Source: Bacteroidota bacterium (GTDB lineage: Bacteria; Bacteroidota; Bacteroidia; Bacteroidales; FEN-979). From it: 64,000 nucleotides of DNA. The DNA lies in the NCBI GenBank assembly GCA_037134895.1, contig JBAXLI010000003.1, forward strand, positions 43,937 through 107,936. Direction: 5' to 3'. Positions 1-64,000 of the stretch are shown here, in pieces; positions within the stretch are counted from its first letter, which is position 1, and every line of letters starts with the position of its first letter. The translations under genes were made by a program, and so were the position numbers. Under the pieces are notes generated by a model, which worked only from the letters and a program-made list of their open reading frames with translations, made no database searches and was not told the origin of the DNA.

Positions 1-1
1 A

Positions 2-3000
2 GCTGCTGCAGTAGCCGTAGGAAATGCAGAACGGCTCAAGAAGGATATCATGATCACCCTGATCATTGCTTTCCTTGCAATTTTCCTGCTTCTTGGATTT
101 TATTTCAGGTCGATACTCGTGCCTGTAATGAGCCTGCTGCCTGCTGTGTTCGGGGGCGGACTGGCAATTGCGGTTCTCTGGCTTGTAAAAGGAAGCGTTT
201 CAGCTATCGCTCTCGGGGTTGGCTCGGTGATACTCGGGCTGATCGTAGATTATTCCCTGTACCTGATCAACCAATACCGGAGATGCGGCGATATTATGGA
301 AACGCTGAAAGAGATGTCGCAAAGCATTGTTGTTTGCGCACTTACTTCAGCCGGGGCGTTTTTATGCCTTATATTCCTGCAATCAAGTGTTCTGCATGAC
401 CTGGGATGGTTTGCAGCCCTGAGTGTAAGCGGGGCTGCCCTGTTTGCCCTGGTGTTCCTTCCACAGATGTTTTCAGAACGGTTCAGTGAAAAAAAAACCT
501 CGGGTTTTTCTTCATTTATCGACCGGGTCGGGAATATTCAGTACCACAAAAGCGTTCCACTCATCATAATCATCGGCCTCCTCATCATCTCAAGCCTTTT
601 CTTTTACAAGAACGCTGGATTCGAAACCGATATGAACAGCCTGAACTATATGGAACCCGGGCTGAAAACAGCGGGAGATCACCTCGACAGCCTCTCAAGC
701 GGCAAGCTGAAAAACGTTTACATTGTTGCCACAGCTGATAATCTGGAGAAAGCTCTCAGGCTGAACGAAAGGATACAGTCGAAACTGGACCCATTGATTA
801 AGGGTGGCATCGTTACAAGCGTTTCAGGAATACGCATGCTGTTTCTTTCCGATTCACTTTCCCGTCTCCGCATGAAGCAATGGAGATCGTATATGACATC
901 AGCCAGAACGAAAGCAATGATTGCCGGTGTGCGAAAGGCTGCTGCCCTCAATGGCTTTTCTGAAGGAGCGTTCAGCCGCTTTGACACCCTGGCCGGAAAG
1001 CATTATGAAGCTATGGATACCGCTCAGAGAGAAGGTTTCAGAAGAGCACTCTTCGGGGAATGGCTGAACGAAAAGGAAGGAATAAGCATGGTCACGAGCA
1101 TTGCAAGGGTCGACCCAATTCTGGCCCGGGCTGTATACGAGGATTTGGCAGGAATGAAAAACGTAGTGGTGTTCGACCGGCAGAAACTCACAGGCATGTT
1201 TGTCGAAAGGGTGAGGCATGACTTCGACAGGCTTGTTTTGCTTTCGATGGTTTTCGTCAGCCTGCTTTTATGGTTTTCTTTTGGTCGTATTGAACTCGCT
1301 GTATTTACTGCTATCCCGATGTACCTGTCATGGCTCATCACCCTGGGATTCATGGGTGCCACCGGGATCAGCTTCAACATCTTCAATATCATTATTTCCT
1401 CGTTTATCTTCGGCCTTGGTGTGGACTATAGTATACTCATGATGAGGGGGATTATGCATGACTACAAATACCGCACAAATAACATCGCCACATACCGTGT
1501 TTCCATAATTTTATCCTCTGCAACCACATTGTTCGGCGTTGGCGCCATGTTCCTGGCAAAGCACCCGGCATTAAATTCCATTGCGCTGATTTCGGTTTTC
1601 GGGATAACTGTCCTCGTGCTTATCACCTTTACCATACAGCCTGCGGTTGCTGGCTGGTTCATGCCCCGCAGGCTTGCCAGAAGTACTTTTCCGATCACCG
1701 CAAGGATCTTCGTCAAAACTATTATAACATGGGGGAATATTGTATTGATTGCCATGATACTTGCTGTTTCGGGAAGCCTCATGCACTTCCTTTTGCCTGT
1801 TAAAAGGAGATGGAAGGAAAACCTGTTTCATAGGATGTTTTGCAGCCTTTCAAGGGCGTACATCTTTCTTGTCTTCCCAAACCGGAAGCTGATCAATCCA
1901 TATGGGGAAGATTTCAGGAAACCGGCTGTGATCATCAGCAACCACCAGTCACTGATCGAAACTCCCGCATTGCTAAGGCTGTATCCGAAAATTATAATAC
2001 TTACAACCACATGGGTTTATAATTCACCGGTATTTGGTCCGGTTGCCCGCCTGGCAAGCTTTTACAATGTGGACCACGGACTGGATTCTATCATGGACAA
2101 GCTCAGGCAGAAAGTAAGTGAAGGCTATTCAATTTTAATCTTCCCTGAGGCTCATCGTTCAAAGGACCACAGCATACAGAGGTTTCACAGGGGTGCATTT
2201 TATCTTGCAGAGCAGCTCAAACTCGATATCCTGCCAATAATGATGTTCGGCACAGGAGATTTCCTGGAACCTGGGGAATTCTGGGGCCGGCCCAATATGT
2301 TCAGACAAAAGATCTATAGCAGGATCAGCATTGATGACCATTCCCTGGGATCAACTTACCAGGAAAGGACAAAAGCTTTCCGCCAGTTTTATAAACGTGA
2401 GTATGAACAATTCGAAACTATTGAAGGCAACACAGAGTATTACCGCCGCCTGCTCACGCTTAACTATATTTATAAAGGCCCTGTCCTTGAATGGTACCTC
2501 AGGATCAAATTATTGCTGGAAGCGAATTACAGCTTGTTGAATGAGTACGTGGTTCGAAATGGGGACATTCTTGACCTGGGCTGCGGGTTTGGTTTTATCA
2601 GTCATATGCTCGCGCTGACCTCCAGTGGAAGGAAAATCACGGGCGTTGATTTTGATGAAGAGAAGATCAGGGTAGCCGGGGCGGGATTCCTTTGTAACAA
2701 CCGCACCAGGTTCGTTACAGCTGACATAAGAAATTTCGAATTCACCTCGTTTGACTGTATCATTTTAAGTGATGTGCTTCACTATCTCCCGACTCCCGAC
2801 CAGCAGGATCTTATCAGGAAATGCATGTTGAAACTCAGGGATGACGGAATGATCATCATAAGGGACGCAGATGAGAACCGGAAGAAAGGACATTCCAGGT
2901 CGATGCTGACCGAGACACTTTCGACCGGGATAAAATTCAACAAAACCTTTGATGGCTCAGGTAAGATGCACTTTACCTCTGGGCTGAACATTGAAAAGGT

Positions 3001-3106
3001 AGCTGCTGCAGGGGGGTTTAAACTTGAAGTCATCGGATTAAAAAGCTACAGTTCCAACACCTGTTATCTTCTCAGGAAAAATGAAAGTGAGGTTGCGGCT
3101 TCATGA
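2..3106 (+). CDS. Trifunctional MMPL/RND-family exporter - PlsC-type acyltransferase - class I SAM methyltransferase fusion (5'-truncated by window edge)
   Basis: Frame is open from nt 2 (AAAVAVGNAERLKKDIM...). Two MMPL TM bundles (GLIVDY, GLGVDY), acyltransferase motifs NHQSLIE and FPEAHRS, and a C-terminal LDLGCGFG SAM motif. Architecture typical of Bacteroidota flexirubin/aryl-polyene clusters. Confidence 0.88.
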   Translation, partial: AAAVAVGNAERLKKDIMITLIIAFLAIFLLLGFYFRSILVPVMSLLPAVFGGGLAIAVLWLVKGSVSAIALGVGSVILGLIVDYSLYLINQYRRCGDIMETLKEMSQSIVVCALTSAGAFLCLIFLQSSVLHDLGWFAALSVSGAALFALVFLPQMFSERFSEKKTSGFSSFIDRVGNIQYHKSVPLIIIIGLLIISSLFFYKNAGFETDMNSLNYMEPGLKTAGDHLDSLSSGKLKNVYIVATADNLEKALRLNERIQSKLDPLIKGGIVTSVSGIRMLFLSDSLSRLRMKQWRSYMTSARTKAMIAGVRKAAALNGFSEGAFSRFDTLAGKHYEAMDTAQREGFRRALFGEWLNEKEGISMVTSIARVDPILARAVYEDLAGMKNVVVFDRQKLTGMFVERVRHDFDRLVLLSMVFVSLLLWFSFGRIELAVFTAIPMYLSWLITLGFMGATGISFNIFNIIISSFIFGLGVDYSILMMRGIMHDYKYRTNNIATYRVSIILSSATTLFGVGAMFLAKHPALNSIALISVFGITVLVLITFTIQPAVAGWFMPRRLARSTFPITARIFVKTIITWGNIVLIAMILAVSGSLMHFLLPVKRRWKENLFHRMFCSLSRAYIFLVFPNRKLINPYGEDFRKPAVIISNHQSLIETPALLRLYPKIIILTTTWVYNSPVFGPVARLASFYNVDHGLDSIMDKLRQKVSEGYSILIFPEAHRSKDHSIQRFHRGAFYLAEQLKLDILPIMMFGTGDFLEPGEFWGRPNMFRQKIYSRISIDDHSLGSTYQERTKAFRQFYKREYEQFETIEGNTEYYRRLLTLNYIYKGPVLEWYLRIKLLLEANYSLLNEYVVRNGDILDLGCGFGFISHMLALTSSGRKITGVDFDEEKIRVAGAGFLCNNRTRFVTADIRNFEFTSFDCIILSDVLHYLPTPDQQDLIRKCMLKLRDDGMIIIRDADENRKKGHSRSMLTETLSTGIKFNKTFDGSGKMHFTSGLNIEKVAAAGGFKLEVIGLKSYSSNTCYLLRKNESEVAAS

Positions 3107-4599
3107 ACAGATATGACATACTGATCATCGGTTCCGGACTAAGTGGTTTGCTTTGCGGATACATTCTCAGCAAGGAAGGGTTCAGCGTTTGCATTCTCGA
3201 AAAACATTCGGTTGCAGGTGGTTGTTTGCAGAGTTTCAGTAGAGGAGAAAATTCCTTTGATACAGGGTTTCATTACATAGGGAGTATGCTGCCGGGGCAG
3301 ACGCTTCACTCCTATTGGAAATATTTCGGGCTTAGTCAGAAGCTCGGCTTGGAGCAGTTGAACAAGGATTGTTATGACCTGGTTTCAATTGAAGGTGAAG
3401 ATTTTCCTCTTGCCCAGGGGCTTCAAAACTTTGCAGGGCGGCTATCAGACTCCTTTCCTTCATCAGCAGGTTTTCTGGACAACTATGTGAACGCCCTTTC
3501 GGAGACCGTATCGGCCTTTCCGCTTTATAATTTTGAATTGAAGGGAAGACAGGCCAAAACTGTATGGATGGAAACCAATGCCTGGGAATTCCTTCGGAAT
3601 ATGGCCGGCACAGATCCCGGGAACCTGAGGCTTCTGAATGTACTTGCCGGGAATAATTTTCTTTATGCCGGGCGAAAGGCATATACTCCCTGGCATCAGT
3701 ATGCTCTCATCAACCACTCATTTATCAGCAGTGCTTTCAGAATTAAGCAAAGCAGCATGGAAATAGCAGATCACCTGATCTCTTCGGTGAAATCGGCAGG
3801 GGGAAAAGTTTTTACAGGGCAGGAAGCGACAAAAGTTCTGGCTTTAAAGGAAAAGTTCCAGGTTGAAACTTCTGCCCGGGAAGTTTTCGTTACCGACCGC
3901 ATAATTGCGGGCATTCATCCGCAGTCAGCTATCAGGCTTCTCGATCCTTCCATGGTAAAAAAAACATACCGGTCGAGGATCATGGGGATGCATAACACAG
4001 TTTCATCCTTCGGACTTTACCTCGGAATGAAACCAGGCAGTTTTCCATACCTGGACCACAATCTGTATTATCACCTGAACAAGGATGTGTGGGCTGATGC
4101 TGAAAGCAAAAATAAAAGCTGGCCTTCGATGTACTTTCTTTATACCCCTGCAAGCTCCCGGCATGGTAGTCACTCATCCGCAGTGTGTATCCTTTCATAC
4201 ATGGTTTATGAGGAAGTGGAACAATGGGAAAAAACCAATACAGGCAGGCGGGGGAAGGATTACAGGGAGTTTAAAAATGAGAGAGCTGAAAAATTATTGT
4301 CGGTTATTGAACGGAAATTTCCTTTTATCCGTTCTTCAATAAGCAATATGGAGATATCTACACCACTTACCTGGAGGGATTACACAGGGACTCCCGAAGG
4401 CTCATTGTATGGGATACGGAAAGAGTCGGCTGACCACCTGAAAACGATGATCCTGCCCCGTACAAAGATCCCCGGTTTTTATTTCACCGGGCAGAACCTG
4501 AATATGCACGGTGCCCCCGGTGTTACCATTGGTGCAGTAATGACCTGCGCCGAAATTCTTGGGCTTGAATACCTGTTTAATAAGATCCGCAATGCATAA
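3103..4599 (+). CDS. FAD-dependent oxidoreductase, phytoene desaturase / all-trans-retinol 13,14-reductase-like
   Basis: N-terminal IIGSGLSGL dinucleotide motif, GGCLQSF, FDTGFHY, STPLTW...G.LYG, C-terminal TGQN...HG; ATGA overlap with upstream stop. Confidence 0.88.
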   Translation: MNRYDILIIGSGLSGLLCGYILSKEGFSVCILEKHSVAGGCLQSFSRGENSFDTGFHYIGSMLPGQTLHSYWKYFGLSQKLGLEQLNKDCYDLVSIEGEDFPLAQGLQNFAGRLSDSFPSSAGFLDNYVNALSETVSAFPLYNFELKGRQAKTVWMETNAWEFLRNMAGTDPGNLRLLNVLAGNNFLYAGRKAYTPWHQYALINHSFISSAFRIKQSSMEIADHLISSVKSAGGKVFTGQEATKVLALKEKFQVETSAREVFVTDRIIAGIHPQSAIRLLDPSMVKKTYRSRIMGMHNTVSSFGLYLGMKPGSFPYLDHNLYYHLNKDVWADAESKNKSWPSMYFLYTPASSRHGSHSSAVCILSYMVYEEVEQWEKTNTGRRGKDYREFKNERAEKLLSVIERKFPFIRSSISNMEISTPLTWRDYTGTPEGSLYGIRKESADHLKTMILPRTKIPGFYFTGQNLNMHGAPGVTIGAVMTCAEILGLEYLFNKIRNA

Positions 4600-6298
4600 C
4601 AGGAAATATCGCCGAAAACACCGGGTCTGGGTCCTTATCTTTATCTGCGTTGCAATCCTGCTGAGTTTATGGTCATGGTTCAGGATTTCAATAAATATTA
4701 ATCCTCCTGCAATCGCCGACTGTTCGGCAGATACCCTCCAGGTAGAAAGGCTTCCAGGTGATGTCAGCCGATGCGGGAATTCATGGCTTAAAAGGGATTC
4801 ATCAGGATTATGGCTGATGTACCTTAAAGGATCACCTTATGAACGCGGGTTTACAAACGGGAAACTATCTGAAAAACTGATCTACTGGCAGGAGAAAGCA
4901 TTTGTTGACCAGATCAGGAAAATGATCCCTTCTGACTTTTACCTGAAATTCCTGAAGTACTTTATATACTGGTTCAACCGTGACCTGGACAAAAATGTCC
5001 CACTGGAATTCAAACAAGAGATTTACGGCATAAGCCGGTCGGCGAGTTATGACTTTGCCTTCATAGGCACCAACTACCAGAGAATGCTGAATTACCATTC
5101 GGCACATGACATAGGCCATGCCCTGGAACAGTTGAGCCTTGTGGGTTGTACTTCATTCGGGGTCTGGGGCAATTCCAGCGCCGACGGAAGCCTTATCATC
5201 GGCAGGAACTTCGATTTTTATATGGGCGATGAATTTGCCCGTAACAAAATCATATGCTTTGAAGAACCTGACAGCGGACATGCTTTCATGATGGTGACCT
5301 GGGGTGGTATGGCAGGAGCGGTGTCGGGGATGAACGAAGAAGGCCTTACAGTTACGATAAATGCTGCAAAATCAAAGATCCCCTTCTCGGCACGTACGCC
5401 GATCTCGCTCCTGGCCAGGGAGATCCTGCAGTATGCCACTACAATTAACGAGGCTTATACTATTGCAGAGAAGCGGCATATTTTTGTTTCGGAATCTCTG
5501 CTGATAGGCTCTGCAAAAGACGGCAGGGCAGCTATCATCGAAAAAACACCTTACCGCATCGCCCTGGTTGAATCTCAGTCTGCTTCGATATTATGTACCA
5601 ACCATTTTCAATCACCACTGTTTTCAACAGATCCCCTGAATATAGAAAATCTCAGGGATAACGCCTCGAAATACAGATTTGGCAGGCTTAAACAGGATAT
5701 TCAACAAAAATCACCTCTTGATGTTGAAGATGTGGCTGAAATCCTCAGGGACAAGGCCGGGATAAATAATGCCCGCATAGGCCTTGGGAATGAAAAAGCC
5801 ATCAATCAATTGATCGCCCATCACTCGATAATTTTCAAACCTTCCGAAAGACTGGTATGGGTTTCTGCAGACCCCTGGCAAATAGGATCTTACAAATGCT
5901 TCAACCTGAGAAAAATTTTTCATAATTTTGCAGCCTCAAATCAGGGGGTGGATATTGAAGATAAAACGAGAAGGATCCCGCCCGATGTTTTCCTGTATTC
6001 AGCCGGATACAAAGCATTTCTTGAATTCGGAAGCATGAAGAGGATCCTCCGAGAACATATAGTAAAGCGCATGGCGCTTCAAAACGAGAGTTCTTTTATT
6101 TCTGCATTCATTCATACTAACCCGGAATTTTATGAATCCTGGCTTCTCGCTGCAGATTATTTTCATGCCACGAAAAACATTGCTTTAGCCAGGTCTTATT
6201 ATTACCATGCCCTGGGCTGCGAAGTACCCAGGTGGCAGGAGAAAAAAAGAATTATCAGCCGTATTGCTGAATGCAACACGGTCTTATTAAAGAAATAA
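4592..6298 (+). CDS. C45-family autoproteolytic Ntn-hydrolase/acyltransferase, membrane-anchored
   Basis: N-terminal TM helix, G-CTSF autoprocessing nucleophile, GRNFDF, SGMNEEGL, TNHF. ATG 4592 overlaps the upstream stop and is preferred to the TTG at 4559. Confidence 0.85.
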   Translation: MHNRKYRRKHRVWVLIFICVAILLSLWSWFRISININPPAIADCSADTLQVERLPGDVSRCGNSWLKRDSSGLWLMYLKGSPYERGFTNGKLSEKLIYWQEKAFVDQIRKMIPSDFYLKFLKYFIYWFNRDLDKNVPLEFKQEIYGISRSASYDFAFIGTNYQRMLNYHSAHDIGHALEQLSLVGCTSFGVWGNSSADGSLIIGRNFDFYMGDEFARNKIICFEEPDSGHAFMMVTWGGMAGAVSGMNEEGLTVTINAAKSKIPFSARTPISLLAREILQYATTINEAYTIAEKRHIFVSESLLIGSAKDGRAAIIEKTPYRIALVESQSASILCTNHFQSPLFSTDPLNIENLRDNASKYRFGRLKQDIQQKSPLDVEDVAEILRDKAGINNARIGLGNEKAINQLIAHHSIIFKPSERLVWVSADPWQIGSYKCFNLRKIFHNFAASNQGVDIEDKTRRIPPDVFLYSAGYKAFLEFGSMKRILREHIVKRMALQNESSFISAFIHTNPEFYESWLLAADYFHATKNIALARSYYYHALGCEVPRWQEKKRIISRIAECNTVLLKK

Positions 6299-6359
6299 AA
6301 CGGTGTGAACCGGCCTGGGCAGAACATCCTCAGGGCATTTAAGGACTAAACCAAAAAAG

Positions 6360-7631
6360 ATGAAATTTAAACTGATATATCCCCGTTGGGAAAAACTTGA
6401 AGGACAAACCATTTTCAATCTTCCTCCTCACGGACCTGTGGTAATGGCTGCGGCCGTTCCCGAAGACATAACCATCGACTTCACCGATGAGAACGTAGAA
6501 GATATCGTCGTTGACGATTCTCCCGATCTCGTTGGTATTTCGATGATGCTTACGACGCAGGTCAAACGGGGCTGGAAGATCGCCGACCAATACCGTGCCC
6601 TGGGAAAAAAAGTGATCTTCGGAGGCATTTCTACTATGCTTCATGCCGAAGAGACCATGCTTCATGCCGATTCTGTGTTCCTCGGCGAAGTGGAAGGCCG
6701 TCTGGATGAAGTGTTCGCCGATTTCAAAAAGAATGCTCTGAAGAAGGTTTATAATTTTCTTACCAAACCACCCGATATGGGCCTTATCGGCCCTGCCAGG
6801 CGGGACATCCTTAAGAAAGACCTTTATTACCATAAGGGTTTCAGGATGGTCGACCTGTTTCATGCTTCCCGGGGATGCATTTATGACTGCTATCCCTGTG
6901 CGGTTAGGTACCTCGGAGGCCGTGGATTCCGCCCACGCCCTATTGAACGCGTTGTTGAAGAACTTTCGCAGATGGATAACAACAGGCTGTTCATCGTCGA
7001 CAACTCCCTGGCCCTTGATACAAAATGGGAAAAAGAACTTTTCAAAGCCATGATCCCGCTAAAGAAGAAATGGGTAAGCCATACTATTGAAGATAAAGAC
7101 GACGTGCTTGACCTGGCTGCCCAGGCCGGGGCATGGTATGTGTACCAGGCTGTGTTCGACACCTCCGACTATATCAGGAATCGTGTGAAACAATACCATG
7201 ATTATGGTATTGCCGTTGAAGGGACTATCCTGCTGGGACTCGACAACCAGACCGAAGATGATATCAAACGACTTATCGATTTCCTGCTCGAGATTGACCT
7301 CGACCTGGCTGAATTCACGGTGCTTGCGCCCTTCCCTCATACCAAGGCTTACAGCGATCTTTTAAAACAGAACCGCATTTTCGACAAAGACTGGAATCAT
7401 TACAACGCAGGCAAGGTGGTATATTATCCCAAGCATATGAGCCCCGAAAGGCTTTCAGAACTCTTTCAGTATGCCTGGGACACCTTTTATAAGGACGAAC
7501 CCCAGACGATGAAAATGTTCAACCTGATCAATAAAGTGATGTCAAGGGAGATTGCCGACGGGACCTACACACCACGCCGCCGCGATATCGCCAACCTCAG
7601 CTTCGGAAAACAAGTAACTGATATTGCTTAA
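6360..7631 (+). CDS. Cobalamin-binding-domain radical SAM protein (class B methyltransferase-like)
   Basis: SRGCIYDCYPC (CxxxCxxC). N-terminal B12-binding-type region (DENVE, DLVGIS, VIFGG, ADSVFLGEVE) and C-terminal PFPHT motif. Confidence 0.85.
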   Translation: MKFKLIYPRWEKLEGQTIFNLPPHGPVVMAAAVPEDITIDFTDENVEDIVVDDSPDLVGISMMLTTQVKRGWKIADQYRALGKKVIFGGISTMLHAEETMLHADSVFLGEVEGRLDEVFADFKKNALKKVYNFLTKPPDMGLIGPARRDILKKDLYYHKGFRMVDLFHASRGCIYDCYPCAVRYLGGRGFRPRPIERVVEELSQMDNNRLFIVDNSLALDTKWEKELFKAMIPLKKKWVSHTIEDKDDVLDLAAQAGAWYVYQAVFDTSDYIRNRVKQYHDYGIAVEGTILLGLDNQTEDDIKRLIDFLLEIDLDLAEFTVLAPFPHTKAYSDLLKQNRIFDKDWNHYNAGKVVYYPKHMSPERLSELFQYAWDTFYKDEPQTMKMFNLINKVMSREIADGTYTPRRRDIANLSFGKQVTDIA

Positions 7632-7635
7632 AACC

Positions 7636-7670
7636 CGTAATTCGTAACTCGTAACTCGTAATTCGTAACT
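7636..7670. repeat. Heptamer tandem repeat CGTAA(C/T)T x5
   Basis: cgtaatt-cgtaact-cgtaact-cgtaatt-cgtaact read directly in the 44-bp intergenic gap. Confidence 0.9.
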
Positions 7671-7675
7671 AATAT

Positions 7676-8062
7676 ATGGAGACCAATCCCGCCTTCAACA
7701 AATACATGGACCGTTACTTCGATTATCTTGGGCATTGGGAAAGTCCGTCGAAATGCGGTTTGAAACTGCTCAGGCGTAAAGACGGGAAAACCCTGGCTAT
7801 TGCAACAGAGATCTACCGTCAGAACCCCGGTTCCCCGGTAACGGAGGTCGTTGCCACCCTTGCAACCCAGGTACTGAAGATCAACGGACTCGAACCGGGT
7901 AATTTCATTTTTGTTGAACATACCCCCGACCTGGGCAGCAAACTCACCTTTTATGGAGAGACATTCGACAAGGTTGACTTTGAGTGGGATGGTGATAATT
8001 TCTCAAACCCTGTATGGACAAGGCTTACAAATGAGGATGTTGACCGCATGATGGAAGAGTAA
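7676..8062 (+). CDS. Hypothetical protein (128 aa)
   Basis: Clean ATG ORF with AT-rich leader, co-oriented with the cluster; motifs NPGSPVTE, FVEHTP, TFDKVDFEW; no function recognised. Confidence 0.75.
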   Translation: METNPAFNKYMDRYFDYLGHWESPSKCGLKLLRRKDGKTLAIATEIYRQNPGSPVTEVVATLATQVLKINGLEPGNFIFVEHTPDLGSKLTFYGETFDKVDFEWDGDNFSNPVWTRLTNEDVDRMMEE

Positions 8063-8082
8063 ATTCTCCATATCTTTACGGC

Positions 8083-10470
8083 ATGCACCAACTTTTTTAC
8101 CGTTATTCTTTCTCTTTCCTTCTTTTTTTTCTCTTCCTGTTACTGAATGCGGATGAGGTTTCTGCACAACCCATACTAAGGTCTTCGGTCAAAGGCATAG
8201 TGCTTGATGCCTCCTCACTTGAGCCCCTGCCGGGTGCCAGTGTACAGCTTGTTGGCTCAACCCCTCCCCAGGCTTGTTCAACTGATGCTTCAGGCCGTTT
8301 CAGGCTGACAGGCATTCCTATAGGTAATGCCGAACTTAAAGCAAGCTTTATTGGTTATGCCACCGCTGTCACAGATCCCCTGGTCGTAAGCAGCGGCAAG
8401 GAGACAGATGTAACCATCTATCTTAAACAGACAGGCATCAACGGAAAAGAAGTTGAGGTGGTCGCAGGCAGGCAAAATGAAGTCATCAACCGTATGGCTT
8501 CGGTGAGCATTCGTCCGTTCAGCGTGGATGAGACTTTCAGGTTCCCGGGAACGTATAATGACCCTGCCAGGATGGCCCAGAATTTTGCTGGCGTAACTTC
8601 AGGAATTGACAACCGAAATGATATAATAGTCAGGGGTAACTCCCCTTCAGGACTGCAATGGAGGCTCGACGACATGGAGATCCCGAATCCAAACCATTTT
8701 GCTGCCGTTGGAACCACCGGCGGACCGGTGACCCTGATCAACGACAACCTGATGACCAACTCTGATTTCCTCACAGGCTGCTTCCCCGCACAATATGGAA
8801 ACACCACAGCCGGGGTTTTTGACATGAAACTAAAGACCGGCAACAGCGACCATAACGAATACTGGTTCGGGCTTGGCTGGAATGGGGTTGAATTCGGCTC
8901 CGAAGGTCCGTTCTCAAAGAAAAGCACAGCTTCGTACATCTTTGCCTACAGGATATCGATGCTGCAACTCCTGGGCTATGCAGGGGTAAAAATGGATGTG
9001 ATCCCGCAGTACCAGGACTTCAGCATGAAGATAAACCTCCCTTTGAAAAAAGCGGGTATCCTCACAATAACCGGGATCGGCGGACTGAGTTATATACAGC
9101 TTTTTGACAGCCGGAAACCACAATCAGGATGGATGTTCCCCGATTACGGAGAAGACATCGCCAACGGTTCAAACCTCGGCGTGCTGGGGCTGACTCATCA
9201 GGCCACATTAAAACCGGGATTACGGATAAAAACCATGCTTTATGCCGTAGGTTCACTGGTTTACACTCAGATCGACACCTTCTCAAATGTCGCTACCACT
9301 CCTTCACTCTGGGCCGGGGAACGTAGCTCCGAAGTTAAACTCTCGTTTTCATCGAAGATCTTTAAAAAATTCAACCCAAAAACCTCGCTTGAAGCCGGAC
9401 TGGGCTACGATCATTTTTTTATGCATTTCGCCGACAGCATGATGTTTAAAAGCGCTTTCCAGGTGCATACAGGAACAAAGGAACAAATGGATTTTCTAAG
9501 GGCTTATGGCCAGGTGCTTCAAAGCCTTTCAGGTTCTGCCGACCTTACAGCAGGAGTTTATGGATCATGGCTGCCGATGAATAACTCATGGGCCCTGGAA
9601 CCCAGGATTGGCCTTGACTGGAGGATATCCGAAAAACACGCACTTGGTTTCGGAGCCGGGCTCTACAGCCAGATGCCTCAGCATGTCGTATATTTCCAGA
9701 TCAACAGGCTGCCTGGCAACATAATCCTTCAGCCGAACCGCAACCTCGATTTTATGAGGTCGTTCCAATCGGCGCTTTCCTACGATTTTAAACCAGTGGG
9801 CAAACTGCATTTTAAAACAGAGGTGTATTACCAGTACCTTTACAATCTTCCCGTAAAGCAGAATATCCCCCAATACTCACTCATCAACGAAGGCCATGAC
9901 TTCTTCCTAAACAGGCAGTATTCCGACAGCCTGGTGAACAATGGGACCGGACAGAATTACGGCATAGAGTTCACCTTTGAAAAGTATTATGGTAAACAGT
10001 ATTATTTCCTGCTCACTGCATCTGCCTTCCGCTCTGAATATACGGCCTGGGATGGTGTGCAAAGAAGTTCGGCTTTCGGCGTGAATTATGTTTTGAATGC
10101 TGTGGGCGGATATGATTTCGTGATTGGCAAACGACGCTGGGGTGTTTTATCGGTCGGCCTCAGAGCAACCTATGCCGGGGGCAATCCGTATGTGCCGTTT
10201 GATGTTAATGCCACGATGGCCTCAGGTGAAACCATGATGGACTGGCCCGCTTCCTTTACGGTGAATTATCCCGACTATAAGAGAGCTTCCCTGAGGTTCG
10301 GGCTTAAAAGGAATCTTCCGGGTTATAATGTTGAATTTATTCTTGACCTGCAGTACCGTACAAATTATACAAACGTTTACCTTCAAAGGATCGATCCGAA
10401 AACAGGTGAGATCCGGGACTTTTTCAATATGGGATTTTTCCCAATGGTCACCTGGAGAATTCAGTTTTAA
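8083..10470 (+). CDS. TonB-dependent receptor with N-terminal carboxypeptidase-regulatory-like domain
   Basis: Signal peptide, VKGIVLDA..EPLPGASV (CarboxypepD_reg-like), plug NDPARMAQNFAGV...RGNSP...NPNHF, barrel EPRIG motif, C-terminal Phe. Confidence 0.9.
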   Translation: MHQLFYRYSFSFLLFFLFLLLNADEVSAQPILRSSVKGIVLDASSLEPLPGASVQLVGSTPPQACSTDASGRFRLTGIPIGNAELKASFIGYATAVTDPLVVSSGKETDVTIYLKQTGINGKEVEVVAGRQNEVINRMASVSIRPFSVDETFRFPGTYNDPARMAQNFAGVTSGIDNRNDIIVRGNSPSGLQWRLDDMEIPNPNHFAAVGTTGGPVTLINDNLMTNSDFLTGCFPAQYGNTTAGVFDMKLKTGNSDHNEYWFGLGWNGVEFGSEGPFSKKSTASYIFAYRISMLQLLGYAGVKMDVIPQYQDFSMKINLPLKKAGILTITGIGGLSYIQLFDSRKPQSGWMFPDYGEDIANGSNLGVLGLTHQATLKPGLRIKTMLYAVGSLVYTQIDTFSNVATTPSLWAGERSSEVKLSFSSKIFKKFNPKTSLEAGLGYDHFFMHFADSMMFKSAFQVHTGTKEQMDFLRAYGQVLQSLSGSADLTAGVYGSWLPMNNSWALEPRIGLDWRISEKHALGFGAGLYSQMPQHVVYFQINRLPGNIILQPNRNLDFMRSFQSALSYDFKPVGKLHFKTEVYYQYLYNLPVKQNIPQYSLINEGHDFFLNRQYSDSLVNNGTGQNYGIEFTFEKYYGKQYYFLLTASAFRSEYTAWDGVQRSSAFGVNYVLNAVGGYDFVIGKRRWGVLSVGLRATYAGGNPYVPFDVNATMASGETMMDWPASFTVNYPDYKRASLRFGLKRNLPGYNVEFILDLQYRTNYTNVYLQRIDPKTGEIRDFFNMGFFPMVTWRIQF

Positions 10471-10480
10471 ATGTGAGGCT

Positions 10481-11572
10481 ATGAACAAGCAGCAAAAACT
10501 TCCACCCTATTTCCTGGTAAAGATCCTCGGACAATTCAGGGATCTCCTCTTGAAACTTAACAGGAAACTGTTTCCGGGTTCAGTCGTACTTTATGAACAG
10601 TTCCAGGCGTTCTGGCTGATGCAGCCGCTGTATATTGCTGCTAAACTCGATATCGCAGGCTTTCTTAAAAACGGTCCGCTTACAGTGGAAGAACTTGCCA
10701 GGCTCAGCAGTTCAGATCCTGCTGCTTTATACAGGATTATGAGGGCCCTGGCTTCTTCAGGAATCTTCAGGGAAAATGAAGGAAAACGGTTTGGCCAGAA
10801 TTCCCGCTCACGCGCCTTGCTCGAGGGTGATGGCAGCATGAGGCATATGATCATTCACCACCTGGGACAGATCAACTGGTCGGCAAACGCCAACCTGCTG
10901 CATACTGTTAAAACCGGGGAGAATGCGTTTACAAACCTCTACGGCACCGATATCTATCCATACCTTCAGAAAGACACCGATGAACTCAAACGTTTTGAAA
11001 AGTCGATGAACGATCTTTCAGCCCTGGCAATGGGCCCGGTACTTTCACGCTACGATTTCGGAAAATTCAACACAATTGCCGATATCGGCGGAGGTGAGGG
11101 CATGCTCCTGGCTGGTATTGTCGAACAATCAAAACGGGCTAAAGGAATTCTTTTTGACCTGCCCGAAAATCATAACAAGGCAGAAGACTTTATTAAGGCA
11201 GCAGGACTGAGCCAAAGGATAAGCTATGTTCCCGGGAGTTTTCTTGAACCGTTTTCTCTTGAGGCAGACCTGTATATCATGAAGAACGTACTTCATAACT
11301 GGGACGATGAACATTGTTGCCTGATCCTGGAAAACCTTCGAAGGAACATGAATAAAGGCTCCATATTGCTTGTTCTTGAACTGGTAGTGCCCGGTCCGGG
11401 TGTGGCATCCTATGCAAAAATGGTCGACATACAGATGCTTTCAACCATGCCGGGCGGCAGGGAGAGAACCGGGAAGGAATATGCTTCCCTTCTAAGTAAG
11501 TCTGGCCTCGGGCTGAAGCGTATCATACCCACCATAGCTCCATTGTCTATCCTCGAAACTTCGGTGGAATAG
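10481..11572 (+). CDS. SAM-dependent O-methyltransferase (dimerisation domain + Methyltransf_2 type)
   Basis: AAKLDIA...GPLTVEELA dimerisation HTH, ADIGGGEG, KNVLHNWDD, GGRERT; ATG at 10481. Confidence 0.9.
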   Translation: MNKQQKLPPYFLVKILGQFRDLLLKLNRKLFPGSVVLYEQFQAFWLMQPLYIAAKLDIAGFLKNGPLTVEELARLSSSDPAALYRIMRALASSGIFRENEGKRFGQNSRSRALLEGDGSMRHMIIHHLGQINWSANANLLHTVKTGENAFTNLYGTDIYPYLQKDTDELKRFEKSMNDLSALAMGPVLSRYDFGKFNTIADIGGGEGMLLAGIVEQSKRAKGILFDLPENHNKAEDFIKAAGLSQRISYVPGSFLEPFSLEADLYIMKNVLHNWDDEHCCLILENLRRNMNKGSILLVLELVVPGPGVASYAKMVDIQMLSTMPGGRERTGKEYASLLSKSGLGLKRIIPTIAPLSILETSVE

Positions 11573-11582
11573 TTAACTTTGC

Positions 11583-12776
11583 ATGATGAAGAAACTCCTT
11601 TTTTCGGCAAAAAAAGAAGTACTGCTTATTGTCAGGGACCTACCCGGACTTCTCATCCTTTTCCTGATGCCTGTTTTGCTGATGACTGTGGTCATCATGG
11701 CCCAGGAATATACCCTGAAGAACCAGTCAGGCAAAACGAAGATACTCTTCATTAACGACAGTCAGTCAGATTTCTCCCAAACTTTAAGAAAAAATCTTGT
11801 CAGCAGCGGCTTTTTTGAGACCGACACCCTCTTTAACAGTTTAGCTATTAATAAGGCATCAGCCACTGCATTGATCAGCTCGGGGAAATACCAGCTTGGC
11901 CTATTCCTGGGGCCGGGTGATTCGGCTTTTGAGATCATCACTGATCCTGCTCTTTCAGGTCCGTACAGGGCAAACATTGTCACTCCCCTGAAGTACCTTG
12001 TAAAGGCCACCCAGACCAGGAATATCATCGAAAACATGCTTGCAGGATCCGCAGGCGAGATGAAGCCCATGATCGATAAAACCATTGAAGAAGCCAGCCT
12101 GAAGCTTCCTCCGGTCCAGGAAACCCTTGCCGGATCAGAAACTGCGGAGATCAGGCCCACCGCAATACAGAATATAGTGCCCGGATTTATCCTGTTTGCT
12201 ATGTTCTTTGTGGTGATACCGTTGGCAGCCAGTATTATCAACGAAAAAAACGAGGGGGCTTTTCAGCGGTTGCGCACTCTTCCCGTAGGGCTCGGTGTGA
12301 TCCTGGGATCAAAGGTCCTGGTATATTTCGTTGTCTGCCTCGTCCAGTTTTTCCTTATGATGCTTGTGGGTCTCTGGGTTTTTCCTCATTTTCTCGACCT
12401 GCCTCCCTTGCAGCTTGGCCATAATATTCCTGCCATTCTTTTTGCAACCGCAGCATCAGCATTAGCTGCAATCGGCTTCGGCATCCTTGTGGGATCATCC
12501 TCAGGAACGATGGCCCAGGCCTCACTTTTCGGATCGGTCATGGTGGTACTGCTTGGTGTGATCAGCGGAACCTTTCTCCCGGTACACGTGATGCCAAAAG
12601 CAATTCAGGCTGTCAGCCTGATCTCACCTATGCGCTGGGGTATCGATAACTACCTCGACGTTTTCATCCGAGGTGGCGGTATTATCAGTATCTTACCCCG
12701 AAGCCTGATGCTCTTTGCCTTTTTCGTTTTTGCATTGATCAGCAGCATTTATATTTTTGCATTGAGAAAAGTTTAA
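11583..12776 (+). CDS. ABC-2 type exporter permease
   Basis: KKEVLLIVRD, VPGFILFAMFF, EKNEGAFQRLRTLP, GTFLPVHVMP motifs; multiple TM helices. Confidence 0.88.
   Translation: MMKKLLFSAKKEVLLIVRDLPGLLILFLMPVLLMTVVIMAQEYTLKNQSGKTKILFINDSQSDFSQTLRKNLVSSGFFETDTLFNSLAINKASATALISSGKYQLGLFLGPGDSAFEIITDPALSGPYRANIVTPLKYLVKATQTRNIIENMLAGSAGEMKPMIDKTIEEASLKLPPVQETLAGSETAEIRPTAIQNIVPGFILFAMFFVVIPLAASIINEKNEGAFQRLRTLPVGLGVILGSKVLVYFVVCLVQFFLMMLVGLWVFPHFLDLPPLQLGHNIPAILFATAASALAAIGFGILVGSSSGTMAQASLFGSVMVVLLGVISGTFLPVHVMPKAIQAVSLISPMRWGIDNYLDVFIRGGGIISILPRSLMLFAFFVFALISSIYIFALRKV
12729..12759 (+). promoter_or_regulatory. Candidate Bacteroidota sigma-A promoter inside the permease 3' end
   Basis: TTTG (12729-12732), 19-nt spacer, TATTTTTG (12752-12759), upstream of ATG 12797. 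Confidence 0.45.
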
Positions 12777-12796
12777 TTTTCAAACGGAAACACTGA

Positions 12797-13207
12797 ATGA
12801 AGGAAAAGGATGGAATTTCGGATTGCCCCGAGCAACAGCTCATCCTGTATGTTGAAAAGGAAGACGGGAAATATGAGGCGATACAGACGGGATCTTATCT
12901 TTCGGCCAACTATCTCGATGATTATTTTCTGAAAAGGAATAATCTGGAAAAAGCGCTCCGCGAAAGAATTGAACGGGGAGAGATCAATGCTCTTGAGTAT
13001 TACATGGTACTCGAAGACCTTACACTCTCCGAACTTGCAGCCCGGGTCGGGCTGATGAAATGGAGGGTAAGGAAACACCTGAAGCCTGGGAATTTTTCAA
13101 AGATCAGCCAGGCTATGCTCATGAAATACTCGAAAGTATTTAACGTCCCTGCTGATGAGATCATAAAAATTCAGTCGGCATACAGAAAGCAACCAAATGA
13201 TCATTGA
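12797..13207 (+). CDS. Hypothetical protein with C-terminal XRE-like helix-turn-helix
   Basis: LTLSELAARVGLMKWRVRKHL...KYSKVFNV resembles XRE HTH; overlaps the start of the BtrH-like gene. Confidence 0.7.
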   Translation: MKEKDGISDCPEQQLILYVEKEDGKYEAIQTGSYLSANYLDDYFLKRNNLEKALRERIERGEINALEYYMVLEDLTLSELAARVGLMKWRVRKHLKPGNFSKISQAMLMKYSKVFNVPADEIIKIQSAYRKQPNDH

Positions 13208-14204
13208 TAATTACCACCATAAAATGGCCGCCCATTGTGAATCGGGCTCCATTACTTCATTGCTTAACCATAAAGGTCTTCAGATCACCGAGCCCATGGT
13301 GTTCGGGATTTCAAGCGGGATTTTTTTCGGGTATTTCCATAAAATGAAGTCATTTGCATTTCCAACTTTCATCGTGAGGAACAAGCCCGGACAAATGAGA
13401 AAGAACCTTGAGAAAAGGATTGGAGTAAAATTTCATACCAGGGATTTCAGGGACCTCACGAAAGGGCAGGTGGCACTTGACAGCCTGATATCACAGGGCA
13501 TTCCAACTGCTGCCCAGGTTGATATGTTTTACCTCGATTACGTGCCTTCATGGGAGAGGGTCCATATCAATGTGCATTTCCTGGTCGCGATAGGAAAGGA
13601 AGGCGAGACTTACAAAGTCAGTGACAGTTATTTTCCGAAACCTGTTGACCTGCCTGTTGCTTCGATGAACAACGCAAGGTTCGCGACCGGGAGCATGTCG
13701 CCCAAAGGGTTCATCTTTTACCCTGAATTCGTTCCCGCGTCTTTCGATTACGACAAAGCCATCCGCAAAGGAATAAAAAAAGCCTGTTTTTACATGCTTA
13801 AGCTTCCGATTCCCTTCCTGGGTATCAAAGGCATGCGGATGTTCTCGAAAAAGATAACCGAATGGCCTTCGCTGGCAAGGGATACCGAGCATCTCTCGCA
13901 TGAGGTCATGAAAATAAACATCCTGCTTGAGGACCAGGGTACCGGCGGAGCCGGATTCAGGTTTATGTATGCAACTTTCCTGCAGCAGGCCTCTGAGATA
14001 GTAAAGAAGCCCGAATTTAAGGAGCTTGCGAAGGAACTTATGGAGATCGGGGACGGATGGAGGGAATTTTCGCTTTTTGCAGCGAGGATAGGTAAAAACC
14101 GCGACCTTGGTCCCGATAAATTTCTGCAGCTTAGCAAGCTGATTGCACAAAGGGCGGATAAGGAAGAAGATTTTTTCAAACGATTATCAAACGCAGTTAA
14201 ATAA
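13197..14204 (+). CDS. BtrH N-terminal-domain protein (papain-like Cys-His fold, DUF4872-type C-terminus)
   Basis: AAHCESG catalytic Cys, SEPMVFGI-like TEPMVFGI, HINVHF His, GTGGAGFRFMYA motif. Confidence 0.85.
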   Translation: MIIDNYHHKMAAHCESGSITSLLNHKGLQITEPMVFGISSGIFFGYFHKMKSFAFPTFIVRNKPGQMRKNLEKRIGVKFHTRDFRDLTKGQVALDSLISQGIPTAAQVDMFYLDYVPSWERVHINVHFLVAIGKEGETYKVSDSYFPKPVDLPVASMNNARFATGSMSPKGFIFYPEFVPASFDYDKAIRKGIKKACFYMLKLPIPFLGIKGMRMFSKKITEWPSLARDTEHLSHEVMKINILLEDQGTGGAGFRFMYATFLQQASEIVKKPEFKELAKELMEIGDGWREFSLFAARIGKNRDLGPDKFLQLSKLIAQRADKEEDFFKRLSNAVK

Positions 14205-14214
14205 CCCCATATAA

Positions 14215-14499
14215 ATGAACCAGGAACCGACCGAAGAACTGAGGACAGAGATCAAGGTTCTCATCATGGAAACACTTGGCATTTCAGGGATCAGCCCTGA
14301 GGAAATAGATAATGACAAACCCTTGTTTGGCGGGGAGAATGTTCTGACCCTCGATTCAGTCGATGCACTCGAAATCATTATGGCTATTCAGAGGAAATAT
14401 AACCTGAGGATAGCCGATCAGAACCTGGCCCGTTCTGTGATCCGGTCTGTCAACACCATTGCCGAGTTTCTTGTTGCTGAACAGGGTAAGCAGGCCTGA
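14215..14499 (+). CDS. Acyl carrier protein
   Basis: PLFG...LDSVDALEI phosphopantetheine-Ser motif; acidic 94 aa. Confidence 0.9.
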   Translation: MNQEPTEELRTEIKVLIMETLGISGISPEEIDNDKPLFGGENVLTLDSVDALEIIMAIQRKYNLRIADQNLARSVIRSVNTIAEFLVAEQGKQA

Positions 14500-14509
14500 T
14501 GAAACCGAA

Positions 14510-15592
14510 ATGAAGCACTCCTACCTCACTGCCGGAATGACCTTAGGCCGGCTTGTTTCCGTTATTTTGGGAAACAGGCTAAACCTGAGTGTAAAGAACC
14601 TGTCGCGGTTACTCTTCCTGTTTCAGAGTTCCCTCTGGTCAAGCATTTTCGCATTTATCGAGGATGTGAGGTTTAGTAAGCAGATCAATATCGCACCGGT
14701 TCCCGAAAATCCCGTGTTTATCATTGGCCACTGGCGCACCGGAACTACATTATTGTTCAAGCTTATGAGTATGGATGAGCAATTTACTGCCCCTACCCTG
14801 TTCCAGGTGGCCGAACCAGACAGCATGCTCACCTCATATTCCTATTATAAACCAATCATGAAAGCCCTGGTCAAAAAAACCAGGCCCATGGACAATGTAA
14901 AGATTGGCATGGATGAGCCGCAGGAGGATGAATATGCAATCTACCGGCTGACCGGCTCCTCTCCATTGGAGGAGCTTGTGTTCCCCTGCTCAAAAAAGTA
15001 TTTTGTTGAAACCTGGCTTCAGTCAGGGCATTCCGAAAAAGAAGGAAAACTGCTGAAGAACCAGCTTACAATGTTTTACAAAAAAGTACTTTACCGGAAG
15101 CCCGGGATATTACTTTCAAAAAATCCTTTTCATTCTTTCAGGATCAAGCTTTTACGTGAGGCATTTCCCGGTGCCAGGTTTATTCAGATACATCGTAATC
15201 CCTGCTGCGTCGTGCCTTCAACTATGAACATGTGGAATATCCTGCAGGTTGAAAACAGCCTGAACAATATGGTGCATAAACATACGGCTGCCGAGGTTTC
15301 TGCACTTTTAAAAAAGCTGATAGCGCAGATAGACGCTGATAAAGCTGCTTTACCGGCGGGATGCTATGCGGAAATAAAGTTTGAAGACCTGGAGATGGAA
15401 ACTGTTGGAGTGGTCAGAAGCCTGTATGCATCCCTCGGACTTGAGTTCACCACTGGGTTTGAACAAAAGATCAGGGATTATATGGAATCCAGCAGGGATT
15501 TCAGGAAAAACAACTTCAGTCTTCCCGCAAACGATAGTGTATTGATCAATGATGAACTTAAAGACCATATGCAGAAGTATTCTTATTGCTGA
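14510..15592 (+). CDS. PAPS-dependent sulfotransferase (Sulfotransfer_3-like)
   Basis: PVFIIGHWRTGTTLL 5'-PSB loop, RPMDNV, PQEDE, LSKNPFH, FIQIHRNP...S 3'-PB motif; ATG 14510. Confidence 0.88.
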   Translation: MKHSYLTAGMTLGRLVSVILGNRLNLSVKNLSRLLFLFQSSLWSSIFAFIEDVRFSKQINIAPVPENPVFIIGHWRTGTTLLFKLMSMDEQFTAPTLFQVAEPDSMLTSYSYYKPIMKALVKKTRPMDNVKIGMDEPQEDEYAIYRLTGSSPLEELVFPCSKKYFVETWLQSGHSEKEGKLLKNQLTMFYKKVLYRKPGILLSKNPFHSFRIKLLREAFPGARFIQIHRNPCCVVPSTMNMWNILQVENSLNNMVHKHTAAEVSALLKKLIAQIDADKAALPAGCYAEIKFEDLEMETVGVVRSLYASLGLEFTTGFEQKIRDYMESSRDFRKNNFSLPANDSVLINDELKDHMQKYSYC

Positions 15593-15600
15593 TTCATTCG

Positions 15601-15608
15601 TATATTTG
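15601..15608 (+). promoter_or_regulatory. Candidate Bacteroidota -7 promoter box
   Basis: TATATTTG in the intergenic gap upstream of ATG 15645. Confidence 0.5.
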
Positions 15609-15644
15609 CAATAGCAGGTACCCAAAACCGAAAAAATTCAGTAT

Positions 15645-16349
15645 ATGAAAAAGTATTTACTGGCAGCATCATTTATTTTATTCGGGACCATCCTGGCTCT
15701 CGCCCAGGAACAGCCAATACAGCAGCAACAGTCCGCACAGTCAAAAACTGGTCCGCAATCAATTAAAAACAATATACACAGCGGTTTTTATCTCAAAGTC
15801 GGGGGGTCTTTTGCTGTGGGGAAATTTGCCAGCACCACAACTTATTACTATAATTACAAGACCTACAAGGATACGATCACATACTATAAGGCTAAAATAG
15901 GGCCCGCCCTTGAGTTGGGATGGCTGATCTATATAGGACCCGCCTTTGCAGGCAATCACATCAGGGCGGGTATTGATGCCACATTTCTTACCATGTCGTT
16001 CAATCCCACCGATCCCCTGCTTGCTCCCGACGTTTCAGCTTCAAAGAAACTTGAATATTACTATTATTTTGCCGGGCAGAAGTTCGGGCCACTGTTAACC
16101 ATCAATCCTGTCGATTACCTCATGATCGACCTTTCCTATAAGCTCAATGCGACCGCAGCTTGGTATCACAGCATGTGGGGGTCGAGCTATACCCTGAATG
16201 AAGTGAGCCTCGGACTGAGGTACAGGGTGATGCTTTTTGCCTTCCAGTATAACTGGGGCAAGGTCAAATTTACATACAACCAGGGGGACAATCCCCAGTA
16301 CTGGGTTGACTATTCCACCTTCAGGATCATCATGGGTCTTAAATTCTAG
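15645..16349 (+). CDS. Hypothetical outer-membrane beta-barrel protein
   Basis: Signal peptide, Gln-rich linker, alternating aromatic beta-strands, C-terminal IMGLKF (Phe) barrel signature. Confidence 0.7.
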   Translation: MKKYLLAASFILFGTILALAQEQPIQQQQSAQSKTGPQSIKNNIHSGFYLKVGGSFAVGKFASTTTYYYNYKTYKDTITYYKAKIGPALELGWLIYIGPAFAGNHIRAGIDATFLTMSFNPTDPLLAPDVSASKKLEYYYYFAGQKFGPLLTINPVDYLMIDLSYKLNATAAWYHSMWGSSYTLNEVSLGLRYRVMLFAFQYNWGKVKFTYNQGDNPQYWVDYSTFRIIMGLKF

Positions 16350-16364
16350 TATAGATAAAAAAGC

Positions 16365-16396
16365 GAATAATTGAATAATAGAATACTCGAATTTTG
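16365..16396. repeat. Degenerate octamer tandem repeat GAATnnnn x4
   Basis: gaataatt-gaataata-gaatactc-gaattttg in the intergenic gap. Confidence 0.55.
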
Positions 16397-16419
16397 AGTT
16401 CAGAATTATTGATCTTGAC

Positions 16420-17736
16420 ATGCAAAATTTGTTCTTCCCTGAAATAGAGCGTAAATCCTTAACGGAGATCAAAGAGTTCCAGGAACAAGCCCTGGCGGGA
16501 TTACTATCCTATGTCAAAGAGCATTCAGCCTTTTACAGAAAGCTTTTCAAAGAACATTCCATCGATATAAGCAGCATACGCAACCTGGAGGATCTCTCGC
16601 GGCTGCCTGTCACGGATAAATCCCACCTTCAGCGCTACAACGAAGATTTCATTTGTGTTCCGAAGAGCCGGATCGTTGATTATATAACTACATCGGGAAC
16701 CATGGGCGACCCTGTAACTGTGGCCATGACCGATCGTGACCTCGACCGCCTCGCATACAATGAAGCGCTTTCATTTACCTGCGCCGACGGCTCTGCCGAC
16801 GATATCTTCCAGCTTATGACAACCCTCGACCGGAGGTTTATGGCCGGCATGGCGTATTTCCTTGGCATCCGTAAACTGGGAGGCGGCATCGTAAGGGTAG
16901 GCAATGGCATTCCCGAGCTGCAATGGGATACCATCAACCGCATCCGCCCAAATACTATAATTGTTGTTCCCTCCTTCATACTCAGGATCATTGAATATGC
17001 TGAACAAAAAGGGATAGATTACCGCGCATCAAGTATCACCAAAGCAGTCTGCATCGGTGAACCTCTCAGGAACACCGACTTAAGCCTTAATGCCCTTGGA
17101 AGGAAGATCCTCGAAAAATGGCCCCTGCAGCTATACTCGACCTATGCCTCCACCGAAATGGCCACCACTTTTACAGAATGCAGGGAAGGAAAAGGCGGAC
17201 ATCATCACCCTGAACTTATTATCGTAGAGTTTCTTGATGATCAAGACAAACCGGTCGCAGATGACCAGCCCGGTGAAGTGACTATAACCACGCTTGGTGT
17301 TGAAGGGATGCCTTTGATCAGGTTTAAAACAGGGGATGTATGTTATCATTACAATCTGCCCTGTGCCTGCGGAAGGACAACCATGAGGCTGGGGCCTGTC
17401 ATTGGCCGCAGGAAACAGATGATCAAATTCAAGGGTACTACCTTATATCCTCCTGCCCTTTACGATATCCTGGATAACATACCCTATATAAAAAACTACT
17501 TTGTCGAGGTCTACACCAATGACATCGGCACTGATGAGATCGTCATCAATGCAGGTGTTGTAGCTGAAAACCTGGAATTTGAAAAGGATATCAAAGACCA
17601 TTTCAGGGCCAGGCTCAGGGTAGCTCCACAGATCCGGTTCCTGACACCCGAGGCTGTCACCAGGGTGCAGTTCCCCGAAGGCAATCGCAAAGCGTTGAAG
17701 TTCATAGACAAAAGAAACTGTTCCCCTAATTCCTGA
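16420..17736 (+). CDS. Phenylacetate-CoA ligase-family aryl-CoA ligase (likely starter-unit activation)
   Basis: TTSGTMGDP AMP-binding loop, YSTYASTE, PLIRFKTGD, CACGR, KGTTLYP. Confidence 0.9.
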   Translation: MQNLFFPEIERKSLTEIKEFQEQALAGLLSYVKEHSAFYRKLFKEHSIDISSIRNLEDLSRLPVTDKSHLQRYNEDFICVPKSRIVDYITTSGTMGDPVTVAMTDRDLDRLAYNEALSFTCADGSADDIFQLMTTLDRRFMAGMAYFLGIRKLGGGIVRVGNGIPELQWDTINRIRPNTIIVVPSFILRIIEYAEQKGIDYRASSITKAVCIGEPLRNTDLSLNALGRKILEKWPLQLYSTYASTEMATTFTECREGKGGHHHPELIIVEFLDDQDKPVADDQPGEVTITTLGVEGMPLIRFKTGDVCYHYNLPCACGRTTMRLGPVIGRRKQMIKFKGTTLYPPALYDILDNIPYIKNYFVEVYTNDIGTDEIVINAGVVAENLEFEKDIKDHFRARLRVAPQIRFLTPEAVTRVQFPEGNRKALKFIDKRNCSPNS

Positions 17737-17762
17737 GGATTTCAGGATTCGTCCGCATCAAA

Positions 17763-17794
17763 TTTGGAAAAATCGTATTACTGTTTTAGATTTG
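17763..17794 (+). promoter_or_regulatory. Bacteroidota sigma-A promoter (-33/-7)
   Basis: TTTG (17763-17766), 20-nt spacer, TAGATTTG (17787-17794), upstream of ATG 17832. Confidence 0.6.
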
Positions 17795-17831
17795 TAGAAC
17801 AATATGGAAAGTAACCCAAAAATCAGATAGT

Positions 17832-18467
17832 ATGAAAAAACTAGCAACTTTAGTATTGATCAGCTGCTTTGTGTTTTCAGGAAGCAGCCTGTTTTCACAG
17901 AAACTAAAAACCGGCGACCTTTCGGTTCTCAAAGGCCAGAAGACTGTAAACCTTCAGTTTGATTACTCAAAAATGGAGGTTGGGAAGTTTGCCAATGAAG
18001 AAGATTACATCAAGAAAGGGATAGACGACAGGAACAAGAAGAAGGAAGGCTCAGGAGATGCATGGGCTGCAAAATGGAGAGCCGATAAAACTGAACGCTA
18101 CCAGCCTGCTTTTATCGAAGCGTTTAACAAAAAATCCGATGATTGCGGTATCGAGGTAAAGGAAAACGCAACCGACGCCAAGTATACACTCATTATCCGC
18201 ACAGTATTCCTGGAGCAGGGTGTTGAAGCTATCGTTGGTTCCAAACCTTCAGAAATTGACCTGGTGATTGATGTTGTTGAGACTACTGCTCCGGATAAAG
18301 TGATTGCAACCATCGATGCCGAAAAGAACAAAGGTTCCTCAACCAGGATGACAGTGAACGGTGTTCCCGTCAGCAAGGAAACGTATGATACCGGACTTCG
18401 CATCGCCGAAGCTTATGAAACCGCAGGGAAAAATGTTGCAAAATTCGTTTGCAAGCAATTAAAGTAA
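17832..18467 (+). CDS. Secreted hypothetical protein
   Basis: Signal peptide MKKLATLVLISCFVFSGSSLFSQ; Lys-rich soluble domain; followed by a strong hairpin. Confidence 0.8.
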   Translation: MKKLATLVLISCFVFSGSSLFSQKLKTGDLSVLKGQKTVNLQFDYSKMEVGKFANEEDYIKKGIDDRNKKKEGSGDAWAAKWRADKTERYQPAFIEAFNKKSDDCGIEVKENATDAKYTLIIRTVFLEQGVEAIVGSKPSEIDLVIDVVETTAPDKVIATIDAEKNKGSSTRMTVNGVPVSKETYDTGLRIAEAYETAGKNVAKFVCKQLK

Positions 18468-18481
18468 CCTGTCAGGTTATC

Positions 18482-18521
18482 AATACATAAGGCTGATTGG
18501 AACCAATCAGCCTTATGTATT
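18482..18521. terminator. Bidirectional intrinsic terminator between convergent genes
   Basis: Perfect 19-bp inverted repeat AATACATAAGGCTGATTGG / CCAATCAGCCTTATGTATT followed by a T-run. Confidence 0.8.
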
Positions 18522-18535
18522 TTATCCATTATCCT

Positions 18536-20185
18536 TTATTTCTTAGGGTACACTTCTTTCCCCGAAATCCAGGTTGAAAGCACCTTGGTTTGCGGGATTT
18601 TCTCAAGGCTTACGTCCATGATATCCTGGTCGAGGATGACAAAATCGGCCTGTTTTCCCGGTTCCAGGCTGCCGGTTTCGGTATCCCAGAAATTTGCCAT
18701 GGCAGCCCAGATAGTAATTGATCTCAGTGCCTCTTCCCTGCTCAATGCGTTTTTCATCAGGAACCCGTTTTCAGGTTTGCCTTGAATGTTTTTTCGTGTA
18801 ACCGCAGCATAGAAAGTCAGCAAGGGCGAGATATTCTCAATCGGGAAGTCCGTACCGTTTGCCAGCCATCCATTCTGGCTGAGCAGATCTTTGTATGCAT
18901 ATGCCCAGGTTGTTCTTTCCTGTCCGAGCCTGTCGGGAGCCCAGGCCATGTCAGATGTTGCGTGAGTCGCCTGCACCGAAGGAATGATTGAAAAATCCCT
19001 GAACTTATGCAGATCCGAAGGATCGACAACCTGGCAATGTTCAATTCTCCACCTCAGGTCATTCGGCTCTTTCAGGTATTCCCCGTATATATCGAGTACA
19101 AGTTTGTTTGCCGAGTCCCCAATGGCATGGGTGTTGACCTGGTAGCCATATTCAAGGCAGATCTTGCAGATCTTTCTGAGAGAATCTGCCGTGATGACCT
19201 GTATTCCATACTGGCAAGGAAAGTCAGCATAAGGCTGTTTCAGCAGGGCAGTCCGGCTTCCAAGACTGCCGTCGGCATACAATTTGACCGAGCTTACATG
19301 AAGCCGCTCGGTTTTATATGGTCCGTTCTTTACGAACTTATCAATATTCTGAATGCTGGGGTCAAGCATGGCATAGACACGGATCATTCCTGCCGAATCG
19401 GGCCCCGAGCCCAGTTCATCAAGAAGATTTACAGTTTCATTATCGAGCCCGGCATCACTGACCATGGTGAGTCCGACGGCAAAACAGCTTTCCCTTGCCC
19501 TTTCAAGCAAAGAGAGTTGTTCATCCATCTCTGGTTTAGGTATGGTATTCCGCATATGGTCGGCAGCTCGTTCGCTAAGAATTCCGGTCAACCGGCCGTT
19601 CTTAACATCAACCTCACCGGGATTGAATGAATTCACAGGTTCAATTCCTGCTTTCTTTAAGGCGGATTTGTTTGCCAGGACCACATGGCCGTCTACCCTT
19701 GTAAGTACCACCGGGTTTTCGGGATACAGCACATCGAGTTTGCAGCTATTGGGAAAGATTTTGACAGTCCAGAGGTTCTGATCCCATCCGCGGCCTACTA
19801 TCCAGTCCCCCGGTTTGTATTTCCCCGACTCCTTTATCCGCAGTAATACCTCATCAAATGAAGAACAGCCATTAAGCATGACATATCTCAGGTTCAGGGC
19901 ATATCCGTAAAAATGACAGTGGGCGTCGATAAAGCCGGGATAAACTGGTTTTTGGCCTGCATCTATGATTTTGCCGGCTATGAAATGCTCCATAATATCC
20001 TTCTGAGAGCCGGTAGCGATAACTTTTCCGGAGCTGACTGCCATTGCACCGGCGACACTCAGGACTGAATCAACGGTATGTATCCTTGCATTAAGCAGGA
20101 TGAAATCTGCTTTTGTTTTATTCATACTGCATGAATTGATCAGGAAAAAGAAGGGGACGCTGAGTGTTAGTAACTTTATTTTCAT
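18536..20185 (-). CDS. Amidohydrolase 3 (YtcJ-like), probable lipoprotein
   Basis: PGFIDAHCH, VKLYADGSLGSRTA, HAIGD, RIEHCQ, GTDFP, GSLEPGKQADFV. Lipobox-like LINSC if started at ATG 20185. Confidence 0.92.
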   Translation of the reverse strand: MKIKLLTLSVPFFFLINSCSMNKTKADFILLNARIHTVDSVLSVAGAMAVSSGKVIATGSQKDIMEHFIAGKIIDAGQKPVYPGFIDAHCHFYGYALNLRYVMLNGCSSFDEVLLRIKESGKYKPGDWIVGRGWDQNLWTVKIFPNSCKLDVLYPENPVVLTRVDGHVVLANKSALKKAGIEPVNSFNPGEVDVKNGRLTGILSERAADHMRNTIPKPEMDEQLSLLERARESCFAVGLTMVSDAGLDNETVNLLDELGSGPDSAGMIRVYAMLDPSIQNIDKFVKNGPYKTERLHVSSVKLYADGSLGSRTALLKQPYADFPCQYGIQVITADSLRKICKICLEYGYQVNTHAIGDSANKLVLDIYGEYLKEPNDLRWRIEHCQVVDPSDLHKFRDFSIIPSVQATHATSDMAWAPDRLGQERTTWAYAYKDLLSQNGWLANGTDFPIENISPLLTFYAAVTRKNIQGKPENGFLMKNALSREEALRSITIWAAMANFWDTETGSLEPGKQADFVILDQDIMDVSLEKIPQTKVLSTWISGKEVYPKK

Positions 20186-20216
20186 GGGCCAAGCGACTGA
20201 ATATGACAATACTTTT

Positions 20217-20277
20217 CAAATGTAGAAAACAATTTTTTTTAAAACTTGACTTTTATACAAATGATTTCATATTTTTG
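20217..20277. promoter_or_regulatory. Divergent Bacteroidota promoters
   Basis: Minus strand TACATTTG (20217-20224) toward the amidohydrolase; plus strand TATTTTTG (20270-20277) toward ORF 20302. Confidence 0.5.
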
Positions 20278-20301
20278 TAACATATTAAACACGATATATT
20301 A

Positions 20302-20862
20302 ATGCTATATAAATCTATTACACCTAGATTTATTGTTGTTTTTTCAGTAATTATTACTGCAGCCCTGTTACGGTTGCTGCCGCATTGGCCGAACTTTACA
20401 CCGATTGCGGCTATGGCTTTGTTTGCAGGTACCTATTTTGACAGAAAGCAATTTGCTTTCGCCATTCCGATCACCGCGATGTTCATCAGTGATCTCATTA
20501 TAGGTCTTCACGCCAACATGCCTGCCGTTTATCTTAGTTTTGCCATTACGGTTGTTCTGGGTATGGCTATCCGGAAGAAAGTTACAGTGGGATCGGTTCT
20601 CACAGCCTCAATTGCATCGGCTGTGATCTTTTTCCTGATCACGAACTTTTCTTCATGGCTGGCTATGAGTATCTACCCCAAAAATTTCCTTGGCCTGATC
20701 GAATGCTATATCGCCGGCCTCGCGTTTTTCAGGGATACTACTTATGGTTTTTCATTTTTCATGAATGACATTCTCGGGACAACATTTTTCAGCGCCGTAT
20801 TCTACGGAGCCTTCTATCTGGTTCAGATGAGGTTCCCCGTACTGGACAGGTCAAGGTTTTAA
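20302..20862 (+). CDS. DUF6580-like integral membrane protein (putative vitamin-transporter S-component-like)
   Basis: RLLPHWPNFTPIAAMALFAG, FFLITNF, CYIAGLAFF; about 6 TM helices. Confidence 0.75.
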   Translation: MLYKSITPRFIVVFSVIITAALLRLLPHWPNFTPIAAMALFAGTYFDRKQFAFAIPITAMFISDLIIGLHANMPAVYLSFAITVVLGMAIRKKVTVGSVLTASIASAVIFFLITNFSSWLAMSIYPKNFLGLIECYIAGLAFFRDTTYGFSFFMNDILGTTFFSAVFYGAFYLVQMRFPVLDRSRF

Positions 20863-21239
20863 CCAAACATCTCCTCTTCACGTTCGAGGAGCAAAATGGA
20901 ATTCTGAGACACAATAAAGTACTTTTCGTCATTGAAAATTATTTCAATGGCCCCTTTCTGTAGAAAAATTGCCAGATCGCCTTCCTTCGCCTGAAGAGGG
21001 ATGTATTTGATTTTTTCATCATTCTTTTTCCAGCTTTCATTCACATCGTCTGAAGGCATGAGGATTGGATAACCCGGGCCGATTTTCACGACAAAACCAG
21101 TTTGTATTTCTTCCTTTTCCTGGTAACCCGGGGGCAGGAATAGTCCGGCTTTTGTCTTGTTCGATATCTTCTTTGGTTTGATCAGTACCCTGTCACCTAC
21201 CACTATCAGTTTCTTCAACTTAACATCGGCTTCATTCAT
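20859..21239 (-). CDS. GroES/Cpn10-family co-chaperone paralogue
   Basis: GDRVLIKP, KTKAGLFLP, GFVVKIGPG, PLQAKEGD; no groEL adjacent. Confidence 0.85.
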   Translation of the reverse strand: MNEADVKLKKLIVVGDRVLIKPKKISNKTKAGLFLPPGYQEKEEIQTGFVVKIGPGYPILMPSDDVNESWKKNDEKIKYIPLQAKEGDLAIFLQKGAIEIIFNDEKYFIVSQNSILLLEREEEMFG

Positions 21240-21258
21240 ATGTTGATAATTAATCGAT

Positions 21259-21316
21259 CAAAGGTAGTCTTTCGTTGGGAAATCGAATTCTGCCCACAGA
21301 AAAAATGGTATTTTTG
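21259..21316. promoter_or_regulatory. Divergent -7 boxes for groES-like gene and mutL
   Basis: Minus strand TACCTTTG (21259-21266); plus strand TATTTTTG (21309-21316). Confidence 0.5.
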
Positions 21317-21356
21317 CATTTGAAATCCTTATTGCTTTTCTCTTTAGCCTTTACCT

Positions 21357-23216
21357 ATGCAGGATATCATCAGGATGCTGCCTGATTCAGTCGCCAACCA
21401 GATCGCTGCCGGTGAGGTTGTTCAGCGCCCGGCATCGGCCCTTAAGGAATTACTGGAAAACACAATCGATGCCGGTTCAACCGAGATCAAGGTGGTTATA
21501 AGAGATGCCGGAAAGACCCTGATCCAGGTTATCGACAACGGGTGCGGGATGTCGGAACATGACGCCCGGATGTGTTTCGAAAGGCATGCCACCTCTAAGA
21601 TACAGACTGCACATGACCTGCTGACCATCAGGACGCTCGGGTTCAGAGGAGAAGCCCTTGCCTCCATAGCATCTGTTGCCCAGGTAGAGCTCAGGACAAA
21701 ACGGGTGGAGGATGAACTCGGGACCCAGGTAGTCATCGAAGGCACTGAAATAAAAGTCCATGGTCCTGTAAGTGCGCCAAACGGAACCAGTATCCAGGTC
21801 AAAAACCTTTTTTTTAACGTACCCGCCCGTAGAAATTTTCTAAAATCAAATACTTCGGAACTGAAGTTCTGCATGGAGGAATTCTTCAGGATAGCCATGG
21901 TCCATCCCGATATTGCTTTCACTCTTTACAACCAGGATAAGATATTGTTCCAGCTTCCGCCCGCCAACTTAAGGCAGCGTATAATCGCACTCTTCGGAAC
22001 TTCATATAACCAGCGCCTGATTCCGGTGGAGGCGAACACAGTGATGGTGAACATCAGCGGGTTTATAGGCAAACCCGAATTCGCCAAAAAAACCAGGGGA
22101 GAACAGTACTTTTTTGCAAACGGAAGGTTTATCCGCAATCCTTACCTTCATCATGCAGTGGAGGCTGCCTTCCAGGAACTTATCCCGAAGGATGCCTTCC
22201 CAACCTACTTCCTTTTTCTGGAAATGGACCCTGCCAATATCGATGTCAATATCCATCCGACAAAAACAGAAGTCAACTTCACCGACAGCAAGAGCATTTA
22301 CGCCATACTGCAGGCAGCGGTAAGGCAGTCGATCGGCAAATACAACCTCACGACTGTACTGGACTTCGAGGTTGAGCAAAGCATGGAGGTACCTCCCCTC
22401 AAACCCGGACAGGTAGTAAACCAGCCCCAGATCAGGATCAATCCCGATTACAACCCCTTTGAGAAGAAAACCGAATTTCAGCCCAGCCTCAGGTTTGAAA
22501 ACCCGGGAAGACCCTCTTCCTCACCTTTCGGAAATGAGCACCAGAGATTCCAGGCCGAACCTAAAGGGGTCATACCGCCAGCTCCCCTGTCCCACCTGAT
22601 CGATAACCTGAAAGAGGAAAAAACCGAAGAACTCGGGCTGGAGTTTACAGCCCCGGCCAAGCCCTTGTTCCAGGTTGCAAACTCATATATTGTCAAGGAA
22701 ACCGATAATGGCCTGCTTTTCATTGACCAGCAATCTGCGCATGAAAGAATTTTGTTCGAGAAGCTAATGGAGTCTAGTTTGGAAGTGAAGAACCTGAGAT
22801 CCGTTATCATACCTTCAAAACTTTCATTTTCACCAGACGATGCAATCCTTCTTAATGAATTGCTGAACGATTTCCTGATCCTTGGCTTTGAACTTTCAGG
22901 CTTCGGCAATAACGATTTCATTCTTCAGTCGGTGCCTGCCGATCTCGGTCATACCGATCTCAAAGGAGCCATTGAACAAGTTCTTGAATCATTCAAAAAT
23001 GAATTGCCTGCAAAGTCTGTTTTAAAGCAACAGATGATTGCACGAACTATGGCCAGAAGCGCTGCGGTGAAAAGAGGGAGCATCCTGAACCGGGAGGAGA
23101 TGGAATCTATTCACAATAAGCTGATGACCTGCAACATGCCTGAGCTTTCTCCGTTCTCAAAGCCAATCATGTTTGTTCTTCCCTTGGACGATATCCACAA
23201 AAAATTCAAAAACTAA
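21357..23216 (+). CDS. mutL: DNA mismatch repair protein MutL
   Basis: NQIAAGEVVQRPAS, GFRGEALASI, DVNIHPTKTEV, C-terminal DQQSAHERI. Confidence 0.97.
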   Translation: MQDIIRMLPDSVANQIAAGEVVQRPASALKELLENTIDAGSTEIKVVIRDAGKTLIQVIDNGCGMSEHDARMCFERHATSKIQTAHDLLTIRTLGFRGEALASIASVAQVELRTKRVEDELGTQVVIEGTEIKVHGPVSAPNGTSIQVKNLFFNVPARRNFLKSNTSELKFCMEEFFRIAMVHPDIAFTLYNQDKILFQLPPANLRQRIIALFGTSYNQRLIPVEANTVMVNISGFIGKPEFAKKTRGEQYFFANGRFIRNPYLHHAVEAAFQELIPKDAFPTYFLFLEMDPANIDVNIHPTKTEVNFTDSKSIYAILQAAVRQSIGKYNLTTVLDFEVEQSMEVPPLKPGQVVNQPQIRINPDYNPFEKKTEFQPSLRFENPGRPSSSPFGNEHQRFQAEPKGVIPPAPLSHLIDNLKEEKTEELGLEFTAPAKPLFQVANSYIVKETDNGLLFIDQQSAHERILFEKLMESSLEVKNLRSVIIPSKLSFSPDDAILLNELLNDFLILGFELSGFGNNDFILQSVPADLGHTDLKGAIEQVLESFKNELPAKSVLKQQMIARTMARSAAVKRGSILNREEMESIHNKLMTCNMPELSPFSKPIMFVLPLDDIHKKFKN

Positions 23217-23225
23217 ACCAAGCAT

Positions 23226-24056
23226 ATGAGCTATTCGCAATATAGTCCGTCAGGATTCAAGCTGCTTCCCCTGGTTGTAAAAAACCTGCTTATCATAAAC
23301 ATCCTTTGTTATGTTGCCACAGTCTCGCTTGAAAGCACTTTCAGGATAGACATGAGTAACCTTTTCGGGCTTCATTACTTCAAGTCGGATCTTTTCAGGA
23401 CCTACCAGTTTGTGACCTATATGTTTTTTCATGCCGACATCCAGCATATTGTATATAATATGTTTGCCTTGTGGATGTTCGGTTACCTGCTCGAAAACGT
23501 ATGGGGGCCCAAACGATTTCTCACATACTACATGATAACAGGAATTGGCGCAGCTGTTATTCAGACCGCTGTAAATTACTGGCATATTTCGGGCTATGAA
23601 GCAGCAGCCCTGGCCTATTCAGTTGCTCCCACCCCCGACGCTTTCGTGACATTCGTGAAATCCTGTCCGCCCAGGTCACAGGAACTTCTTGATAATATGA
23701 ACACCATGTTATCACAATGGTCCTCCTCGGTCGGGGATGTACATTACCAGAGACAATCGGTTGTATACGCTTATGAACTGATCAAACAGCAGATGGATAT
23801 TGCAACCATCGGCGCTTCCGGCGCAGTATACGGAATCCTCCTGGCCTTCGGGATGATGTTCCCGAACATGCTCATTTTCATTTACTTTTTATTCCCTATT
23901 AAGGCAAAATGGCTTGTAATTGCCTACGGTGCCATCGAGGTCTTTCTTGGCATTTCGAATAATCCCAGCGACAATGTGGCACATTTTGCTCATCTCGGAG
24001 GAATGGTCTTTGGATTTTTCCTTATTTTGTACTGGAAACGAAAAGGAAGCTATTAG
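23226..24056 (+). CDS. Rhomboid intramembrane serine protease
   Basis: HIVYNMFALWMFG, GASGAVYG catalytic Ser, AHFAHLGG catalytic His. Confidence 0.92.
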   Translation: MSYSQYSPSGFKLLPLVVKNLLIINILCYVATVSLESTFRIDMSNLFGLHYFKSDLFRTYQFVTYMFFHADIQHIVYNMFALWMFGYLLENVWGPKRFLTYYMITGIGAAVIQTAVNYWHISGYEAAALAYSVAPTPDAFVTFVKSCPPRSQELLDNMNTMLSQWSSSVGDVHYQRQSVVYAYELIKQQMDIATIGASGAVYGILLAFGMMFPNMLIFIYFLFPIKAKWLVIAYGAIEVFLGISNNPSDNVAHFAHLGGMVFGFFLILYWKRKGSY

Positions 24057-24061
24057 AGCAT

Positions 24062-24970
24062 ATGTATACAACCCAGCCGAACGCAGCGGATAACCTGAAA
24101 AGATTTTTCAGGGAGGGTTCAGCCCTGGCTAACCTGATTATTTTCAATATAGCCGTATGGGTCCTTGTACAAGCGTTCAGGATCATCTTCTTTCTTTATA
24201 ACCAACCCGATGCCGCTATTGCCACTACCGCGATCATCAGGATATTCGGTGTTCCTGCCTCACTGCCTTCCCTGCTGAACAAACCCTGGACGCTAATCAC
24301 ATATATGTTCCTGCATATCGATGTGTGGCATGTGCTTTTCAATATGCTTTGGCTGTACTGGTTCGGTAAGATTTTCGTTGAATTCATGGGAAATAAAAAG
24401 CTTGTTCTTGTTTATTTTCTTGGCGGTATTTCAGGGGCTCTGGTGTATATTCTTGCGTTTAATTTTTTTCCGGTATTCTCAGCTGCACTGCCTCAGTCTT
24501 ATGCCCTGGGGGCTTCTGCTTCGGTCATGGCAATTGTTACGGCTGCCGCTTTCAAAGTGCCGGATTATACCGTTTATCTTTTGTTTTTCGGAAGGATCCG
24601 CATCATTTATATGGCGATCGCCTTGTTTGTTTTTGATTTTTTCATGATTCCTACCGGAAATGCAGGCGGACACATTGCTCATATCGGAGGAGCTATGTTC
24701 GGCTTTCTATACATACAATTATTCGCAAACGCAGGCAGCCGATGGTTTGACTGGCAACACTCCGGCCGTTCAAGGTTCAGGGGTACAACAAGCTGGAATG
24801 AGACTTATGAAAATCCGCGTCGTCCGGTAAGTGACGAGGATTACAATGTCAGCAAAATTCAAAAACAAAAGAAAATGGATGATATCCTCGACAAGATTTC
24901 AAAGGGAGGATATGACAGCCTGACAAAAGAGGAGAAGGAATTCCTCTTCAAATCATCAGGTAAACGCTGA
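24062..24970 (+). CDS. Rhomboid intramembrane serine protease with DUF6576-like C-terminal tail
   Basis: HVLFNMLWLYWFG, GASASV, HIAHIGG; tail DDILDKISKGGYDSLTKEEKEFLF. Confidence 0.92.
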   Translation: MYTTQPNAADNLKRFFREGSALANLIIFNIAVWVLVQAFRIIFFLYNQPDAAIATTAIIRIFGVPASLPSLLNKPWTLITYMFLHIDVWHVLFNMLWLYWFGKIFVEFMGNKKLVLVYFLGGISGALVYILAFNFFPVFSAALPQSYALGASASVMAIVTAAAFKVPDYTVYLLFFGRIRIIYMAIALFVFDFFMIPTGNAGGHIAHIGGAMFGFLYIQLFANAGSRWFDWQHSGRSRFRGTTSWNETYENPRRPVSDEDYNVSKIQKQKKMDDILDKISKGGYDSLTKEEKEFLFKSSGKR

Positions 24971-24974
24971 TGAC

Positions 24975-26108
24975 ATGGCAGGAAAGTCAGTCAGGAATAA
25001 AAAAAGAGGCTGGTTCAGGATTCTTGTCCTGATCCTTAACTGCTTTGCTGTCGCAGCTCTGCTTTGCTCCTATGCAGCCGCATATATTAGTCCCGAAGAA
25101 GCCTGGGTCCTTGCTTTTTTCGGGATTGCCTATCCCGTGATCCTGATCATTAACCTCCTGTTCGTGCTGCTCTGGCTCCTACTCTGGGACAAATTTATTT
25201 ATTTATCCCTTCTGACAGTACTTTTAGGCGCAGGAAAGGTTTCGGGGATAATACCCTTTCATTTAAATCCTGAGAAAGCCGGGGTAAAACCCACCCTGAG
25301 GATATTGACCTATAACGTCCACAGCCTTTACGGTAACCAGCCGAATAATGTGCTGCCTGAAGCCCGGAGCCAGGTGACAGATTTTTTATCGATGGAAAAA
25401 GCGGATATTGTTTGTGTTCAGGAGTTTTATGCAATCGGTGAGGAGTATATGAAAACCCTGCATAAATTCTCTGGCTCAATCAGTCTCGGGTACTATTATT
25501 TTAAGAATTACAGGGACTTCTGGCAAAAGACAAAGATTAATGCCATTGCCACATTTTCGAGGTATCCGATAGTGGATGAAGGATTTTTCAGGCTGGAGGA
25601 TAAGAGTACTTTCGGAATTTTTACTGATATCGCTATAAACGGAGATACCATCAGGGTTTATAACCTGCATCTCGAATCGATTCGGCTTGGAAACGATGAT
25701 TATTCGTTTTATTCCCAGCTTACCGATCCTGCCTCAGACGATAAAAATTTCACCAAAGGTTCGAGAAAACTGATCTGGAAGCTGAAAAAGGCATTTATTT
25801 TAAGAGCCCGCCAGGTAGAGATACTCTCGGCCCACATGAAATACAGCCCTTACCCTGTGCTGATCTGCGGGGATTTCAATGACACCCCTTCTTCCTTTAC
25901 CTACAGGACATTATCCAGAGGAAAAAGTGACGCATTTGTGCAGGCAGGCAAAGAGTGGATCGGGAGCACATATGCCGGTCGTTTTCCGGCTTTCAGGATC
26001 GATTATATGCTGTATGATGACTTCTTTACCGCGGTTTCTTATCAGAAAAAGGAAGTTAATCTTTCAGACCATTACCCGGTCATTGCTCAATTCGTTTTTA
26101 AACACTGA
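24975..26108 (+). CDS. Endonuclease/exonuclease/phosphatase (EEP) family membrane protein
   Basis: N-terminal TMs, LTYNV, DIVCVQE, NLHLES, GDFND, RIDY, SDHYP. Confidence 0.9.
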   Translation: MAGKSVRNKKRGWFRILVLILNCFAVAALLCSYAAAYISPEEAWVLAFFGIAYPVILIINLLFVLLWLLLWDKFIYLSLLTVLLGAGKVSGIIPFHLNPEKAGVKPTLRILTYNVHSLYGNQPNNVLPEARSQVTDFLSMEKADIVCVQEFYAIGEEYMKTLHKFSGSISLGYYYFKNYRDFWQKTKINAIATFSRYPIVDEGFFRLEDKSTFGIFTDIAINGDTIRVYNLHLESIRLGNDDYSFYSQLTDPASDDKNFTKGSRKLIWKLKKAFILRARQVEILSAHMKYSPYPVLICGDFNDTPSSFTYRTLSRGKSDAFVQAGKEWIGSTYAGRFPAFRIDYMLYDDFFTAVSYQKKEVNLSDHYPVIAQFVFKH

Positions 26109-26110
26109 TT

Positions 26111-28132
26111 ATGGAGTTCAGGCTTACTACCGAATTTGTGCCTACGGGCGATCAGCCGGAAGCGATCAGAGAACTTGTGGAGGGTCTCAGCCGGGGTGAC
26201 CAGGCCCAGGTGCTGGCCGGGGTGACGGGATCTGGCAAGACCTTTACAATTGCGAACGTGATTCAGAAAATTCAGAGGCCGACCCTTGTTCTGAGCCATA
26301 ATAAAACTCTGGCAGCGCAGTTGTACGGGGAATTCAAGGAATTCTTCCCCGAAAATTCGGTTGAATTTTTCGTTTCCTATTATGATTATTATCAGCCCGA
26401 AGCCTACCTGCCTGTAACCAACACATATATTGAGAAAGACCTTTCAATCAATGCTGAGATCGAGAAACTCCGGCTTAGCGCTTCCTCCTCCCTGTTGTCG
26501 GGCAGGCGCGATGTGATCGTCGTTTCCTCGGTTTCCTGTATTTACGGAATTGGAAATCCGGATGATTTTACAGGAAATATTGTCAAACTCAGGCTTGGCG
26601 AACTGGTAAGCAGGAACGGACTTCTCATGAAATTCGTGAATAGCCTGTATTCAAGGACTGAAGCTGAATTCACAAGGGGAAAGTTCAGGGTTAAGGGTGA
26701 TGTGGTGGATATTTTTCCAGCCTATCTTGACTTCGCTTACAGGATCATTTTCTGGGGGGATGAGGTTGAGAAGATTGAATCGTTTGACCCTGTTTCGGGA
26801 AGGACATTTGAGCATCTGGAATTCATACAGATTTATCCCGCGAATATCTTTGTCACTTCCCAGGATAAGATGCGTGAAGCACTTACCGAGATACAGGATG
26901 ACTTGTTCAAACAGGTGGAATACTTCAGGAATGAAGGAAAAGCCCTGGAGGCAAAACGGCTGGAGGACAGGGTCACCTATGATATGGAAATGATGCGTGA
27001 GTTGGGGTATTGTTCTGGGATAGAGAATTACTCGAGGTATTTTGACGGAAGGGTGCAAGGTTCAAGGCCTTATTGTTTGCTGGATTTTTTTCCGGATGAC
27101 TTCCTGATGGTGATCGACGAAAGCCATGTCACCGTTCCCCAGATCAGGGCCATGTACGGAGGGGACCGTTCGAGAAAACAGACCCTGGTTGAATACGGGT
27201 TCAGGCTGCCTTCGGCAATGGATAACCGCCCTTTGAAATTTGATGAATTCGATGCCCTTGTCGGGCAAACAATTTTCGTAAGTGCCACACCTGCTGATTT
27301 TGAGCTCCAGAAAGCAGAAGGCGTAGTTGTGGAGCAGGTCATCCGCCCCACAGGATTACTCGATCCTATCGTTGAAGTCAGGCCCAGCCTTAACCAGATC
27401 GACGATCTCCTCGATGAGATCGACAAACGCGTGAAGATCAGCGAAAGAGTACTTGTGACGACCCTGACCAAAAGGATGGCTGAAGAGCTTAACAAATATT
27501 TTCTAAAGCTTAACCTGAAGTCGCGGTATATCCATTCTGATGTTGATACGATGGACCGGGTTGATATCCTTCAGGAACTCAGATCGGGTGTTGTGGATGT
27601 ACTGATCGGGGTCAACCTTCTCAGGGAAGGGCTTGACCTGCCCGAAGTCTCGCTGGTAGCTATTCTGGATGCCGATAAGGAAGGATTCCTAAGGTCGGAA
27701 CGAAGCCTGACCCAGACCGCCGGAAGGGCTGCAAGAAACATCAACAGCAGGGTTCTTCTGTATGCTGATAAGGTTACTGATTCGATGAAGAGGATGATCT
27801 CTGAAGCAAACCGCAGACGGGAGAAACAGTCTGCTTATAATGAAAAGCATAACATCACCCCCACTCAGATCTCAAAGGATATGAGAAAGGTTTTCGACCT
27901 CAGGGGCAGTGAAGTCAGGGGTCAGGACGGGGGCAGGCCATATGTCGAAAAAGAAAATCTTGATCATGCCGCAGACCCGCTTATAGCTTACCTGCCCCAG
28001 GATAAGATTCAAAAATTGATTAGGGAAACAGCCAAAGCAATGGAAGAAGCAGTCAAACAGCTTGATTTTCTTGAGGCTGCAAGATTGAGAGATGAACTTA
28101 CCTCTTTAAGAAAGGCACTTCCAGCGACCTGA
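26111..28132 (+). CDS. uvrB: Excinuclease ABC subunit B
   Basis: PTGDQPEAI, GVTGSGKT, YYDYYQPEAY, DESH, C-terminal FLEAARLRD UVR domain. Confidence 0.98.
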   Translation: MEFRLTTEFVPTGDQPEAIRELVEGLSRGDQAQVLAGVTGSGKTFTIANVIQKIQRPTLVLSHNKTLAAQLYGEFKEFFPENSVEFFVSYYDYYQPEAYLPVTNTYIEKDLSINAEIEKLRLSASSSLLSGRRDVIVVSSVSCIYGIGNPDDFTGNIVKLRLGELVSRNGLLMKFVNSLYSRTEAEFTRGKFRVKGDVVDIFPAYLDFAYRIIFWGDEVEKIESFDPVSGRTFEHLEFIQIYPANIFVTSQDKMREALTEIQDDLFKQVEYFRNEGKALEAKRLEDRVTYDMEMMRELGYCSGIENYSRYFDGRVQGSRPYCLLDFFPDDFLMVIDESHVTVPQIRAMYGGDRSRKQTLVEYGFRLPSAMDNRPLKFDEFDALVGQTIFVSATPADFELQKAEGVVVEQVIRPTGLLDPIVEVRPSLNQIDDLLDEIDKRVKISERVLVTTLTKRMAEELNKYFLKLNLKSRYIHSDVDTMDRVDILQELRSGVVDVLIGVNLLREGLDLPEVSLVAILDADKEGFLRSERSLTQTAGRAARNINSRVLLYADKVTDSMKRMISEANRRREKQSAYNEKHNITPTQISKDMRKVFDLRGSEVRGQDGGRPYVEKENLDHAADPLIAYLPQDKIQKLIRETAKAMEEAVKQLDFLEAARLRDELTSLRKALPAT

Positions 28133-28217
28133 AATCAGTAAACAGCCGCCATCAGTCTTCTTAATAACTTTCGTTTTATTGTTAATATCTATTTTACTAG
28201 GAAGGAGCAAATTCGAA

Positions 28218-28225
28218 TATATTTG
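28218..28225 (+). promoter_or_regulatory. Candidate -7 promoter box of the polysaccharide operon
   Basis: TATATTTG 20 nt upstream of ATG 28246, overlapped by inverted repeat AGCAAAT...ATTTGCT (28206-28227). Confidence 0.5.
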
Positions 28226-28245
28226 CTTACCAAAATTGTATCTGA

Positions 28246-28647
28246 ATGAAAAGAAAGGTACTCGCAATAGATGATGAAAAGAGTATCCGGTTCATCATAG
28301 AAAATACATTAAATAAGGAATTCGAAGTTACGACCCTGAGTAACGGGATGGATGCCTTGTATTATATCCAGTCGGGAAACCTTCCGGATGTTATCATTTG
28401 TGATGTTGAAATGCCTGTAATGAATGGGTTTGAATTTATCAAGCGTATTCGTGAAAGTGGCTTTTTTGATGAAATACCCCTGATCATGTTGTCGGGGAAA
28501 GAAGAAAGTGCCGATAAAATCAAATGTTTTGAAATGGGGGCAGACGACTATGTGGTAAAACCGTTCAACCCAAAGGAACTCATGGTAAGGATCAAGCGCC
28601 GTATTGAAACATCAGTAGCCTTTTCAGGCAGCCGAAGGAGCCAGTAA
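28246..28647 (+). CDS. Single-domain response regulator (receiver only)
   Basis: AIDDE, DVIICDVEMP (phospho-Asp), MLSG, DDYVVKPF; no output domain. Confidence 0.93.
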   Translation: MKRKVLAIDDEKSIRFIIENTLNKEFEVTTLSNGMDALYYIQSGNLPDVIICDVEMPVMNGFEFIKRIRESGFFDEIPLIMLSGKEESADKIKCFEMGADDYVVKPFNPKELMVRIKRRIETSVAFSGSRRSQ

Positions 28648-28652
28648 ACCCG

Positions 28653-29885
28653 ATGGAGAAAGCAGCAACTACCCTTAAAATCCTGTATGTAGGCAAAAAC
28701 CAGGCGCTTATAGATAAGTTCAGGGATGCCTGTCTTTTCGAAATCACAGTTATCCGAAATCCTCTTGCTGCAATCTATTGGCTCACTGACAATCAGTTTA
28801 AAGTCTTCGATCTCGACAAGGATACAAGGTTTGACATCAAATACGAGGAGAAGCAGGAAATGGATGCAATAATATGCGAAATGCTTCTCCCGGGGATCAA
28901 CGCATTTACGTTTTACAGGCGGCTTAAGCTTAATAAATTATACCAGAAAACCCCCTTTATTGTAATTTCTCTCAACAAGGATTACAATGCAAAAAAGTAT
29001 GCCTACACTTTGGGAATTGATGATTTCTATCATGCCGGGATAAACCCGCTTCACATCTGCAGCAGGATAAAACTGCTTACAAAATTCAAATCGGAGTTTG
29101 AAAACAAAACGATTGCAGTTGATGCAACGGTGAGTTTCAATGCCTACCGCACTCCATTCCTGAAAAGGACATTTGATATCCTGGTAGCTGGGATTGCGCT
29201 TCTGATACTTTCCCCGTTCATGCTTCTGACCATGCTTGCGATCAGGCTGGAATCAAAAGGTAAAGTGTATTATTTTTCGAAACGGGTGGGTTCCAATTAC
29301 AAGATTTTTGACTTTTACAAGTTCCGCTCGATGTACCCCGATGCAGATAAAAGACTTAAGGAAGTAGAGCATTTGAACCAGTATCTCAGTGAAAATGTAG
29401 AGGAAAAATGTACTGAATGTGCAAAGCTCGCCGAAGACCATTATTGTTCTCCCCTGGTTTATTATGACGGAGAACAGATTTGTGAACGAATTGCAAACAA
29501 ACGCAGAAGTGCCAGAAAGGCGTTTCTGAAAATTAAAGATGACCCCAGGATTACAACAGTGGGCAAGTTCATCAGGATGACCAGCATTGATGAATTACCT
29601 CAGCTTATCAATGTACTTAAAGGGGATATGTCAATTGTTGGGAACAGGCCGTTACCTCTGAATGAAGCTGAGGCCCTGACGAAAAAAAAATGGAGCCGAA
29701 GGTTCAGGGCTGCTGCCGGTCTTACCGGGTTATGGCAGGTTGAGAAAAGAGGGAGGTCAGGCCCGATGTCTGAAGAAGAACGGTTTGCACTGGATAATTA
29801 CTATGCTGAACACAATTCTTTTTGGGGAGATATTGTCATAATTTTCAGAACCTTCGGAACATTGTTTCAAAAAGAAAATGTATAA
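28653..29885 (+). CDS. Priming sugar (phosphoglycosyl) transferase with N-terminal receiver-like domain
   Basis: Bac_transf motifs KRTFDIL, KFRSM, DPRIT.VGKFIR.TSIDELPQL.NVLKGDMS.VGNRP. N-terminal REC-like DAIICEMLLPG, TPFIVIS, GIDDF. Confidence 0.92.
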   Translation: MEKAATTLKILYVGKNQALIDKFRDACLFEITVIRNPLAAIYWLTDNQFKVFDLDKDTRFDIKYEEKQEMDAIICEMLLPGINAFTFYRRLKLNKLYQKTPFIVISLNKDYNAKKYAYTLGIDDFYHAGINPLHICSRIKLLTKFKSEFENKTIAVDATVSFNAYRTPFLKRTFDILVAGIALLILSPFMLLTMLAIRLESKGKVYYFSKRVGSNYKIFDFYKFRSMYPDADKRLKEVEHLNQYLSENVEEKCTECAKLAEDHYCSPLVYYDGEQICERIANKRRSARKAFLKIKDDPRITTVGKFIRMTSIDELPQLINVLKGDMSIVGNRPLPLNEAEALTKKKWSRRFRAAAGLTGLWQVEKRGRSGPMSEEERFALDNYYAEHNSFWGDIVIIFRTFGTLFQKENV

Positions 29886-30677
29886 ATGTCTGTATTAAAA
29901 ACAAAAATATCATTGTATGAGAAGATGTTAAAAACATGTATGTTTGCATTGATTGTTATCTTCCCTGCAGTTGTCTTCAGCCAGGCAACCAAGGACACAA
30001 CATATTTCAACCCATTGATTGACGACGTTATACAAAGGATCCCTCCTCTTGAGGATCTGATCGACTCAGCCATCGTGCACAATCCCCAAATTAAAAAGTG
30101 GGAAGCCGAAAGTCAGGCATGGAGATATAGGGTAAAATCTGCAAGCCGTTTATGGATGCGGAATTTATATCTTGATCTGTATCTTGAATCCGCTTTATGG
30201 AAATCAAATACCGAGAATTCAATCAACCAGCAGGAGACTACGTTTAATTATACATCCCAAAACAATTTCAATAGCATGGGGTATCTTGAAATCAAAATGC
30301 CAATGTTTGATCTCTGGGATCGAAAGAACCAGATGAAGATCGCCACAAAGGAAATCGAAAAAGCTATGGCTTCAAAAGATGAAGTCGTACTTGCTCTCAG
30401 GCAAACGATAATTACCAATTACAACCAGTTGATTGTTAACCAGAAAATTCTGAAGAATGCAAACGAGAGTGTTATTGCCGGTTCTATGAACAAGGAAATG
30501 GGCGATAAGGAATTCTTAAACGGCCAAACAACCTTGTATGAACTTGCCTACATTATGGAAATGTACCGTGTGGCAGTGTATAATTATGAAACATCAAGAA
30601 ATGCATTTTTTAATTCGTACATGATACTTCAGGAATTATGCGGGTTCAGATTCAATGTCATTAACAGAATAGAGTAA
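29886..30677 (+). CDS. TolC/OEP-like outer-membrane protein, half-length (about one OEP repeat)
   Basis: Signal peptide (possible start 29925), PPLEDLIDSAIVHNP, beta-hairpin ending LEIKMPMFDLW, long coiled coils, ..FLNGQTT..EL, LQELCG. Confidence 0.75.
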   Translation: MSVLKTKISLYEKMLKTCMFALIVIFPAVVFSQATKDTTYFNPLIDDVIQRIPPLEDLIDSAIVHNPQIKKWEAESQAWRYRVKSASRLWMRNLYLDLYLESALWKSNTENSINQQETTFNYTSQNNFNSMGYLEIKMPMFDLWDRKNQMKIATKEIEKAMASKDEVVLALRQTIITNYNQLIVNQKILKNANESVIAGSMNKEMGDKEFLNGQTTLYELAYIMEMYRVAVYNYETSRNAFFNSYMILQELCGFRFNVINRIE

Positions 30678-33367
30678 TGCAGATTATATACTTTGTAAAA
30701 ATACTTCAAAGGCATGTATTACTTCTGATACTTGTCCCACTGCTGATGGCTGCGGTTGTTTTTTTTATCACCCGCAAAGACCAATGGAATTATATTTCCG
30801 AAACAACGATTTACACAGGTGTGACCAGCGGATCTACCATACAACAGCAGGCATATGCTGATGTTATGATAAAAATGACTGTATATGATAACCTCATAAA
30901 CCTCATTAAATCTCGTCAGACTCTTGAAGAAGTTTCCGTTTCTCTGCTTGCGCAGCATCTTCTGCTTGATCATTATGACGAAAGGTATATTTCAAAAGAA
31001 CATTACGAGGAATTATTGTTAAAAGTCCCTGCTGATGTTGTGGATATTGTGAGGAAGGCAAAACGATCAAATCCGAAATTCTTCAAGGGCTCTTCGAAAA
31101 AGACCTCCCAATACGACAGTTCCTACTCATCCCCCAACAGAATGAATTATTCTGAAAAATCTACTGACGGTTCCCTCCAGCCAAGGGAATCATATCATGT
31201 AGTGAAACCCGGTGAAACCATGTTTTCAATTGCGCGTAAATACGGATCGAGTGTAAGAGAGTTAATGAGTTACAACAGATTAATGTCAAGCGACATTTCA
31301 ACCGGACAAAGAATAAGGCTGGATCTGTCTTCTCAGGTACCTGAACCTGCCGCATATCCGACAGAAAATGAAAAAATTGAGCCTGCCCCTGTAAGGGATG
31401 CAAATCAGCTAGAACCTATCGATACGGCAAGTCTGCCTTCTGATTTTTATTCTCACTTTGACACTTCGACAACTTCTGTTACTTCTCATCATAATCTCAC
31501 CGACACTAATGCATTTGACCGGCTTGTGAGGCAATTGATTGCATATGGGCATCAGAATGATCACAATTTTATTTACGAACTATGGAATTCTCAGAAAGAT
31601 GCGTTTTACAGTCTTTCTGCTCTTTCGAAGGTTGAGATCTTCAGAATCGCTAGCAGTGATCTTCTAAAACTTACTTACAAATCCACTGATCCAGGTATTT
31701 CACAGCAGACTCTGGTTTTTTTAACCAAGGGTTTTATTCGTTCATTTAAATTGCTGAAGCAGAACCAGACCGATGCAGTTATTGCATATTTTAAACGTCA
31801 GCTCGAAGATGCCATGCGACGGTTGCAAAGAGCCGAATCTGACCTTTTAGTATTCAACTCAAGAAACAACATCATTAATTTTTATGAACAGACCAAAGAA
31901 ATAGCTGGCAAGAAGGAAGAACTCGACGTAGATTATCAGAACAAACAGATCACTCTGGCTGCAGCGGACGCTGCTCTCAGGATCATTGAAAAGAAACTTG
32001 AATCGCATGCCAAACTGTCTTTAAACACAAGCACTATTTTGCAGGTGCGTGACGAACTTACAAACACAACTATGCAAATTGCCAATATTGAGATTGATCT
32101 TGGCAATGATTCCGCCACAATAAAGCAGCTAACTGGCCTTAAAAATAGAGTTGAGAATTTAAAGGCTGAATTAAAAAATAACATCGACCAGTTGTACCTT
32201 GTCACCAACTCTGTTGAAGGCTTGCCTCTAAAAGATCTCCTCAATTCATGGCTGGTAAACGTTATTTCATATGAAGAAAGCAAAGCCTCACTCAGAGTGC
32301 TCTCTGAACGCAAAAAGTATTATCTTAAAGTATATGAGATTTTTGCGCCTCTGGGAGCCCGGCAGAAACGATTTGAGCGTCTGATTGGAGTTACCGAAAG
32401 CGAATTCCTTGAACTGTTACATGATTTGAATCTGGCTAAGTTAAGGCAACAGGACGATGAAATGTCGACCAATCTCAAAGTTGTGGATGCTCCCTTTTAT
32501 CCCCTTCATGCATTGAGTTCAAAAGCCTTGTTGATGGTTCTCGCCTCCGCACTCCTCGGATTTATATTTGTAGTAATAATTCTTCTCGCCCTGGAGTTCT
32601 TCGACACCACAATAAAAACAGGTGAAAGGGCTGAACGCTTTATTAAACTGAAATTGTCGGGGCTCTATCCGAAAATTGTTAAGCAGATATACACTGTTGA
32701 TATCGGATTTATTTTACCAAGGCTGGTTGAAATCATTGCTCAGAATATACGACTCCTTCTGAATAAAACTTCGAATCTTTCTGAAAAGAAACCAGTTGTC
32801 GTCGGGATCATAAGTACACGTGACTTCGAAGGAAAAACCACTATCGGAAGAGAACTTAGCAGAAAATTCAAAGCGTTCGGAGAAAGTACAATTTTCTTCA
32901 ATTATGCTAACGAAAAGTCCGGGCCGAACGAACATTATAACAGTGTTGAACTTATCCCTCCCTCTGAAGATGAAGTACAGTATATAATTCAGGATGATTT
33001 TTTCGAAACAAAGAATTTAAAAGAACTCTTAAACGGGTATGAACATCTTGACTTCGATTCCTTTGATTATATCTTTATCGAAATGCCTTCTCTGATAAAT
33101 AACGCCTATCCCATTGATATTGTATCAAAATTTGATCTGACTCTGCTTGTTGCCAGGGCTAACCGTTCCTGGGTCGAAGCCGATACCGCGGTATTATCTG
33201 GATTCCTTTCCGCTACCAAACATCCTGTGCAAATAGTCCTTAACGGAGTCGATCTGATGTTCTTGGATTCTGTTTTTGGTGACATCCCAATGCAACGGTC
33301 GAAGTTTAGAAGAGTACTGAAGAAAATTCTGACTTTCAGGTTTGGCGAAGAAAATGTCATTTCCTGA
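30677..33367 (+). CDS. Polysaccharide co-polymerase (Wzc/GumC-like) with LysM insert and degenerate BY-kinase-like domain
   Basis: N-terminal TM + Y.SETTIYTG, periplasmic coiled coils, VVDAPFYP + second TM, STRDFEGKTT Walker-A-like; LysM at 31193-31321. Confidence 0.85.
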   Translation: MQIIYFVKILQRHVLLLILVPLLMAAVVFFITRKDQWNYISETTIYTGVTSGSTIQQQAYADVMIKMTVYDNLINLIKSRQTLEEVSVSLLAQHLLLDHYDERYISKEHYEELLLKVPADVVDIVRKAKRSNPKFFKGSSKKTSQYDSSYSSPNRMNYSEKSTDGSLQPRESYHVVKPGETMFSIARKYGSSVRELMSYNRLMSSDISTGQRIRLDLSSQVPEPAAYPTENEKIEPAPVRDANQLEPIDTASLPSDFYSHFDTSTTSVTSHHNLTDTNAFDRLVRQLIAYGHQNDHNFIYELWNSQKDAFYSLSALSKVEIFRIASSDLLKLTYKSTDPGISQQTLVFLTKGFIRSFKLLKQNQTDAVIAYFKRQLEDAMRRLQRAESDLLVFNSRNNIINFYEQTKEIAGKKEELDVDYQNKQITLAAADAALRIIEKKLESHAKLSLNTSTILQVRDELTNTTMQIANIEIDLGNDSATIKQLTGLKNRVENLKAELKNNIDQLYLVTNSVEGLPLKDLLNSWLVNVISYEESKASLRVLSERKKYYLKVYEIFAPLGARQKRFERLIGVTESEFLELLHDLNLAKLRQQDDEMSTNLKVVDAPFYPLHALSSKALLMVLASALLGFIFVVIILLALEFFDTTIKTGERAERFIKLKLSGLYPKIVKQIYTVDIGFILPRLVEIIAQNIRLLLNKTSNLSEKKPVVVGIISTRDFEGKTTIGRELSRKFKAFGESTIFFNYANEKSGPNEHYNSVELIPPSEDEVQYIIQDDFFETKNLKELLNGYEHLDFDSFDYIFIEMPSLINNAYPIDIVSKFDLTLLVARANRSWVEADTAVLSGFLSATKHPVQIVLNGVDLMFLDSVFGDIPMQRSKFRRVLKKILTFRFGEENVIS

Positions 33368-33390
33368 CGATGACCTAAATTTGATTCAAC

Positions 33391-34788
33391 ATGTGGGCAT
33401 TCTTAAAAACTACATTGTTTAATATTTTCAAGGATGCTAATTTCCTTTCCTTCGCCGGGAATCTATCAACCTCTCTAGCCGGACTCTTTTCATACATGAT
33501 ACTTCTTCGAATGCTAACGATCCCTGATTTTGGCATTTGGATACTATTTATAGCCCCGGCTTCTATTATTGACATGCTAAGATTCGGAGTCACAAGGGAG
33601 GCCCTAGTAAGGTATCTTTCAGGATGCAGTGAGGAAGATAAGAAATACTACCTGGGATCGGCTTGGGTTGTAGGATTGCTTATACTTGCAGGCATTACTG
33701 CAATTTTGTGGACTGTGTTCCTGATCTTCCCGGGGTACATAAGGAACAGCGGTTATTCCTTGTTTTTCATCTGGTACCCTCTCCTCGGACTAGTAACCTT
33801 GCCCTGGAACTATGCATGGTCGATTTTCCAGGCCGAAATTGATTTTGGAAAAATCTTCTGGATACGATTTTTCAACCTATGCTCTTTTTTATTGATAATT
33901 CTTGCGGCCTGGCTGTTTATTAAAATAGATGTTACCATGGTAGTCCTCATCTATACTGCCACAAACCTTGCAACATCGCTGTTCTGCGTTGTCAAAAAAT
34001 GGAGCGGACTAGAGTTTATTCGTCGCATCAGTAAAATCAAGGTTATCGAGATTGTGAAATACGGGAGGTATTCAATGGCAACCCGGATCGGGAGCGGACT
34101 GTTAAAAGGCGCTGACAGCATCATCATTTCTTTCAGCGCTTTTATGGGGCCTGCCAGCGTTGCGCTTTATGCAATTCCTCTGAAGTATATTGAATTCATT
34201 GAGATTCCCCTACTAAGCTTTGCAACTACTGCGTTCCCGAAGTTTTCAAAAATGAGTATGGAGGAAAATATCGATGGTTTTAAAAAGATATTTTACAATT
34301 ATACCGGTCCACTTGTGTACCTGTTTTTAATAATTGCAGTAGTCAGCCTGGTTCTGAACAAATACTTCATCCTTATTCTGGGCGGACAAAAGTATTTAAC
34401 AACATCGGGGCTCTCTTATGTGTTGATGATCTTTATTCTCTATGGTTTGCTGATGCCGCTTGACCGGTTTGCAGGGGTAGCTCTTGACAGCCTCAACAGA
34501 CCGGATAAAAACTTTCAGAAGGTTGCAATAATGGCTCTTGCAAATATTGCAGGCGACATTTTTGCAGTTTTCGGACTTCATTACTTTTTTCCTGAAATGC
34601 CCCCTATCACGATTCTTGCTTTTGTAGCTGTCGCCTCGATAGTGTTCTCAGTGATCGGCCTATTCGTAGGATATTATTTCCTTAAACAAGAGATCGACAT
34701 CTCATTAACCTTAGTTTTTAAAAAGGGTTTCATGTTTTATAAGGACCTTCCTAAGCGTATTAAGAACAAAGAACCATTATTTCAATGA
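33391..34788 (+). CDS. wzx: Oligosaccharide flippase (Wzx/MOP family)
   Basis: About 12 TM helices, R.L...DFGIW, GPASVALYAIP, AFPKFSK; -7-like box TAAATTTG at 33376-33383. Confidence 0.82.
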   Translation: MWAFLKTTLFNIFKDANFLSFAGNLSTSLAGLFSYMILLRMLTIPDFGIWILFIAPASIIDMLRFGVTREALVRYLSGCSEEDKKYYLGSAWVVGLLILAGITAILWTVFLIFPGYIRNSGYSLFFIWYPLLGLVTLPWNYAWSIFQAEIDFGKIFWIRFFNLCSFLLIILAAWLFIKIDVTMVVLIYTATNLATSLFCVVKKWSGLEFIRRISKIKVIEIVKYGRYSMATRIGSGLLKGADSIIISFSAFMGPASVALYAIPLKYIEFIEIPLLSFATTAFPKFSKMSMEENIDGFKKIFYNYTGPLVYLFLIIAVVSLVLNKYFILILGGQKYLTTSGLSYVLMIFILYGLLMPLDRFAGVALDSLNRPDKNFQKVAIMALANIAGDIFAVFGLHYFFPEMPPITILAFVAVASIVFSVIGLFVGYYFLKQEIDISLTLVFKKGFMFYKDLPKRIKNKEPLFQ

Positions 34789-36257
34789 GCTATATGAACC
34801 CATTCCATACATTAAAAGGATCTGAAATTCTCAGAAATCCAATAGTAGTTGGAATCGTATTAATGGCTACCATTATTCTAGGTTTTGCCTTGGCAATTGG
34901 AGGCTACATTACCATTGGGATCGTAATAGCTGTACCCATTCTCTTTTTTGCTTTCTACAAACTTATTCAAAAGCCTGAGGTCGGAGTGACGTTCGCACTT
35001 ATCCTTAATTTTTTTGTCATAGGGATGATGAGATATATCCCATTAAAGCTAGGTTATTTAATGGACATCTCCTTAATTTCTATTTATTTTGCCATGTTTT
35101 TCCATTATTTTAATAAAAAAATCGATCTTAGTCCTGCAAATACTGATTTGACTTATCTTGCGATTGTCTGGTTCAGTTACATTTTTCTTGAATTATTTAA
35201 CCCTGAGGCAGTCAATAAAACAGCATGGTTTGCCTCAATGCGAGGCATCGGTTTATATTTCGTTTTAATTATACCTCTGATTCAACTACTTTATAATGAC
35301 CCCAAATACCTTGATCGTTTTTTTAAAATTTGGGGAATTATTTCGATTTTAGCATCGATCAAAGCTTGGATGCAGCTCAATCTTGGACCTGACCGCTGGG
35401 AACAAAAATGGCTTGATGAGGTCGGCGGTTCAACACATATTTTGTACGGAAACCTTAGGGCATTCTCTTTCTTTTCTGATGCTGGTCAATTCGGAGCTGC
35501 ACAAGGACAGATTCTTATTATATCATTTATCATTTTGATGAATGAAAAACGGTTAAAGGAAAAAATCTTTTGGCTTATTGTACTCGTTACAGGCTATTAT
35601 GGGATGTCCAGTTCAGGTACCCGGGGTGCAATTTTTGTACCATTGGCTGGTGGAGCATTGTATATTATCATTAAAAAAAATGTCAAAATTATTATAATTG
35701 GAGTCATTGCTCTGGTAATGATTTATTCCTTTTTCAGATTCACAACAATAGGAAATTCAAATTATCAAATCTATCGTATGCGTACTGCTTTTACTCCTGA
35801 AGATGATGCTTCTTTCCAGGTCAGGATCAAAAACCAAGCAATTTTTGAGGAATACCTAAAAAGTAGACCATTTGGAGGAGGAATAGGTCATGCGGGCGAA
35901 CGTGCCAAGTTATACACAGGAGAAACTTTCCTGTCAAACGTTGCCACTGATAGTTGGTTTGTACTTATATGGTCAGAAAGTGGGATTGTAGGTCTGTTCC
36001 TACATATGTTTATCCTGGGTTGGATTATTGGCAAAAGTATATATATATGTATGTTTCAATTGCAAAATAATGAACTGGTGGTCAAATCCACTGCACTTTT
36101 ATGTGGTTTTTTCGGAATAATTGTTGCCAGTTATGGAAATTCAATACTCGGCCAGTTTCCAACAGGTTTTTTAATTTATACAAGTATGGCGTTTGTTTTC
36201 ATGGCTCCTTCATTTGACAAGAGAATTAATTCACCGATGAAATATCCTCTAACCTAA
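34785..36257 (+). CDS. O-antigen ligase/polymerase (Wzy_C) family membrane protein
   Basis: Polytopic; RAFSFFSDAGQFG, SGTRGA, DASFQVR, RPFGGGIG, TDSWFVLIWSESGIVG. Confidence 0.85.
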   Translation: MSYMNPFHTLKGSEILRNPIVVGIVLMATIILGFALAIGGYITIGIVIAVPILFFAFYKLIQKPEVGVTFALILNFFVIGMMRYIPLKLGYLMDISLISIYFAMFFHYFNKKIDLSPANTDLTYLAIVWFSYIFLELFNPEAVNKTAWFASMRGIGLYFVLIIPLIQLLYNDPKYLDRFFKIWGIISILASIKAWMQLNLGPDRWEQKWLDEVGGSTHILYGNLRAFSFFSDAGQFGAAQGQILIISFIILMNEKRLKEKIFWLIVLVTGYYGMSSSGTRGAIFVPLAGGALYIIIKKNVKIIIIGVIALVMIYSFFRFTTIGNSNYQIYRMRTAFTPEDDASFQVRIKNQAIFEEYLKSRPFGGGIGHAGERAKLYTGETFLSNVATDSWFVLIWSESGIVGLFLHMFILGWIIGKSIYICMFQLQNNELVVKSTALLCGFFGIIVASYGNSILGQFPTGFLIYTSMAFVFMAPSFDKRINSPMKYPLT

Positions 36258-36270
36258 TAAAAAAAGTTAC

Positions 36271-36408
36271 ATGTCAGGTGTTGCAGTATACTTGGTAATT
36301 GGGTTTGTCCTTTTCGTCCCATTAGGATTTCTTGTCGGTTTTTTTCAACATAAGAATGATGAACAGCGCGAAAATAAAAATAGCCAAACACCTTCATCAG
36401 AACCTTAA
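36271..36408 (+). CDS. Small single-TM protein (45 aa), below the ORF-track cutoff
   Basis: ATG at 36271 after A-rich leader, TAA ending 36408. Translation: MSGVAVYLVIGFVLFVPLGFLVGFFQHKNDEQRENKNSQTPSSEP. Confidence 0.55.
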   Translation: MSGVAVYLVIGFVLFVPLGFLVGFFQHKNDEQRENKNSQTPSSEP

Positions 36409-36477
36409 TTTAGTACTAATACTCCTTTTTGTTAACTTTAACCTTTTCATTATAAATTGGATTAAATTCGAAAGCTT

Positions 36478-37401
36478 ATGAAAGAAAGATTTCCTCTCGT
36501 TTCAATAATAGCAGGGACATATAACCAACCAGAGCTAACCTTAGATTTTATTAAGTCTCTGAAACAAATCACTTACCCTAATTATGAGGTCATTATTTTC
36601 GATAATGCTTCGGATAAAAAGAAACCCGGCATTATTAAAGAGAGATATCCCGAGATCACCCTGATAGAAAACAAGGAAAATCTGGGATATGGAGGAGGAA
36701 ACAATATTGGTATCAGAGCTGCGAAAGGGAAGTACCTTTTATTGATCAATAACGATGTAGAGGTTGAACCTGATTTTCTCGAACCACTGGTCGCAAAACT
36801 CGAGAGTGATCCAACGATAGCAGTATGCAACCCCAAAATAAGATTCTTTTTCAAACCCGACACAATACAGTATATCGGATTTACGGCTATCACTACAATT
36901 ACTGTCAGGAACGAAGGGATCGGTTATGGGGAAAAGGATACCGGACAATATGAAGAAGACCGGTTTACCCACTATGGCTGCGGTACAGCAATGCTTCTGC
37001 CGATTGAGGCAATTAAAAAAGTTGGATTAATCTCAGAACTCTTTTTCCTTTATTATGATGAAATGGATTGGTTTCAGAGATTTAATGATGCAGGGTACAA
37101 AAATGCCTATGTGCATAACTCATTGATCTACCATAAAGATTCCATGACCACTGGGGCCATGAGCCCATATAAAACTTACTTTGTGAGCAGAAACCGCATA
37201 CTTTATCTCAGACGTAATGTATCCGGATTTAAGTTCTATCTCGCTATCCTTTACCAGTTTCTTATCGCGGTTCCCAAAAACATGCTTGTCTTCCTGTTAA
37301 AAGGACAGTTCAAGCATTTTATTGCTTTTAAAAATGCCATTGGTTGGCATTTTGCGAATGCATTTAATCCGGAAGTCCATAAGAATATAAGCCTGGACTG
37401 A
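36478..37401 (+). CDS. Glycosyltransferase family 2 (WbbL/RfbF-like), copy 1
   Basis: PLVSII, FDNAS, NLGYGGGNN, LLINND, FFLYYDEMDW. Confidence 0.9.
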   Translation: MKERFPLVSIIAGTYNQPELTLDFIKSLKQITYPNYEVIIFDNASDKKKPGIIKERYPEITLIENKENLGYGGGNNIGIRAAKGKYLLLINNDVEVEPDFLEPLVAKLESDPTIAVCNPKIRFFFKPDTIQYIGFTAITTITVRNEGIGYGEKDTGQYEEDRFTHYGCGTAMLLPIEAIKKVGLISELFFLYYDEMDWFQRFNDAGYKNAYVHNSLIYHKDSMTTGAMSPYKTYFVSRNRILYLRRNVSGFKFYLAILYQFLIAVPKNMLVFLLKGQFKHFIAFKNAIGWHFANAFNPEVHKNISLD

Positions 37402-37402
37402 A

Positions 37403-38326
37403 ATGGGTTTGGCATCCTATCCGCTTGTTTCAATCGTAACGGTTAATTTCAATGGTTCAGAAGACACCATTGAAATGATTGAGTCCCTTACAAAAATAAC
37501 CTACCCAAACATCGAGATCATTGTTGTTGACAATTATTCTGAGAATGACAATCCGCGGACAATTAAAGATAAATTTCCTGGCATAGTCCTCTATGAAAGT
37601 AATTTAAATATGGGCTTTGCCGGAGGAAATAACCTCGGGATCATGCGTGCAAGAGGAGATTATGTGCTGCTCCTTAATAATGATACCATCGTTGACAAGG
37701 GATTTCTTGAACCCCTTGTCACTAGAATGCAGAGAGACCCGAAAATCGGCTGTGTAAGCGCCAAACTGAGGTTTTATTATGACCGCAATGTGATTCAGTT
37801 TGCAGGATACACCCCTATCAACCACCGCACCATGCGAAGCTTTGCAATCGGGTACCGCGAAAAAGACAAAGGTCAGCATGATCAGGATAAAGAAACCCCT
37901 TACGCTCATGGCGCAGCTATGATGGTTTCGATGAAAGTGATCAAGGAAATAGGAATCATGTCCTATATCTTCTTCCTTTATTATGAGGAGGCAGATTGGA
38001 GCTACAGAATTAAAAAAGCAGGATATACAATCTGGTACGTCCATAATTCCCTGGTATATCATAAAGAATCAATAGCTGTTGGCAAGCTCAGCGATTCCAA
38101 AGTTTACTACCAGAACAGGAACAGGATTGTTTTCATGAGACGCAATGTAACCGGAAAGGATTTCTATATCGGTATTCTTTATCAGCTATGTGTTGCCATA
38201 CCCAAAAACGCTCTCAAGTATCTTGCAAAAGGCAAAATAAATTATTTCCATGCATACCTGAGGGCTATCGGATGGCATATTAAAAACGCCGTCAATCCTG
38301 TTATTCATGATAATCCCCACTTATAA
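37403..38326 (+). CDS. Glycosyltransferase family 2, copy 2 (paralogue of the upstream gene)
   Basis: PLVSIV, VDNYS, NMGFAGGNN, LLLNND, FFLYYEEADW; same 307-aa length. Confidence 0.9.
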   Translation: MGLASYPLVSIVTVNFNGSEDTIEMIESLTKITYPNIEIIVVDNYSENDNPRTIKDKFPGIVLYESNLNMGFAGGNNLGIMRARGDYVLLLNNDTIVDKGFLEPLVTRMQRDPKIGCVSAKLRFYYDRNVIQFAGYTPINHRTMRSFAIGYREKDKGQHDQDKETPYAHGAAMMVSMKVIKEIGIMSYIFFLYYEEADWSYRIKKAGYTIWYVHNSLVYHKESIAVGKLSDSKVYYQNRNRIVFMRRNVTGKDFYIGILYQLCVAIPKNALKYLAKGKINYFHAYLRAIGWHIKNAVNPVIHDNPHL

Positions 38327-38439
38327 ATCCCGCCTGTGAAAAATAATTTGCAATGTCTCAGAGGTATTATGGGTTTTTGTATTTTTACTCAGGTAAAAGC
38401 CTTTTACAGTTTGTGATTTAATAAGTTAAACCAGATCAT

Positions 38440-39216
38440 ATGAAAGTTGTTATTCTTGCAGGCGGACTTGGCACCAGGTTAAGCGAAGAAACTGATCTGA
38501 AGCCGAAACCCATGGTAGAGATTGGTGGAAAACCCATTCTGTGGCATATTATGAAGATATATTCCCATTACGGGTTTAATGATTTTGTAATCTGCTGCGG
38601 ATATAAAGGTTACCTTATTAAAAAATATTTTGCGGATTACTTCCTGAACCAGTCCGACGTTACAATTGATCTCAGTTCGAACAAAATGGAGTTGCTAAAC
38701 CTCCAGACCGAGCCCTGGAAAGTGACCCTTGCCGATACAGGCCTGACAACCATGACCGGGGGGCGTATCAAGCGCATTCAGAAGTATCTCGATAGCAAAA
38801 CATTCATGCTTACATATGGTGATGGCCTCAGCAATGTGAACATTTCCAACTTGCTCGACTTTCATCGAAAAAGCGGAAAACTGGCCACCATTCTCGCCGT
38901 TCAGACGGCTGGAAGATTTGGTGCAATTCAATTGGATGATCATAGCCACCAGGTCCGCAGTTTCAAGGAGAAACCCACAGGAGACGGTGCTTTTATTAAT
39001 GGGGGATTCTTTGTTCTGGAACCGAAAATATTCGACTACATCCAGGGTGGTGACGAAACAACATGGGAAAGAGACCCGCTTGAACACATTGCCCAGGATA
39101 ACCAATTGATAGCCTTTACACATATAGGTTTCTGGAGGCCTATGGATACCTTGCGTGATAAATTCGAACTTGAACAGATGTGGAATTCTGAAAAATGTGA
39201 TTGGAAAGTATGGTAA
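38440..39216 (+). CDS. rfbF: Glucose-1-phosphate cytidylyltransferase (DdhA)
   Basis: MKVVILAGGLGTRLSEET..KPKPMVEIGG, TMTGGRIKR, GFWRPMDTLRD. Confidence 0.95.
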   Translation: MKVVILAGGLGTRLSEETDLKPKPMVEIGGKPILWHIMKIYSHYGFNDFVICCGYKGYLIKKYFADYFLNQSDVTIDLSSNKMELLNLQTEPWKVTLADTGLTTMTGGRIKRIQKYLDSKTFMLTYGDGLSNVNISNLLDFHRKSGKLATILAVQTAGRFGAIQLDDHSHQVRSFKEKPTGDGAFINGGFFVLEPKIFDYIQGGDETTWERDPLEHIAQDNQLIAFTHIGFWRPMDTLRDKFELEQMWNSEKCDWKVW

Positions 39217-39217
39217 T

Positions 39218-40300
39218 ATGGCGCCGAAACGAGAATTTTGGAATGATAAGCGGGTCCTTCTAACAGGACATACAGGATTCAAGGGTTCCTGGCTTTGCCT
39301 GATCTTGCATCAATTGGGAGCCAAAGTACACGGGTTTGCCTTGGATCCACCTACAAATCCCAGTTTATTCGAAGAGGCAAAAATCAATGAACTCCTCACC
39401 TCGACGATTTGTAACATTCGCGATTATGGCGGATTGCTGAATACCTTGGAACAGGCACAGCCTGAGATCGTAATTCATATGGCCGCACAGCCCCTGGTCA
39501 GGGAATCCTATAAGGATCCAATTGGCACCTATTCAACCAATGTCATGGGTACGGTTCACCTGCTTGAAGCCTGCCGGCATACGAATTGCGTCAGATCGAT
39601 CGTCAATGTGACCACTGACAAATGTTATGAAAACAGGGAGTGGCACTGGGGTTACCGTGAAAATGAACCCATGGGCGGTTATGATCCGTATTCTAACAGC
39701 AAAGGTTGTTCTGAGCTCATCACCTCATCCTACCGCTCGTCATTTTTTAATGTAAAGGAATACACCAAACATCGAGTTGCTGTGGCAACCGCAAGGGCAG
39801 GAAATGTCATTGGCGGAGGAGATTGGGCCAATGACCGGCTGATCCCTGATTTCATCAAGGCCATATCAAAAGGAGAAGAGGTTCTCATCCGCAGTCCTTA
39901 CGCAATAAGGCCATGGCAGCATGTATTGGAACCATTGACCGGGTATCTAACACTCGCAGAAAAGTTGTTCAACGAAGGAGCCAGATTTTCTGAAGCCTGG
40001 AATTTCGGTCCCGATGACGTGGACGTCAGAAATGTTGAATGGGTTATAAGAACAATTTGTGAATTATGGGGAAAAGGCGCATCCTACAAGGTCGACACGA
40101 ATCCTCAGCCCCATGAGGCCAACTTTCTCAAACTTGACTGTTCAAAATCCAAAGCAGAATTGAACTGGTTCCCCCGTTGGAATCTCGATACCGCTCTCCT
40201 CAGTATTGTTGAATGGAACAAAGCCTGGCTCGGTGGAAAAAACATGAGAAACGTGACAGAAGAGCAGATCAACAGGTATTATTCAGAAAAAACACCATGA
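39218..40300 (+). CDS. rfbG: CDP-glucose 4,6-dehydratase (DdhB)
   Basis: TGHTGFKGSWL, HMAAQPLVR, TTDKCYEN, DPYSNSK, ARAGNVIGGGDW, RPWQHVLEP. Confidence 0.95.
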   Translation: MAPKREFWNDKRVLLTGHTGFKGSWLCLILHQLGAKVHGFALDPPTNPSLFEEAKINELLTSTICNIRDYGGLLNTLEQAQPEIVIHMAAQPLVRESYKDPIGTYSTNVMGTVHLLEACRHTNCVRSIVNVTTDKCYENREWHWGYRENEPMGGYDPYSNSKGCSELITSSYRSSFFNVKEYTKHRVAVATARAGNVIGGGDWANDRLIPDFIKAISKGEEVLIRSPYAIRPWQHVLEPLTGYLTLAEKLFNEGARFSEAWNFGPDDVDVRNVEWVIRTICELWGKGASYKVDTNPQPHEANFLKLDCSKSKAELNWFPRWNLDTALLSIVEWNKAWLGGKNMRNVTEEQINRYYSEKTP

Positions 40301-41646
40301 TTACCATTTTAGGCGGAGGAATATCAGGTTTAAGTACTTCTTATCATCTGGGCCATGAAAACTGTATAATTTTTGAAAAGAAAAACTATATCGGCGGACA
40401 TGTTTACTCTTATACCAAAGATGGTTTCACCTGGGACGAAGGTCCTCATGTTTCATTTACGAAGCATGAGTATGTAAAGAATCTATTTCAGAAGAGTGTG
40501 AACTCCGAATTCCTTCAGTTTCCGGTAACAATAACCAATTATTATCATGGAAGCTGGATTCCCCACCCTGCCCAGAGCAACCTTTATGCTATTCCACAAC
40601 CCTTAAGAGATCAAGTTCTCGCAGATTTTCTCAGTTCACGCAACAATGCAAAAACCAATCCGGCTGATTTTGAAGAATGGCTCGTTATGGCATTCGGTAA
40701 AACGTTTGCCGAGAATTTTCCCAGAGCCTACACCAAAAAATACTGGACTGATGATCCGAAAAACCTGACCACCGACTGGGTTGGTGACCGGGTATTCTAT
40801 CCTGCCATCGATGATGTGAAAAACGGATATCTGGGTCCACTGAAAAGACAAACCCATTATATAACCGAAGTCAGATATCCCAAAGCAGGAGGATACTTGT
40901 CATTTTCATATGAACTGACCAAGGGAGCAAATATCCATCTCAATAAAAAAGTCACGCTGCTTTCATTTCGGGAGAAAAAAATTCATTTTTCCGACGGGAC
41001 CATCCATGATTTTGACGAGCTGATCTCTACGATTCCCCTGCCTGAACTGATCGAAATCAGCGACGCCCCGGAGGATATTAAAACCACCGCCCGTTCACTC
41101 AACTATTCTTCCCTCTTGTTGGTCAATGTGGTTGCAAATCATATGAGCGTTCAGCCTTACCATTGGCTGTATGTTTATGATCTGGAAAAGTATTCAACCA
41201 GGATCACCTGCACCGAAAGTCTTTCTCCCTTGAATGGCAAGCCGCATCAGACAGGAATCCAGGTAGAAATATATTTTTCTAATTCAAAACAAAAGCTTGA
41301 ATTGGACGAGGTGATCGCCGGGAAAGTTTGCGAGGAACTGGTGGAAATGGGACTCATCCGGGAAAAACACAATATTCTGAATATGCATACCAGATGGGCT
41401 CCCTGGGCCAATGTAATCTTTGATCATTCTCGAAGAAAAAAACAGGAAATGATTTTCAACTGGCTTGAGCAATTTGGACTTTCACGTGAGCAGGATGATC
41501 TGGATCCAATGACCAATTGGGTATCAAAAGCAGATGAACAAGTGAAACTCGGAAAACTGGTATTGGCAGGAAGATTTGCCCAATGGAAATATTTCTGGAG
41601 CGATGATTGTGTGTTAAGAGGAAAAACAATTGCAGAGAAAAAGTAA
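40297..41646 (+). CDS. Flavoprotein, NDP-sugar pyranose-furanose mutase-like (UGM/WbyH-like)
   Basis: ILGGGISGLS, WDEGPHVSF, YTKKYWT, YPKAGG, C-terminal GRFAQWKYFWSD; ATGA overlap with rfbG. Confidence 0.7.
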   Translation: MITILGGGISGLSTSYHLGHENCIIFEKKNYIGGHVYSYTKDGFTWDEGPHVSFTKHEYVKNLFQKSVNSEFLQFPVTITNYYHGSWIPHPAQSNLYAIPQPLRDQVLADFLSSRNNAKTNPADFEEWLVMAFGKTFAENFPRAYTKKYWTDDPKNLTTDWVGDRVFYPAIDDVKNGYLGPLKRQTHYITEVRYPKAGGYLSFSYELTKGANIHLNKKVTLLSFREKKIHFSDGTIHDFDELISTIPLPELIEISDAPEDIKTTARSLNYSSLLLVNVVANHMSVQPYHWLYVYDLEKYSTRITCTESLSPLNGKPHQTGIQVEIYFSNSKQKLELDEVIAGKVCEELVEMGLIREKHNILNMHTRWAPWANVIFDHSRRKKQEMIFNWLEQFGLSREQDDLDPMTNWVSKADEQVKLGKLVLAGRFAQWKYFWSDDCVLRGKTIAEKK

Positions 41647-41656
41647 AACGCTGAAT

Positions 41657-42553
41657 ATGGATCATGAAATTCTGAAACATAAAACCATCCTCATCACCGG
41701 GGCCACCGGGTTCATAGGCAGAAACCTTTTAAAAAAACTGTATGGCCTTGGCTTAAAGGTAATTGCGGTTGTATACAAAGATGATACGACTTCCCTTCCT
41801 ATTGAAGAAATTCATTATGATGGCAGTTATCAGAGCCTCGAAACAGCAGCCACAGATAGCAACATCGATTTTGTTATCCATCTAGCAACCCAGTTTCTTT
41901 CAAACCACAAACCAGAACAGATATCTGCCCTAATTGATGCGAATGTTAAATTCGGAAACCATCTTTTAGAATTTACAAGACAGAAAAAAATTCCTTTTTT
42001 CATAAATACATCAACATATTATGAGTACTACCAGCACGACGGGTACAATCCTCAGAATCTTTATGCTGCGACAAAATATGCGTTCGAAACAATTATGAAA
42101 TATTACGAAGGCGTTACTTCATCCCATTTTGTCACGCTAGAGCTGACCGATACCTACGGGCCGGGTGATCCAAGGCCCAAGTTTATCAATCTCGTGATCG
42201 ATGCCATCCGCAAAAAAGAAATCTTTAAAATGTCACCTGGAGAGCAGGAGATTTGTTATTTATACATTGATGATGCTGTTGATGCATTTATCTTTTGCAT
42301 GTGTTTAATGACAAAAAAAATCATTATCAAAAACAGTCATTTTTCAGTATATGCAGATGAAGTATTCAAGCTAAAAAATTTAGTTCAAATGGTGGCAAAC
42401 CTAATGAATTTTGACCTTGTAACTGAAGCAGGTTTTTATCCTTACAGGGAAAGAGAGATCATGATATTTAAACCAACTTTCTCCAATTTGCCAAACTGGA
42501 AAAGCAAAGTATCAATGAAAGAAGGGCTGAATTTCCTTCTTACAAAACGATAA
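41657..42553 (+). CDS. NAD-dependent extended SDR, probable CDP-4-keto-3,6-dideoxyhexose reductase (Abe/Prt/AscF-like)
   Basis: TGATGFIG, HLAT, YAATK (YxxxK), DTYGPGD, YREREIM; context among ddh genes. Confidence 0.75.
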   Translation: MDHEILKHKTILITGATGFIGRNLLKKLYGLGLKVIAVVYKDDTTSLPIEEIHYDGSYQSLETAATDSNIDFVIHLATQFLSNHKPEQISALIDANVKFGNHLLEFTRQKKIPFFINTSTYYEYYQHDGYNPQNLYAATKYAFETIMKYYEGVTSSHFVTLELTDTYGPGDPRPKFINLVIDAIRKKEIFKMSPGEQEICYLYIDDAVDAFIFCMCLMTKKIIIKNSHFSVYADEVFKLKNLVQMVANLMNFDLVTEAGFYPYREREIMIFKPTFSNLPNWKSKVSMKEGLNFLLTKR

Positions 42554-42727
42554 TCTCCTCGGTCATTTAAAGATTCTGCCTCAATTCTAGATGTTTTTAT
42601 AGAAAAAATTCTTTAGGTAATCAAAATAACCAAGTAATAATCTCGTCCTTATGACTTTACAGAAGATGGAAACAATGCAACTTGGTAAATTATATTAAAT
42701 CGTATTTTTGGATAAAGTTCAAATATA

Positions 42728-42973
42728 ATGGATCAACAAGCTATAATGATTGTTCTAGAGAAGATTTTCGGTGAGGTTATTGATAACAGCAATATTCGAT
42801 TGAACTCAGAAACAGTCGTTTCTGAGTTAGAGGGATGGGATTCTTTTTCACAGATCCGGCTAATCCTTCTTTTAGAAAAATCATTTAACGTTCGATTTAC
42901 GTCTCAGGAGATTCAATCATGGGCTAATGTGGGAGAACTTTGTCTAACAATTCACCTAAAAACCATCTGTTGA
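42728..42973 (+). CDS. Acyl carrier protein
   Basis: GWDSFSQI phosphopantetheine motif, EKSFNVRF, NVGEL; -7 box TATTTTTG at 42703-42710. Confidence 0.85.
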   Translation: MDQQAIMIVLEKIFGEVIDNSNIRLNSETVVSELEGWDSFSQIRLILLLEKSFNVRFTSQEIQSWANVGELCLTIHLKTIC

Positions 42974-44422
42974 ATGTTTTTTAATTCCATTCAGTATATC
43001 CTCTTTCTCCCTATAGTAGTTGTACTATTTTATATTACTCCCTTACGATTCCGTTGGTTACTTCTTCTTTCTACAAGCTACTACTTTTACATGTGCTGGA
43101 TTCCTGAATTAATTATCGTAATTGTTGCTTCCACTCTAGTGAATTATACTTTTGCGATATCAATATCCAAGCAAACCACCCAAAGCAGGAAAAAGCTATT
43201 GTTGATATCAACACTTATACTCAACCTTGGAACGCTGATAGTTTTTAAGTATTTGGGGGTTGTCAGAGAGATCATTCATTCATTATATTCGACGAACAAT
43301 CCAGGTAATTTATCCTCTGCTTTCTTTCTTATTGCTCCAATCGGCATTTCATATTATACCCTTCAATCTTTAAGTTATATTTTGGATGTTTATTATGGGA
43401 AACGTAAAGCGGAGAGGCATCCTGGCATTTTTGCCCTTTATGTTGCCTTTTTCCCCCTTATACTTTCTGGTCCAATTGAGCGCTCAACTCATTTACTACC
43501 ACAGTTTCGCGAAAAAGAACGTATCAAACTTAATTCCACTAATATAGAAGAAGGTATTAAACTTATTATCTTCGGGTATTTCCTTAAGCTAGTTATTGCC
43601 GACCGCACCTCTATTTATGTAGATGCTGTCTTTGGCAACATCCAAAGACATGGTGGAATCACCTTTATTGTGACAATAATACTTTACAGCTTTCAGATCT
43701 ATTCCGATTTTGCAGGATATTCTGCTATCGCTATTGGTTCTGCACGGTTGATGGGATTTGATGTGTATCAGAACTTCAATCGCCCTTATTTCTCCTCTAC
43801 GATTCGCGAATTCTGGACCCGTTGGCATATTTCTCTTTCCATATGGTTGAGGGATTATCTTTTTAACCCCTTAACGTTCTATTTTATGAGAGTTTTTCGG
43901 AAAGAATGCTATTTGAAAATTATCAGCCCAGAACTTCTTACATATGCTTTTTCAGCCTTCATTACATTTGTTATTTGTGGATTATGGCATGGTGCCAGGT
44001 TTACGTTCCTGATATGGGGAAGCCTTCACGGGATTTACCTGATAATAGAAAGAGCAACTAAACGTAAATCAGATAAAACGATACTGAATATAATCATTAC
44101 TTATATAATGATTTTATTTACTTGGATATTTTTCCGTTCTGATAATGTTAATGATGCATTCCTTATAATCCGAACAATTTTCACACACCCTGGTAGCCTT
44201 TATATCCCATTCGATAATGATGTAGTCGCACCGGTATATGCCATTCTTGGGATCCTCATTCTTGTAGTGATGGAGGTGAAAAAAGAATTCTTTAATCAAA
44301 AGTTCTCACTTACAAATAACAAGAATGAATATGTGAGAATGATTAGTTTCGGATTGATGATTTTCTTAATTCTTTACCTAGGGGTTTTTGATGCTAGCCA
44401 GTTCATGTATTTCAAATTCTGA
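42974..44422 (+). CDS. MBOAT O-acyltransferase (AlgI/DltB/PatA-like)
   Basis: PIGISYYTLQ, FFPLILSGPIER, QIYSDFAGYS, NFNRPY, FWTRWHISLS, GLWHGA. Confidence 0.93.
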   Translation: MFFNSIQYILFLPIVVVLFYITPLRFRWLLLLSTSYYFYMCWIPELIIVIVASTLVNYTFAISISKQTTQSRKKLLLISTLILNLGTLIVFKYLGVVREIIHSLYSTNNPGNLSSAFFLIAPIGISYYTLQSLSYILDVYYGKRKAERHPGIFALYVAFFPLILSGPIERSTHLLPQFREKERIKLNSTNIEEGIKLIIFGYFLKLVIADRTSIYVDAVFGNIQRHGGITFIVTIILYSFQIYSDFAGYSAIAIGSARLMGFDVYQNFNRPYFSSTIREFWTRWHISLSIWLRDYLFNPLTFYFMRVFRKECYLKIISPELLTYAFSAFITFVICGLWHGARFTFLIWGSLHGIYLIIERATKRKSDKTILNIIITYIMILFTWIFFRSDNVNDAFLIIRTIFTHPGSLYIPFDNDVVAPVYAILGILILVVMEVKKEFFNQKFSLTNNKNEYVRMISFGLMIFLILYLGVFDASQFMYFKF

Positions 44423-44425
44423 CTT

Positions 44426-45373
44426 ATGATTAATGGGCAATTTATGTCGATGATAACGAAAGGGATAAAGTTTATTATTATTCTTTTTTTGATTGACATG
44501 ACCCTCGGGACAACAGCCAGGTTTATATTTTTTACTCAAAAATCCGGAAAATTTTACCGGATCAGTTATTTATTTAATAAAGCAGATGGAGATGTTTTTA
44601 TTTTTGGAAGCAGCAGATCAAGCCATCATTACAATCCCGGGATCTTAGATAAATGTCTCGCGATAAATTCATTTAACGTAGGAGCTCAGGGCCAACAAAT
44701 TCTTTACCAGTCGACCATACAGAAAATTCTTTTGAAAAATCGTAAGCCAAAATTACTTATCTTAGACATCAACCCAGATTGGTTGTACAAATCTCAGGAT
44801 GCTTATGATAATCTTCGTGAACTCAGGCCCTTCTGGTTTAAATTTCCCGAGGTAATCGGCCCAACGCTTACTTTACAGTCGAAACTGCAAAAAATATGGT
44901 TATTCTCAAGGTCGTATCAGTATAATTCAACCATCGTCCATATTCTCTATTATATGATTAAACCACAAAAAGACCAGAAGGGCTATGTACCACTTTTGCA
45001 TAAAATGAAACCTGATGAATATAGCTTTCAAAGGGGAATTGATTCCATTAAATTTATACACCCCAAAGAACTCGAATTTGATCCAATTTTTGAAAATAGC
45101 TTCAGGAATTTTCTAACGTTAGCAATGTCAAGAAATATTGCAGTTATTATGGTTTGCTCCCCTGATATATTGTATAAAGAAATTGAATATAATCAATCCA
45201 AGGAAAGAATATTGCAGATTAGCAAATCTTATGGGATACCATTCCTGGATTTTTCCGAAGATCCTTATTTCCTTACCCATCATGAATTCTTCAATGACAC
45301 ACATCATCTTAATGACTTAGGGGCCAAAATATTCAGCCGCAGGCTATGCGAAAGACTAAGACCTTATTTGTAA
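44426..45373 (+). CDS. SGNH-like periplasmic acyl-transfer partner (AlgJ/DltD-like)
   Basis: N-terminal TM, FGSSRS Ser block, FNVG, C-terminal FNDTHHLN (DxxH). Confidence 0.7.
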   Translation: MINGQFMSMITKGIKFIIILFLIDMTLGTTARFIFFTQKSGKFYRISYLFNKADGDVFIFGSSRSSHHYNPGILDKCLAINSFNVGAQGQQILYQSTIQKILLKNRKPKLLILDINPDWLYKSQDAYDNLRELRPFWFKFPEVIGPTLTLQSKLQKIWLFSRSYQYNSTIVHILYYMIKPQKDQKGYVPLLHKMKPDEYSFQRGIDSIKFIHPKELEFDPIFENSFRNFLTLAMSRNIAVIMVCSPDILYKEIEYNQSKERILQISKSYGIPFLDFSEDPYFLTHHEFFNDTHHLNDLGAKIFSRRLCERLRPYL

Positions 45374-45778
45374 ATTGTTTTAATTGCTTTTCCCCTTCGG
45401 CCAAGTGAAATATTTTCATCTTTGAATTATTACAAAACAGAAATTGAAACACTGCTCACTTAGTAGATCAAGGCATCGATTACTTCTTTATCTTAATTTG
45501 CTGTTCTTGACTTATACATAACAAATACACGGTCATGATTTCATAAAATGTAAACTTGGGAGAATTATTATTACGGAATCGTTCACAAGAAAATTTGAGT
45601 TCTTTTTAATATGCATCTGAAACGTAAATAAAATTTCGAATAATTTGGGACACTATGCAATAGAGATCATATGCTATTATATTTGGTAAGGCTTATATCA
45701 GAAGATACTGGTCTCTAAGATCGTTATTAACTTCACATCTTCATATTTTACTAATAATCAAACTGTTAACAGTCGAGT

Positions 45779-45810
45779 GTTGTAATTGTTGATTCACAAT
45801 ATTAAATTTG
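45779..45810 (+). promoter_or_regulatory. Candidate sigma-A promoter for the large T9SS gene
   Basis: GTTG (45779-45782), 20-nt spacer, TAAATTTG (45803-45810), upstream of ATG 45831. Confidence 0.45.
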
Positions 45811-45830
45811 AATTCCAAATCAATAGTATT

Positions 45831-48800
45831 ATGAAAAGAAGCCTTTTCTTTTGTGTCTTCCTGGCTTTATTTTCATTATGTAATAGCAGCAAAGCTCAAG
45901 GCGTTGATAGTCTTCAGAACATTCATGTAATTGTCACCTTTGCCTCCCCTCCTGCGGTCTACAATGTCGCAAAGGCTCCGTTGCGTTTCAACAAACTCTT
46001 TGCATTCAGTATGGGCGAAGATGACGGGACAAAGGATATATACACGAATGCGTTTCCCTTATTCAACGGGGGGGTGATTAACGGAGTAGGCTATCCCGGA
46101 CTCAAATACACCGATGGATGCGGAAATGATCAGAATTTCAAATTGAGCGCGGCCATCTTTTCATTGTACGCCCAGGGTTCTATCCTGGTCGATATGCACG
46201 ATCCTTCAGGCCAATATGCCTCTACCATTGTAACATGGCCCCAACTGATTGAACTATACGAGCAGAACTGGAGCATACAGAACCACGGACTGACTTCAGG
46301 CAATGTTGGAACCATGGGCTACCAGGTCGCAAGGAATGGAAGTTATGTGAAACTGATGATGCAGCCGGCCACTGCCGGTGGCCCTGACTTAAAAACTTTT
46401 GTCAATCCAAATGGAATTGAAGCATACTCTTCCTTTGCATGGGCCCAGGGATATACCATCTGCTTCAGGGAAGGATATGCTTTTGGCAATCCAGGATTTA
46501 ACGTCTCCGGCCCATTTCCACACCAGAATATAGGCATGCACCGTGCAAATGGATATGAAGCGGTGAGCCTGAGCGCTATTGCCGATAATCTTGCAAATAC
46601 CAGCGTCGGTGGCGCCCACCAATGGGGAGCAGCTTTTACACATTCAATCACGAACAGCAGTTTCGGATACGCGTTTTCGACATTCCAGAACCAGATGACC
46701 TATATTGCCAATACCTATGGTAAGAACGGTCTCGACAATATCCTGATGACAACCGAAGAAGAGGTCATCGATTACCTTATGGTACGCGATAGCATCAATG
46801 TGAATACCCAGTTGAACGGAAACGTACTGACGATCTCATTTACCGGAAACCTCACCAACAAATACCGCTTTTACAATTCAACCCTTCTTATTTCGGCCAA
46901 CCAGAATATTACATCCATTGCAACCCAGGGAGTGCAGTCAAACTCGTATAACGGAATAGGATCGACAAATGGAATGGTGAACATAAGCTGGAACGGCCAT
47001 TATGTTGTACCTCCCGAAGTCAATGCCGAAGCCTGGGTAAGTAAGACCGAAACCTCCCAGAGCCAGGAGGATGCAAATGTGGCCATGGATTATATTCTGA
47101 TGGTACCCCCAGGACCTGTGCAGAAAGCTTTCAGGATCAGACTTTGCCTCGTACCCGGTCTTACTCTGCCTTCAGATTTCTGCACATACCATAACGCCCC
47201 TGTTACTTCCATTCCTGATAAGGGCGGCTGCCCCGGACATCCCCTTGTAATTCCCCTCGAAGTTGACAGTTTTCTGAATGTCAAATCATTCAATTTGAGA
47301 CTTGAATATAGCCCGGCTGTCATGGCCTTCGTTTCAGGAGCGGCAGGTAAACCTTCAATCCTGAGCGGGATACTGATCACCGACCAGGCTGTTGGAGGGA
47401 TATCGCCCCTGAGAAAGATCCTTATCTCCTGGACAGGCGCAGCCGCACAATCGCTTAACATTCACGACACCCTCGCCCTGCTTACCTTTAACTATTTATC
47501 GGGGAATACCCCACTCACATTCAATACCGCATCAAACGGAGGAGCCGACTGCAGATATAGCGATGACGGAGGAAACCCGATGTATCAGTATCCCATTGGA
47601 GATTATTTTATTGGCTCACAAGTAACCAACTCGAAGCTGGCTGCCCCCGCGACAATAAGCGGGCCATCGCCCCTTTGCGCCGGAACGCCGAATAACACCT
47701 ATATTATTTCGCCGGTTACCGGAGCAACATCATATGCCTGGAATTTTCCTGTCGGATTTACTGTAAACAATGGCAGCGCCAATGATACAGTAGTTGCAAC
47801 TGCAGGTCCAAATGCCGTCACAGGCAACATCACCGTAAGAGCAGTAAACATTTGCATCGACAATCCGCTTTCACCGCCTTTTACAGTTACAGTGAAACCC
47901 AGGCCGGTACCTACTCTGAATGGTGTGGACTCAGCCTGCATGATGGACCAGGGCGTGGTTTACACAACCGAGGCAGGCATGACTGATTATACTTGGTCTG
48001 TTTCATATGGAGGTACCATTACTTCAGGTATGAATACAAATACTGTCGCTGTGACCTGGACGGCCGCTGGTCAACAAACTATCAGTGTGATATACCGGGG
48101 AACCAACGGCTGCCTGGCCCCTCTCCCCACAATCAAGAATGTAACGGTTAATCCTCTTCCGATTCCTGCTATCAGCGGAGCCGATACTCTCTGTCGTAAT
48201 GCCTTATCAACATATACCGCACCATCGGGAATGCAGTCCTACCAATGGCTTTTATCCCCTTCGGGTGTGATATTATCCGGAACGTCCTCATCCGCGGTAA
48301 CAGTAAAATGGAATAATCCCGGTCAGCAATGGATCAGCCTGAACTGTACAAACTCTTCCGGTTGCCAGCCCCCTTCGCCCACAGTTTATAATGTCTTCGT
48401 CCGCCCGGTCGCGCAACCGGTTATTTCCGGTCCCGACAGTTTATGCGCCGAAGTTTCAGACATTGTATATACTACCCAGCCCGGGATGAATGCATATTCC
48501 TGGTCGGTCACAACGGGTGGAACAATCACTTCAGGCTCGGGAACGGCTTCAGCTACTGTACACTGGACAAGCCCGGGAATGCAGCAAATACATGTAAATT
48601 ATATCCTGCCCGGCGGATGTCAATCTCCTGCCCCCTTCATTCTCCCGGTCAGGGTGTTTGCCAGGCCTCAGCCCCATATTATGGGACCTGACAGTTTGTG
48701 CAATGGTTCCACAGGAACTGTTTACAATACCGAAAGCGGAATGAATAATTACCAGTGGACAATCACCCCTGGTGGAACAATTACATCCGGCTCAAGCCTT

Positions 48801-50933
48801 AATACCATCACTGTCGACTGGAATGCCGCCGGCAACCAGCAACTTTCGGTCACCTATTCAAATGAAAAAGGCTGCCAGGCCTTGCAACCTGTGCTGCAGT
48901 CGGTCAGAATTCATCCTCTGCCTGTTCCTTGGATCAGCGGTCTGTCAAACTCCTGTGTAAACTCTTCCAATCAGATTTACCATACGCAAAGCGGTAAGTC
49001 AAACTATTTCTGGACGATAAGCAGCGGGGGTGTGATCGATTACGGACAAAACACCGACTCGGTGAGGGTAAACTGGGTTTCGACCGGATTGCAGCACCTC
49101 ACTGTAAACTATCTTGATTCGAATAACTGCATGGCTGTTCAGCCTGCGTCATTTGCCGTAAATGTTCATCCCGTCCCGTTGCCCACGATCAGCGGATCAT
49201 CTTCGGTATGCCAGGGGGCGGCAGGGATTACCTACACCACCCAAAGCGGGATGGGTAATTACCTCTGGACCATCTCCCCGGGGGGAATCATACAGTCAGG
49301 GACCGGCACGCAAGCAATTACAGTTAGATGGGATTCTGCCGGTTCACAAACTGTCACTGTGAACTATACAAACTCATCAGGCTGCTTTGCCCTGGCGGCT
49401 ACCGAGAAAAATGTCATGGTACATCCTTTGCCCGTTCCAACAATCAACGGGCCCGACAGTCTTTGTATGAATGAGACCGGAACATATACTACCGAAACCG
49501 GAATGGGAAATTACCAATGGGTGATCTCCCCCGGGGGTAGTATAGTAACGGGGATGGGAACCAATACAATTAACGTTACCTGGACATCTTCAGGCCCTCG
49601 TACGATTTCGGTTAGTTATCTCAGTGTGAATAACTGCCTCCCCTATACTCCCACTGTGTTTCATGTAAATGTGTTCCCCCTTCCTGTTCCGCAGATCATT
49701 GGAAATACCACAGTATGTGCTAACTCTTCGAATGTGCCTTACAAAACAGAAAGCGGAATGAGTAATTATTTGTGGACTCTCACTGGGTCAGGTGCGATTA
49801 CATCAGGACAAAACACCGACTCCATTACAACCGTCTGGGGGAACCCCGGGACTTCAACACTTACGGTGACCTACGCCTCCACCAAGGGATGTAATCCGGT
49901 CACCCCTGCCATTGTTACAGTTATACCCCTTCTGAGGCCGGTACCTATGATCAACGGGAATAATTCTGTCTGCATTAATTCAGGAACCAAAGATTATTCT
50001 ACCCAAACTGGTCAGTTGGATTATATTTGGGTAATCTCAGCAGGAGATTCAATTCTTTCGGGCGGCAGCACATCCTCTGTGACCGTTCAATGGAATAATT
50101 CCGGTTCCCGGTGGATATCAGCAACATACACCTCTCCCTCCGGTTGCCCCGCTTTATCACCTGATACGATGATTGTTAGTGTTAATCCCCTGCCTCTGCC
50201 CGCTTCATCCGTTTCAGGTCCTTTCTTGCTTTGCGTTCCGGCGTTCTGGCAGGAATATTCTGTATCTCCTATCACCAACGCATCGGGTTATTTCTGGACT
50301 TTACCTGCCGGTTCTATTTTCCAGGGCAGTCCCAACAGCAATGTCATTCATGTGGGGTATCTGGAGAATGTTCAATCAGACAGTGTTACAGTTTACGGGA
50401 CAAATGCCTGCGGTAACGGAACGCCTTCCAGCCTGTTTGTGACTCTGAATCCAATCCCACCCCAGCCAACAATAACTCCAGGACAGAACGATACAATCAA
50501 ATCCAGCTCACCGTATGGCAACCAATGGTATCTCAATGACCAGCTGTTGCCGGGTGACACCCTTGACCATCTCTATGTTTCATTGAGCGGGGACTATTAT
50601 ATAATAGTGCGGATGAATGGCTGTGTTTCTGACACTTCCGAAGTGTATCATGGTATTGCGGTCGGCACACTGGCCATCAAAGGCTTAAGCATCGAGGTTC
50701 ATCCGAATCCGACAAACGGCAGGCTTATCCTGGACTTCAGTAGTCCGGTAGAAAATTTTTATACGGTGATTTTTTTTAATGAACTCGGGATGACGATTTG
50801 CCGGTCTGAAAAGCTTATTCCTGCCGGAAAATCAAGCTGGTTCATCGATCTGGGCAATATTTCTCCGGGCCTCGTGATTCTGACAATACAGTCCGCCGAA
50901 GGAATCATCAGAAAAAGAATAATCATAATTTAG
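45831..50933 (+). CDS. Large T9SS-secreted protein: polysaccharide-deacetylase-like domain, cohesin-like domain, 11 Cys-pair Ig/PKD-like repeats, type A CTD
   Basis: Signal peptide from ATG 45831. FSMGEDDG/WSIQNHG/FTH NodB-like motifs; IPLEVDSFLNVKSFNLRLEYSP cohesin-like; repeated P.I.G...C....Y.T..GM..Y.W....GG.I.SG; C-terminal VHPNPTNG...KRIIII. Confidence 0.85.
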   Translation: MKRSLFFCVFLALFSLCNSSKAQGVDSLQNIHVIVTFASPPAVYNVAKAPLRFNKLFAFSMGEDDGTKDIYTNAFPLFNGGVINGVGYPGLKYTDGCGNDQNFKLSAAIFSLYAQGSILVDMHDPSGQYASTIVTWPQLIELYEQNWSIQNHGLTSGNVGTMGYQVARNGSYVKLMMQPATAGGPDLKTFVNPNGIEAYSSFAWAQGYTICFREGYAFGNPGFNVSGPFPHQNIGMHRANGYEAVSLSAIADNLANTSVGGAHQWGAAFTHSITNSSFGYAFSTFQNQMTYIANTYGKNGLDNILMTTEEEVIDYLMVRDSINVNTQLNGNVLTISFTGNLTNKYRFYNSTLLISANQNITSIATQGVQSNSYNGIGSTNGMVNISWNGHYVVPPEVNAEAWVSKTETSQSQEDANVAMDYILMVPPGPVQKAFRIRLCLVPGLTLPSDFCTYHNAPVTSIPDKGGCPGHPLVIPLEVDSFLNVKSFNLRLEYSPAVMAFVSGAAGKPSILSGILITDQAVGGISPLRKILISWTGAAAQSLNIHDTLALLTFNYLSGNTPLTFNTASNGGADCRYSDDGGNPMYQYPIGDYFIGSQVTNSKLAAPATISGPSPLCAGTPNNTYIISPVTGATSYAWNFPVGFTVNNGSANDTVVATAGPNAVTGNITVRAVNICIDNPLSPPFTVTVKPRPVPTLNGVDSACMMDQGVVYTTEAGMTDYTWSVSYGGTITSGMNTNTVAVTWTAAGQQTISVIYRGTNGCLAPLPTIKNVTVNPLPIPAISGADTLCRNALSTYTAPSGMQSYQWLLSPSGVILSGTSSSAVTVKWNNPGQQWISLNCTNSSGCQPPSPTVYNVFVRPVAQPVISGPDSLCAEVSDIVYTTQPGMNAYSWSVTTGGTITSGSGTASATVHWTSPGMQQIHVNYILPGGCQSPAPFILPVRVFARPQPHIMGPDSLCNGSTGTVYNTESGMNNYQWTITPGGTITSGSSLNTITVDWNAAGNQQLSVTYSNEKGCQALQPVLQSVRIHPLPVPWISGLSNSCVNSSNQIYHTQSGKSNYFWTISSGGVIDYGQNTDSVRVNWVSTGLQHLTVNYLDSNNCMAVQPASFAVNVHPVPLPTISGSSSVCQGAAGITYTTQSGMGNYLWTISPGGIIQSGTGTQAITVRWDSAGSQTVTVNYTNSSGCFALAATEKNVMVHPLPVPTINGPDSLCMNETGTYTTETGMGNYQWVISPGGSIVTGMGTNTINVTWTSSGPRTISVSYLSVNNCLPYTPTVFHVNVFPLPVPQIIGNTTVCANSSNVPYKTESGMSNYLWTLTGSGAITSGQNTDSITTVWGNPGTSTLTVTYASTKGCNPVTPAIVTVIPLLRPVPMINGNNSVCINSGTKDYSTQTGQLDYIWVISAGDSILSGGSTSSVTVQWNNSGSRWISATYTSPSGCPALSPDTMIVSVNPLPLPASSVSGPFLLCVPAFWQEYSVSPITNASGYFWTLPAGSIFQGSPNSNVIHVGYLENVQSDSVTVYGTNACGNGTPSSLFVTLNPIPPQPTITPGQNDTIKSSSPYGNQWYLNDQLLPGDTLDHLYVSLSGDYYIIVRMNGCVSDTSEVYHGIAVGTLAIKGLSIEVHPNPTNGRLILDFSSPVENFYTVIFFNELGMTICRSEKLIPAGKSSWFIDLGNISPGLVILTIQSAEGIIRKRIIII
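47640..50450 (+). repeat. Intragenic array of 11 ~86-aa Ig/PKD-like repeats (9 of one subtype flanked by 2 of another)
   Basis: Counted in the translation; each unit has two Cys and conserved Y.W and V.W; nucleotide sequence is diverged. Boundaries approximate. Confidence 0.8.
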
Positions 50934-51041
50934 TGGAATTCTTTTTTTTAATACTTAAATTTGGCAATCATCTGACCAAACCCTGTAAAGCGAAATTTTC
51001 AAACCACTGATAAAAATCTAACGAAAAGTCTGATAAAAGCT

Positions 51042-52667
51042 ATGGAACAAACACCTGTAAATTCATTTCTGGCAGGCGATTTTTACATCGCTGAAGCGCC
51101 GGGCGCCGATAAAAACAATTCAGGATCACTGCCTGTGCTGATATTACAAACACTTGAAAATGAAGAAGAATTGCTTGTGCTGCCCGGACAAGCGCCAGGG
51201 CATACACCGGCCGAAAAATATATGATTGAGATCCGGTCTACTGATATTGAAGACGGGTCCTTTTCGGAGAGATTGTTGTTCCCTGTTTCTAAACAGATGC
51301 GGATCAGGGTCGCTTCACTCAACAGGAAGATCGGCAGGATAAACAGGAAAAAAATTGATGAAATGCAGCGTACGGTCGTGCATTTCCATACGGATGGATT
51401 TTACAGGCAGAAGTTCTCTCCCCAGGAATTCATTCCCGGAAAATCAAAAGTTAACTATGCAGGAAGGGTTTTTAATCAGAATGAGCTGATCAATGCGGTG
51501 GATGCTTCACTTGACTTCTGGTTGACCGAAGGGAGGTTTTCGGAACAGTTTGCCGAAAAGATCGCCGATTTTCTTGGTGTTGAGAATGTGTTGCTTACAA
51601 ACTCCGGTTCATCTGCAAACTTATTGGCTTTTTCTGCCCTTACGTCAGAAAAACTGGGAGAAAAAAGGTTGAAACCAGGTGATGAGGTTATTTCTGTGGC
51701 TGCAGGTTTTCCTGCTACTGTAACTCCTATTATCCAATATGGTCTTATCCCCGTATTTGTCGACGTAAGCATTCCTACCTACAACATTGATGTTGAGTCA
51801 ATGAGGAAGGCCATTACTCCAAAGACAAGGTGCATTTTCATTGCTCACACCCTGGGGAATCCGTTTGATATTGACACGGTGATGGAAGTGGCGAGGGAAC
51901 ATGACCTTTGGGTTATCGAGGACAACTGCGATGCCTTTGGAAGCAAATACGACGGAAAGTATACCGGTACTTTCGGACATCTTTCAACAATCTCATTTTA
52001 TCCTGCACATCATATTACCACCGGAGAAGGGGGCGCCATCATCACAAATGATGCATTGCTGGCCCAGCTCGTGAGGGCATTCCGTGACTGGGGAAGAGAT
52101 TGTTATTGTTCGGGAGGTGAAAATAACACCTGCGGCAAACGATTCACACAAACTTTTGGCAACCTTCCATTAGGGTATGACCATAAATATGTTTATTCAG
52201 AGATTGGGTACAACCTTAAAATGACGGATATACAGGCAGCTATCGGTTCTGCCCAAATTGATAAACTACCTTCCTTCTGCGAAAAACGTAAAAACAATTT
52301 CAAACGTCTTCATGGGATCTTCGGCGCCTATCCTGATTGTTTCATTCTGCCGGAGGCTTCCCCCAAATCAGATCCCGCCTGGTTCAGTTTTATTGTCACC
52401 TTAAAACAGGATTGTCCCTTCAAACGCGACGATCTCAGCAAGTTTCTGAATATGAATCTGATAGAAACCAGGAACCTCTTTGCAGGCAATATGATCAAAC
52501 AACCCGGTTTCATGAACCGGAATTTCAGGGTAGCCGATACCCTGGCAAATACGGATTATATCCTGAACAATACGTTTTTCCTTGGAACCTATCCCGGCCT
52601 GACCGAAAGCATGATGAACCATATCGAAAACACCCTAAAGCTTTTCATCTCCCAAAGAGAAAAATAA
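51042..52667 (+). CDS. rfbH: CDP-4-keto-6-deoxyglucose 3-dehydrase E1 (DdhC) with ~115-aa N-terminal extra domain
   Basis: NSGSSANL, AHTLGNPF, EDNCDA, SFYPAHHITTGEGG (His at the PMP site), RDWGRDCYC..GENNTCG, GYDHKY; -7 box TAAATTTG at 50956-50963. Confidence 0.93.
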   Translation: MEQTPVNSFLAGDFYIAEAPGADKNNSGSLPVLILQTLENEEELLVLPGQAPGHTPAEKYMIEIRSTDIEDGSFSERLLFPVSKQMRIRVASLNRKIGRINRKKIDEMQRTVVHFHTDGFYRQKFSPQEFIPGKSKVNYAGRVFNQNELINAVDASLDFWLTEGRFSEQFAEKIADFLGVENVLLTNSGSSANLLAFSALTSEKLGEKRLKPGDEVISVAAGFPATVTPIIQYGLIPVFVDVSIPTYNIDVESMRKAITPKTRCIFIAHTLGNPFDIDTVMEVAREHDLWVIEDNCDAFGSKYDGKYTGTFGHLSTISFYPAHHITTGEGGAIITNDALLAQLVRAFRDWGRDCYCSGGENNTCGKRFTQTFGNLPLGYDHKYVYSEIGYNLKMTDIQAAIGSAQIDKLPSFCEKRKNNFKRLHGIFGAYPDCFILPEASPKSDPAWFSFIVTLKQDCPFKRDDLSKFLNMNLIETRNLFAGNMIKQPGFMNRNFRVADTLANTDYILNNTFFLGTYPGLTESMMNHIENTLKLFISQREK

Positions 52668-53357
52668 ATGGCATTAGTTAAAAAGTACCCCTCTCTGGTC
52701 ACCGGGTTTGTCAACAAAGGCGAAAACCTTTATGCCGTTGAGTTTAAATCGGAATGCGGAGTGTACAAATATTCACCCGGACAATTCCTGCATCTTGCCT
52801 TGGATGAATATGACCCCAGTGCGCAATGGCCTGAATCCCGTTGTTTTAGCATGCAATCGGCTCCAAGCGACGAAACCATTAAAATCACATTTTCGGTTAA
52901 AGGGGTTTTCACGAACCGTATGAAGAATGAATTATTTACCGGCAAGAAAGTCACCCTGAAACTACCGTTCGGCAACTTGTTTGAGCAGAAACATAGTAAA
53001 ACAAACACTGTATTTATTGCCGGAGGAACAGGCCTCACCCCTTTTCTCTCCCTTTTTACAAACACCACCTTTGGCAATTATATAAATCCTGTTCTTTATG
53101 CCGGATTTCGCAACCGAGCACTGAATATTTACAATGATGAACTCGAATCGGCAAAGATCATCAACCCCTCATTCAGACCCATGATACAATATGAAGATGA
53201 AGCAGGGATGCTCGACATTAAAATAATTCTGGCTGAAAACCCTGAAAACCCTGCCTTTTTCATCTCGGGACCGCCTCTGATGATTAAGTTTTTTAAAACT
53301 TATCTACTGGATCAGGGAGCGAATGAATCGAATGTGTTGAACGATAACTGGGAATAA
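52668..53357 (+). CDS. FNR-family FAD/NAD(P)H oxidoreductase, probable E3 (DdhD-like) reductase lacking a ferredoxin domain
   Basis: PGQFLHL, RCFSMQS (RxYS-like), AGGTGLTPF, SGPPLMI; directly abuts rfbH. Confidence 0.75.
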   Translation: MALVKKYPSLVTGFVNKGENLYAVEFKSECGVYKYSPGQFLHLALDEYDPSAQWPESRCFSMQSAPSDETIKITFSVKGVFTNRMKNELFTGKKVTLKLPFGNLFEQKHSKTNTVFIAGGTGLTPFLSLFTNTTFGNYINPVLYAGFRNRALNIYNDELESAKIINPSFRPMIQYEDEAGMLDIKIILAENPENPAFFISGPPLMIKFFKTYLLDQGANESNVLNDNWE

Positions 53358-53358
53358 T

Positions 53359-53895
53359 ATGAAAATTGAAGAAACAACGATCGAAGGCTTAAAACTTATC
53401 CGCCTCAACAGGTTTGAAGATATACGCGGAAGCTTTGTCAAACCGTTCAATGCTGAATTCTTTGAATCAAATTCGTTGGAAACAAACCTGAGGGAATGCT
53501 ATTTCTCCCTCTCCCATTCGAATGTGATCAGGGGAATGCATTTTCAGCTGCCACCATTTGAGCATACCAAACTTGTGTTTGTGAACAACGGATCAATTCT
53601 GGATGTGGTCTTAGACATCCGCAAAGATTCAAAAACATTTGGTAAATATTTCTCTGTCCAAATAACGGAAGATGACCCTATCTTAGTGTATATTCCAATA
53701 GGTTGTGCGCACGGTTTTTTGAGCCTCGAAAATTCCACTATTGTATCATATATGCAAACTACGGTGTATAAAAAGGATTGCGATGTAGGCATACATTATG
53801 ATTCGTTCGGTATGGACTGGAAGGTTAGAAATCCTATAATTTCTGACCGGGATAAGTCGTTTGTAAATTTTACTGATTTTATTTCGCCATTTTAA
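53359..53895 (+). CDS. dTDP-4-dehydrorhamnose 3,5-epimerase-family (RmlC/AscE-like) protein
   Basis: FEDIRGSF, RGMHFQ, DVVLDIRKDSKTFG, YIPIGCAHGF, IISDRD. Confidence 0.88.
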   Translation: MKIEETTIEGLKLIRLNRFEDIRGSFVKPFNAEFFESNSLETNLRECYFSLSHSNVIRGMHFQLPPFEHTKLVFVNNGSILDVVLDIRKDSKTFGKYFSVQITEDDPILVYIPIGCAHGFLSLENSTIVSYMQTTVYKKDCDVGIHYDSFGMDWKVRNPIISDRDKSFVNFTDFISPF

Positions 53896-54870
53896 ACTAC
53901 TCTATATATCAAGAACCGCGATATAGTGATTTTTTCCCTGAGCCGGCATGATGAGCAGGGAGGATTAAACTGTTTCAGCATTGCAAAGGAGTTTGCAAAA
54001 AACAACAGGGTGATCTTTATCGATCATCCATATACTATTAAAGATTTTGTTCTGAATGATATCAAAGGAGATGTAAGATGGAGATTAAAACATTTTATCC
54101 CTTTTCGCTGCGGCATTTCCAAATACAGAGGAGACGAAGCCAGTTTATATATTCTGTCACTCCCTCCTGTCATACCTATTAATTACCTTGAACCAGGTGG
54201 GCTTTACAATGCTCTGCAAGGAATAAATACAACGATCATCGGAAAGCGGATAGCGGGGGCTATAAAAAAACTTTCTTTAAAAAATATAATTTACATCAAT
54301 GCATTCAACTTTTATTACCCCGACCTTAAAAAGTATATTAAGCCTTCACTCTATATTTATTACTGCATTGATATAATGATCAAACCATATTCGCTCAGGC
54401 ATGGTCCCAGGCTAGAAAATCAATTATTAAAAGAAGTAGATGTTGTAATCACAACCGCTCCGAAACTTCAGCAAGCAAAAAAGGTAATTAATCCAAATAG
54501 TTACCTGGTTACAAATGCTGCTGATTTTAATCTTTCAAGCAAAGCCCTTTCTCCATCAACATCAGTCGCTTCTGAACTTAAAGAGTTTCCAAAGCCCATC
54601 ATTGGGTATTTGGGGAGTATAGAACGCCGAATTGATTATATCCTTATTGGATCTGTTGCAAGAAAAAATAAGGAATGGACATTTGTTTTGGTAGGCCCTC
54701 TTGAGTGCAAGTACATTCCTGATGAACTTTTTACAATCCCAAACATTATTTTTATTAAACAACAACCCTATCATGTCAAATTGCACGAGAATTGACCCAG
54801 GGATTTGCAACAAAATTGACCCACCCACAAAAGTAAGATTAACTTGCTTCGGTGACCAAAACCGGAGCTT

Positions 54871-56310
54871 ATGTACAGAGTGGGTATGTATAACACGATC
54901 AAAACACATTTAGAACTTGGACACTCCATACGGAGTACGTCTAAATTATTGGCTATCAGTCGGAACACGGTTCGAACGATTGCCCGACAATTAGAAACAG
55001 GACAAGAAGTTCCAAAGAATCTAACGCGCAAGAAAAAACTCCAGGATTATCAATCTGAGATTGTTACGATGATGAATAAAGGAAAATCATCGGTTTTAAT
55101 CCATGAACACCTGGTGGATCGATATCAATTGGCAGTGGATTATACGACGGTCTCCCGATTTGTTACTGAGATGAAAGGAACAGAAGTATTTGTTCCGGTG
55201 CTAACACCGCCTGGGCAGGAAGCCCAGGTTGATTTTGGATATATCGGTCGATTCATGAAAGACGGAAAGAGAGTCAAAGTCTGGGCGTTCTGCATGGTTT
55301 TAAGTTATAGCCGGTATAGTTTTTACTGCCTGGTGACCAACCAAAGCGTTGAAAGTTTTATTCGTTGTCATTGGCTGGCCTTTGAATATTTTTGCGGTGT
55401 GACCCTGGTTGTTCGCCTTGATAACCTTAAAGCAGGTGTTATAACACCCGACTTTTTTGAACCGGTTTACCAGGAAGAATATGCCCGGTTTTTGGATCAT
55501 TATAGCAGCCATCCTATCGCCTGCCGACCTCACACTCCTCAACATAAGGGTAAAGTAGAACGGGGTATCGGTTATTTGAAAGAGAATTTTGTTAAACGCT
55601 ATATCGACCATGATCTTGATTATCATGCGATGGAACAAAAGCTTGCAGTATGGCTTGAGAGTGTTTGTAATGCACGAAAGCATGGGACCACACGAAAGGT
55701 CCCAGCCGAAGTGTTTCAACAGGAAGAACGATCGGTATTACAATCTTTGCCTGCATTGCGCTATGAGTATCCTGTGATTGAACAACGAAAAGTCGATTCG
55801 TACGGGCATGTTCACTATGGGTATAACTTTTACTCCGTACCGGATTATTTATCCGGAGAGCAGCTCACCGTCAAAGTCACCGGGAACATTCTTCGGGTGT
55901 ACCAGGGACAGCTTGAAATTACCTGCCATGCCGTGGTCCATGGCCAGGGAATCTATGTTACCAAAAAGGAACACCAGCCTTCCTATAAAACCAAGAAAGA
56001 TCTTCATTGGTATGAAGAGAAGGCGACTGAAATGGGGCATGATGTAACCGCATTTATGGAGCTAGCCCGGCAGTATCGTCCATTGCATTGGTATGATTAC
56101 ATGAAAGGGGTGATCAGTCTGAGCAAAGTATACTCTCATCAGGAAATCAACCAAGCTTGTAAACGGGCTGTAACGTATAACAACATCAGTTATCAGACGG
56201 TAAAAAATATCCTCGATAAGAAACTGCATGTTGAAGATCAAGAGGTTTTATCCCCTGTGGCCTTTGGTGGTTGGGGACATGAGTTGTCCATGTATGATCA
56301 AATCCTCTAG
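54871..56310 (+). CDS. istA: IS21-family transposase IstA
   Basis: N-terminal HTH (SIRSTSKLLAISRNTVR), PGQEAQVDFG, DNLKAGV, KGKVERG (DDE), YSVP. Confidence 0.95.
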   Translation: MYRVGMYNTIKTHLELGHSIRSTSKLLAISRNTVRTIARQLETGQEVPKNLTRKKKLQDYQSEIVTMMNKGKSSVLIHEHLVDRYQLAVDYTTVSRFVTEMKGTEVFVPVLTPPGQEAQVDFGYIGRFMKDGKRVKVWAFCMVLSYSRYSFYCLVTNQSVESFIRCHWLAFEYFCGVTLVVRLDNLKAGVITPDFFEPVYQEEYARFLDHYSSHPIACRPHTPQHKGKVERGIGYLKENFVKRYIDHDLDYHAMEQKLAVWLESVCNARKHGTTRKVPAEVFQQEERSVLQSLPALRYEYPVIEQRKVDSYGHVHYGYNFYSVPDYLSGEQLTVKVTGNILRVYQGQLEITCHAVVHGQGIYVTKKEHQPSYKTKKDLHWYEEKATEMGHDVTAFMELARQYRPLHWYDYMKGVISLSKVYSHQEINQACKRAVTYNNISYQTVKNILDKKLHVEDQEVLSPVAFGGWGHELSMYDQIL

Positions 56311-56313
56311 ACC

Positions 56314-57072
56314 ATGGAAGCAGTAAGAGAAAAACTGAAGATCTTACGTCTGAGTGGTGCCAGTGCATCGCTTGAGAGCCGTAACCGGTATGCTCTGGAT
56401 AACAAGTGTAGCTATCTGGAGTTTTTGGAGATGCTCCTGGAAGATGAATGTGTTCGCCGTAAGAGCAATGGGTTCGAACGAAAATTGAAAGCATCCCGCC
56501 TGGATCCATCAAAAACATTGGAAGCGTTCGACTTCCGTTTTCAACCCGATATCGATAAACGACAGATCCAGGAACTGGCTTCCTGTAGGTTTATTAACGA
56601 TAGACAAAACGTTATTTTTATGGGTAAGCCCGGTGTAGGAAAAACTCATCTGGCCAATGCTATTGGACTCAGCGCCCTGCATCAAGGCCAAGAAGTAATG
56701 CTGGTTCATGCCAATACCCTAATTGATGATTTATATCGCTACAAGGCTGATGGAAGATACCAGGCAGCACTGAGAAAATATAAACGGCTGGATCTTCTGA
56801 TCATCGATGAGCTTGGATTTAAACGAATCCCACGCAATGGCCTGGATGACTTCTTTGATGTCATCCGTAGCCGTTATGAAACCGGTTCTATCATCATTAC
56901 CACCAACCGGACTTTTGAAGACTGGGGGAGTTTGTTTGAAGACCCTGTCATGGCTTCTGCAATTATCGACAGACTCATTCATCATGCTCAGATCATAAAA
57001 ATCGCCGGAAACAGTTACCGGATAAAAAAAAGAAGCGAACTAACAGAAAGTGAAACAACAAGATCAAAATAG
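56314..57072 (+). CDS. istB: IS21-family AAA+ helper ATPase IstB
   Basis: GKPGVGKTHLA Walker A, LLIIDELG Walker B, TTNR, AIIDRLIHH, GNSYR. Confidence 0.96.
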   Translation: MEAVREKLKILRLSGASASLESRNRYALDNKCSYLEFLEMLLEDECVRRKSNGFERKLKASRLDPSKTLEAFDFRFQPDIDKRQIQELASCRFINDRQNVIFMGKPGVGKTHLANAIGLSALHQGQEVMLVHANTLIDDLYRYKADGRYQAALRKYKRLDLLIIDELGFKRIPRNGLDDFFDVIRSRYETGSIIITTNRTFEDWGSLFEDPVMASAIIDRLIHHAQIIKIAGNSYRIKKRSELTESETTRSK

Positions 57073-57136
57073 GTGGGTCAGTTTTATTGCAACTTGCAAT
57101 ACTATTGACCCGGGTGAACAACGAATGAAGGTATTT

Positions 57137-57168
57137 TTTGTTTCTGGCGGCATGCCGCCAGAAACAAA
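57137..57168. repeat. Perfect 32-bp palindrome inside the IS right end (possible terminator hairpin)
   Basis: TTTGTTTCTGGCGGCA|TGCCGCCAGAAACAAA. Confidence 0.85.
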
Positions 57169-57667
57169 TCCTGGTAAAAAGAAGTATTATCGATGATTAT
57201 TGAATTAATTTTGTCAAACAAGGTGGGTCACTTTTAATGCAATTTAGTGGGTCAAAATTAATGCAAGGTGACACTATCATCGCATTCCTGAGTTTTTAAA
57301 GGGGTTTGACGTTGGAATGGTGCCGTTTAAAACTGATGAAGTAAGCAGAACCATTTTTCCTCTGAAATTGTATGAGTACCTTGGAGCCGGATTACCAGTG
57401 GTCAGCACCAATTTTAATCCGGATATTTTAGAAAAAACCAAGGATGTGGTTTTCCTTGCCGATACTCCTGAACTTTTTGCAGATGCAATTGTTCAGGCCT
57501 TACAATCGAACACTGAGAAAAACATTCAAAAAAGACTTGAAATTGCCCGTAATAATACCTGGGAACAAAGGATAGAAGAATTTTCTGATATTATTGAATC
57601 ATTGCATAAATGAAATGAAGTGCCTTTTACTGGCGCCTTATCGTATTCCTGACATCATGTTAAGATT

Positions 57668-58306
57668 ATGCCTATAATAAAGAAATCATTTGTCAAAGGG
57701 GTTATAGAGAGGCATCAATACCTGAGAGATATTGGTCAGCAGATAATTTACAATCAGGGAGGATTGACCCCGAGATGGTGGGTAAGAAATATCCTGAATC
57801 GTTTCTTTCATAAAATTGGTAAAAAGACGAAGATCAGAAAACGTCTTTCGAGGCATGATCTCTATCCCTGGCATAAATTTGTAATAGGAGATCACTCGAC
57901 CATTGAGTGTTTTACAGTTCTAAATAATGGTGCAGGAGATCTGATCATTGGCAAGGACGTCCTTATTGGGATTGGAAGCATTATCGTTGGTCCTGTGACA
58001 ATAGGCGATCATTCAGGAACAGGTCAGCATGTTTTTATATCGGGATTTAATCATAGTTATGATGATCCAGCTATAGAAACACGCTTACAACCCCTTGATA
58101 AAAAGCCAGTTGTATTGGGGATTGATGTTCATATCGGTTCCAATTCTGTAGTACTTTCTGGCGTCACAATCGGAGATAAAACACAAATAGGAGCTGGAAG
58201 CGTTGTTACCAAAGACATACCATCGTATTGCGTCGCTGCGGGTAATCCGGCAAAAATCCTAAAGAAATACAACTTTGAAACAAGGCTTTGGGAGCCTGCC
58301 TGCTGA
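57668..58306 (+). CDS. Hexapeptide-repeat (LbH) O-acyltransferase
   Basis: IGxxxx repeats, FNHSY His, IGAGSVVTKDIP..VAAGNPAK. Confidence 0.9.
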   Translation: MPIIKKSFVKGVIERHQYLRDIGQQIIYNQGGLTPRWWVRNILNRFFHKIGKKTKIRKRLSRHDLYPWHKFVIGDHSTIECFTVLNNGAGDLIIGKDVLIGIGSIIVGPVTIGDHSGTGQHVFISGFNHSYDDPAIETRLQPLDKKPVVLGIDVHIGSNSVVLSGVTIGDKTQIGAGSVVTKDIPSYCVAAGNPAKILKKYNFETRLWEPAC

Positions 58307-58369
58307 ACCGAATATTCACTGTCGCTCATCTTGTGCTTATTGTTTGTTGGAATTGCATTAGCTTTAAGT

Positions 58370-58377
58370 TATATTTG
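58370..58377 (+). promoter_or_regulatory. Candidate -7 promoter box
   Basis: TATATTTG with GTTG 20 nt upstream (58346-58349), before ATG 58410. Confidence 0.45.
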
Positions 58378-58409
58378 CAAGTCTTCGGTTTTAATGAAAA
58401 TTCATCGGT

Positions 58410-59615
58410 ATGGCTAAAGAGATTCTGATATCAATTGCTCAGATCATTCAGATCCTTATTTTTACTTATCTGGCGTTATCAACACTTTACTTTTTAGTAT
58501 TTTCTATTGCTGGATTGTTCACTCATCGTATCCCTCCCTGTTCTGAAAATACCTTCAACAGATTCATAGTGTTGATTCCCGGCTATAAGGAGGATTTAGT
58601 GATTGTTGATGTTGCAGAGCATGCGCTAGGGCAGGATTATCCTCGTGACCGATATGATGTTGCTGTTATCGCCGATTCATTTCAGCCTGAAACACTTAAA
58701 AGTTTAAAAAAACTTCCGATTAAAGTGATCGAGGTAATCTTTGAAAAGAGTTCAAAATCCAGAGCGCTGAATAAAGCCATGTCGCTGCTTCCCGATGTGT
58801 ATGATGCGGTAGTGATCCTCGATGCCGATAATTTGATGGCAAATGACTGCCTTGTTAAAATGAATGAAGCCCTAAACCGTGGCTTTGATGGTGTACAGGG
58901 GCACAGAACTTCAAAAAACCGCAATACGGACTTTGCTATCCTTGACTCGGTAAGTGAGGAGATCAATAACCAAATTTTCCGTAAAGGTCATCGAGTGCTT
59001 GGACTTTCCTCTGCACTGATTGGCTCAGGAATGGCATTCCATTATCAGCTTTATAAGCAATATATGTCAGACATTGACTCAACTGGTGAAGATAGAGAAC
59101 TGGAAATTAAATTGTTCAGCGATGGAAAAAAAATAGAATATCTAGATGATGCTTACATTTTTGATGAGAAAGTTCAAAAATCGAAGGTTTTCATGGTTCA
59201 AAGAACCAGATGGCTTGCAAACCAGTTTATTTATGCAAAAAGATATTTTTTTTGGAGTATCAAACAACTAATTCTAAAGGGGAATATAACTCTTTTTGAC
59301 AAAGTAATTCAGCAGCTTCTTCCTCCAAGGATTTTTCTGCTTGGCTTTTTGTTTATCATTTTATTTGTTTCTATACTATTTAATCCATTTAGATATACCT
59401 TCGCATGGATCTCACTAACCGTCCTTTGCGTCATCACCCTTGTTATTTCAACACCAAGAAAGTATTACACCTTTTCTACATTAAAAGCAACTCTTCTTCT
59501 TCCAAAAGGCTTTATATTTATGTTTTATTCATTAATAAGGATATTTAAAACAAATAAAAGTTGGGGCCATACAATGCATAGTTTTAATAAAACAAATGAT
59601 CTGAAAAAAAATTAA
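58410..59615 (+). CDS. Membrane GT2 glycosyltransferase (CESA/IcaA-like), copy 1
   Basis: IPGYKED, ILDADN, ALIGSGM, GED, QRTRW (QxxRW); flanking TMs. Confidence 0.9.
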   Translation: MAKEILISIAQIIQILIFTYLALSTLYFLVFSIAGLFTHRIPPCSENTFNRFIVLIPGYKEDLVIVDVAEHALGQDYPRDRYDVAVIADSFQPETLKSLKKLPIKVIEVIFEKSSKSRALNKAMSLLPDVYDAVVILDADNLMANDCLVKMNEALNRGFDGVQGHRTSKNRNTDFAILDSVSEEINNQIFRKGHRVLGLSSALIGSGMAFHYQLYKQYMSDIDSTGEDRELEIKLFSDGKKIEYLDDAYIFDEKVQKSKVFMVQRTRWLANQFIYAKRYFFWSIKQLILKGNITLFDKVIQQLLPPRIFLLGFLFIILFVSILFNPFRYTFAWISLTVLCVITLVISTPRKYYTFSTLKATLLLPKGFIFMFYSLIRIFKTNKSWGHTMHSFNKTNDLKKN

Positions 59616-59620
59616 TAAAT

Positions 59621-60808
59621 ATGCAGCTAATACGTCATGTTGTCGGAATAATTGAAATTGTAATTTTCATTTATTTGGCTTTAAACGTGTTGTACATTCT
59701 TGTATTTGCAATTGCCGGCGTATTAAGGGATAAAAAAAGCAATTGGTGTTTCACAAGGTTTCGTCATATTACACTCCTGATTACAGCATACAAAGAAGAC
59801 TTTATTATTGAATCTATTATAAAATCAGCCCTCCAACAGGATTACCCTTCAGAAAACATTGAGATTATTTTGATTGCTGATTCCTTCACTTCTCAAACAA
59901 TTGAATCTTTAAAAGCTTATCAAATAAAATTGGTAATTGCTAAATTAAATGAAAGCACCAAGGTTTATTCAATGCAATTAGCTTTAAAATACTTATCTAC
60001 TAAAACTGATTTTGTTGTCGTTCTTGATGCAGATAATGTAATGGAAAAAGGCTTCCTAAGAAAATTAAACCTTTCATTTGCATCAGGCTTTAGGGTTTTT
60101 CAATGCCACCGGACTGCAAAAAACACAAATAGTTCATTTGCCCTTTTAGATGCAATCAGTGAGGAAGTAAATAATAATATTTTTCGTGAAGGTCAAAGGG
60201 CTCTTGGATTATCGGCTGCATTGATAGGTTCTGCGATTGCATTTGAGATTGATATTTACAATCAATTTATTCCTAATCTTAAGGCAATTGGTGGATTTGA
60301 TAAAGAACTTGAGTTGGAACTTATGAAATCACAAATAAAAATTGAATATCTTAGCGATGCATATGTGTATGACGAAAAAGTTGCTGATTCTCAGGCCTTT
60401 TATAACCAACGCCGAAGATGGATTTCTGCCCAGCTTTTTTATTTAGGGAAAAGTATATTATCAAGTCTTTCTTCACTTTTCTTTCATGGGAATGTCGAAT
60501 TGTTTAATAAAACACTGCAATTCTCTCTGTTTCCAAGAGCTATGTTACTGGGAACATTAATCACCATGAACTTCATTCATCTCTTTTTTGAACCCACTAC
60601 TTTTTCATTTCTTTGGCTTTTAATGCTTATTTTATGTTCAATTGCAATACTAATATCAATTCCCCTACATTTTTATACAAAGCAAACAATGAAAGCGATA
60701 CTTTCATTACCTGTTGCTTTCCTCCTGATGGTATTGATATTATTCAGGTTAAAAAAAGCCAATAAAAAATTCATACACACCGAGCATCATTATAAATCAT
60801 ATTTATAA
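59621..60808 (+). CDS. Membrane GT2 glycosyltransferase, copy 2
   Basis: ITAYKED, VLDADN, ALIGSA, GFD, QRRRW; paralogue of the upstream gene. Confidence 0.9.
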   Translation: MQLIRHVVGIIEIVIFIYLALNVLYILVFAIAGVLRDKKSNWCFTRFRHITLLITAYKEDFIIESIIKSALQQDYPSENIEIILIADSFTSQTIESLKAYQIKLVIAKLNESTKVYSMQLALKYLSTKTDFVVVLDADNVMEKGFLRKLNLSFASGFRVFQCHRTAKNTNSSFALLDAISEEVNNNIFREGQRALGLSAALIGSAIAFEIDIYNQFIPNLKAIGGFDKELELELMKSQIKIEYLSDAYVYDEKVADSQAFYNQRRRWISAQLFYLGKSILSSLSSLFFHGNVELFNKTLQFSLFPRAMLLGTLITMNFIHLFFEPTTFSFLWLLMLILCSIAILISIPLHFYTKQTMKAILSLPVAFLLMVLILFRLKKANKKFIHTEHHYKSYL

Positions 60809-60816
60809 ATCAAAAT

Positions 60817-61956
60817 ATGAGAATAGGTATTGAAGGACAGCGTCTTTTCCGGAAAAAGAAACATGGAATGGACATAGTAACACTTGAACTTGTTAGGAAT
60901 CTAATGGAAATCGATAATGTAAATGAATACAGTATTTTCATTAAAAAGGACGAAAGTCCGTGTCTTGAATCCTTTAGAAACTTCAATGTTGTTGTTCTTG
61001 AGAAACGAAAATACCCGATATGGGAGCAAATGATGCTACCGGCAGCAGTCAGAAAAGCAGGTTGCGAAATTTTGCATTGTACTGCAAATACAGCACCTTA
61101 CTATGTATCCTTACCACTTGTTCTTACTCTCCATGATATCATTTATATGGAAAATCTAAGTCTTTTCAGAAAAGGGTTTTCTAAATACCAGAAATTCGGA
61201 AATATTTACAGGAGAATGGTCGTACCAAGTGCTGTAAGAAAATGTAAGAAAATAATAACTGTTTCGGAATTTGAGAAACAAAGGATTTCTTCTTTTTTTA
61301 AAATTGACGATTCCAGGATTACTACAATTTATAATGGGGTTAGTTCTCACTTTAGACCCATAACAAACCCTGATGTGCTATCAAGGCTTAAATTTCAATA
61401 TAAACTTCCTGAAAGATTTGTCTTTTTCCTTGGGAACACGGATCCCAAAAAAAATACTATTGGGGTTCTTAAAGCGCTCTCACTTTTCAATAAAAAATCG
61501 TCCGATAAATTACACCTTGTAATATTGGATTTTAATAAGGAAGCTCTGAGTAAACTTCTTGGTGAGGTCGGAGACGAAAGCCTTGTTGATTATATCACTT
61601 TAACAGGTTACATCCCCAATTCCGAATTGCCTGGAATCTACACTTTAAGTTCTGTTTTTCTATATCCGTCTTTAAGGGAAAGTTTTGGAATTCCTATCCT
61701 TGAGGCAATGGCCTGCGGTACCCCTGTTATAACCTCAAATACTTCCTCAATGCCTGAAATTGGAGGAAATGCTGCCCTTTTTGTTGATCCATTCAATCCT
61801 GAACAGATTAAAGATGCTATTCTTCGTCTATTTTCAAATATAGAGTTACGATCAAATCTTATTGCTTCTGGCTTTGAACAATCCAGAAAATTCACTTGGA
61901 GAACCATGGCAATGCACGTATTAGATGTATATAGTAAAATTTTGTTGAATAAATAA
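60817..61956 (+). CDS. GT4 glycosyltransferase, copy 1
   Basis: MRIGIEGQR, TLHD, PKKN, PSLRESFGIPILEAMACGTPV. Confidence 0.92.
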   Translation: MRIGIEGQRLFRKKKHGMDIVTLELVRNLMEIDNVNEYSIFIKKDESPCLESFRNFNVVVLEKRKYPIWEQMMLPAAVRKAGCEILHCTANTAPYYVSLPLVLTLHDIIYMENLSLFRKGFSKYQKFGNIYRRMVVPSAVRKCKKIITVSEFEKQRISSFFKIDDSRITTIYNGVSSHFRPITNPDVLSRLKFQYKLPERFVFFLGNTDPKKNTIGVLKALSLFNKKSSDKLHLVILDFNKEALSKLLGEVGDESLVDYITLTGYIPNSELPGIYTLSSVFLYPSLRESFGIPILEAMACGTPVITSNTSSMPEIGGNAALFVDPFNPEQIKDAILRLFSNIELRSNLIASGFEQSRKFTWRTMAMHVLDVYSKILLNK

Positions 61957-61965
61957 AATGTAATT

Positions 61966-63105
61966 ATGCGAATCGGTATTGAAGGTCAGCGGCTATTTAG
62001 GAGGAAAAAACATGGGATGGATATGGTTGCATTGGAACTGGTAAAAAACCTCATGAAAATTGATTATGAAAACGAATATTATATTTTCGTTAAAAAAGAT
62101 GAAAATCCATGTCTCGAATCAATTAGAAACTTTAACATCGTTGAACTTGAAAGCAAATCTTATCCTATATGGGAACAGAAGAGCCTGCCAATCGCAGCTA
62201 AGAAAGCAGGCTGCGAGATTCTGCATTGCACCAGCAATACTGCCCCCATATATACTTCTATCCCGCTTGTCGTAACACTTCATGATATAATTTATATGGA
62301 AAGCCTAAGCCTTTTCAAGAAAGGGTTTTCCAATTATCAGAAATTTGGTAATATCTACAGGAGAATGGTTATACCTCGCGTGGCAAAAAAATGTATAAAA
62401 CTAATTACAGTTTCAGAATATTCAAAGAATCGCATTTCGACATTTTTTCACATTGATGATTCCAGGATTAAAGCGATTTATAATGGGGTGAGTCCACATT
62501 TCCATCCAACTACCAATAACGAAATCATCAGCAACATAAAACTAAGTTATAAACTTCCAGAGAAATTTGTCCTTTTCTTAGGTAACACGGATCCCAAAAA
62601 AAATACCATTGGTGTATTGCGTGCGATCTCGATTTTCAACAAAACTTCGGAAGATAAAATTCACTTGGTGATGCTTGACTTTGAGAAAGAAGCCTTGATT
62701 AATCTTATTGATAAGGTTAGGGATAAAGATCTAATTAATTATATCACTCTTCCGGGCTATGTTAATTACTCTGATTTACCGGGAATATATTCGATGAGTT
62801 CAATATTTCTTTATCCTTCATTAACAGAAGGATTTGGTATTCCAATTCTGGAAGCCATGGCCTGTGGAACACCTGTCATTACATCAAATACTTCGTCAAT
62901 GCCTGAAATTGGTGGGAATGCCGCCATTTTTATTGATCCTTATAAACCTGAACAAATTGCCGATGCGATCGCATTGCTGCTGTCGGATCCCGAAAAATGT
63001 AAACAGTTGGTAACACTGGGATTTGAACAATCGAAGAAATTTACCTGGAGAAATATGGCAACCGAGGTACTGGATGTTTACACTGAAATTCTTTCAAACA
63101 AATAA
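61966..63105 (+). CDS. GT4 glycosyltransferase, copy 2
   Basis: Same 379-aa length, highly similar to the upstream gene; PSLTEGFGIPILEAMACGTPV. Confidence 0.92.
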   Translation: MRIGIEGQRLFRRKKHGMDMVALELVKNLMKIDYENEYYIFVKKDENPCLESIRNFNIVELESKSYPIWEQKSLPIAAKKAGCEILHCTSNTAPIYTSIPLVVTLHDIIYMESLSLFKKGFSNYQKFGNIYRRMVIPRVAKKCIKLITVSEYSKNRISTFFHIDDSRIKAIYNGVSPHFHPTTNNEIISNIKLSYKLPEKFVLFLGNTDPKKNTIGVLRAISIFNKTSEDKIHLVMLDFEKEALINLIDKVRDKDLINYITLPGYVNYSDLPGIYSMSSIFLYPSLTEGFGIPILEAMACGTPVITSNTSSMPEIGGNAAIFIDPYKPEQIADAIALLLSDPEKCKQLVTLGFEQSKKFTWRNMATEVLDVYTEILSNK

Positions 63106-63116
63106 ATAATCAATAT

Positions 63117-64000
63117 ATGCCAAAGAAAAGAGATTTTATAGTTCACAGCCTGCAATCCTGGATTGCTTTTTTTGGAACCACGGTTTCAAAATACATAACG
63201 CTGGAACTCTGCAAAACTAATCGTGTTATCTTCCTTGACACTCCCCTACCAAGAAATTACCAGCTTTTCAAGCGAGATGCAGCTGAAACAAAAAAATACT
63301 CCAAGATTTTCAGCGGACAGGAACCTGAACTGGAACAAATCAACGAGAATCTCTGGATCATGCACCCCAGTACTGTACTGGAATCGATAAACTGGATTTC
63401 AAATCCGGGAATCCATGACTGGTTCGGTAAAATGAACGACAGGCGCTATGCTAAAAAAGCGCAGGAAGCCATCGACAAACTGCACTTTAAGGATTTTATC
63501 ATCCTGAATGATAATTCCATGATCAGCGGGATAAACTTCAAAGAATTGCTGAAGCCTGCTGTTTCAATATACTTTCTTAGAGACCATGTCACTAAGGTTG
63601 CCTATCATGCAACTCACGGAGCCAGGCAGGAACCCGAAATGATTAAAAGGTCTGACATCGTGGTAACCAACTCACCATACTTTACCGATTATGCAAAAAA
63701 ATTCAACCCTAATTCATACTTCATAGGCCAGGGAGTTGACATTGATCTGTATAATGATGATAAAGGAACGCTTAGCGTACCTGATGAACTGAAAAATATT
63801 CCTCATCCGCGGATAGGATATACTGGCAACATCGTCACCTTAAGACTTGACCTTGACCTCCTGGTTTATATTGCCGAACAGCGTCCTGATTGGAGCCTGG
63901 TATTGGTTGGTCCCGAAGATGAGGCATTTAAAAACAGCAAGCTCCACCAGATGAAAAATGTTTATTTCCTTGGCGGAAGACCGGGTACCGAATTGCCGGG
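63117..64000 (+). CDS. GT-B glycosyltransferase (TuaH-like), 3'-truncated by window edge
   Basis: ATG 63117, MPKKRDFIVHSLQSW..., GQGVD, PRIGYTG...RLD...RPDWSLVLVGPED; open to the end; related to the IS-split gene. Confidence 0.85.
   Translation, partial: MPKKRDFIVHSLQSWIAFFGTTVSKYITLELCKTNRVIFLDTPLPRNYQLFKRDAAETKKYSKIFSGQEPELEQINENLWIMHPSTVLESINWISNPGIHDWFGKMNDRRYAKKAQEAIDKLHFKDFIILNDNSMISGINFKELLKPAVSIYFLRDHVTKVAYHATHGARQEPEMIKRSDIVVTNSPYFTDYAKKFNPNSYFIGQGVDIDLYNDDKGTLSVPDELKNIPHPRIGYTGNIVTLRLDLDLLVYIAEQRPDWSLVLVGPEDEAFKNSKLHQMKNVYFLGGRPGTELP

Follow-up and report, generated by a model that had tools for sequence, protein, structure and literature searches.

The analysed DNA is a 64,000-nt window (the whole stretch to which the positions below refer) from a Bacteroidota bacterium of FEN-979 (GCA_037134895.1, contig JBAXLI010000003.1, positions 43,937-107,936 of the forward strand). 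It contains the head of a 44-kb Wzx/Wzy-dependent polysaccharide locus, which is located on a 133-kb contig and begins with a four-gene operon. The open reading frames of the operon were confirmed at 28246-33367, and the features are listed in Table 1. The four genes encode a stand-alone receiver (REC), a priming transferase (PGT), a TolC-like protein with a single repeat (hTolC) and a divergent Wzc-like co-polymerase (PCP). REC and PGT are separated by 5 nt, the TAA of PGT is followed immediately (0 nt) by the ATG of hTolC, and hTolC and PCP overlap by 1 nt in the stop/start TAATG, by which they are translationally coupled. The Pfam scores agree with the domain calls of a sequence-only reading of this DNA, namely a receiver-only regulator, a transferase with a pseudo-receiver, a half-length TolC and a LysM-bearing Wzc-like protein. 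That reading also mentioned similar gene strings in other Bacteroidota. The same order was found again in dozens of further genomes, with hTolC identity as low as 25-30%, and the arrangement lies far beyond chance.

In the leader, TATATTTG at 28218-28225, 21 nt 5' of the REC ATG, fits TAnnTTTG, the -7 promoter motif of Bacteroidota. A sigma-70 scan of the leader remained at chance level, and Rfam gave no match to it.

Table 1. Features of the polysaccharide locus and their supporting evidence.
Feature	Position	Strand	Evidence or remark
Leader, candidate promoter	28133..28245	+	113-nt gap after the uvrB stop at 28132
REC, stand-alone receiver	28246..28647	+	133 aa; PF00072 101.5 bits
PGT, predicted priming transferase with N-terminal pseudo-receiver	28653..29885	+	410 aa; Bac_transf 199 bits
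hTolC, single-repeat TolC-like	29886..30677	+	263 aa; one OEP repeat, 48 bits
PCP, divergent PCP-2a-like	30677..33367	+	896 aa; LysM 46.8 bits, Wzz 19.7 bits
Wzx-like flippase	33391..34788	+	position and synteny; NCBIfam WZX_like weak, 15 bits
Wzy polymerase	34785..36257	+	Wzy_C 37.7 bits; ATGA overlap with wzx
Two GT2, CDP-glucose genes, FAD oxidoreductase, epimerase, MBOAT and DltD-like O-acylation pair	36478..45373	+	Pfam
1715-aa PKD_6-repeat protein, type IX secretion tail	45786..50933	+	PKD_6 x11 (361 bits), Por_Secre_tail 21 bits
RfbH-like 3-dehydrase, flavin reductase, RmlC-like epimerase (3,6-dideoxyhexose branch)	51042..53895	+	
TuaH-like glycosyltransferase split by IS21-family element	53926..57613	+	
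Hexapeptide acyltransferase, two GT2, two GT4, TuaH-like GT	57668..64000	+	Pfam, NCBIfam
Two hybrid histidine kinases, locus end	L006:6785-8200 and 8197-9531		~5.8-8.6 kb past window end

The Wzx-like ORF had no Pfam match but appears by eye to be a polytopic membrane protein, and wzx and wzy are syntenic in most cassettes. Among the sugar genes, the glucose-1-P cytidylyltransferase (TIGR02623, 419 bits), the CDP-glucose 4,6-dehydratase (TIGR02622, 504 bits) and RfbH (NF011936, 673 bits against a cut-off of 423 bits) all scored above cut-off; rmlC (141 bits) and the DltB-like MBOAT (174 bits) scored below. The flavin reductase contains FAD_binding_8 and NAD_binding_1. A CDP-derived 3,6-dideoxyhexose is probably a constituent of the polymer, which is probably also O-acylated. 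Past the window the contig (C3) continues with GT1, GT1, acyltransferase, GT2, beta-helix protein and methyltransferase genes, followed by the kinases. The PKD_6-repeat gene, which is embedded in the locus, has a GC content of 0.49 versus ~0.34-0.44 around it.

The TuaH-like glycosyltransferase gene is interrupted: its N-part (53926-54795) aligns to 27-289 of an intact paralogue, and its C-part (57317-57613) to 310-396. The inserted IS21 element carries istA (54871-56310) and istB (56314-57072), with inverted repeats of 52 nt at 54774-54825 and 57222-57273. The locus may therefore be impaired in this genome.

The hTolC and PCP proteins and their conservation

The OEP match of hTolC covers residues 55-218. 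A profile of 110 family members matched E. coli TolC twice, at 5-187 and 208-397 (E 3.8e-13), and each TolC repeat was aligned over the whole length of hTolC, including the membrane hairpin. The half length characterises the whole family: members have about 220-295 aa, and the best 150 of 735 representatives have 121-295 aa with one matched stretch each. This genome has 33 matches to the OEP repeat, and hTolC is the only gene among them with a single repeat. In a quick tree, neither repeat of the 15 full-length OMFs encoded by this genome grouped with hTolC (SH-aLRT 92), whose placement is unsettled beyond this separation. A near-invariant Gln33 follows the signal peptide. Across the 110 sequences, residues 92-105 and 130-140 show alternating hydrophobicity with aromatic and Gly/Pro landmarks on either side of a variable loop (106-129), a pattern that fits a predicted membrane beta-hairpin.

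In the PCP, the LysM domain is located at residues 174-215 and the Wzz match is weak, whereas PCP orthologues carry Wzz and GNVR matches. In comparison with non-LysM homologues, ~185 aa that make up the LysM block are inserted (residues ~119-304); the LysM is a lineage-specific add-on. The kinase domain keeps the Walker A GKT, has lost Walker A' and has Glu802 in place of the Walker B Asp; neither a C-terminal Tyr cluster nor an AAA_31 match was found in the protein. Judged from these motifs, the cytoplasmic domain appears to be a degenerate kinase or pseudokinase.

The pair of hTolC and PCP is the invariant core of the four-gene string. The PCP gene lies directly 3' of hTolC in all 35 assessable loci (39 fetched minus four cut by contig ends) and in 33/34 loci of a class-wide sample. 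In a search with the PCP profile, 26 of 29 additional loci had hTolC immediately 5' of the PCP gene; of the three exceptions, two are canonical AAA_31 kinase PCPs. One locus (L128) has a PCP of this lineage with no hTolC upstream; in the only cassette without a PCP, hTolC has an in-frame stop. The pair is present in at least 56 of the 398 good genomes from the class, and in five genomes there are two cassettes with a separate hTolC in each. REC and PGT form a second module, which is often but not always attached. The tight packing noted by the sequence-only reading is upheld, but the unit consists of two separable modules, REC and PGT being absent beside 11 of the 34 cassettes in one sample.

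The receiver, the priming transferase and the kinases

The REC protein contains D9, D10, D53, S83 and K105, each shared by at least 90% of 35 orthologues, and has no output domain; it is predicted to be a phosphorylatable, canonical receiver. In PGT, Bac_transf covers residues 171-405, while TIGR03025 (238 bits) fell below cut-off; a receiver-like stretch at 61-136 scored 27.7 bits, just below the 30.2-bit cut-off. The PGT N-terminus and the neighbouring REC are 24% identical (E 2e-13), and E76 takes the position of D53 in their alignment. This Glu at the phospho-site is at least 90% conserved in 34 orthologues; the acidic pair is replaced by GK/GN, and the Lys by Ala128 here. An insertion in the catalytic domain contains four invariant Cys (253, 256, 265 and 277). 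PGT is a small monotopic phosphoglycosyl transferase (a PglC-like monoPGT) with an N-terminal pseudo-receiver, which is a lineage-specific add-on. According to the discussion section of PMC12802240, receiver domains may be fused to small monoPGTs.

Neither of the two kinases of this locus contains an Hpt domain. Of five relatives checked, four have an orthologue of the second kinase 19-30 kb downstream from the cassette, encoded on the same strand of the same contig. In four other families, PAS-rich hybrid kinases adjoin the REC gene; two of these kinases contain an Hpt domain.

OPX genes and a candidate export route

The sequence-only reading reported no Wza/OPX gene in the ~36 kb of the locus within the window, and this held across the whole locus and the 133-kb contig. 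No Poly_export, SLBB or other OPX domain was found in ORFs of at least 90 aa from 28246 to the window end, no OPX in the 9.5 kb past the window up to the locus end, and no Poly_export on the whole contig. The only two PF02563 matches of the genome are on other contigs (C9 and C1), and searches with these two Wza proteins found no OPX within 2.5-10 kb of any cassette. However, the anti-correlation with PF02563 that had been predicted was absent: 54/56 carriers and 321/342 non-carriers hold Poly_export elsewhere in the genome. A Wza thus formally co-occurs with the string at the genome level, which had been named as an argument against the proposal, but this reflects the base rate only. The PF02563-negative carriers are G018, G025, G314 and G389. 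In three of these the contig ends within the canonical wzc, and the adjoining wza is therefore probably unassembled, while the fourth is of unknown completeness; no securely OPX-free carrier was found. Since carriers are not depleted in OPX, an exporter might be supplied in trans.

The best explanation, with a probability of roughly 0.5, is that an hTolC duct and the PCP export the polymer in place of Wza, and that REC and the pseudo-receiver gate its initiation. The signal peptide would export hTolC, and its two-stranded hairpin would enter the outer membrane. The TolC duct consists of three copies; with one repeat per chain, hTolC would need six or more chains to form a TolC-like barrel. The periplasmic helices of this duct may meet the helical arms of the dedicated PCP, in which case the duct would hold the place of Wza/OPX, and in this lineage the LysM domain might pin the assembly to peptidoglycan. 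The hybrid kinases at the locus end would phosphorylate REC, directly or through an Hpt protein; phosphorylated REC might then bind the non-phosphorylatable pseudo-receiver and thereby turn initiation on or off post-translationally. For the replacement of Wza by a TolC fold, the adjacency and coupling of hTolC and PCP, the whole-repeat alignment, the lack of nearby OPX and the Wzc that accompanies the short Wza genes elsewhere argue in favour, whereas the missing anti-correlation argues against. A conserved hTolC where the exporter gene usually sits points to a candidate alternative route for polysaccharide export.

It is rather doubtful that hTolC serves as a pore only and that the pair needs an OPX from elsewhere, either a short housekeeping Wza or a long orphan OPX. 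The near-universal Poly_export of the carriers would suit such borrowing. Moreover, the Wza proteins of this genome are short (269 and 274 aa, Poly_export and one SLBB), which corresponds to the class 3 architecture described as poreless and in need of a separate porin (PMC12819527). Three related genomes (G008, G009 and G034) also contain a long OPX gene without an adjoining PCP, which could serve in trans. However, the short Wza genes elsewhere adjoin their own canonical Wzc in 30/32 cases (the other two are on contigs of <3 kb) and never adjoin hTolC. As hTolC occurs in ~14% of the sampled genomes and Poly_export in 94%, hTolC cannot be the general pore partner of short OPX; nor do OPX copies rise with the cassette (~1.9 per carrier in 35 carriers versus 1.7 overall). 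It is very unlikely that hTolC is a helical scaffold, periplasmic or tethered to a membrane, that adjusts PCP assembly or chain length, or that it exports another cargo. In one ORF (L098) the OEP repeat is fused to an inner-membrane acyltransferase domain, a fusion that would fit an outer-membrane protein only if an internal signal peptide is cleaved, and our literature search returned no report of barrel formation by single-repeat proteins; but the signal peptide of hTolC and the pattern, aromatics and loop of its hairpin are conserved across the family, and efflux adaptor or pump genes were never neighbours in the loci examined.

The regulatory half of the preferred reading is a separate axis. 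It is possible, though not favoured, that REC is a phosphate sink or relay serving the hybrid kinases, or acts on another partner such as the PCP pseudokinase, and that the pseudo-receiver is a structural or dimerisation domain. Three loci (L098, L119 and L121) have a REC gene and a transferase without the pseudo-receiver; given these and the cassettes lacking an adjacent REC and PGT, the receiver need not act via the pseudo-receiver. In addition, L109 has three tandem REC genes, and REC genes in another polysaccharide locus of this genome adjoin a different type of priming enzyme. On the other hand, REC adjoins the transferase in most cassettes having both (here with 5 nt between them), and REC and the pseudo-receiver are recognisably related. 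Direct control also has a precedent: the single-domain EpsW of Myxococcus xanthus, when phosphorylated, is described as binding and activating the priming transferase EpsZ (PMC12802240, mBio 2025), so that the mechanistic characterisation which the sequence-only reading did not know of has been published for receiver-to-transferase control. In that system the transferase is a large monoPGT that forms dimers and has no receiver-like domain, and the input is a chemosensory kinase (PMC12802240); here, a small PglC-like monoPGT is fused to a pseudo-receiver and the input would come from hybrid kinases within the locus.

Comparison with known systems

In comparison with the TolC/OMF family (PF02321; E. 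coli TolC 1EK9/2XMN, OprM, CusC), hTolC is homologous over one full repeat with its hairpin and long helices, has a signal peptide and is presumed to be an exit duct reaching into the periplasm. It differs in having one repeat per chain instead of two (about 220-295 versus 420-510 aa), and it is encoded next to a priming transferase and a PCP instead of an adaptor and a pump. The locus shares with E. coli Wza-Wzc, as described in PMC12881504, the Wzx/Wzy pathway, a dedicated PCP with two membrane helices, long helical arms in the periplasm and a C-terminal P-loop domain, and an outer-membrane partner gene directly upstream of the PCP gene. By position only, the LysM block corresponds to the membrane-proximal jellyroll (112-204) of E. 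coli Wzc (PMC12881504). Unlike Wza-Wzc, hTolC has no Poly_export/SLBB, and the PCP is without Walker A' and the Tyr cluster; it can barely be aligned to the canonical Wzc of its own genome (marginal similarity, E 0.11).

Composite translocons of class-3 OPX and porin in Myxococcus are a precedent for a Wzx/Wzy pore other than the Wza helix barrel (PMC9603273, PMC9601211, PMC12819527); these keep an OPX protein, however, and use an 18-stranded beta-barrel. In two papers searched for these terms, TolC, OEP and LysM go unmentioned. In Anabaena, as proposed here for hTolC, a TolC-type duct (that of DevBCA-HgdD) carries a glycoconjugate over the outer membrane, not a drug or a protein (PMC6161253). 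HgdD, however, is a full-length TolC whose partners are an ABC transporter and an adaptor of the membrane-fusion type, and its cargo is a glycolipid instead of a Wzy-made polymer (PMC6161253).

The operon head, hTolC and the co-polymerase

In the window (G000:C3:43937-107936), six genes follow uvrB head to tail on the + strand, and they encode a stand-alone receiver (REC), a priming phosphoglycosyl transferase (PGT) with an N-terminal receiver-like domain, a single-repeat TolC-like protein (hTolC), a LysM-bearing Wzc-like co-polymerase (PCP), a Wzx-like membrane protein and Wzy. The junctions from REC to Wzy are, in order, 5 nt, 0 nt, a 1-nt overlap (TAATG), 23 nt and a 4-nt overlap. The sequence-only reading had taken the first four genes for a signal-gated polysaccharide secretion system in which the TolC-like protein replaces Wza. 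The ORF and domain searches located this string exactly at 28246-33367, and the observation stands; its interpretation was borne out in part only. The scan for sigma-70 promoters and terminators remained at chance level, and no element was matched in the Rfam search.

Features of the operon head and of the downstream locus
Feature	Coordinates	Strand	Description
uvrB	26111-28132	+	113-nt gap before the REC gene
REC	28246-28647	+	133 aa; PF00072, 101.5 bits
Priming transferase	28653-29885	+	410 aa; Bac_transf, 199 bits, residues 171-405
hTolC	29886-30677	+	263 aa; one OEP repeat, 48 bits (cut-off 22 bits)
PCP	30677-33367	+	896 aa; LysM, 46.8 bits at 174-215; Wzz weak, 19.7 bits
Wzx-like membrane protein	33391-34788	+	
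Wzy	34785-36257	+	
PKD_6-repeat protein	45786-50933		1715 aa; 11 PKD_6 repeats; type IX secretion tail
RfbH-like dehydrase (region)	51042-53357		
IS21-family element (lies within)	53926-57613		
IS21 inverted repeat	54774-54825		52 nt
istA	54871-56310		
istB	56314-57072		
IS21 inverted repeat	57222-57273		52 nt

The OEP sequence match (PF02321) is common to hTolC and the TolC/OMF channels. A profile of 110 hTolC members matched E. coli TolC twice (residues 5-187 and 208-397, E 3.8e-13), and each match covers the full hTolC length. Since both matches span the whole protein, hTolC is, as judged from this alignment, one entire TolC repeat rather than a fragment. The word-indexed search returned 106 relatives, nearly all of about 235-275 aa with a few shorter fragments or partials; where named by the source, they were TolC family proteins of Bacteroidota. 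The profile search against 1.84 billion representatives gave 735 family representatives at E <=0.001, and the best 150 of these 735 were all 121-295 aa with one matched stretch each. Only hTolC's own family was returned by the ESM Atlas search. In a quick, poorly resolved tree, 23 family members were compared with both repeats (N and C) of each of 15 full-length channels, leaving out one single-match gene and one two-repeat gene of which just one repeat had scored; the 23 members formed one group (SH-aLRT 92) apart from the full-length repeats. The source genome (G000) has 33 OEP repeat matches, all but two of which are paired, in frames of at least 421 aa. The unpaired matches belong to hTolC and to a 516-aa frame with a single match; hTolC is the sole match in a short single-repeat frame, whereas the frames of the other OEP genes, with their repeats in pairs, are 421-510 aa or longer.

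The TolC/OMF protomer contains two tandem repeats (about 420-510 aa), whereas hTolC has one. The TolC/OMF proteins form a trimer with a 12-stranded barrel and a helical tunnel, and they work with a periplasmic adaptor and an inner-membrane pump whose genes are often close by, whereas the neighbours of hTolC in the loci examined are the priming transferase and the PCP. The signal peptide of hTolC is followed by a near-invariant Gln33, which fits the pyroglutamate rule for secreted Bacteroidota proteins. Secretion and an amphipathic membrane β-hairpin are TolC features that hTolC shares at the sequence level only. Across the 110 sequences, hydrophobic residues alternate residue by residue at positions 92-105 and 130-140, and conserved aromatic, Gly and Pro positions border a gap-rich variable polar loop (106-129); the pattern of residues 92-140 is that predicted for a two-stranded membrane hairpin. 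In another genome (G421; L098:6748-8703), a 651-aa frame directly preceding the PCP gene combines an Acyl_transf_3 inner-membrane domain (42-378) with an OEP repeat (453-647). The frame might be a genuine fusion, or it might result from the loss of a stop codon while the signal peptide was retained.

At its N-terminus the PCP has a membrane helix, followed by about 585 periplasmic residues and a Pro-rich motif; a second helix then leads to the P-loop domain in the cytoplasm (helices and Pro-rich motif read by eye). Its Wzz match is below the cut-off; the orthologues scored 26-35 bits and also gave GNVR matches. By these features its architecture is that of PCP-2a/Wzc, with two membrane helices around a large periplasmic domain. 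The Wzz-type architecture is thus common to Wzc and the PCP, whereas an active BY-kinase domain is not. BY-kinases are marked by the Walker A, A' and B motifs and a C-terminal tyrosine cluster. In the PCP, the Walker A GKT is conserved, the acidic Walker A' motif is lost and the Walker B Asp is replaced by Glu802; neither a tyrosine cluster nor an AAA_31 match was found by Pfam search and motif reading. The cytoplasmic domain looks like a pseudokinase. The PCP could barely be aligned to the canonical Wzc of the source genome (E 0.11). Compared with the non-LysM homologues, the PCP has the LysM block as an insert of about 185 residues. Among 30 family PCPs scanned (26 of the 33 in the class-wide sample and 4 from the first set of loci), only two others have LysM, both from the nearest sampled family; the remaining ones are 678-814 aa with Wzz and/or GNVR matches. 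LysM and the pseudo-receiver had been candidates for defining features of the system, and both were rejected as lineage-specific.

Conservation of the gene pair and distribution of OPX

The first set comprised 39 loci found with the hTolC alignment, four of which were cut by contig ends. The PCP gene directly follows hTolC in 35 of the 39, the other 4 ending at contig edges, and nearly all of the loci also have REC, the transferase, Wzx and Wzy in position. For the second set, 398 good genomes, sampled evenly from the class, were searched with a narrow hTolC profile (A1), which matched 35 genomes; PCP directly follows hTolC in 33 of the 34 fetched loci. The exception (L094, genome G399) is a remnant with REC, the transferase and an hTolC gene carrying an in-frame TGA, directly after which come housekeeping genes with no relation to the cassette; about 13 kb upstream, this contig also bears a complete PCP of the lineage. 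The PCP profile matched 59 genomes, of which 29 loci without an earlier hTolC match or with a second PCP copy made up the third set. Here a wider hTolC profile (A2) placed hTolC directly upstream of PCP in 26 loci. Two of the misses are canonical kinase PCPs with AAA_31, and the third (L128) is a PCP that truly belongs to the lineage but has no hTolC. The count of 35 carriers (genomes with the hTolC-PCP cassette) in 398 proved too low owing to the narrowness of A1; the PCP-based search with A2 added 21, and hTolC is carried by at least 56 of the 398 sampled genomes (14%). Five genomes (G193, G042, G221, G324 and G398) have two cassettes, each with its own hTolC. The two hTolC proteins of G193, both on contig C3 (L131 and L130), are distinct, with 245 and 279 aa.

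The REC and transferase genes lie just upstream in about 20 of the 34 second-set loci, are partial in 3 and absent in 11, and the transferase lacks the pseudo-receiver in some loci. As these two genes are often missing beside hTolC and PCP, the four-gene string falls into two modules, of which one is the export core and the other, for signalling and initiation, is frequently attached to it.

OPX (Wza-type) exporters have a Poly_export domain (PF02563) followed by one or more SLBB domains, whereas no gene of the hTolC locus or contig has these; the domain search for Poly_export covered the locus of about 44 kb and the 133-kb contig. The source genome has two Wza genes (274 and 269 aa, Poly_export and SLBB) on contigs C9 and C1, each directly preceding its own canonical Wzc with AAA_31. 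The pair on C9 (L004, G000:C9:1138-4476) lies between PAPS-reductase-like and radical-SAM MiaB-like genes with no glycosyltransferases nearby, and orthologues of its Wza are the sole OPX in many related genomes. The pair on C1 (L005, G000:C1:128000-147000) is in a locus with a WecA-type priming enzyme. The locus further encodes, just upstream, a REC of 173 aa and a PAS-REC protein of 523 aa and, on the downstream side, an ABC-2/Wzt transporter; two large Hpt-bearing kinases are found a few kb away. Receiver genes beside priming enzymes recur within the genome.

Of the 39 first-set genomes, 36 were searched for OPX, the remaining three being short or duplicate contigs; Poly_export was found in 34 of the 36, mostly in exactly one copy. 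The 44 regions fetched around Poly_export matches comprise 32 short Wza and 12 long OPX (about 775-850 aa). The short Wza adjoins a canonical Wzc in 30 of the 32 regions, the other two being on contigs shorter than 3 kb. A short Wzz-type PCP is beside or near 7 of the long OPX; 2 have an unassigned neighbour and 3 have no PCP alongside. The phmmer search with both Wza queries of the source genome, which a very divergent OPX could escape, found no Wza within 2.5-10 kb of the cassettes. In the class sample, Poly_export is present in 375 of 398 genomes (a tally including the unpublished G124 and G202), with 54 of 56 carriers versus 321 of 342 non-carriers. An anti-correlation of the cassette with PF02563, as the sequence-only reading would have it, is thus absent. 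The carriers without a PF02563 match are G018, G314, G389 and G025. In the first three, the canonical wzc is cut at the contig edge; since wza would adjoin it, the missing wza is probably an assembly gap. G025 is a genome of unknown completeness. A general lack of OPX among carriers was considered and rejected.

Signal module and possible mechanisms

The stand-alone REC has all five hallmark residues conserved (D9, D10, D53, S83 and K105). The receiver-like stretch of the transferase (61-136) scored 27.7 bits, under the 30.2-bit PF00072 cut-off; the N-terminus is 24% identical to REC (E 2e-13), with Glu76, conserved to at least 90%, aligned to Asp53. The acidic pair is lost, and in the source genome the Lys is replaced. 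Because of the Glu at the phospho-site and the loss of the acidic pair, this domain is predicted to be a pseudo-receiver that cannot be phosphorylated. Small monoPGTs are marked by a re-entrant helix and an Asp-Glu dyad, and they have no four-helix bundle as in large monoPGTs. The transferase fits the small monotopic type (PglC-like, PF02397) by its Bac_transf match; reading by eye showed a single hydrophobic helix with Ser-Pro, and an Asp-Glu pair that is conserved. Its catalytic domain contains an insertion with four invariant cysteines (C253, C256, C265 and C277), whose spacing resembles that of a small metal-binding knuckle, and the match to the 179-position Pfam model extends over 235 residues of this enzyme.

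In Myxococcus, the single-domain protein EpsW is reported to bind the priming transferase EpsZ when phosphorylated and to activate it, and the authors of that study also state that small monoPGTs can carry fused receiver domains (PMC12802240). EpsZ is described there as a large monoPGT lacking the dimerising β-hairpin, whereas the enzyme here is a small monoPGT with a pseudo-receiver. REC and the transferase have adjacent genes and related domains, and REC might control the transferase in a similar phosphorylation-dependent manner. In 4 of 5 relatives checked, the orthologue of the second kinase of the locus (79-81% identical) shares contig and strand with the cassette and lies 19-30 kb downstream of it; in the fifth it is on a contig not relatable to the cassette. 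A PAS-rich hybrid kinase adjoins the REC gene in four other families, and two of these kinases carry Hpt. The domain search detected Hpt in neither kinase of this locus; the Hpt domains of the source genome are in one stand-alone 116-aa protein and three large kinases. In another genome (G364; L109:4880-6848), three tandem stand-alone REC genes are ahead of the pseudo-receiver transferase.

The best explanation, with a probability of about 0.5, is that hTolC would be a dedicated TolC-fold exit duct coupled to the pseudokinase PCP, while a phosphorelay would control the priming step of polymer synthesis. The main rival is that an OPX encoded elsewhere is still needed for the hTolC-PCP pathway, for which the Poly_export genes of most carriers leave room. 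With hTolC next to PCP and Wza next to Wzc, the evidence marks hTolC as the dedicated partner of this PCP lineage and each Wza as already paired elsewhere. The rival is considered less likely than the best explanation. A further reading, which we regard as quite doubtful, extends the dedicated duct to a fourth, OPX-free kind of translocon for polysaccharides at the outer membrane, in which hTolC would take the symmetry of the PCP. The single repeat would be free of the three-fold constraint of full-length TolC, and for example eight copies might form a 16-stranded barrel; LysM would pin the assembly to peptidoglycan in this lineage, and the receiver/pseudo-receiver pair would gate it at initiation. 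As part of this reading, hTolC could be a living example of the pre-duplication TolC fold. The accessible sections of a large efflux review ascribe the two TolC repeats to gene duplication, and no mention of Wza, Bacteroidetes or half-size proteins was found in them. Nor was TolC, OEP or LysM found in the accessible parts of the OPX class papers searched, and literature searches outside subscription journals brought up neither a single-repeat TolC nor a TolC-type PCP partner.

Only in a few model systems is it settled how polysaccharides pass the outer membrane, and the recent finding that most OPX proteins lack a pore has reopened the question. If the dedicated duct is real, a TolC-fold PCP partner in about one in seven sampled genomes of the class would be a new exit route, and hTolC would be the first natural half-TolC, useful for the study of duct assembly and docking. 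The receiver/pseudo-receiver pair on the priming enzyme would be a compact, testable case of protein-level control of initiation, extending the single Myxococcus example to another phylum and another enzyme class.

The remainder of the locus

Two GT2 genes and genes of a CDP-glucose pathway are located downstream of wzy. The cytidylyltransferase and the 4,6-dehydratase both exceed the NCBIfam cut-offs, the RfbH-type 3-dehydrase scored 673 bits, and a flavin reductase and an RmlC-like epimerase are alongside; this gene set suggests that the polymer contains a 3,6-dideoxyhexose. At its N-terminus the RfbH-like dehydrase is extended by about 105 residues, none matched by Pfam, and the flavin reductase beside it is only 229 aa, with no ferredoxin domain seen; the iron-sulfur domain may have been shifted between the two. 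The locus also includes an MBOAT/DltD-like pair and many more glycosyltransferases. It extends past the window by six more genes, after which two hybrid histidine kinase genes close it at about 5.8-8.6 kb from the window end; the genes after them converge on the locus. Counted from the start of REC to the second kinase, the locus measures about 44 kb.

An IS21-family element cuts the gene of a TuaH-like glycosyltransferase into a 289-aa N-part and a 98-aa C-part, so the polysaccharide pathway may be impaired in the source genome. The PKD_6-repeat gene inside the polysaccharide locus has a GC content of about 0.49, against 0.34-0.44 in its surroundings, and it may be an insertion or encode a co-expressed surface protein.

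Follow-up and report, generated by a model that had tools for sequence, protein, structure and literature searches.

A MazF-type toxin domain, probably disarmed, at the N-terminus of an RfbH sugar dehydrase

The toxins of type II toxin-antitoxin modules are normally small free proteins, and orphan or degenerate toxin genes which persist after the loss of the antitoxin are a general pattern. The closest described relatives of the domain considered here are the toxins MazF, PemK and Kid of the type II modules MazEF and PemIK (PF02452; PDB entries 4mdx, 4me7, 5hkc and 1ub4), in which an Arg (Arg25 in Bacillus MazF) acts as the general acid/base and single mutations of this Arg or of the Thr/Ser severely reduce RNase activity (PMC7354611). 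The protein to which this domain is joined belongs with RfbH/DdhC/AscC (E1) of Salmonella and Yersinia, a dimeric enzyme which carries PMP and a [2Fe-2S] cluster and which requires a reductase, E3 (PMC8987622).

The two kinds of protein are combined in a single open reading frame of a 64,000-nucleotide stretch of DNA from a Bacteroidota bacterium, which is referred to as the window throughout. The frame and the enzymatic genes associated with it are the following.

51042..52667, forward strand: the whole open reading frame (541 aa), a degenerate MazF-like domain fused to an RfbH/DdhC (E1) 3-dehydrase
51360..52655, forward strand: the RfbH/E1 catalytic part, apparently intact (residues 107-538, NF011936)
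52668..53357, forward strand: an FNR-like flavin reductase of 229 aa (PF08022; all NCBIfam flavin-reductase families remain below their cut-offs)
38440-39216, forward strand: rfbF, glucose-1-phosphate cytidylyltransferase (TIGR02623, E 6.9e-126, above cut-off)
within 39155-40300, forward strand: rfbG, CDP-glucose 4,6-dehydratase (TIGR02622, E 2.4e-151, above cut-off)

Residues 107-538 of the protein match positions 7-438 of the 440 positions in the RfbH equivalog model NF011936 at 673.3 bits (E 1.3e-202), against a cut-off of 423 bits, and the frame is the only RfbH above the family cut-off in the genome. Cys296, Cys354, Cys356, Cys364 and His323/324, candidates for the four Cys of the [2Fe-2S] motif and for the catalytic His, are invariant or nearly so across the family of fusion proteins described below and are all present, and the enzyme part deviates at only one of the 133 columns that are at least 90% conserved in that family. 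To judge from its sequence, the frame probably encodes an apparently intact, full and working RfbH (CDP-4-keto-6-deoxyglucose 3-dehydrase, E1) whose enzyme part has remained strongly constrained in this lineage. The window resembles the described E1 systems in the equivalog match, in having candidates for the four Cys and the His-His pair, and in the presence of rfbF and rfbG, which encode the two steps preceding RfbH and lie 10.7 kb upstream of rfbH. It differs from them in the approximately 100 additional residues at the N-terminus of the enzyme and in the neighbouring reductase, whose gene begins at the base that follows the RfbH stop codon. This FNR-like protein of 229 aa is a candidate for the electron donor (E3-like), but searches detected no [2Fe-2S] domain of the ferredoxin type in it.

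The additional residues had been singled out in an earlier note on this DNA as an extension with the fold of a MazF/PemK toxin. All of the peptides quoted there are found in the translation, and because the NF011936 match begins at residue 107, the normal RfbH is preceded by about 100-106 residues, which are organized as follows.

51042..51344, forward strand: a degenerate MazF/PemK-type beta-barrel, residues 1-101 (AF2, Foldseek, VIA-align and hhalign)
51345..51416, forward strand: a single continuous helix, residues 102-125 of the AF2 model, which ends the MazF fold as its C-terminal helix and at the same time begins RfbH as its N-terminal one

When residues 1-121 are compared with PF02452, residues 12-113 align to positions 3-106 of the 109 in the model with E 0.0061 and 17.2 bits, which is below the gathering threshold of 23.1 bits, and the extension is absent from the matches of a genome-wide PF02452 search at E<=0.1. 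A sequence search of the PDB gave nothing significant (the best match, with E 0.48, is an unrelated TPR1), repeating it with a four-sequence profile gave no significant MazF (4mdx at E 1.1, Cas9 at E 0.92), and a word-based search with residues 1-125 returned only the window's own cluster. A phmmer search of 1.84 billion representatives yielded six matches, three of which (P0002, P0003 and P0005) were taken as spurious, being long repeat proteins matched over short stretches; the other three are true relatives (P0004, E 2.3e-6; P0006, 7.9e-5; P0007, 6.1e-4), and two of these reach the Pfam cut-off for PF02452, P0004 with 23.4 bits. A profile of the extension that includes three intact relatives aligns by hhalign to six canonical PemK sequences over 113 columns with a probability of 99.4% (E 4.6e-21).

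Structural comparison leads to the same assignment. The AF2 model of the extension (pLDDT 86.5, pTM 0.80), which was built on the family alignment and hence reflects the family fold more than the window copy's own, has strands at residues 13-18, 29-37, 43-48, 61-64, 69-72, 78-81, 86-89 and 93-100. Foldseek returned 77 matches to this model at E<=1e-3 (best E 4.5e-6), with MazF structures at the top among the matches listed, and VIA-align superposes it on MazF 5hkc_B with Z 14.2 and rmsd 2.2 over 107 aligned residues; across MazF/PemK/Kid structures, Z is 12-14 over 100-110 residues. The MazF structures align as far as model residues 118-121, past the start of the RfbH model at residue 107. On the strength of the profile comparison and the modelling together, RfbH carries in this extension a fused domain of the MazF/PemK fold, as had been proposed.

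This architecture is not confined to the window. A profile search recovered 120 clusters, one of them that of the window copy; most are 530-570 aa long, and all have a DegT/RfbH domain. Besides the window's cluster, at least 119 protein clusters, spread over several phyla, represent MazF-like::RfbH fusions with a length of about 540 aa. PF02452 is matched at E<=0.01 in 43 of the 84 family members scanned, and two close relatives, L036 and P0100, exceed its cut-off with 32.4 and 25.9 bits. Unlike a free MazF, the toxin domain of the fusion family is covalently tied, through the shared helix, to a sugar enzyme of 430 aa, and it differs from canonical MazF/PemK in having its own motifs, PNSKGD, W56 and FPxSKQ. 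A near-length search for stand-alone members of the subfamily revealed no clear free-standing one among the 11 of 26 matches that were inspected: nine of these (P0134, P0136, P0139, P0141, P0142, P0143, P0004, P0006 and P0007) look like contig-end fragments or frameshifted or deleted fusions, and the weak matches P0147 and P0149 are canonical PemK instead. The family N-domain has no match in the plasmid and phage collections searched, and a literature search, confined largely to sources outside the subscription journals, found no description of the fusion family.

The window copy departs from this family at the positions of the MazF catalytic residues and keeps the family's own motif, as is apparent from three short segments.

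51129..51131, forward strand: codon 30, CTG, which places Leu at the MazF catalytic Arg position (Arg25 of Bacillus MazF; family column and hhalign)
51189..51194, forward strand: codons 50-51, which place Gln-Ala at the MazF Thr-Ser position (Thr48 of Bacillus MazF; family columns and hhalign)
51279..51299, forward strand: F80-P-V-S-K-Q-M86, a motif particular to the fusion family and retained in full

In the hhalign alignment, the invariant Arg of canonical PemK is matched by L30 and its invariant Thr by Q50, which bears out what the earlier note had read by eye, namely that both catalytic residues have been lost. The note had also asked whether homologues with the extension retain these residues, and they do: column 30 is Arg in all 117 other members that have a residue there, Leu occurring only in the window copy, and of the 119 other members 116 have Ser or Thr at column 50, 117 have Ser or Thr at column 51, 114 have Lys at column 28 and 115 have Trp at column 56. 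The corresponding residues of the window copy are G28, L30, Q50, A51 and P56, and the family-invariant Lys28, Asn39, Gly42, Asp43 and Trp56 are likewise gone. Since nearly all other fusion members keep the catalytic residues, the description "dead" fits the window copy and not the architecture.

From these substitutions we infer that the MazF-like domain of the window copy is inactive. That it might instead be a still-active toxin, using other residues or held in check by an unrecognised partner, seems to us highly improbable: the pattern of the fold is retained, and some MazF toxins have Lys or Ser at key positions (PMC7354611), but Leu and Gln are no substitute for an Arg that serves as general acid/base and for a Thr/Ser, no homologue of the antitoxin-like gene was found in the genome, and there is no small ORF upstream, as detailed below.

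The catalytic losses are part of a broader divergence that is concentrated in the N-domain. The window copy deviates there at 7 of the 18 columns that are at least 90% conserved, 11 surviving, compared with a mean of 0.34 deviations and a maximum of 5 in the other members at the same columns. Against its 17 closest relatives, its identity is 78-83% in the enzyme part and 21-29% in the N-domain; in other pairs of family members whose enzyme parts are 80-90% identical, identity between the N-domains averages 74.9% and is never below 52.4%. In the comparison with L009, nucleotide identity is 44% in the N-domain (pN 0.51, pN/pS 0.70) and 69% in the enzyme part (pN 0.155, pN/pS 0.18). A frameshift was rejected as the source of this divergence, as the whole extension aligns in frame, and so was a domain swap from canonical PemK, because the fusion family's FPVSKQM motif, start and length are all retained. 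The motif is absent from the six canonical PemK sequences aligned, and in the 119 other members F80 is found in 119, P81 in 116, S83 in 118, K84 in 118 and Q85 in 109. The protein aligns to L036 without gaps, its 541 aa comparing with 540-541 aa in the relatives, and the start MEQ-P-NS is common to the window copy and L036, MEQ being found in L009 as well.

The retained features raise the question of whether, instead of decaying, the domain keeps a function or has gained one, the barrel having been kept after the loss of RNase chemistry for a new purpose such as stabilization of the dimer, contact with a partner (for example the neighbouring reductase), or the binding of RNA or a ligand. In a crude simulation at the observed nucleotide divergence of 56%, a 106-codon frame stays open in 0.47% of sequences under unconstrained substitution, and the frame is open; the alignment with L036 is gapless, and the Pfam pattern aligns over its full length; F80-PVSKQ-M86 and structural Gly and Pro residues are kept along with the 11 surviving columns; and the N-domain pN/pS is below 1. 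Set against this, the obligatory N-terminus of a needed enzyme would also keep an open frame, 7 of the 18 conserved columns are lost, and no relative has the same variant, nothing closer than 27% identity to the extension being found by phmmer among the 1.84 billion representatives. The window copy is a singleton among the relatives of the extension, and as no relative carries its variant, purifying selection on the new N-domain sequence cannot be demonstrated. We regard a new function of this kind as unlikely. The more specific proposal in the earlier note, of a domesticated module for RNA binding, dimerisation or antitoxin sensing, is not supported, in view of the singleton status, of the contrast between the two parts of the protein in conserved columns lost (7/18 against 1/133) and in pN/pS, and of the failure to find an antitoxin-like gene.

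That gene is a constant companion of the fusion in other genomes. A conserved ORF of 71-76 aa lies immediately upstream and overlaps the fusion start codon in all 38 assessable loci (16 of 16 genome loci and 22 of 23 metagenome loci, the 23rd having just 26 upstream bases), and in the relatives examined it is directly preceded by an rfbG-like ORF. In the searches run for it, the small protein matched nothing in Pfam, in PADLOC or among the NCBIfam-independent models, the Atlas contains it only in unnamed clusters with weak leads to DUF2281 (0.82) and an AF2212-like family (0.77), and the AF2 model of it alone is poor (pLDDT 64, pTM 0.33). When it is modelled together with two N-domains of the Bacteroidia relative P0100, the predicted complex, which is thus that of a relative and not of the window protein, has an ipSAE of 0.82, a mark that solved complexes attain in 116 of 157 cases and mismatched pairs in 2 of 215, the best of three controls scoring 0.00; as MazE-MazF complexes have already been solved, part of this score may stem from likeness to them. 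The runs agree in at least 83% of contacts, and the partner pLDDT is at least 77. Residues 42-71 of the small protein, which include the invariant Trp67, are predicted to lie on P0100 residues 26-30, 47, 49-51 and 84-97, residues 26-30 being the Lys-Pro-Arg-Pro stretch, so that its acidic, Trp-bearing C-terminal tail would cover the Arg loop. This predicted cover resembles the inhibition of MazF by MazE. Among the residues of the predicted interface are the Arg, both members of the Ser-Ser pair and several further ones that the window copy has lost; K84 and residues 86-89 belong to it as well. Sequence conservation and modelling in combination suggest that the intact N-domain of the family may act as an RNase toxin which the small protein neutralises.

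In the window, by comparison, the conserved Arg and Thr/Ser of MazF/PemK and of the fusion family are missing together with the partner gene. Searches of the window and of the 97%-complete genome by tblastn and by profile found no antitoxin-like gene, the best tblastn match to antitoxin sequences in the window having E 0.30 and lying elsewhere than upstream of the fusion. The sequence upstream of the fusion contains the following.

50934..51041, forward strand: a spacer of 108 bp after a gene of 1715 aa, without an antitoxin-like ORF
51043..51060, forward strand: a remnant in another frame, tgg aac aaa cac ctg taa (W-N-K-H-L-stop), matching the terminal codons of the antitoxin-like gene in relatives

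The antitoxin-like ORF ends in ...IWNKYL-stop in L009 and ...IWSKYL-stop in L036, and its last five codons survive in the window within the overlap with the fusion start; two stop codons (51031-51036) stand just before the remnant in the same frame, and it is only from the ATG at 51042 onwards that the sequence resembles that of the relatives. The spacer also contains TAAATTTG at 50956-50963, which we take to fit the Bacteroidetes -7 promoter motif; with 50 occurrences against an expectation of 53.8, the window shows no enrichment of the motif TANNTTTG, and this is a weak lead only.

The explanation that we consider probable is that the gene is a working RfbH whose first ~100 residues are the disarmed relic of a MazF-type toxin domain, derived from a toxin-antitoxin-like module. 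The ancestor would have possessed the widespread two-gene module after rfbG, in which the antitoxin-like gene is followed by the overlapping MazF-like::RfbH gene. A rearrangement with its end point a few bases ahead of the start codon may have removed the antitoxin-like gene and moved rfbG and rfbH apart by about 10.7 kb of intervening genes, and the toxin face would have lost its Arg (Leu30), its Ser/Thr (Gln50, Ala51), Lys28, Asn39, Gly42, Asp43 and Trp56, the two losses being possible in either order. What remains would be an inert barrel linked to the enzyme through the helix common to both domains. Like orphan toxins elsewhere, the window copy lacks the antitoxin-like gene, has lost catalytic residues and is still recognisable; because it forms the N-terminus of a constrained enzyme, it decays by substitutions only and not by stop codons or frameshifts, which makes it a natural control for the fate of a toxin domain in this position. 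The lone lineage in which no antitoxin-like gene was detected is also the one that has lost the catalytic face, as would be expected if an unguarded intact domain were harmful, although this joint loss is one natural case.

It must also be considered whether the extension is still made, since a second possible start lies inside the frame.

51363..51365, forward strand: an internal ATG (Met108), a possible alternative start giving an RfbH of normal length

If Met108 were the start, 51042-51362 would be a decaying leader and the extension would no longer be produced. Met108 falls at the canonical beginning of RfbH (model position 7 corresponds to residue 107), Met is rare at this column (4 of the 119 other members), and the sequence upstream of it is A-rich. 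Yet the 106 codons contain no stop or frameshift despite 56% divergence from L009, the beginning of the extension is in the context already noted as common to L036 (MEQ-P-NS) and L009 (MEQ), and an untranslated open frame of 320 nt would be unusual; a start at Met108 alone is accordingly rated as quite unlikely, and the use of both starts, 51042 and 51363, is possible. The open 106-codon frame and the gapless alignment to L036 argue that the extension is still translated, probably from the ATG at 51042 and as an inert N-terminal barrel.

Beyond the window itself, its copy may be viewed as a knock-out made by nature, which would reveal a type II toxin-antitoxin module of an undescribed kind in the rfb operons of Proteobacteria, Nitrospirota, Desulfobacterota-like bacteria and Bacteroidota. 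In such a module, located between rfbG and rfbH, an apparently intact MazF RNase would be fused via the shared helix to the O-antigen/dideoxyhexose enzyme RfbH and guarded by a new family of small antitoxins, a proposal whose truth we consider evenly poised. In more than 100 protein clusters a biosynthetic enzyme would then appear to carry a permanently attached toxin, with a small partner in all assessable loci, and a toxin-antitoxin pair would thereby be wired in a new way into metabolism and the synthesis of the cell surface. Tethering to a dimeric enzyme of surface-sugar synthesis could lock cells into keeping or expressing the dideoxy-sugar cluster, or it could tie growth arrest to stress or to phage attack on the surface polysaccharide. 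The fusion architecture is directly testable, because it is present in harmless bacteria that are in culture (Methylomonas methanica, Methylobacter tundripaludum and Rugosibacter aromaticivorans).

The fusion genes are currently annotated as plain "RfbH". There is also a second version of the MazF-RfbH combination, in which the toxin domain is a canonical PemK domain and the small upstream ORF is a different one, and the coupling of MazF to RfbH would on this evidence have arisen or been remodelled more than once.

The open reading frame carrying the N-terminal extension is a full member of RfbH; the curated equivalog model NF011936 aligns to residues 107-538 with its positions 7-438 of 440 (E 1.3e-202, 673 bits, cut-off 423 bits), PF01041 spans residues 147-532, and a genome-wide search found this ORF alone above the NF011936 cut-off. 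Its translation contains all the peptides quoted in the earlier note, and since the NF011936 match starts only at residue 107, about 100-106 extra residues do precede an otherwise normal RfbH. The description of the enzyme (E1, DdhC) as a dimeric PMP/[2Fe-2S] enzyme likewise agrees with the relevant passages of a review (PMC8987622), in which a catalytic His and a required reductase are also given. The window carries a set of genes of CDP-3,6-dideoxyhexose type, which is listed here with its downstream neighbours.

38440-39216: rfbF (TIGR02623, E 6.9e-126)
within 39155-40300: rfbG (TIGR02622, E 2.4e-151)
51042..52667, + strand: RfbH with N-terminal extension, 541 aa
52668-53357: FNR-like reductase, its first base directly after the RfbH stop codon
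53359-53895: RmlC-like epimerase, directly after the reductase
53926-54795: TuaH-like glycosyltransferase ORF, matching model positions 152-271 of 384 only
54871-56310: IS21 transposase (rve and Mu C-terminal domains)
56314-57072: IstB ATPase of the IS21-type element

The TuaH-like glycosyltransferase gene is probably interrupted; in 53926-57072 the IS21-type element directly follows this short ORF. Between rfbG and the fusion gene lie an amine-oxidase-like flavoprotein, an SDR epimerase/reductase, an MBOAT acyltransferase and a DUF1574 protein (40213-45373), and a 1715-aa protein (45786-50933) that has 11 PKD-like domains and matches a T9SS C-terminal sorting domain weakly, below threshold. 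In the relatives examined, unlike in the window, rfbG, a small ORF and the fusion gene lie next to one another.

The proposal that the extension has a MazF/PemK fold is borne out, and the decisive support for it is the sequences of relatives. PF02452 covers residues 12-113 of the extension alone with model positions 3-106 of 109 (E 0.0061), but at 17.2 bits the match, although full-length, lies below the cut-off of 23.1 bits. Of the comparisons suggested in the earlier note, the one with structures succeeded and the one with the Pfam model stayed under its threshold. PDB sequence searches with the extension gave no significant match, and a genome-wide PF02452 search returned two canonical PemK genes and not the extension; these two toxin genes lie elsewhere in the genome, on contigs C16 (7672-7974, 101.8 bits) and C103 (11294-11617, 98.7 bits). 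Searched with phmmer, a set of 1.84 billion representatives yielded three true relatives (P0004, P0006 and P0007; 25-27% identity, E 2.3e-6 to 6.1e-4), each with KPRPVL and G-S/T-S motifs followed by RfbH sequence, and two of them attain the Pfam cut-off; the remaining three matches were repeat proteins and were rejected. When a four-sequence profile of the extension and these three relatives was aligned by hhalign to six canonical PemK sequences, the probability was 99.4% (E 4.6e-21, 113 columns). The AF2 model of residues 1-126 (pLDDT 86.5, pTM 0.80) matched 77 PDB chains at E<=1e-3 in Foldseek, the top matches listed being MazF structures (6l29_B, E 4.5e-6; 5hkc_B, TM 0.73/0.82), and VIA-align superimposed 107 residues on MazF-mt3 (Z 14.2, rmsd 2.2), its top 41 rows being MazF/PemK-type toxins and the next CcdB (Z 11.7). 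Because the family alignment was used as input and strongly shapes the model, the fold it shows is that of the fusion family, the MazF-like::RfbH proteins. Helix 102-125 is unbroken in the model, and since MazF structures align as far as residues 118-121 while the RfbH model begins at residue 107, this helix is common to both domains.

A profile search of longer proteins gave 120 clusters of the family at 90% identity, the window's own included; most are of 530-570 aa, all have a DegT/RfbH domain, and their sources include Leptospirillum, Nitrospirae, Rugosibacter aromaticivorans, Methylobacter tundripaludum SV96, Candidatus Methylumidiphilus and Bacteroidia. PF02452 was detected at E<=0.01 in 43 of the 84 members scanned (best E 2.3e-7).

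Conserved N-domain columns (window numbering) in the 119 other clusters, which contain near-duplicates, and in the window copy
28: K in 114/119; window G
30: R in 117/117 with a residue there; window L
31: P in 117/117 with a residue there; window P
39: N in 115/119; window E
42: G in 117/117 with a residue there; window E
43: D in 113/119; window E
50: S or T in 116/119; window Q
51: S or T in 117/119; window A
56: W in 115/119; window P
80-85: F-P-x-S-K-Q, near-universal; retained in window

Columns 30 and 50 are matched by hhalign to the invariant Arg and Thr of canonical PemK, and since both are conserved, the catalytic pair is retained by the fusion family; the survey of homologues proposed in the earlier note thus finds that nearly all keep Arg (117/117) and S/T (116/119), while the loss of both from the window copy, as Leu30 and Gln50, is confirmed. 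On this alignment the window copy is the sole exception at the Arg column. According to passages of PMC7354611, catalysis by Bacillus MazF depends chiefly on Arg25 and Thr48, mutation of either one removes most of the RNase activity, and some active MazFs have Ser or Lys in place of key residues. That the window toxin is still active is very improbable.

The divergence of the window copy is concentrated in the N-domain, where 7 of 18 columns conserved at >=90% differ (other members: mean 0.34, maximum 5), compared with 1 of 133 in the enzyme part. Identity to the 17 closest relatives is 21-29% in the N-domain and 78-83% in the enzyme part, whereas pairs of other members at 80-90% enzyme identity have N-domains that are on average 74.9%, and at minimum 52.4%, identical. 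Against the relative at locus L009, with synonymous sites saturated, nucleotide identity is 44% in the N-domain (pN 0.51, pS 0.73, pN/pS 0.70) and 69% in the enzyme part (pN 0.155, pS 0.84, pN/pS 0.18). An N-domain swapped in from elsewhere was excluded, given FPVSKQM, the equal length and absence of gaps relative to locus L036, and the common start (MEQ in the window, L009 and L036; MEQ-P-NS in the window and L036). The window N-domain therefore descends from the fusion family, of which the window copy reads as a decaying member.

The frame is open over 106 codons, while in a crude simulation, with substitutions only, no indels and the modern relative L009 as starting sequence, 0.47% of sequences at 56% divergence retained an open frame; we therefore think that translation still includes the extension, or that stop codons within it are at any rate selected against. 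A barrel with a new non-catalytic role, for which this open frame might speak, is unlikely in view of the catalytic and other conserved columns lost. Slightly less likely again is translation from Met108 (51363) only; this Met is a possible second start, and Met stands at that column in 4 of the 119 others.

In all 16 genome loci examined (Rhodoferax, Crenothrix, Methylobacter, Methylomonas methanica, Gallionellales, Rugosibacter, Macondimonas, Deltaproteobacteria and a Bacteroidia MAG), an antitoxin-like ORF of 71-76 aa ends at or overlaps the fusion-gene start, with rfbG ahead of it in the loci inspected for rfbG; it is present in 22 of 23 metagenome loci, the 23rd having just 26 upstream bases. 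Across phyla it is 28-41% identical to the Bacteroidia copy, with invariant Pro19, Ala51, Glu63, Asp64, Trp67 and Lys69 and an acidic C-terminal tail. Pfam and PADLOC searches matched no model to it, and an Atlas search gave unnamed clusters, the weak leads from it being DUF2281 and AF2212-like. The predicted complex of two N-domains of P0100, a Bacteroidia relative, with their own small protein scored 0.82, a mark attained by 116 of 157 solved complexes and 2 of 215 mismatched pairs (best of three controls 0.00), although part of this score may stem from likeness to solved MazE-MazF complexes. At least 83% of contacts agree between runs, and the partner has a pLDDT of 77 or higher. Residues 42-71 of the small protein span both copies; Trp67 rests on Arg29/Pro30, and the N-domain is also contacted at 26-30, 47, 49-51 and 84-97. 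As a prediction, the model lends support to binding of the small protein to the N-domain. From the fold, the residue conservation, the gene order, the predicted complex and one natural co-loss, we infer that the intact family N-domain would act as a genuine RNase toxin, with the small protein as antitoxin.

The window lacks this ORF: between the gene for the PKD-repeat protein and the fusion gene lies a 108-bp spacer, and neither tblastn nor profile searches found a homologue in the window or the 97%-complete genome. Similarity to the relatives starts at the fusion-gene ATG. The overlapping frame at 51043-51060 still encodes W-N-K-H-L-stop, where L009 has ...IWNKYL-stop, and there are two stop codons just 5' of it; this remnant is an automatic consequence of the conserved MEQ start, but it locates the breakpoint. 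The likeness of the window domain to MazF is one of architecture. Four of six listed features, namely a score at the Pfam cut-off, the Arg, the Thr/Ser and an antitoxin gene, are lacking.

The window copy is likely to be what remains of a toxin-antitoxin-like module. The ancestral module, a small antitoxin-like gene with a MazF-like::RfbH gene, would have lost the former by rearrangement and, earlier or later, the toxin face would have been disarmed, with the enzyme kept under constraint, and the barrel would persist as an inert N-terminal appendage held via the common helix. The co-loss of antitoxin-like gene and catalytic residues is one natural case, and the fold and complex results are predictions throughout.

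What the window itself has is a decayed copy; its significance is the fusion family it revealed and its use as a natural control. Literature searches found, among the papers listed, no description of a MazF/PemK-RfbH fusion, databases name the family genes plain RfbH, and the family N-domain had no match in plasmid and phage collections. Within the family, P0114 (locus L049), P0122 and P0126 are partly eroded: of the 18 conserved N-domain columns, 5, 4 and 3 respectively are mismatched. The Arg is retained in all three, and the small ORF upstream at L049 is still present as a weak match. P0004 (213 aa, locus L057) is a deletion variant in which an intact MazF-like domain is joined directly to the C-terminal ~100 residues of RfbH, and P0134, P0141, P0142 and P0143 resemble frameshifted fusion genes.

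A second kind of MazF::RfbH fusion, in one genus of the window's phylum (L031 1260-3105, genome G461; L030 1233-3102, genome G699), joins a canonical PemK domain (VRPGLVL, YITS; PF02452 46.8 bits) to RfbH. Upstream are rfbG and a different small ORF of 84-93 aa (MQAVKALYKEGKIQLL...DWEEMFDVK), which had no match in a Pfam search. Both small ORFs lie 5' of the fusion gene at genome loci L010, L011 and L014 and metagenome loci L044, L052, L053 and L056, the AF2212-like-looking ORF of the second fusion type first and the 76-aa family antitoxin-like ORF after it; their presence side by side suggests that the N-terminal toxin domain of RfbH was replaced together with its partner, and that one small ORF stayed behind as an orphan.
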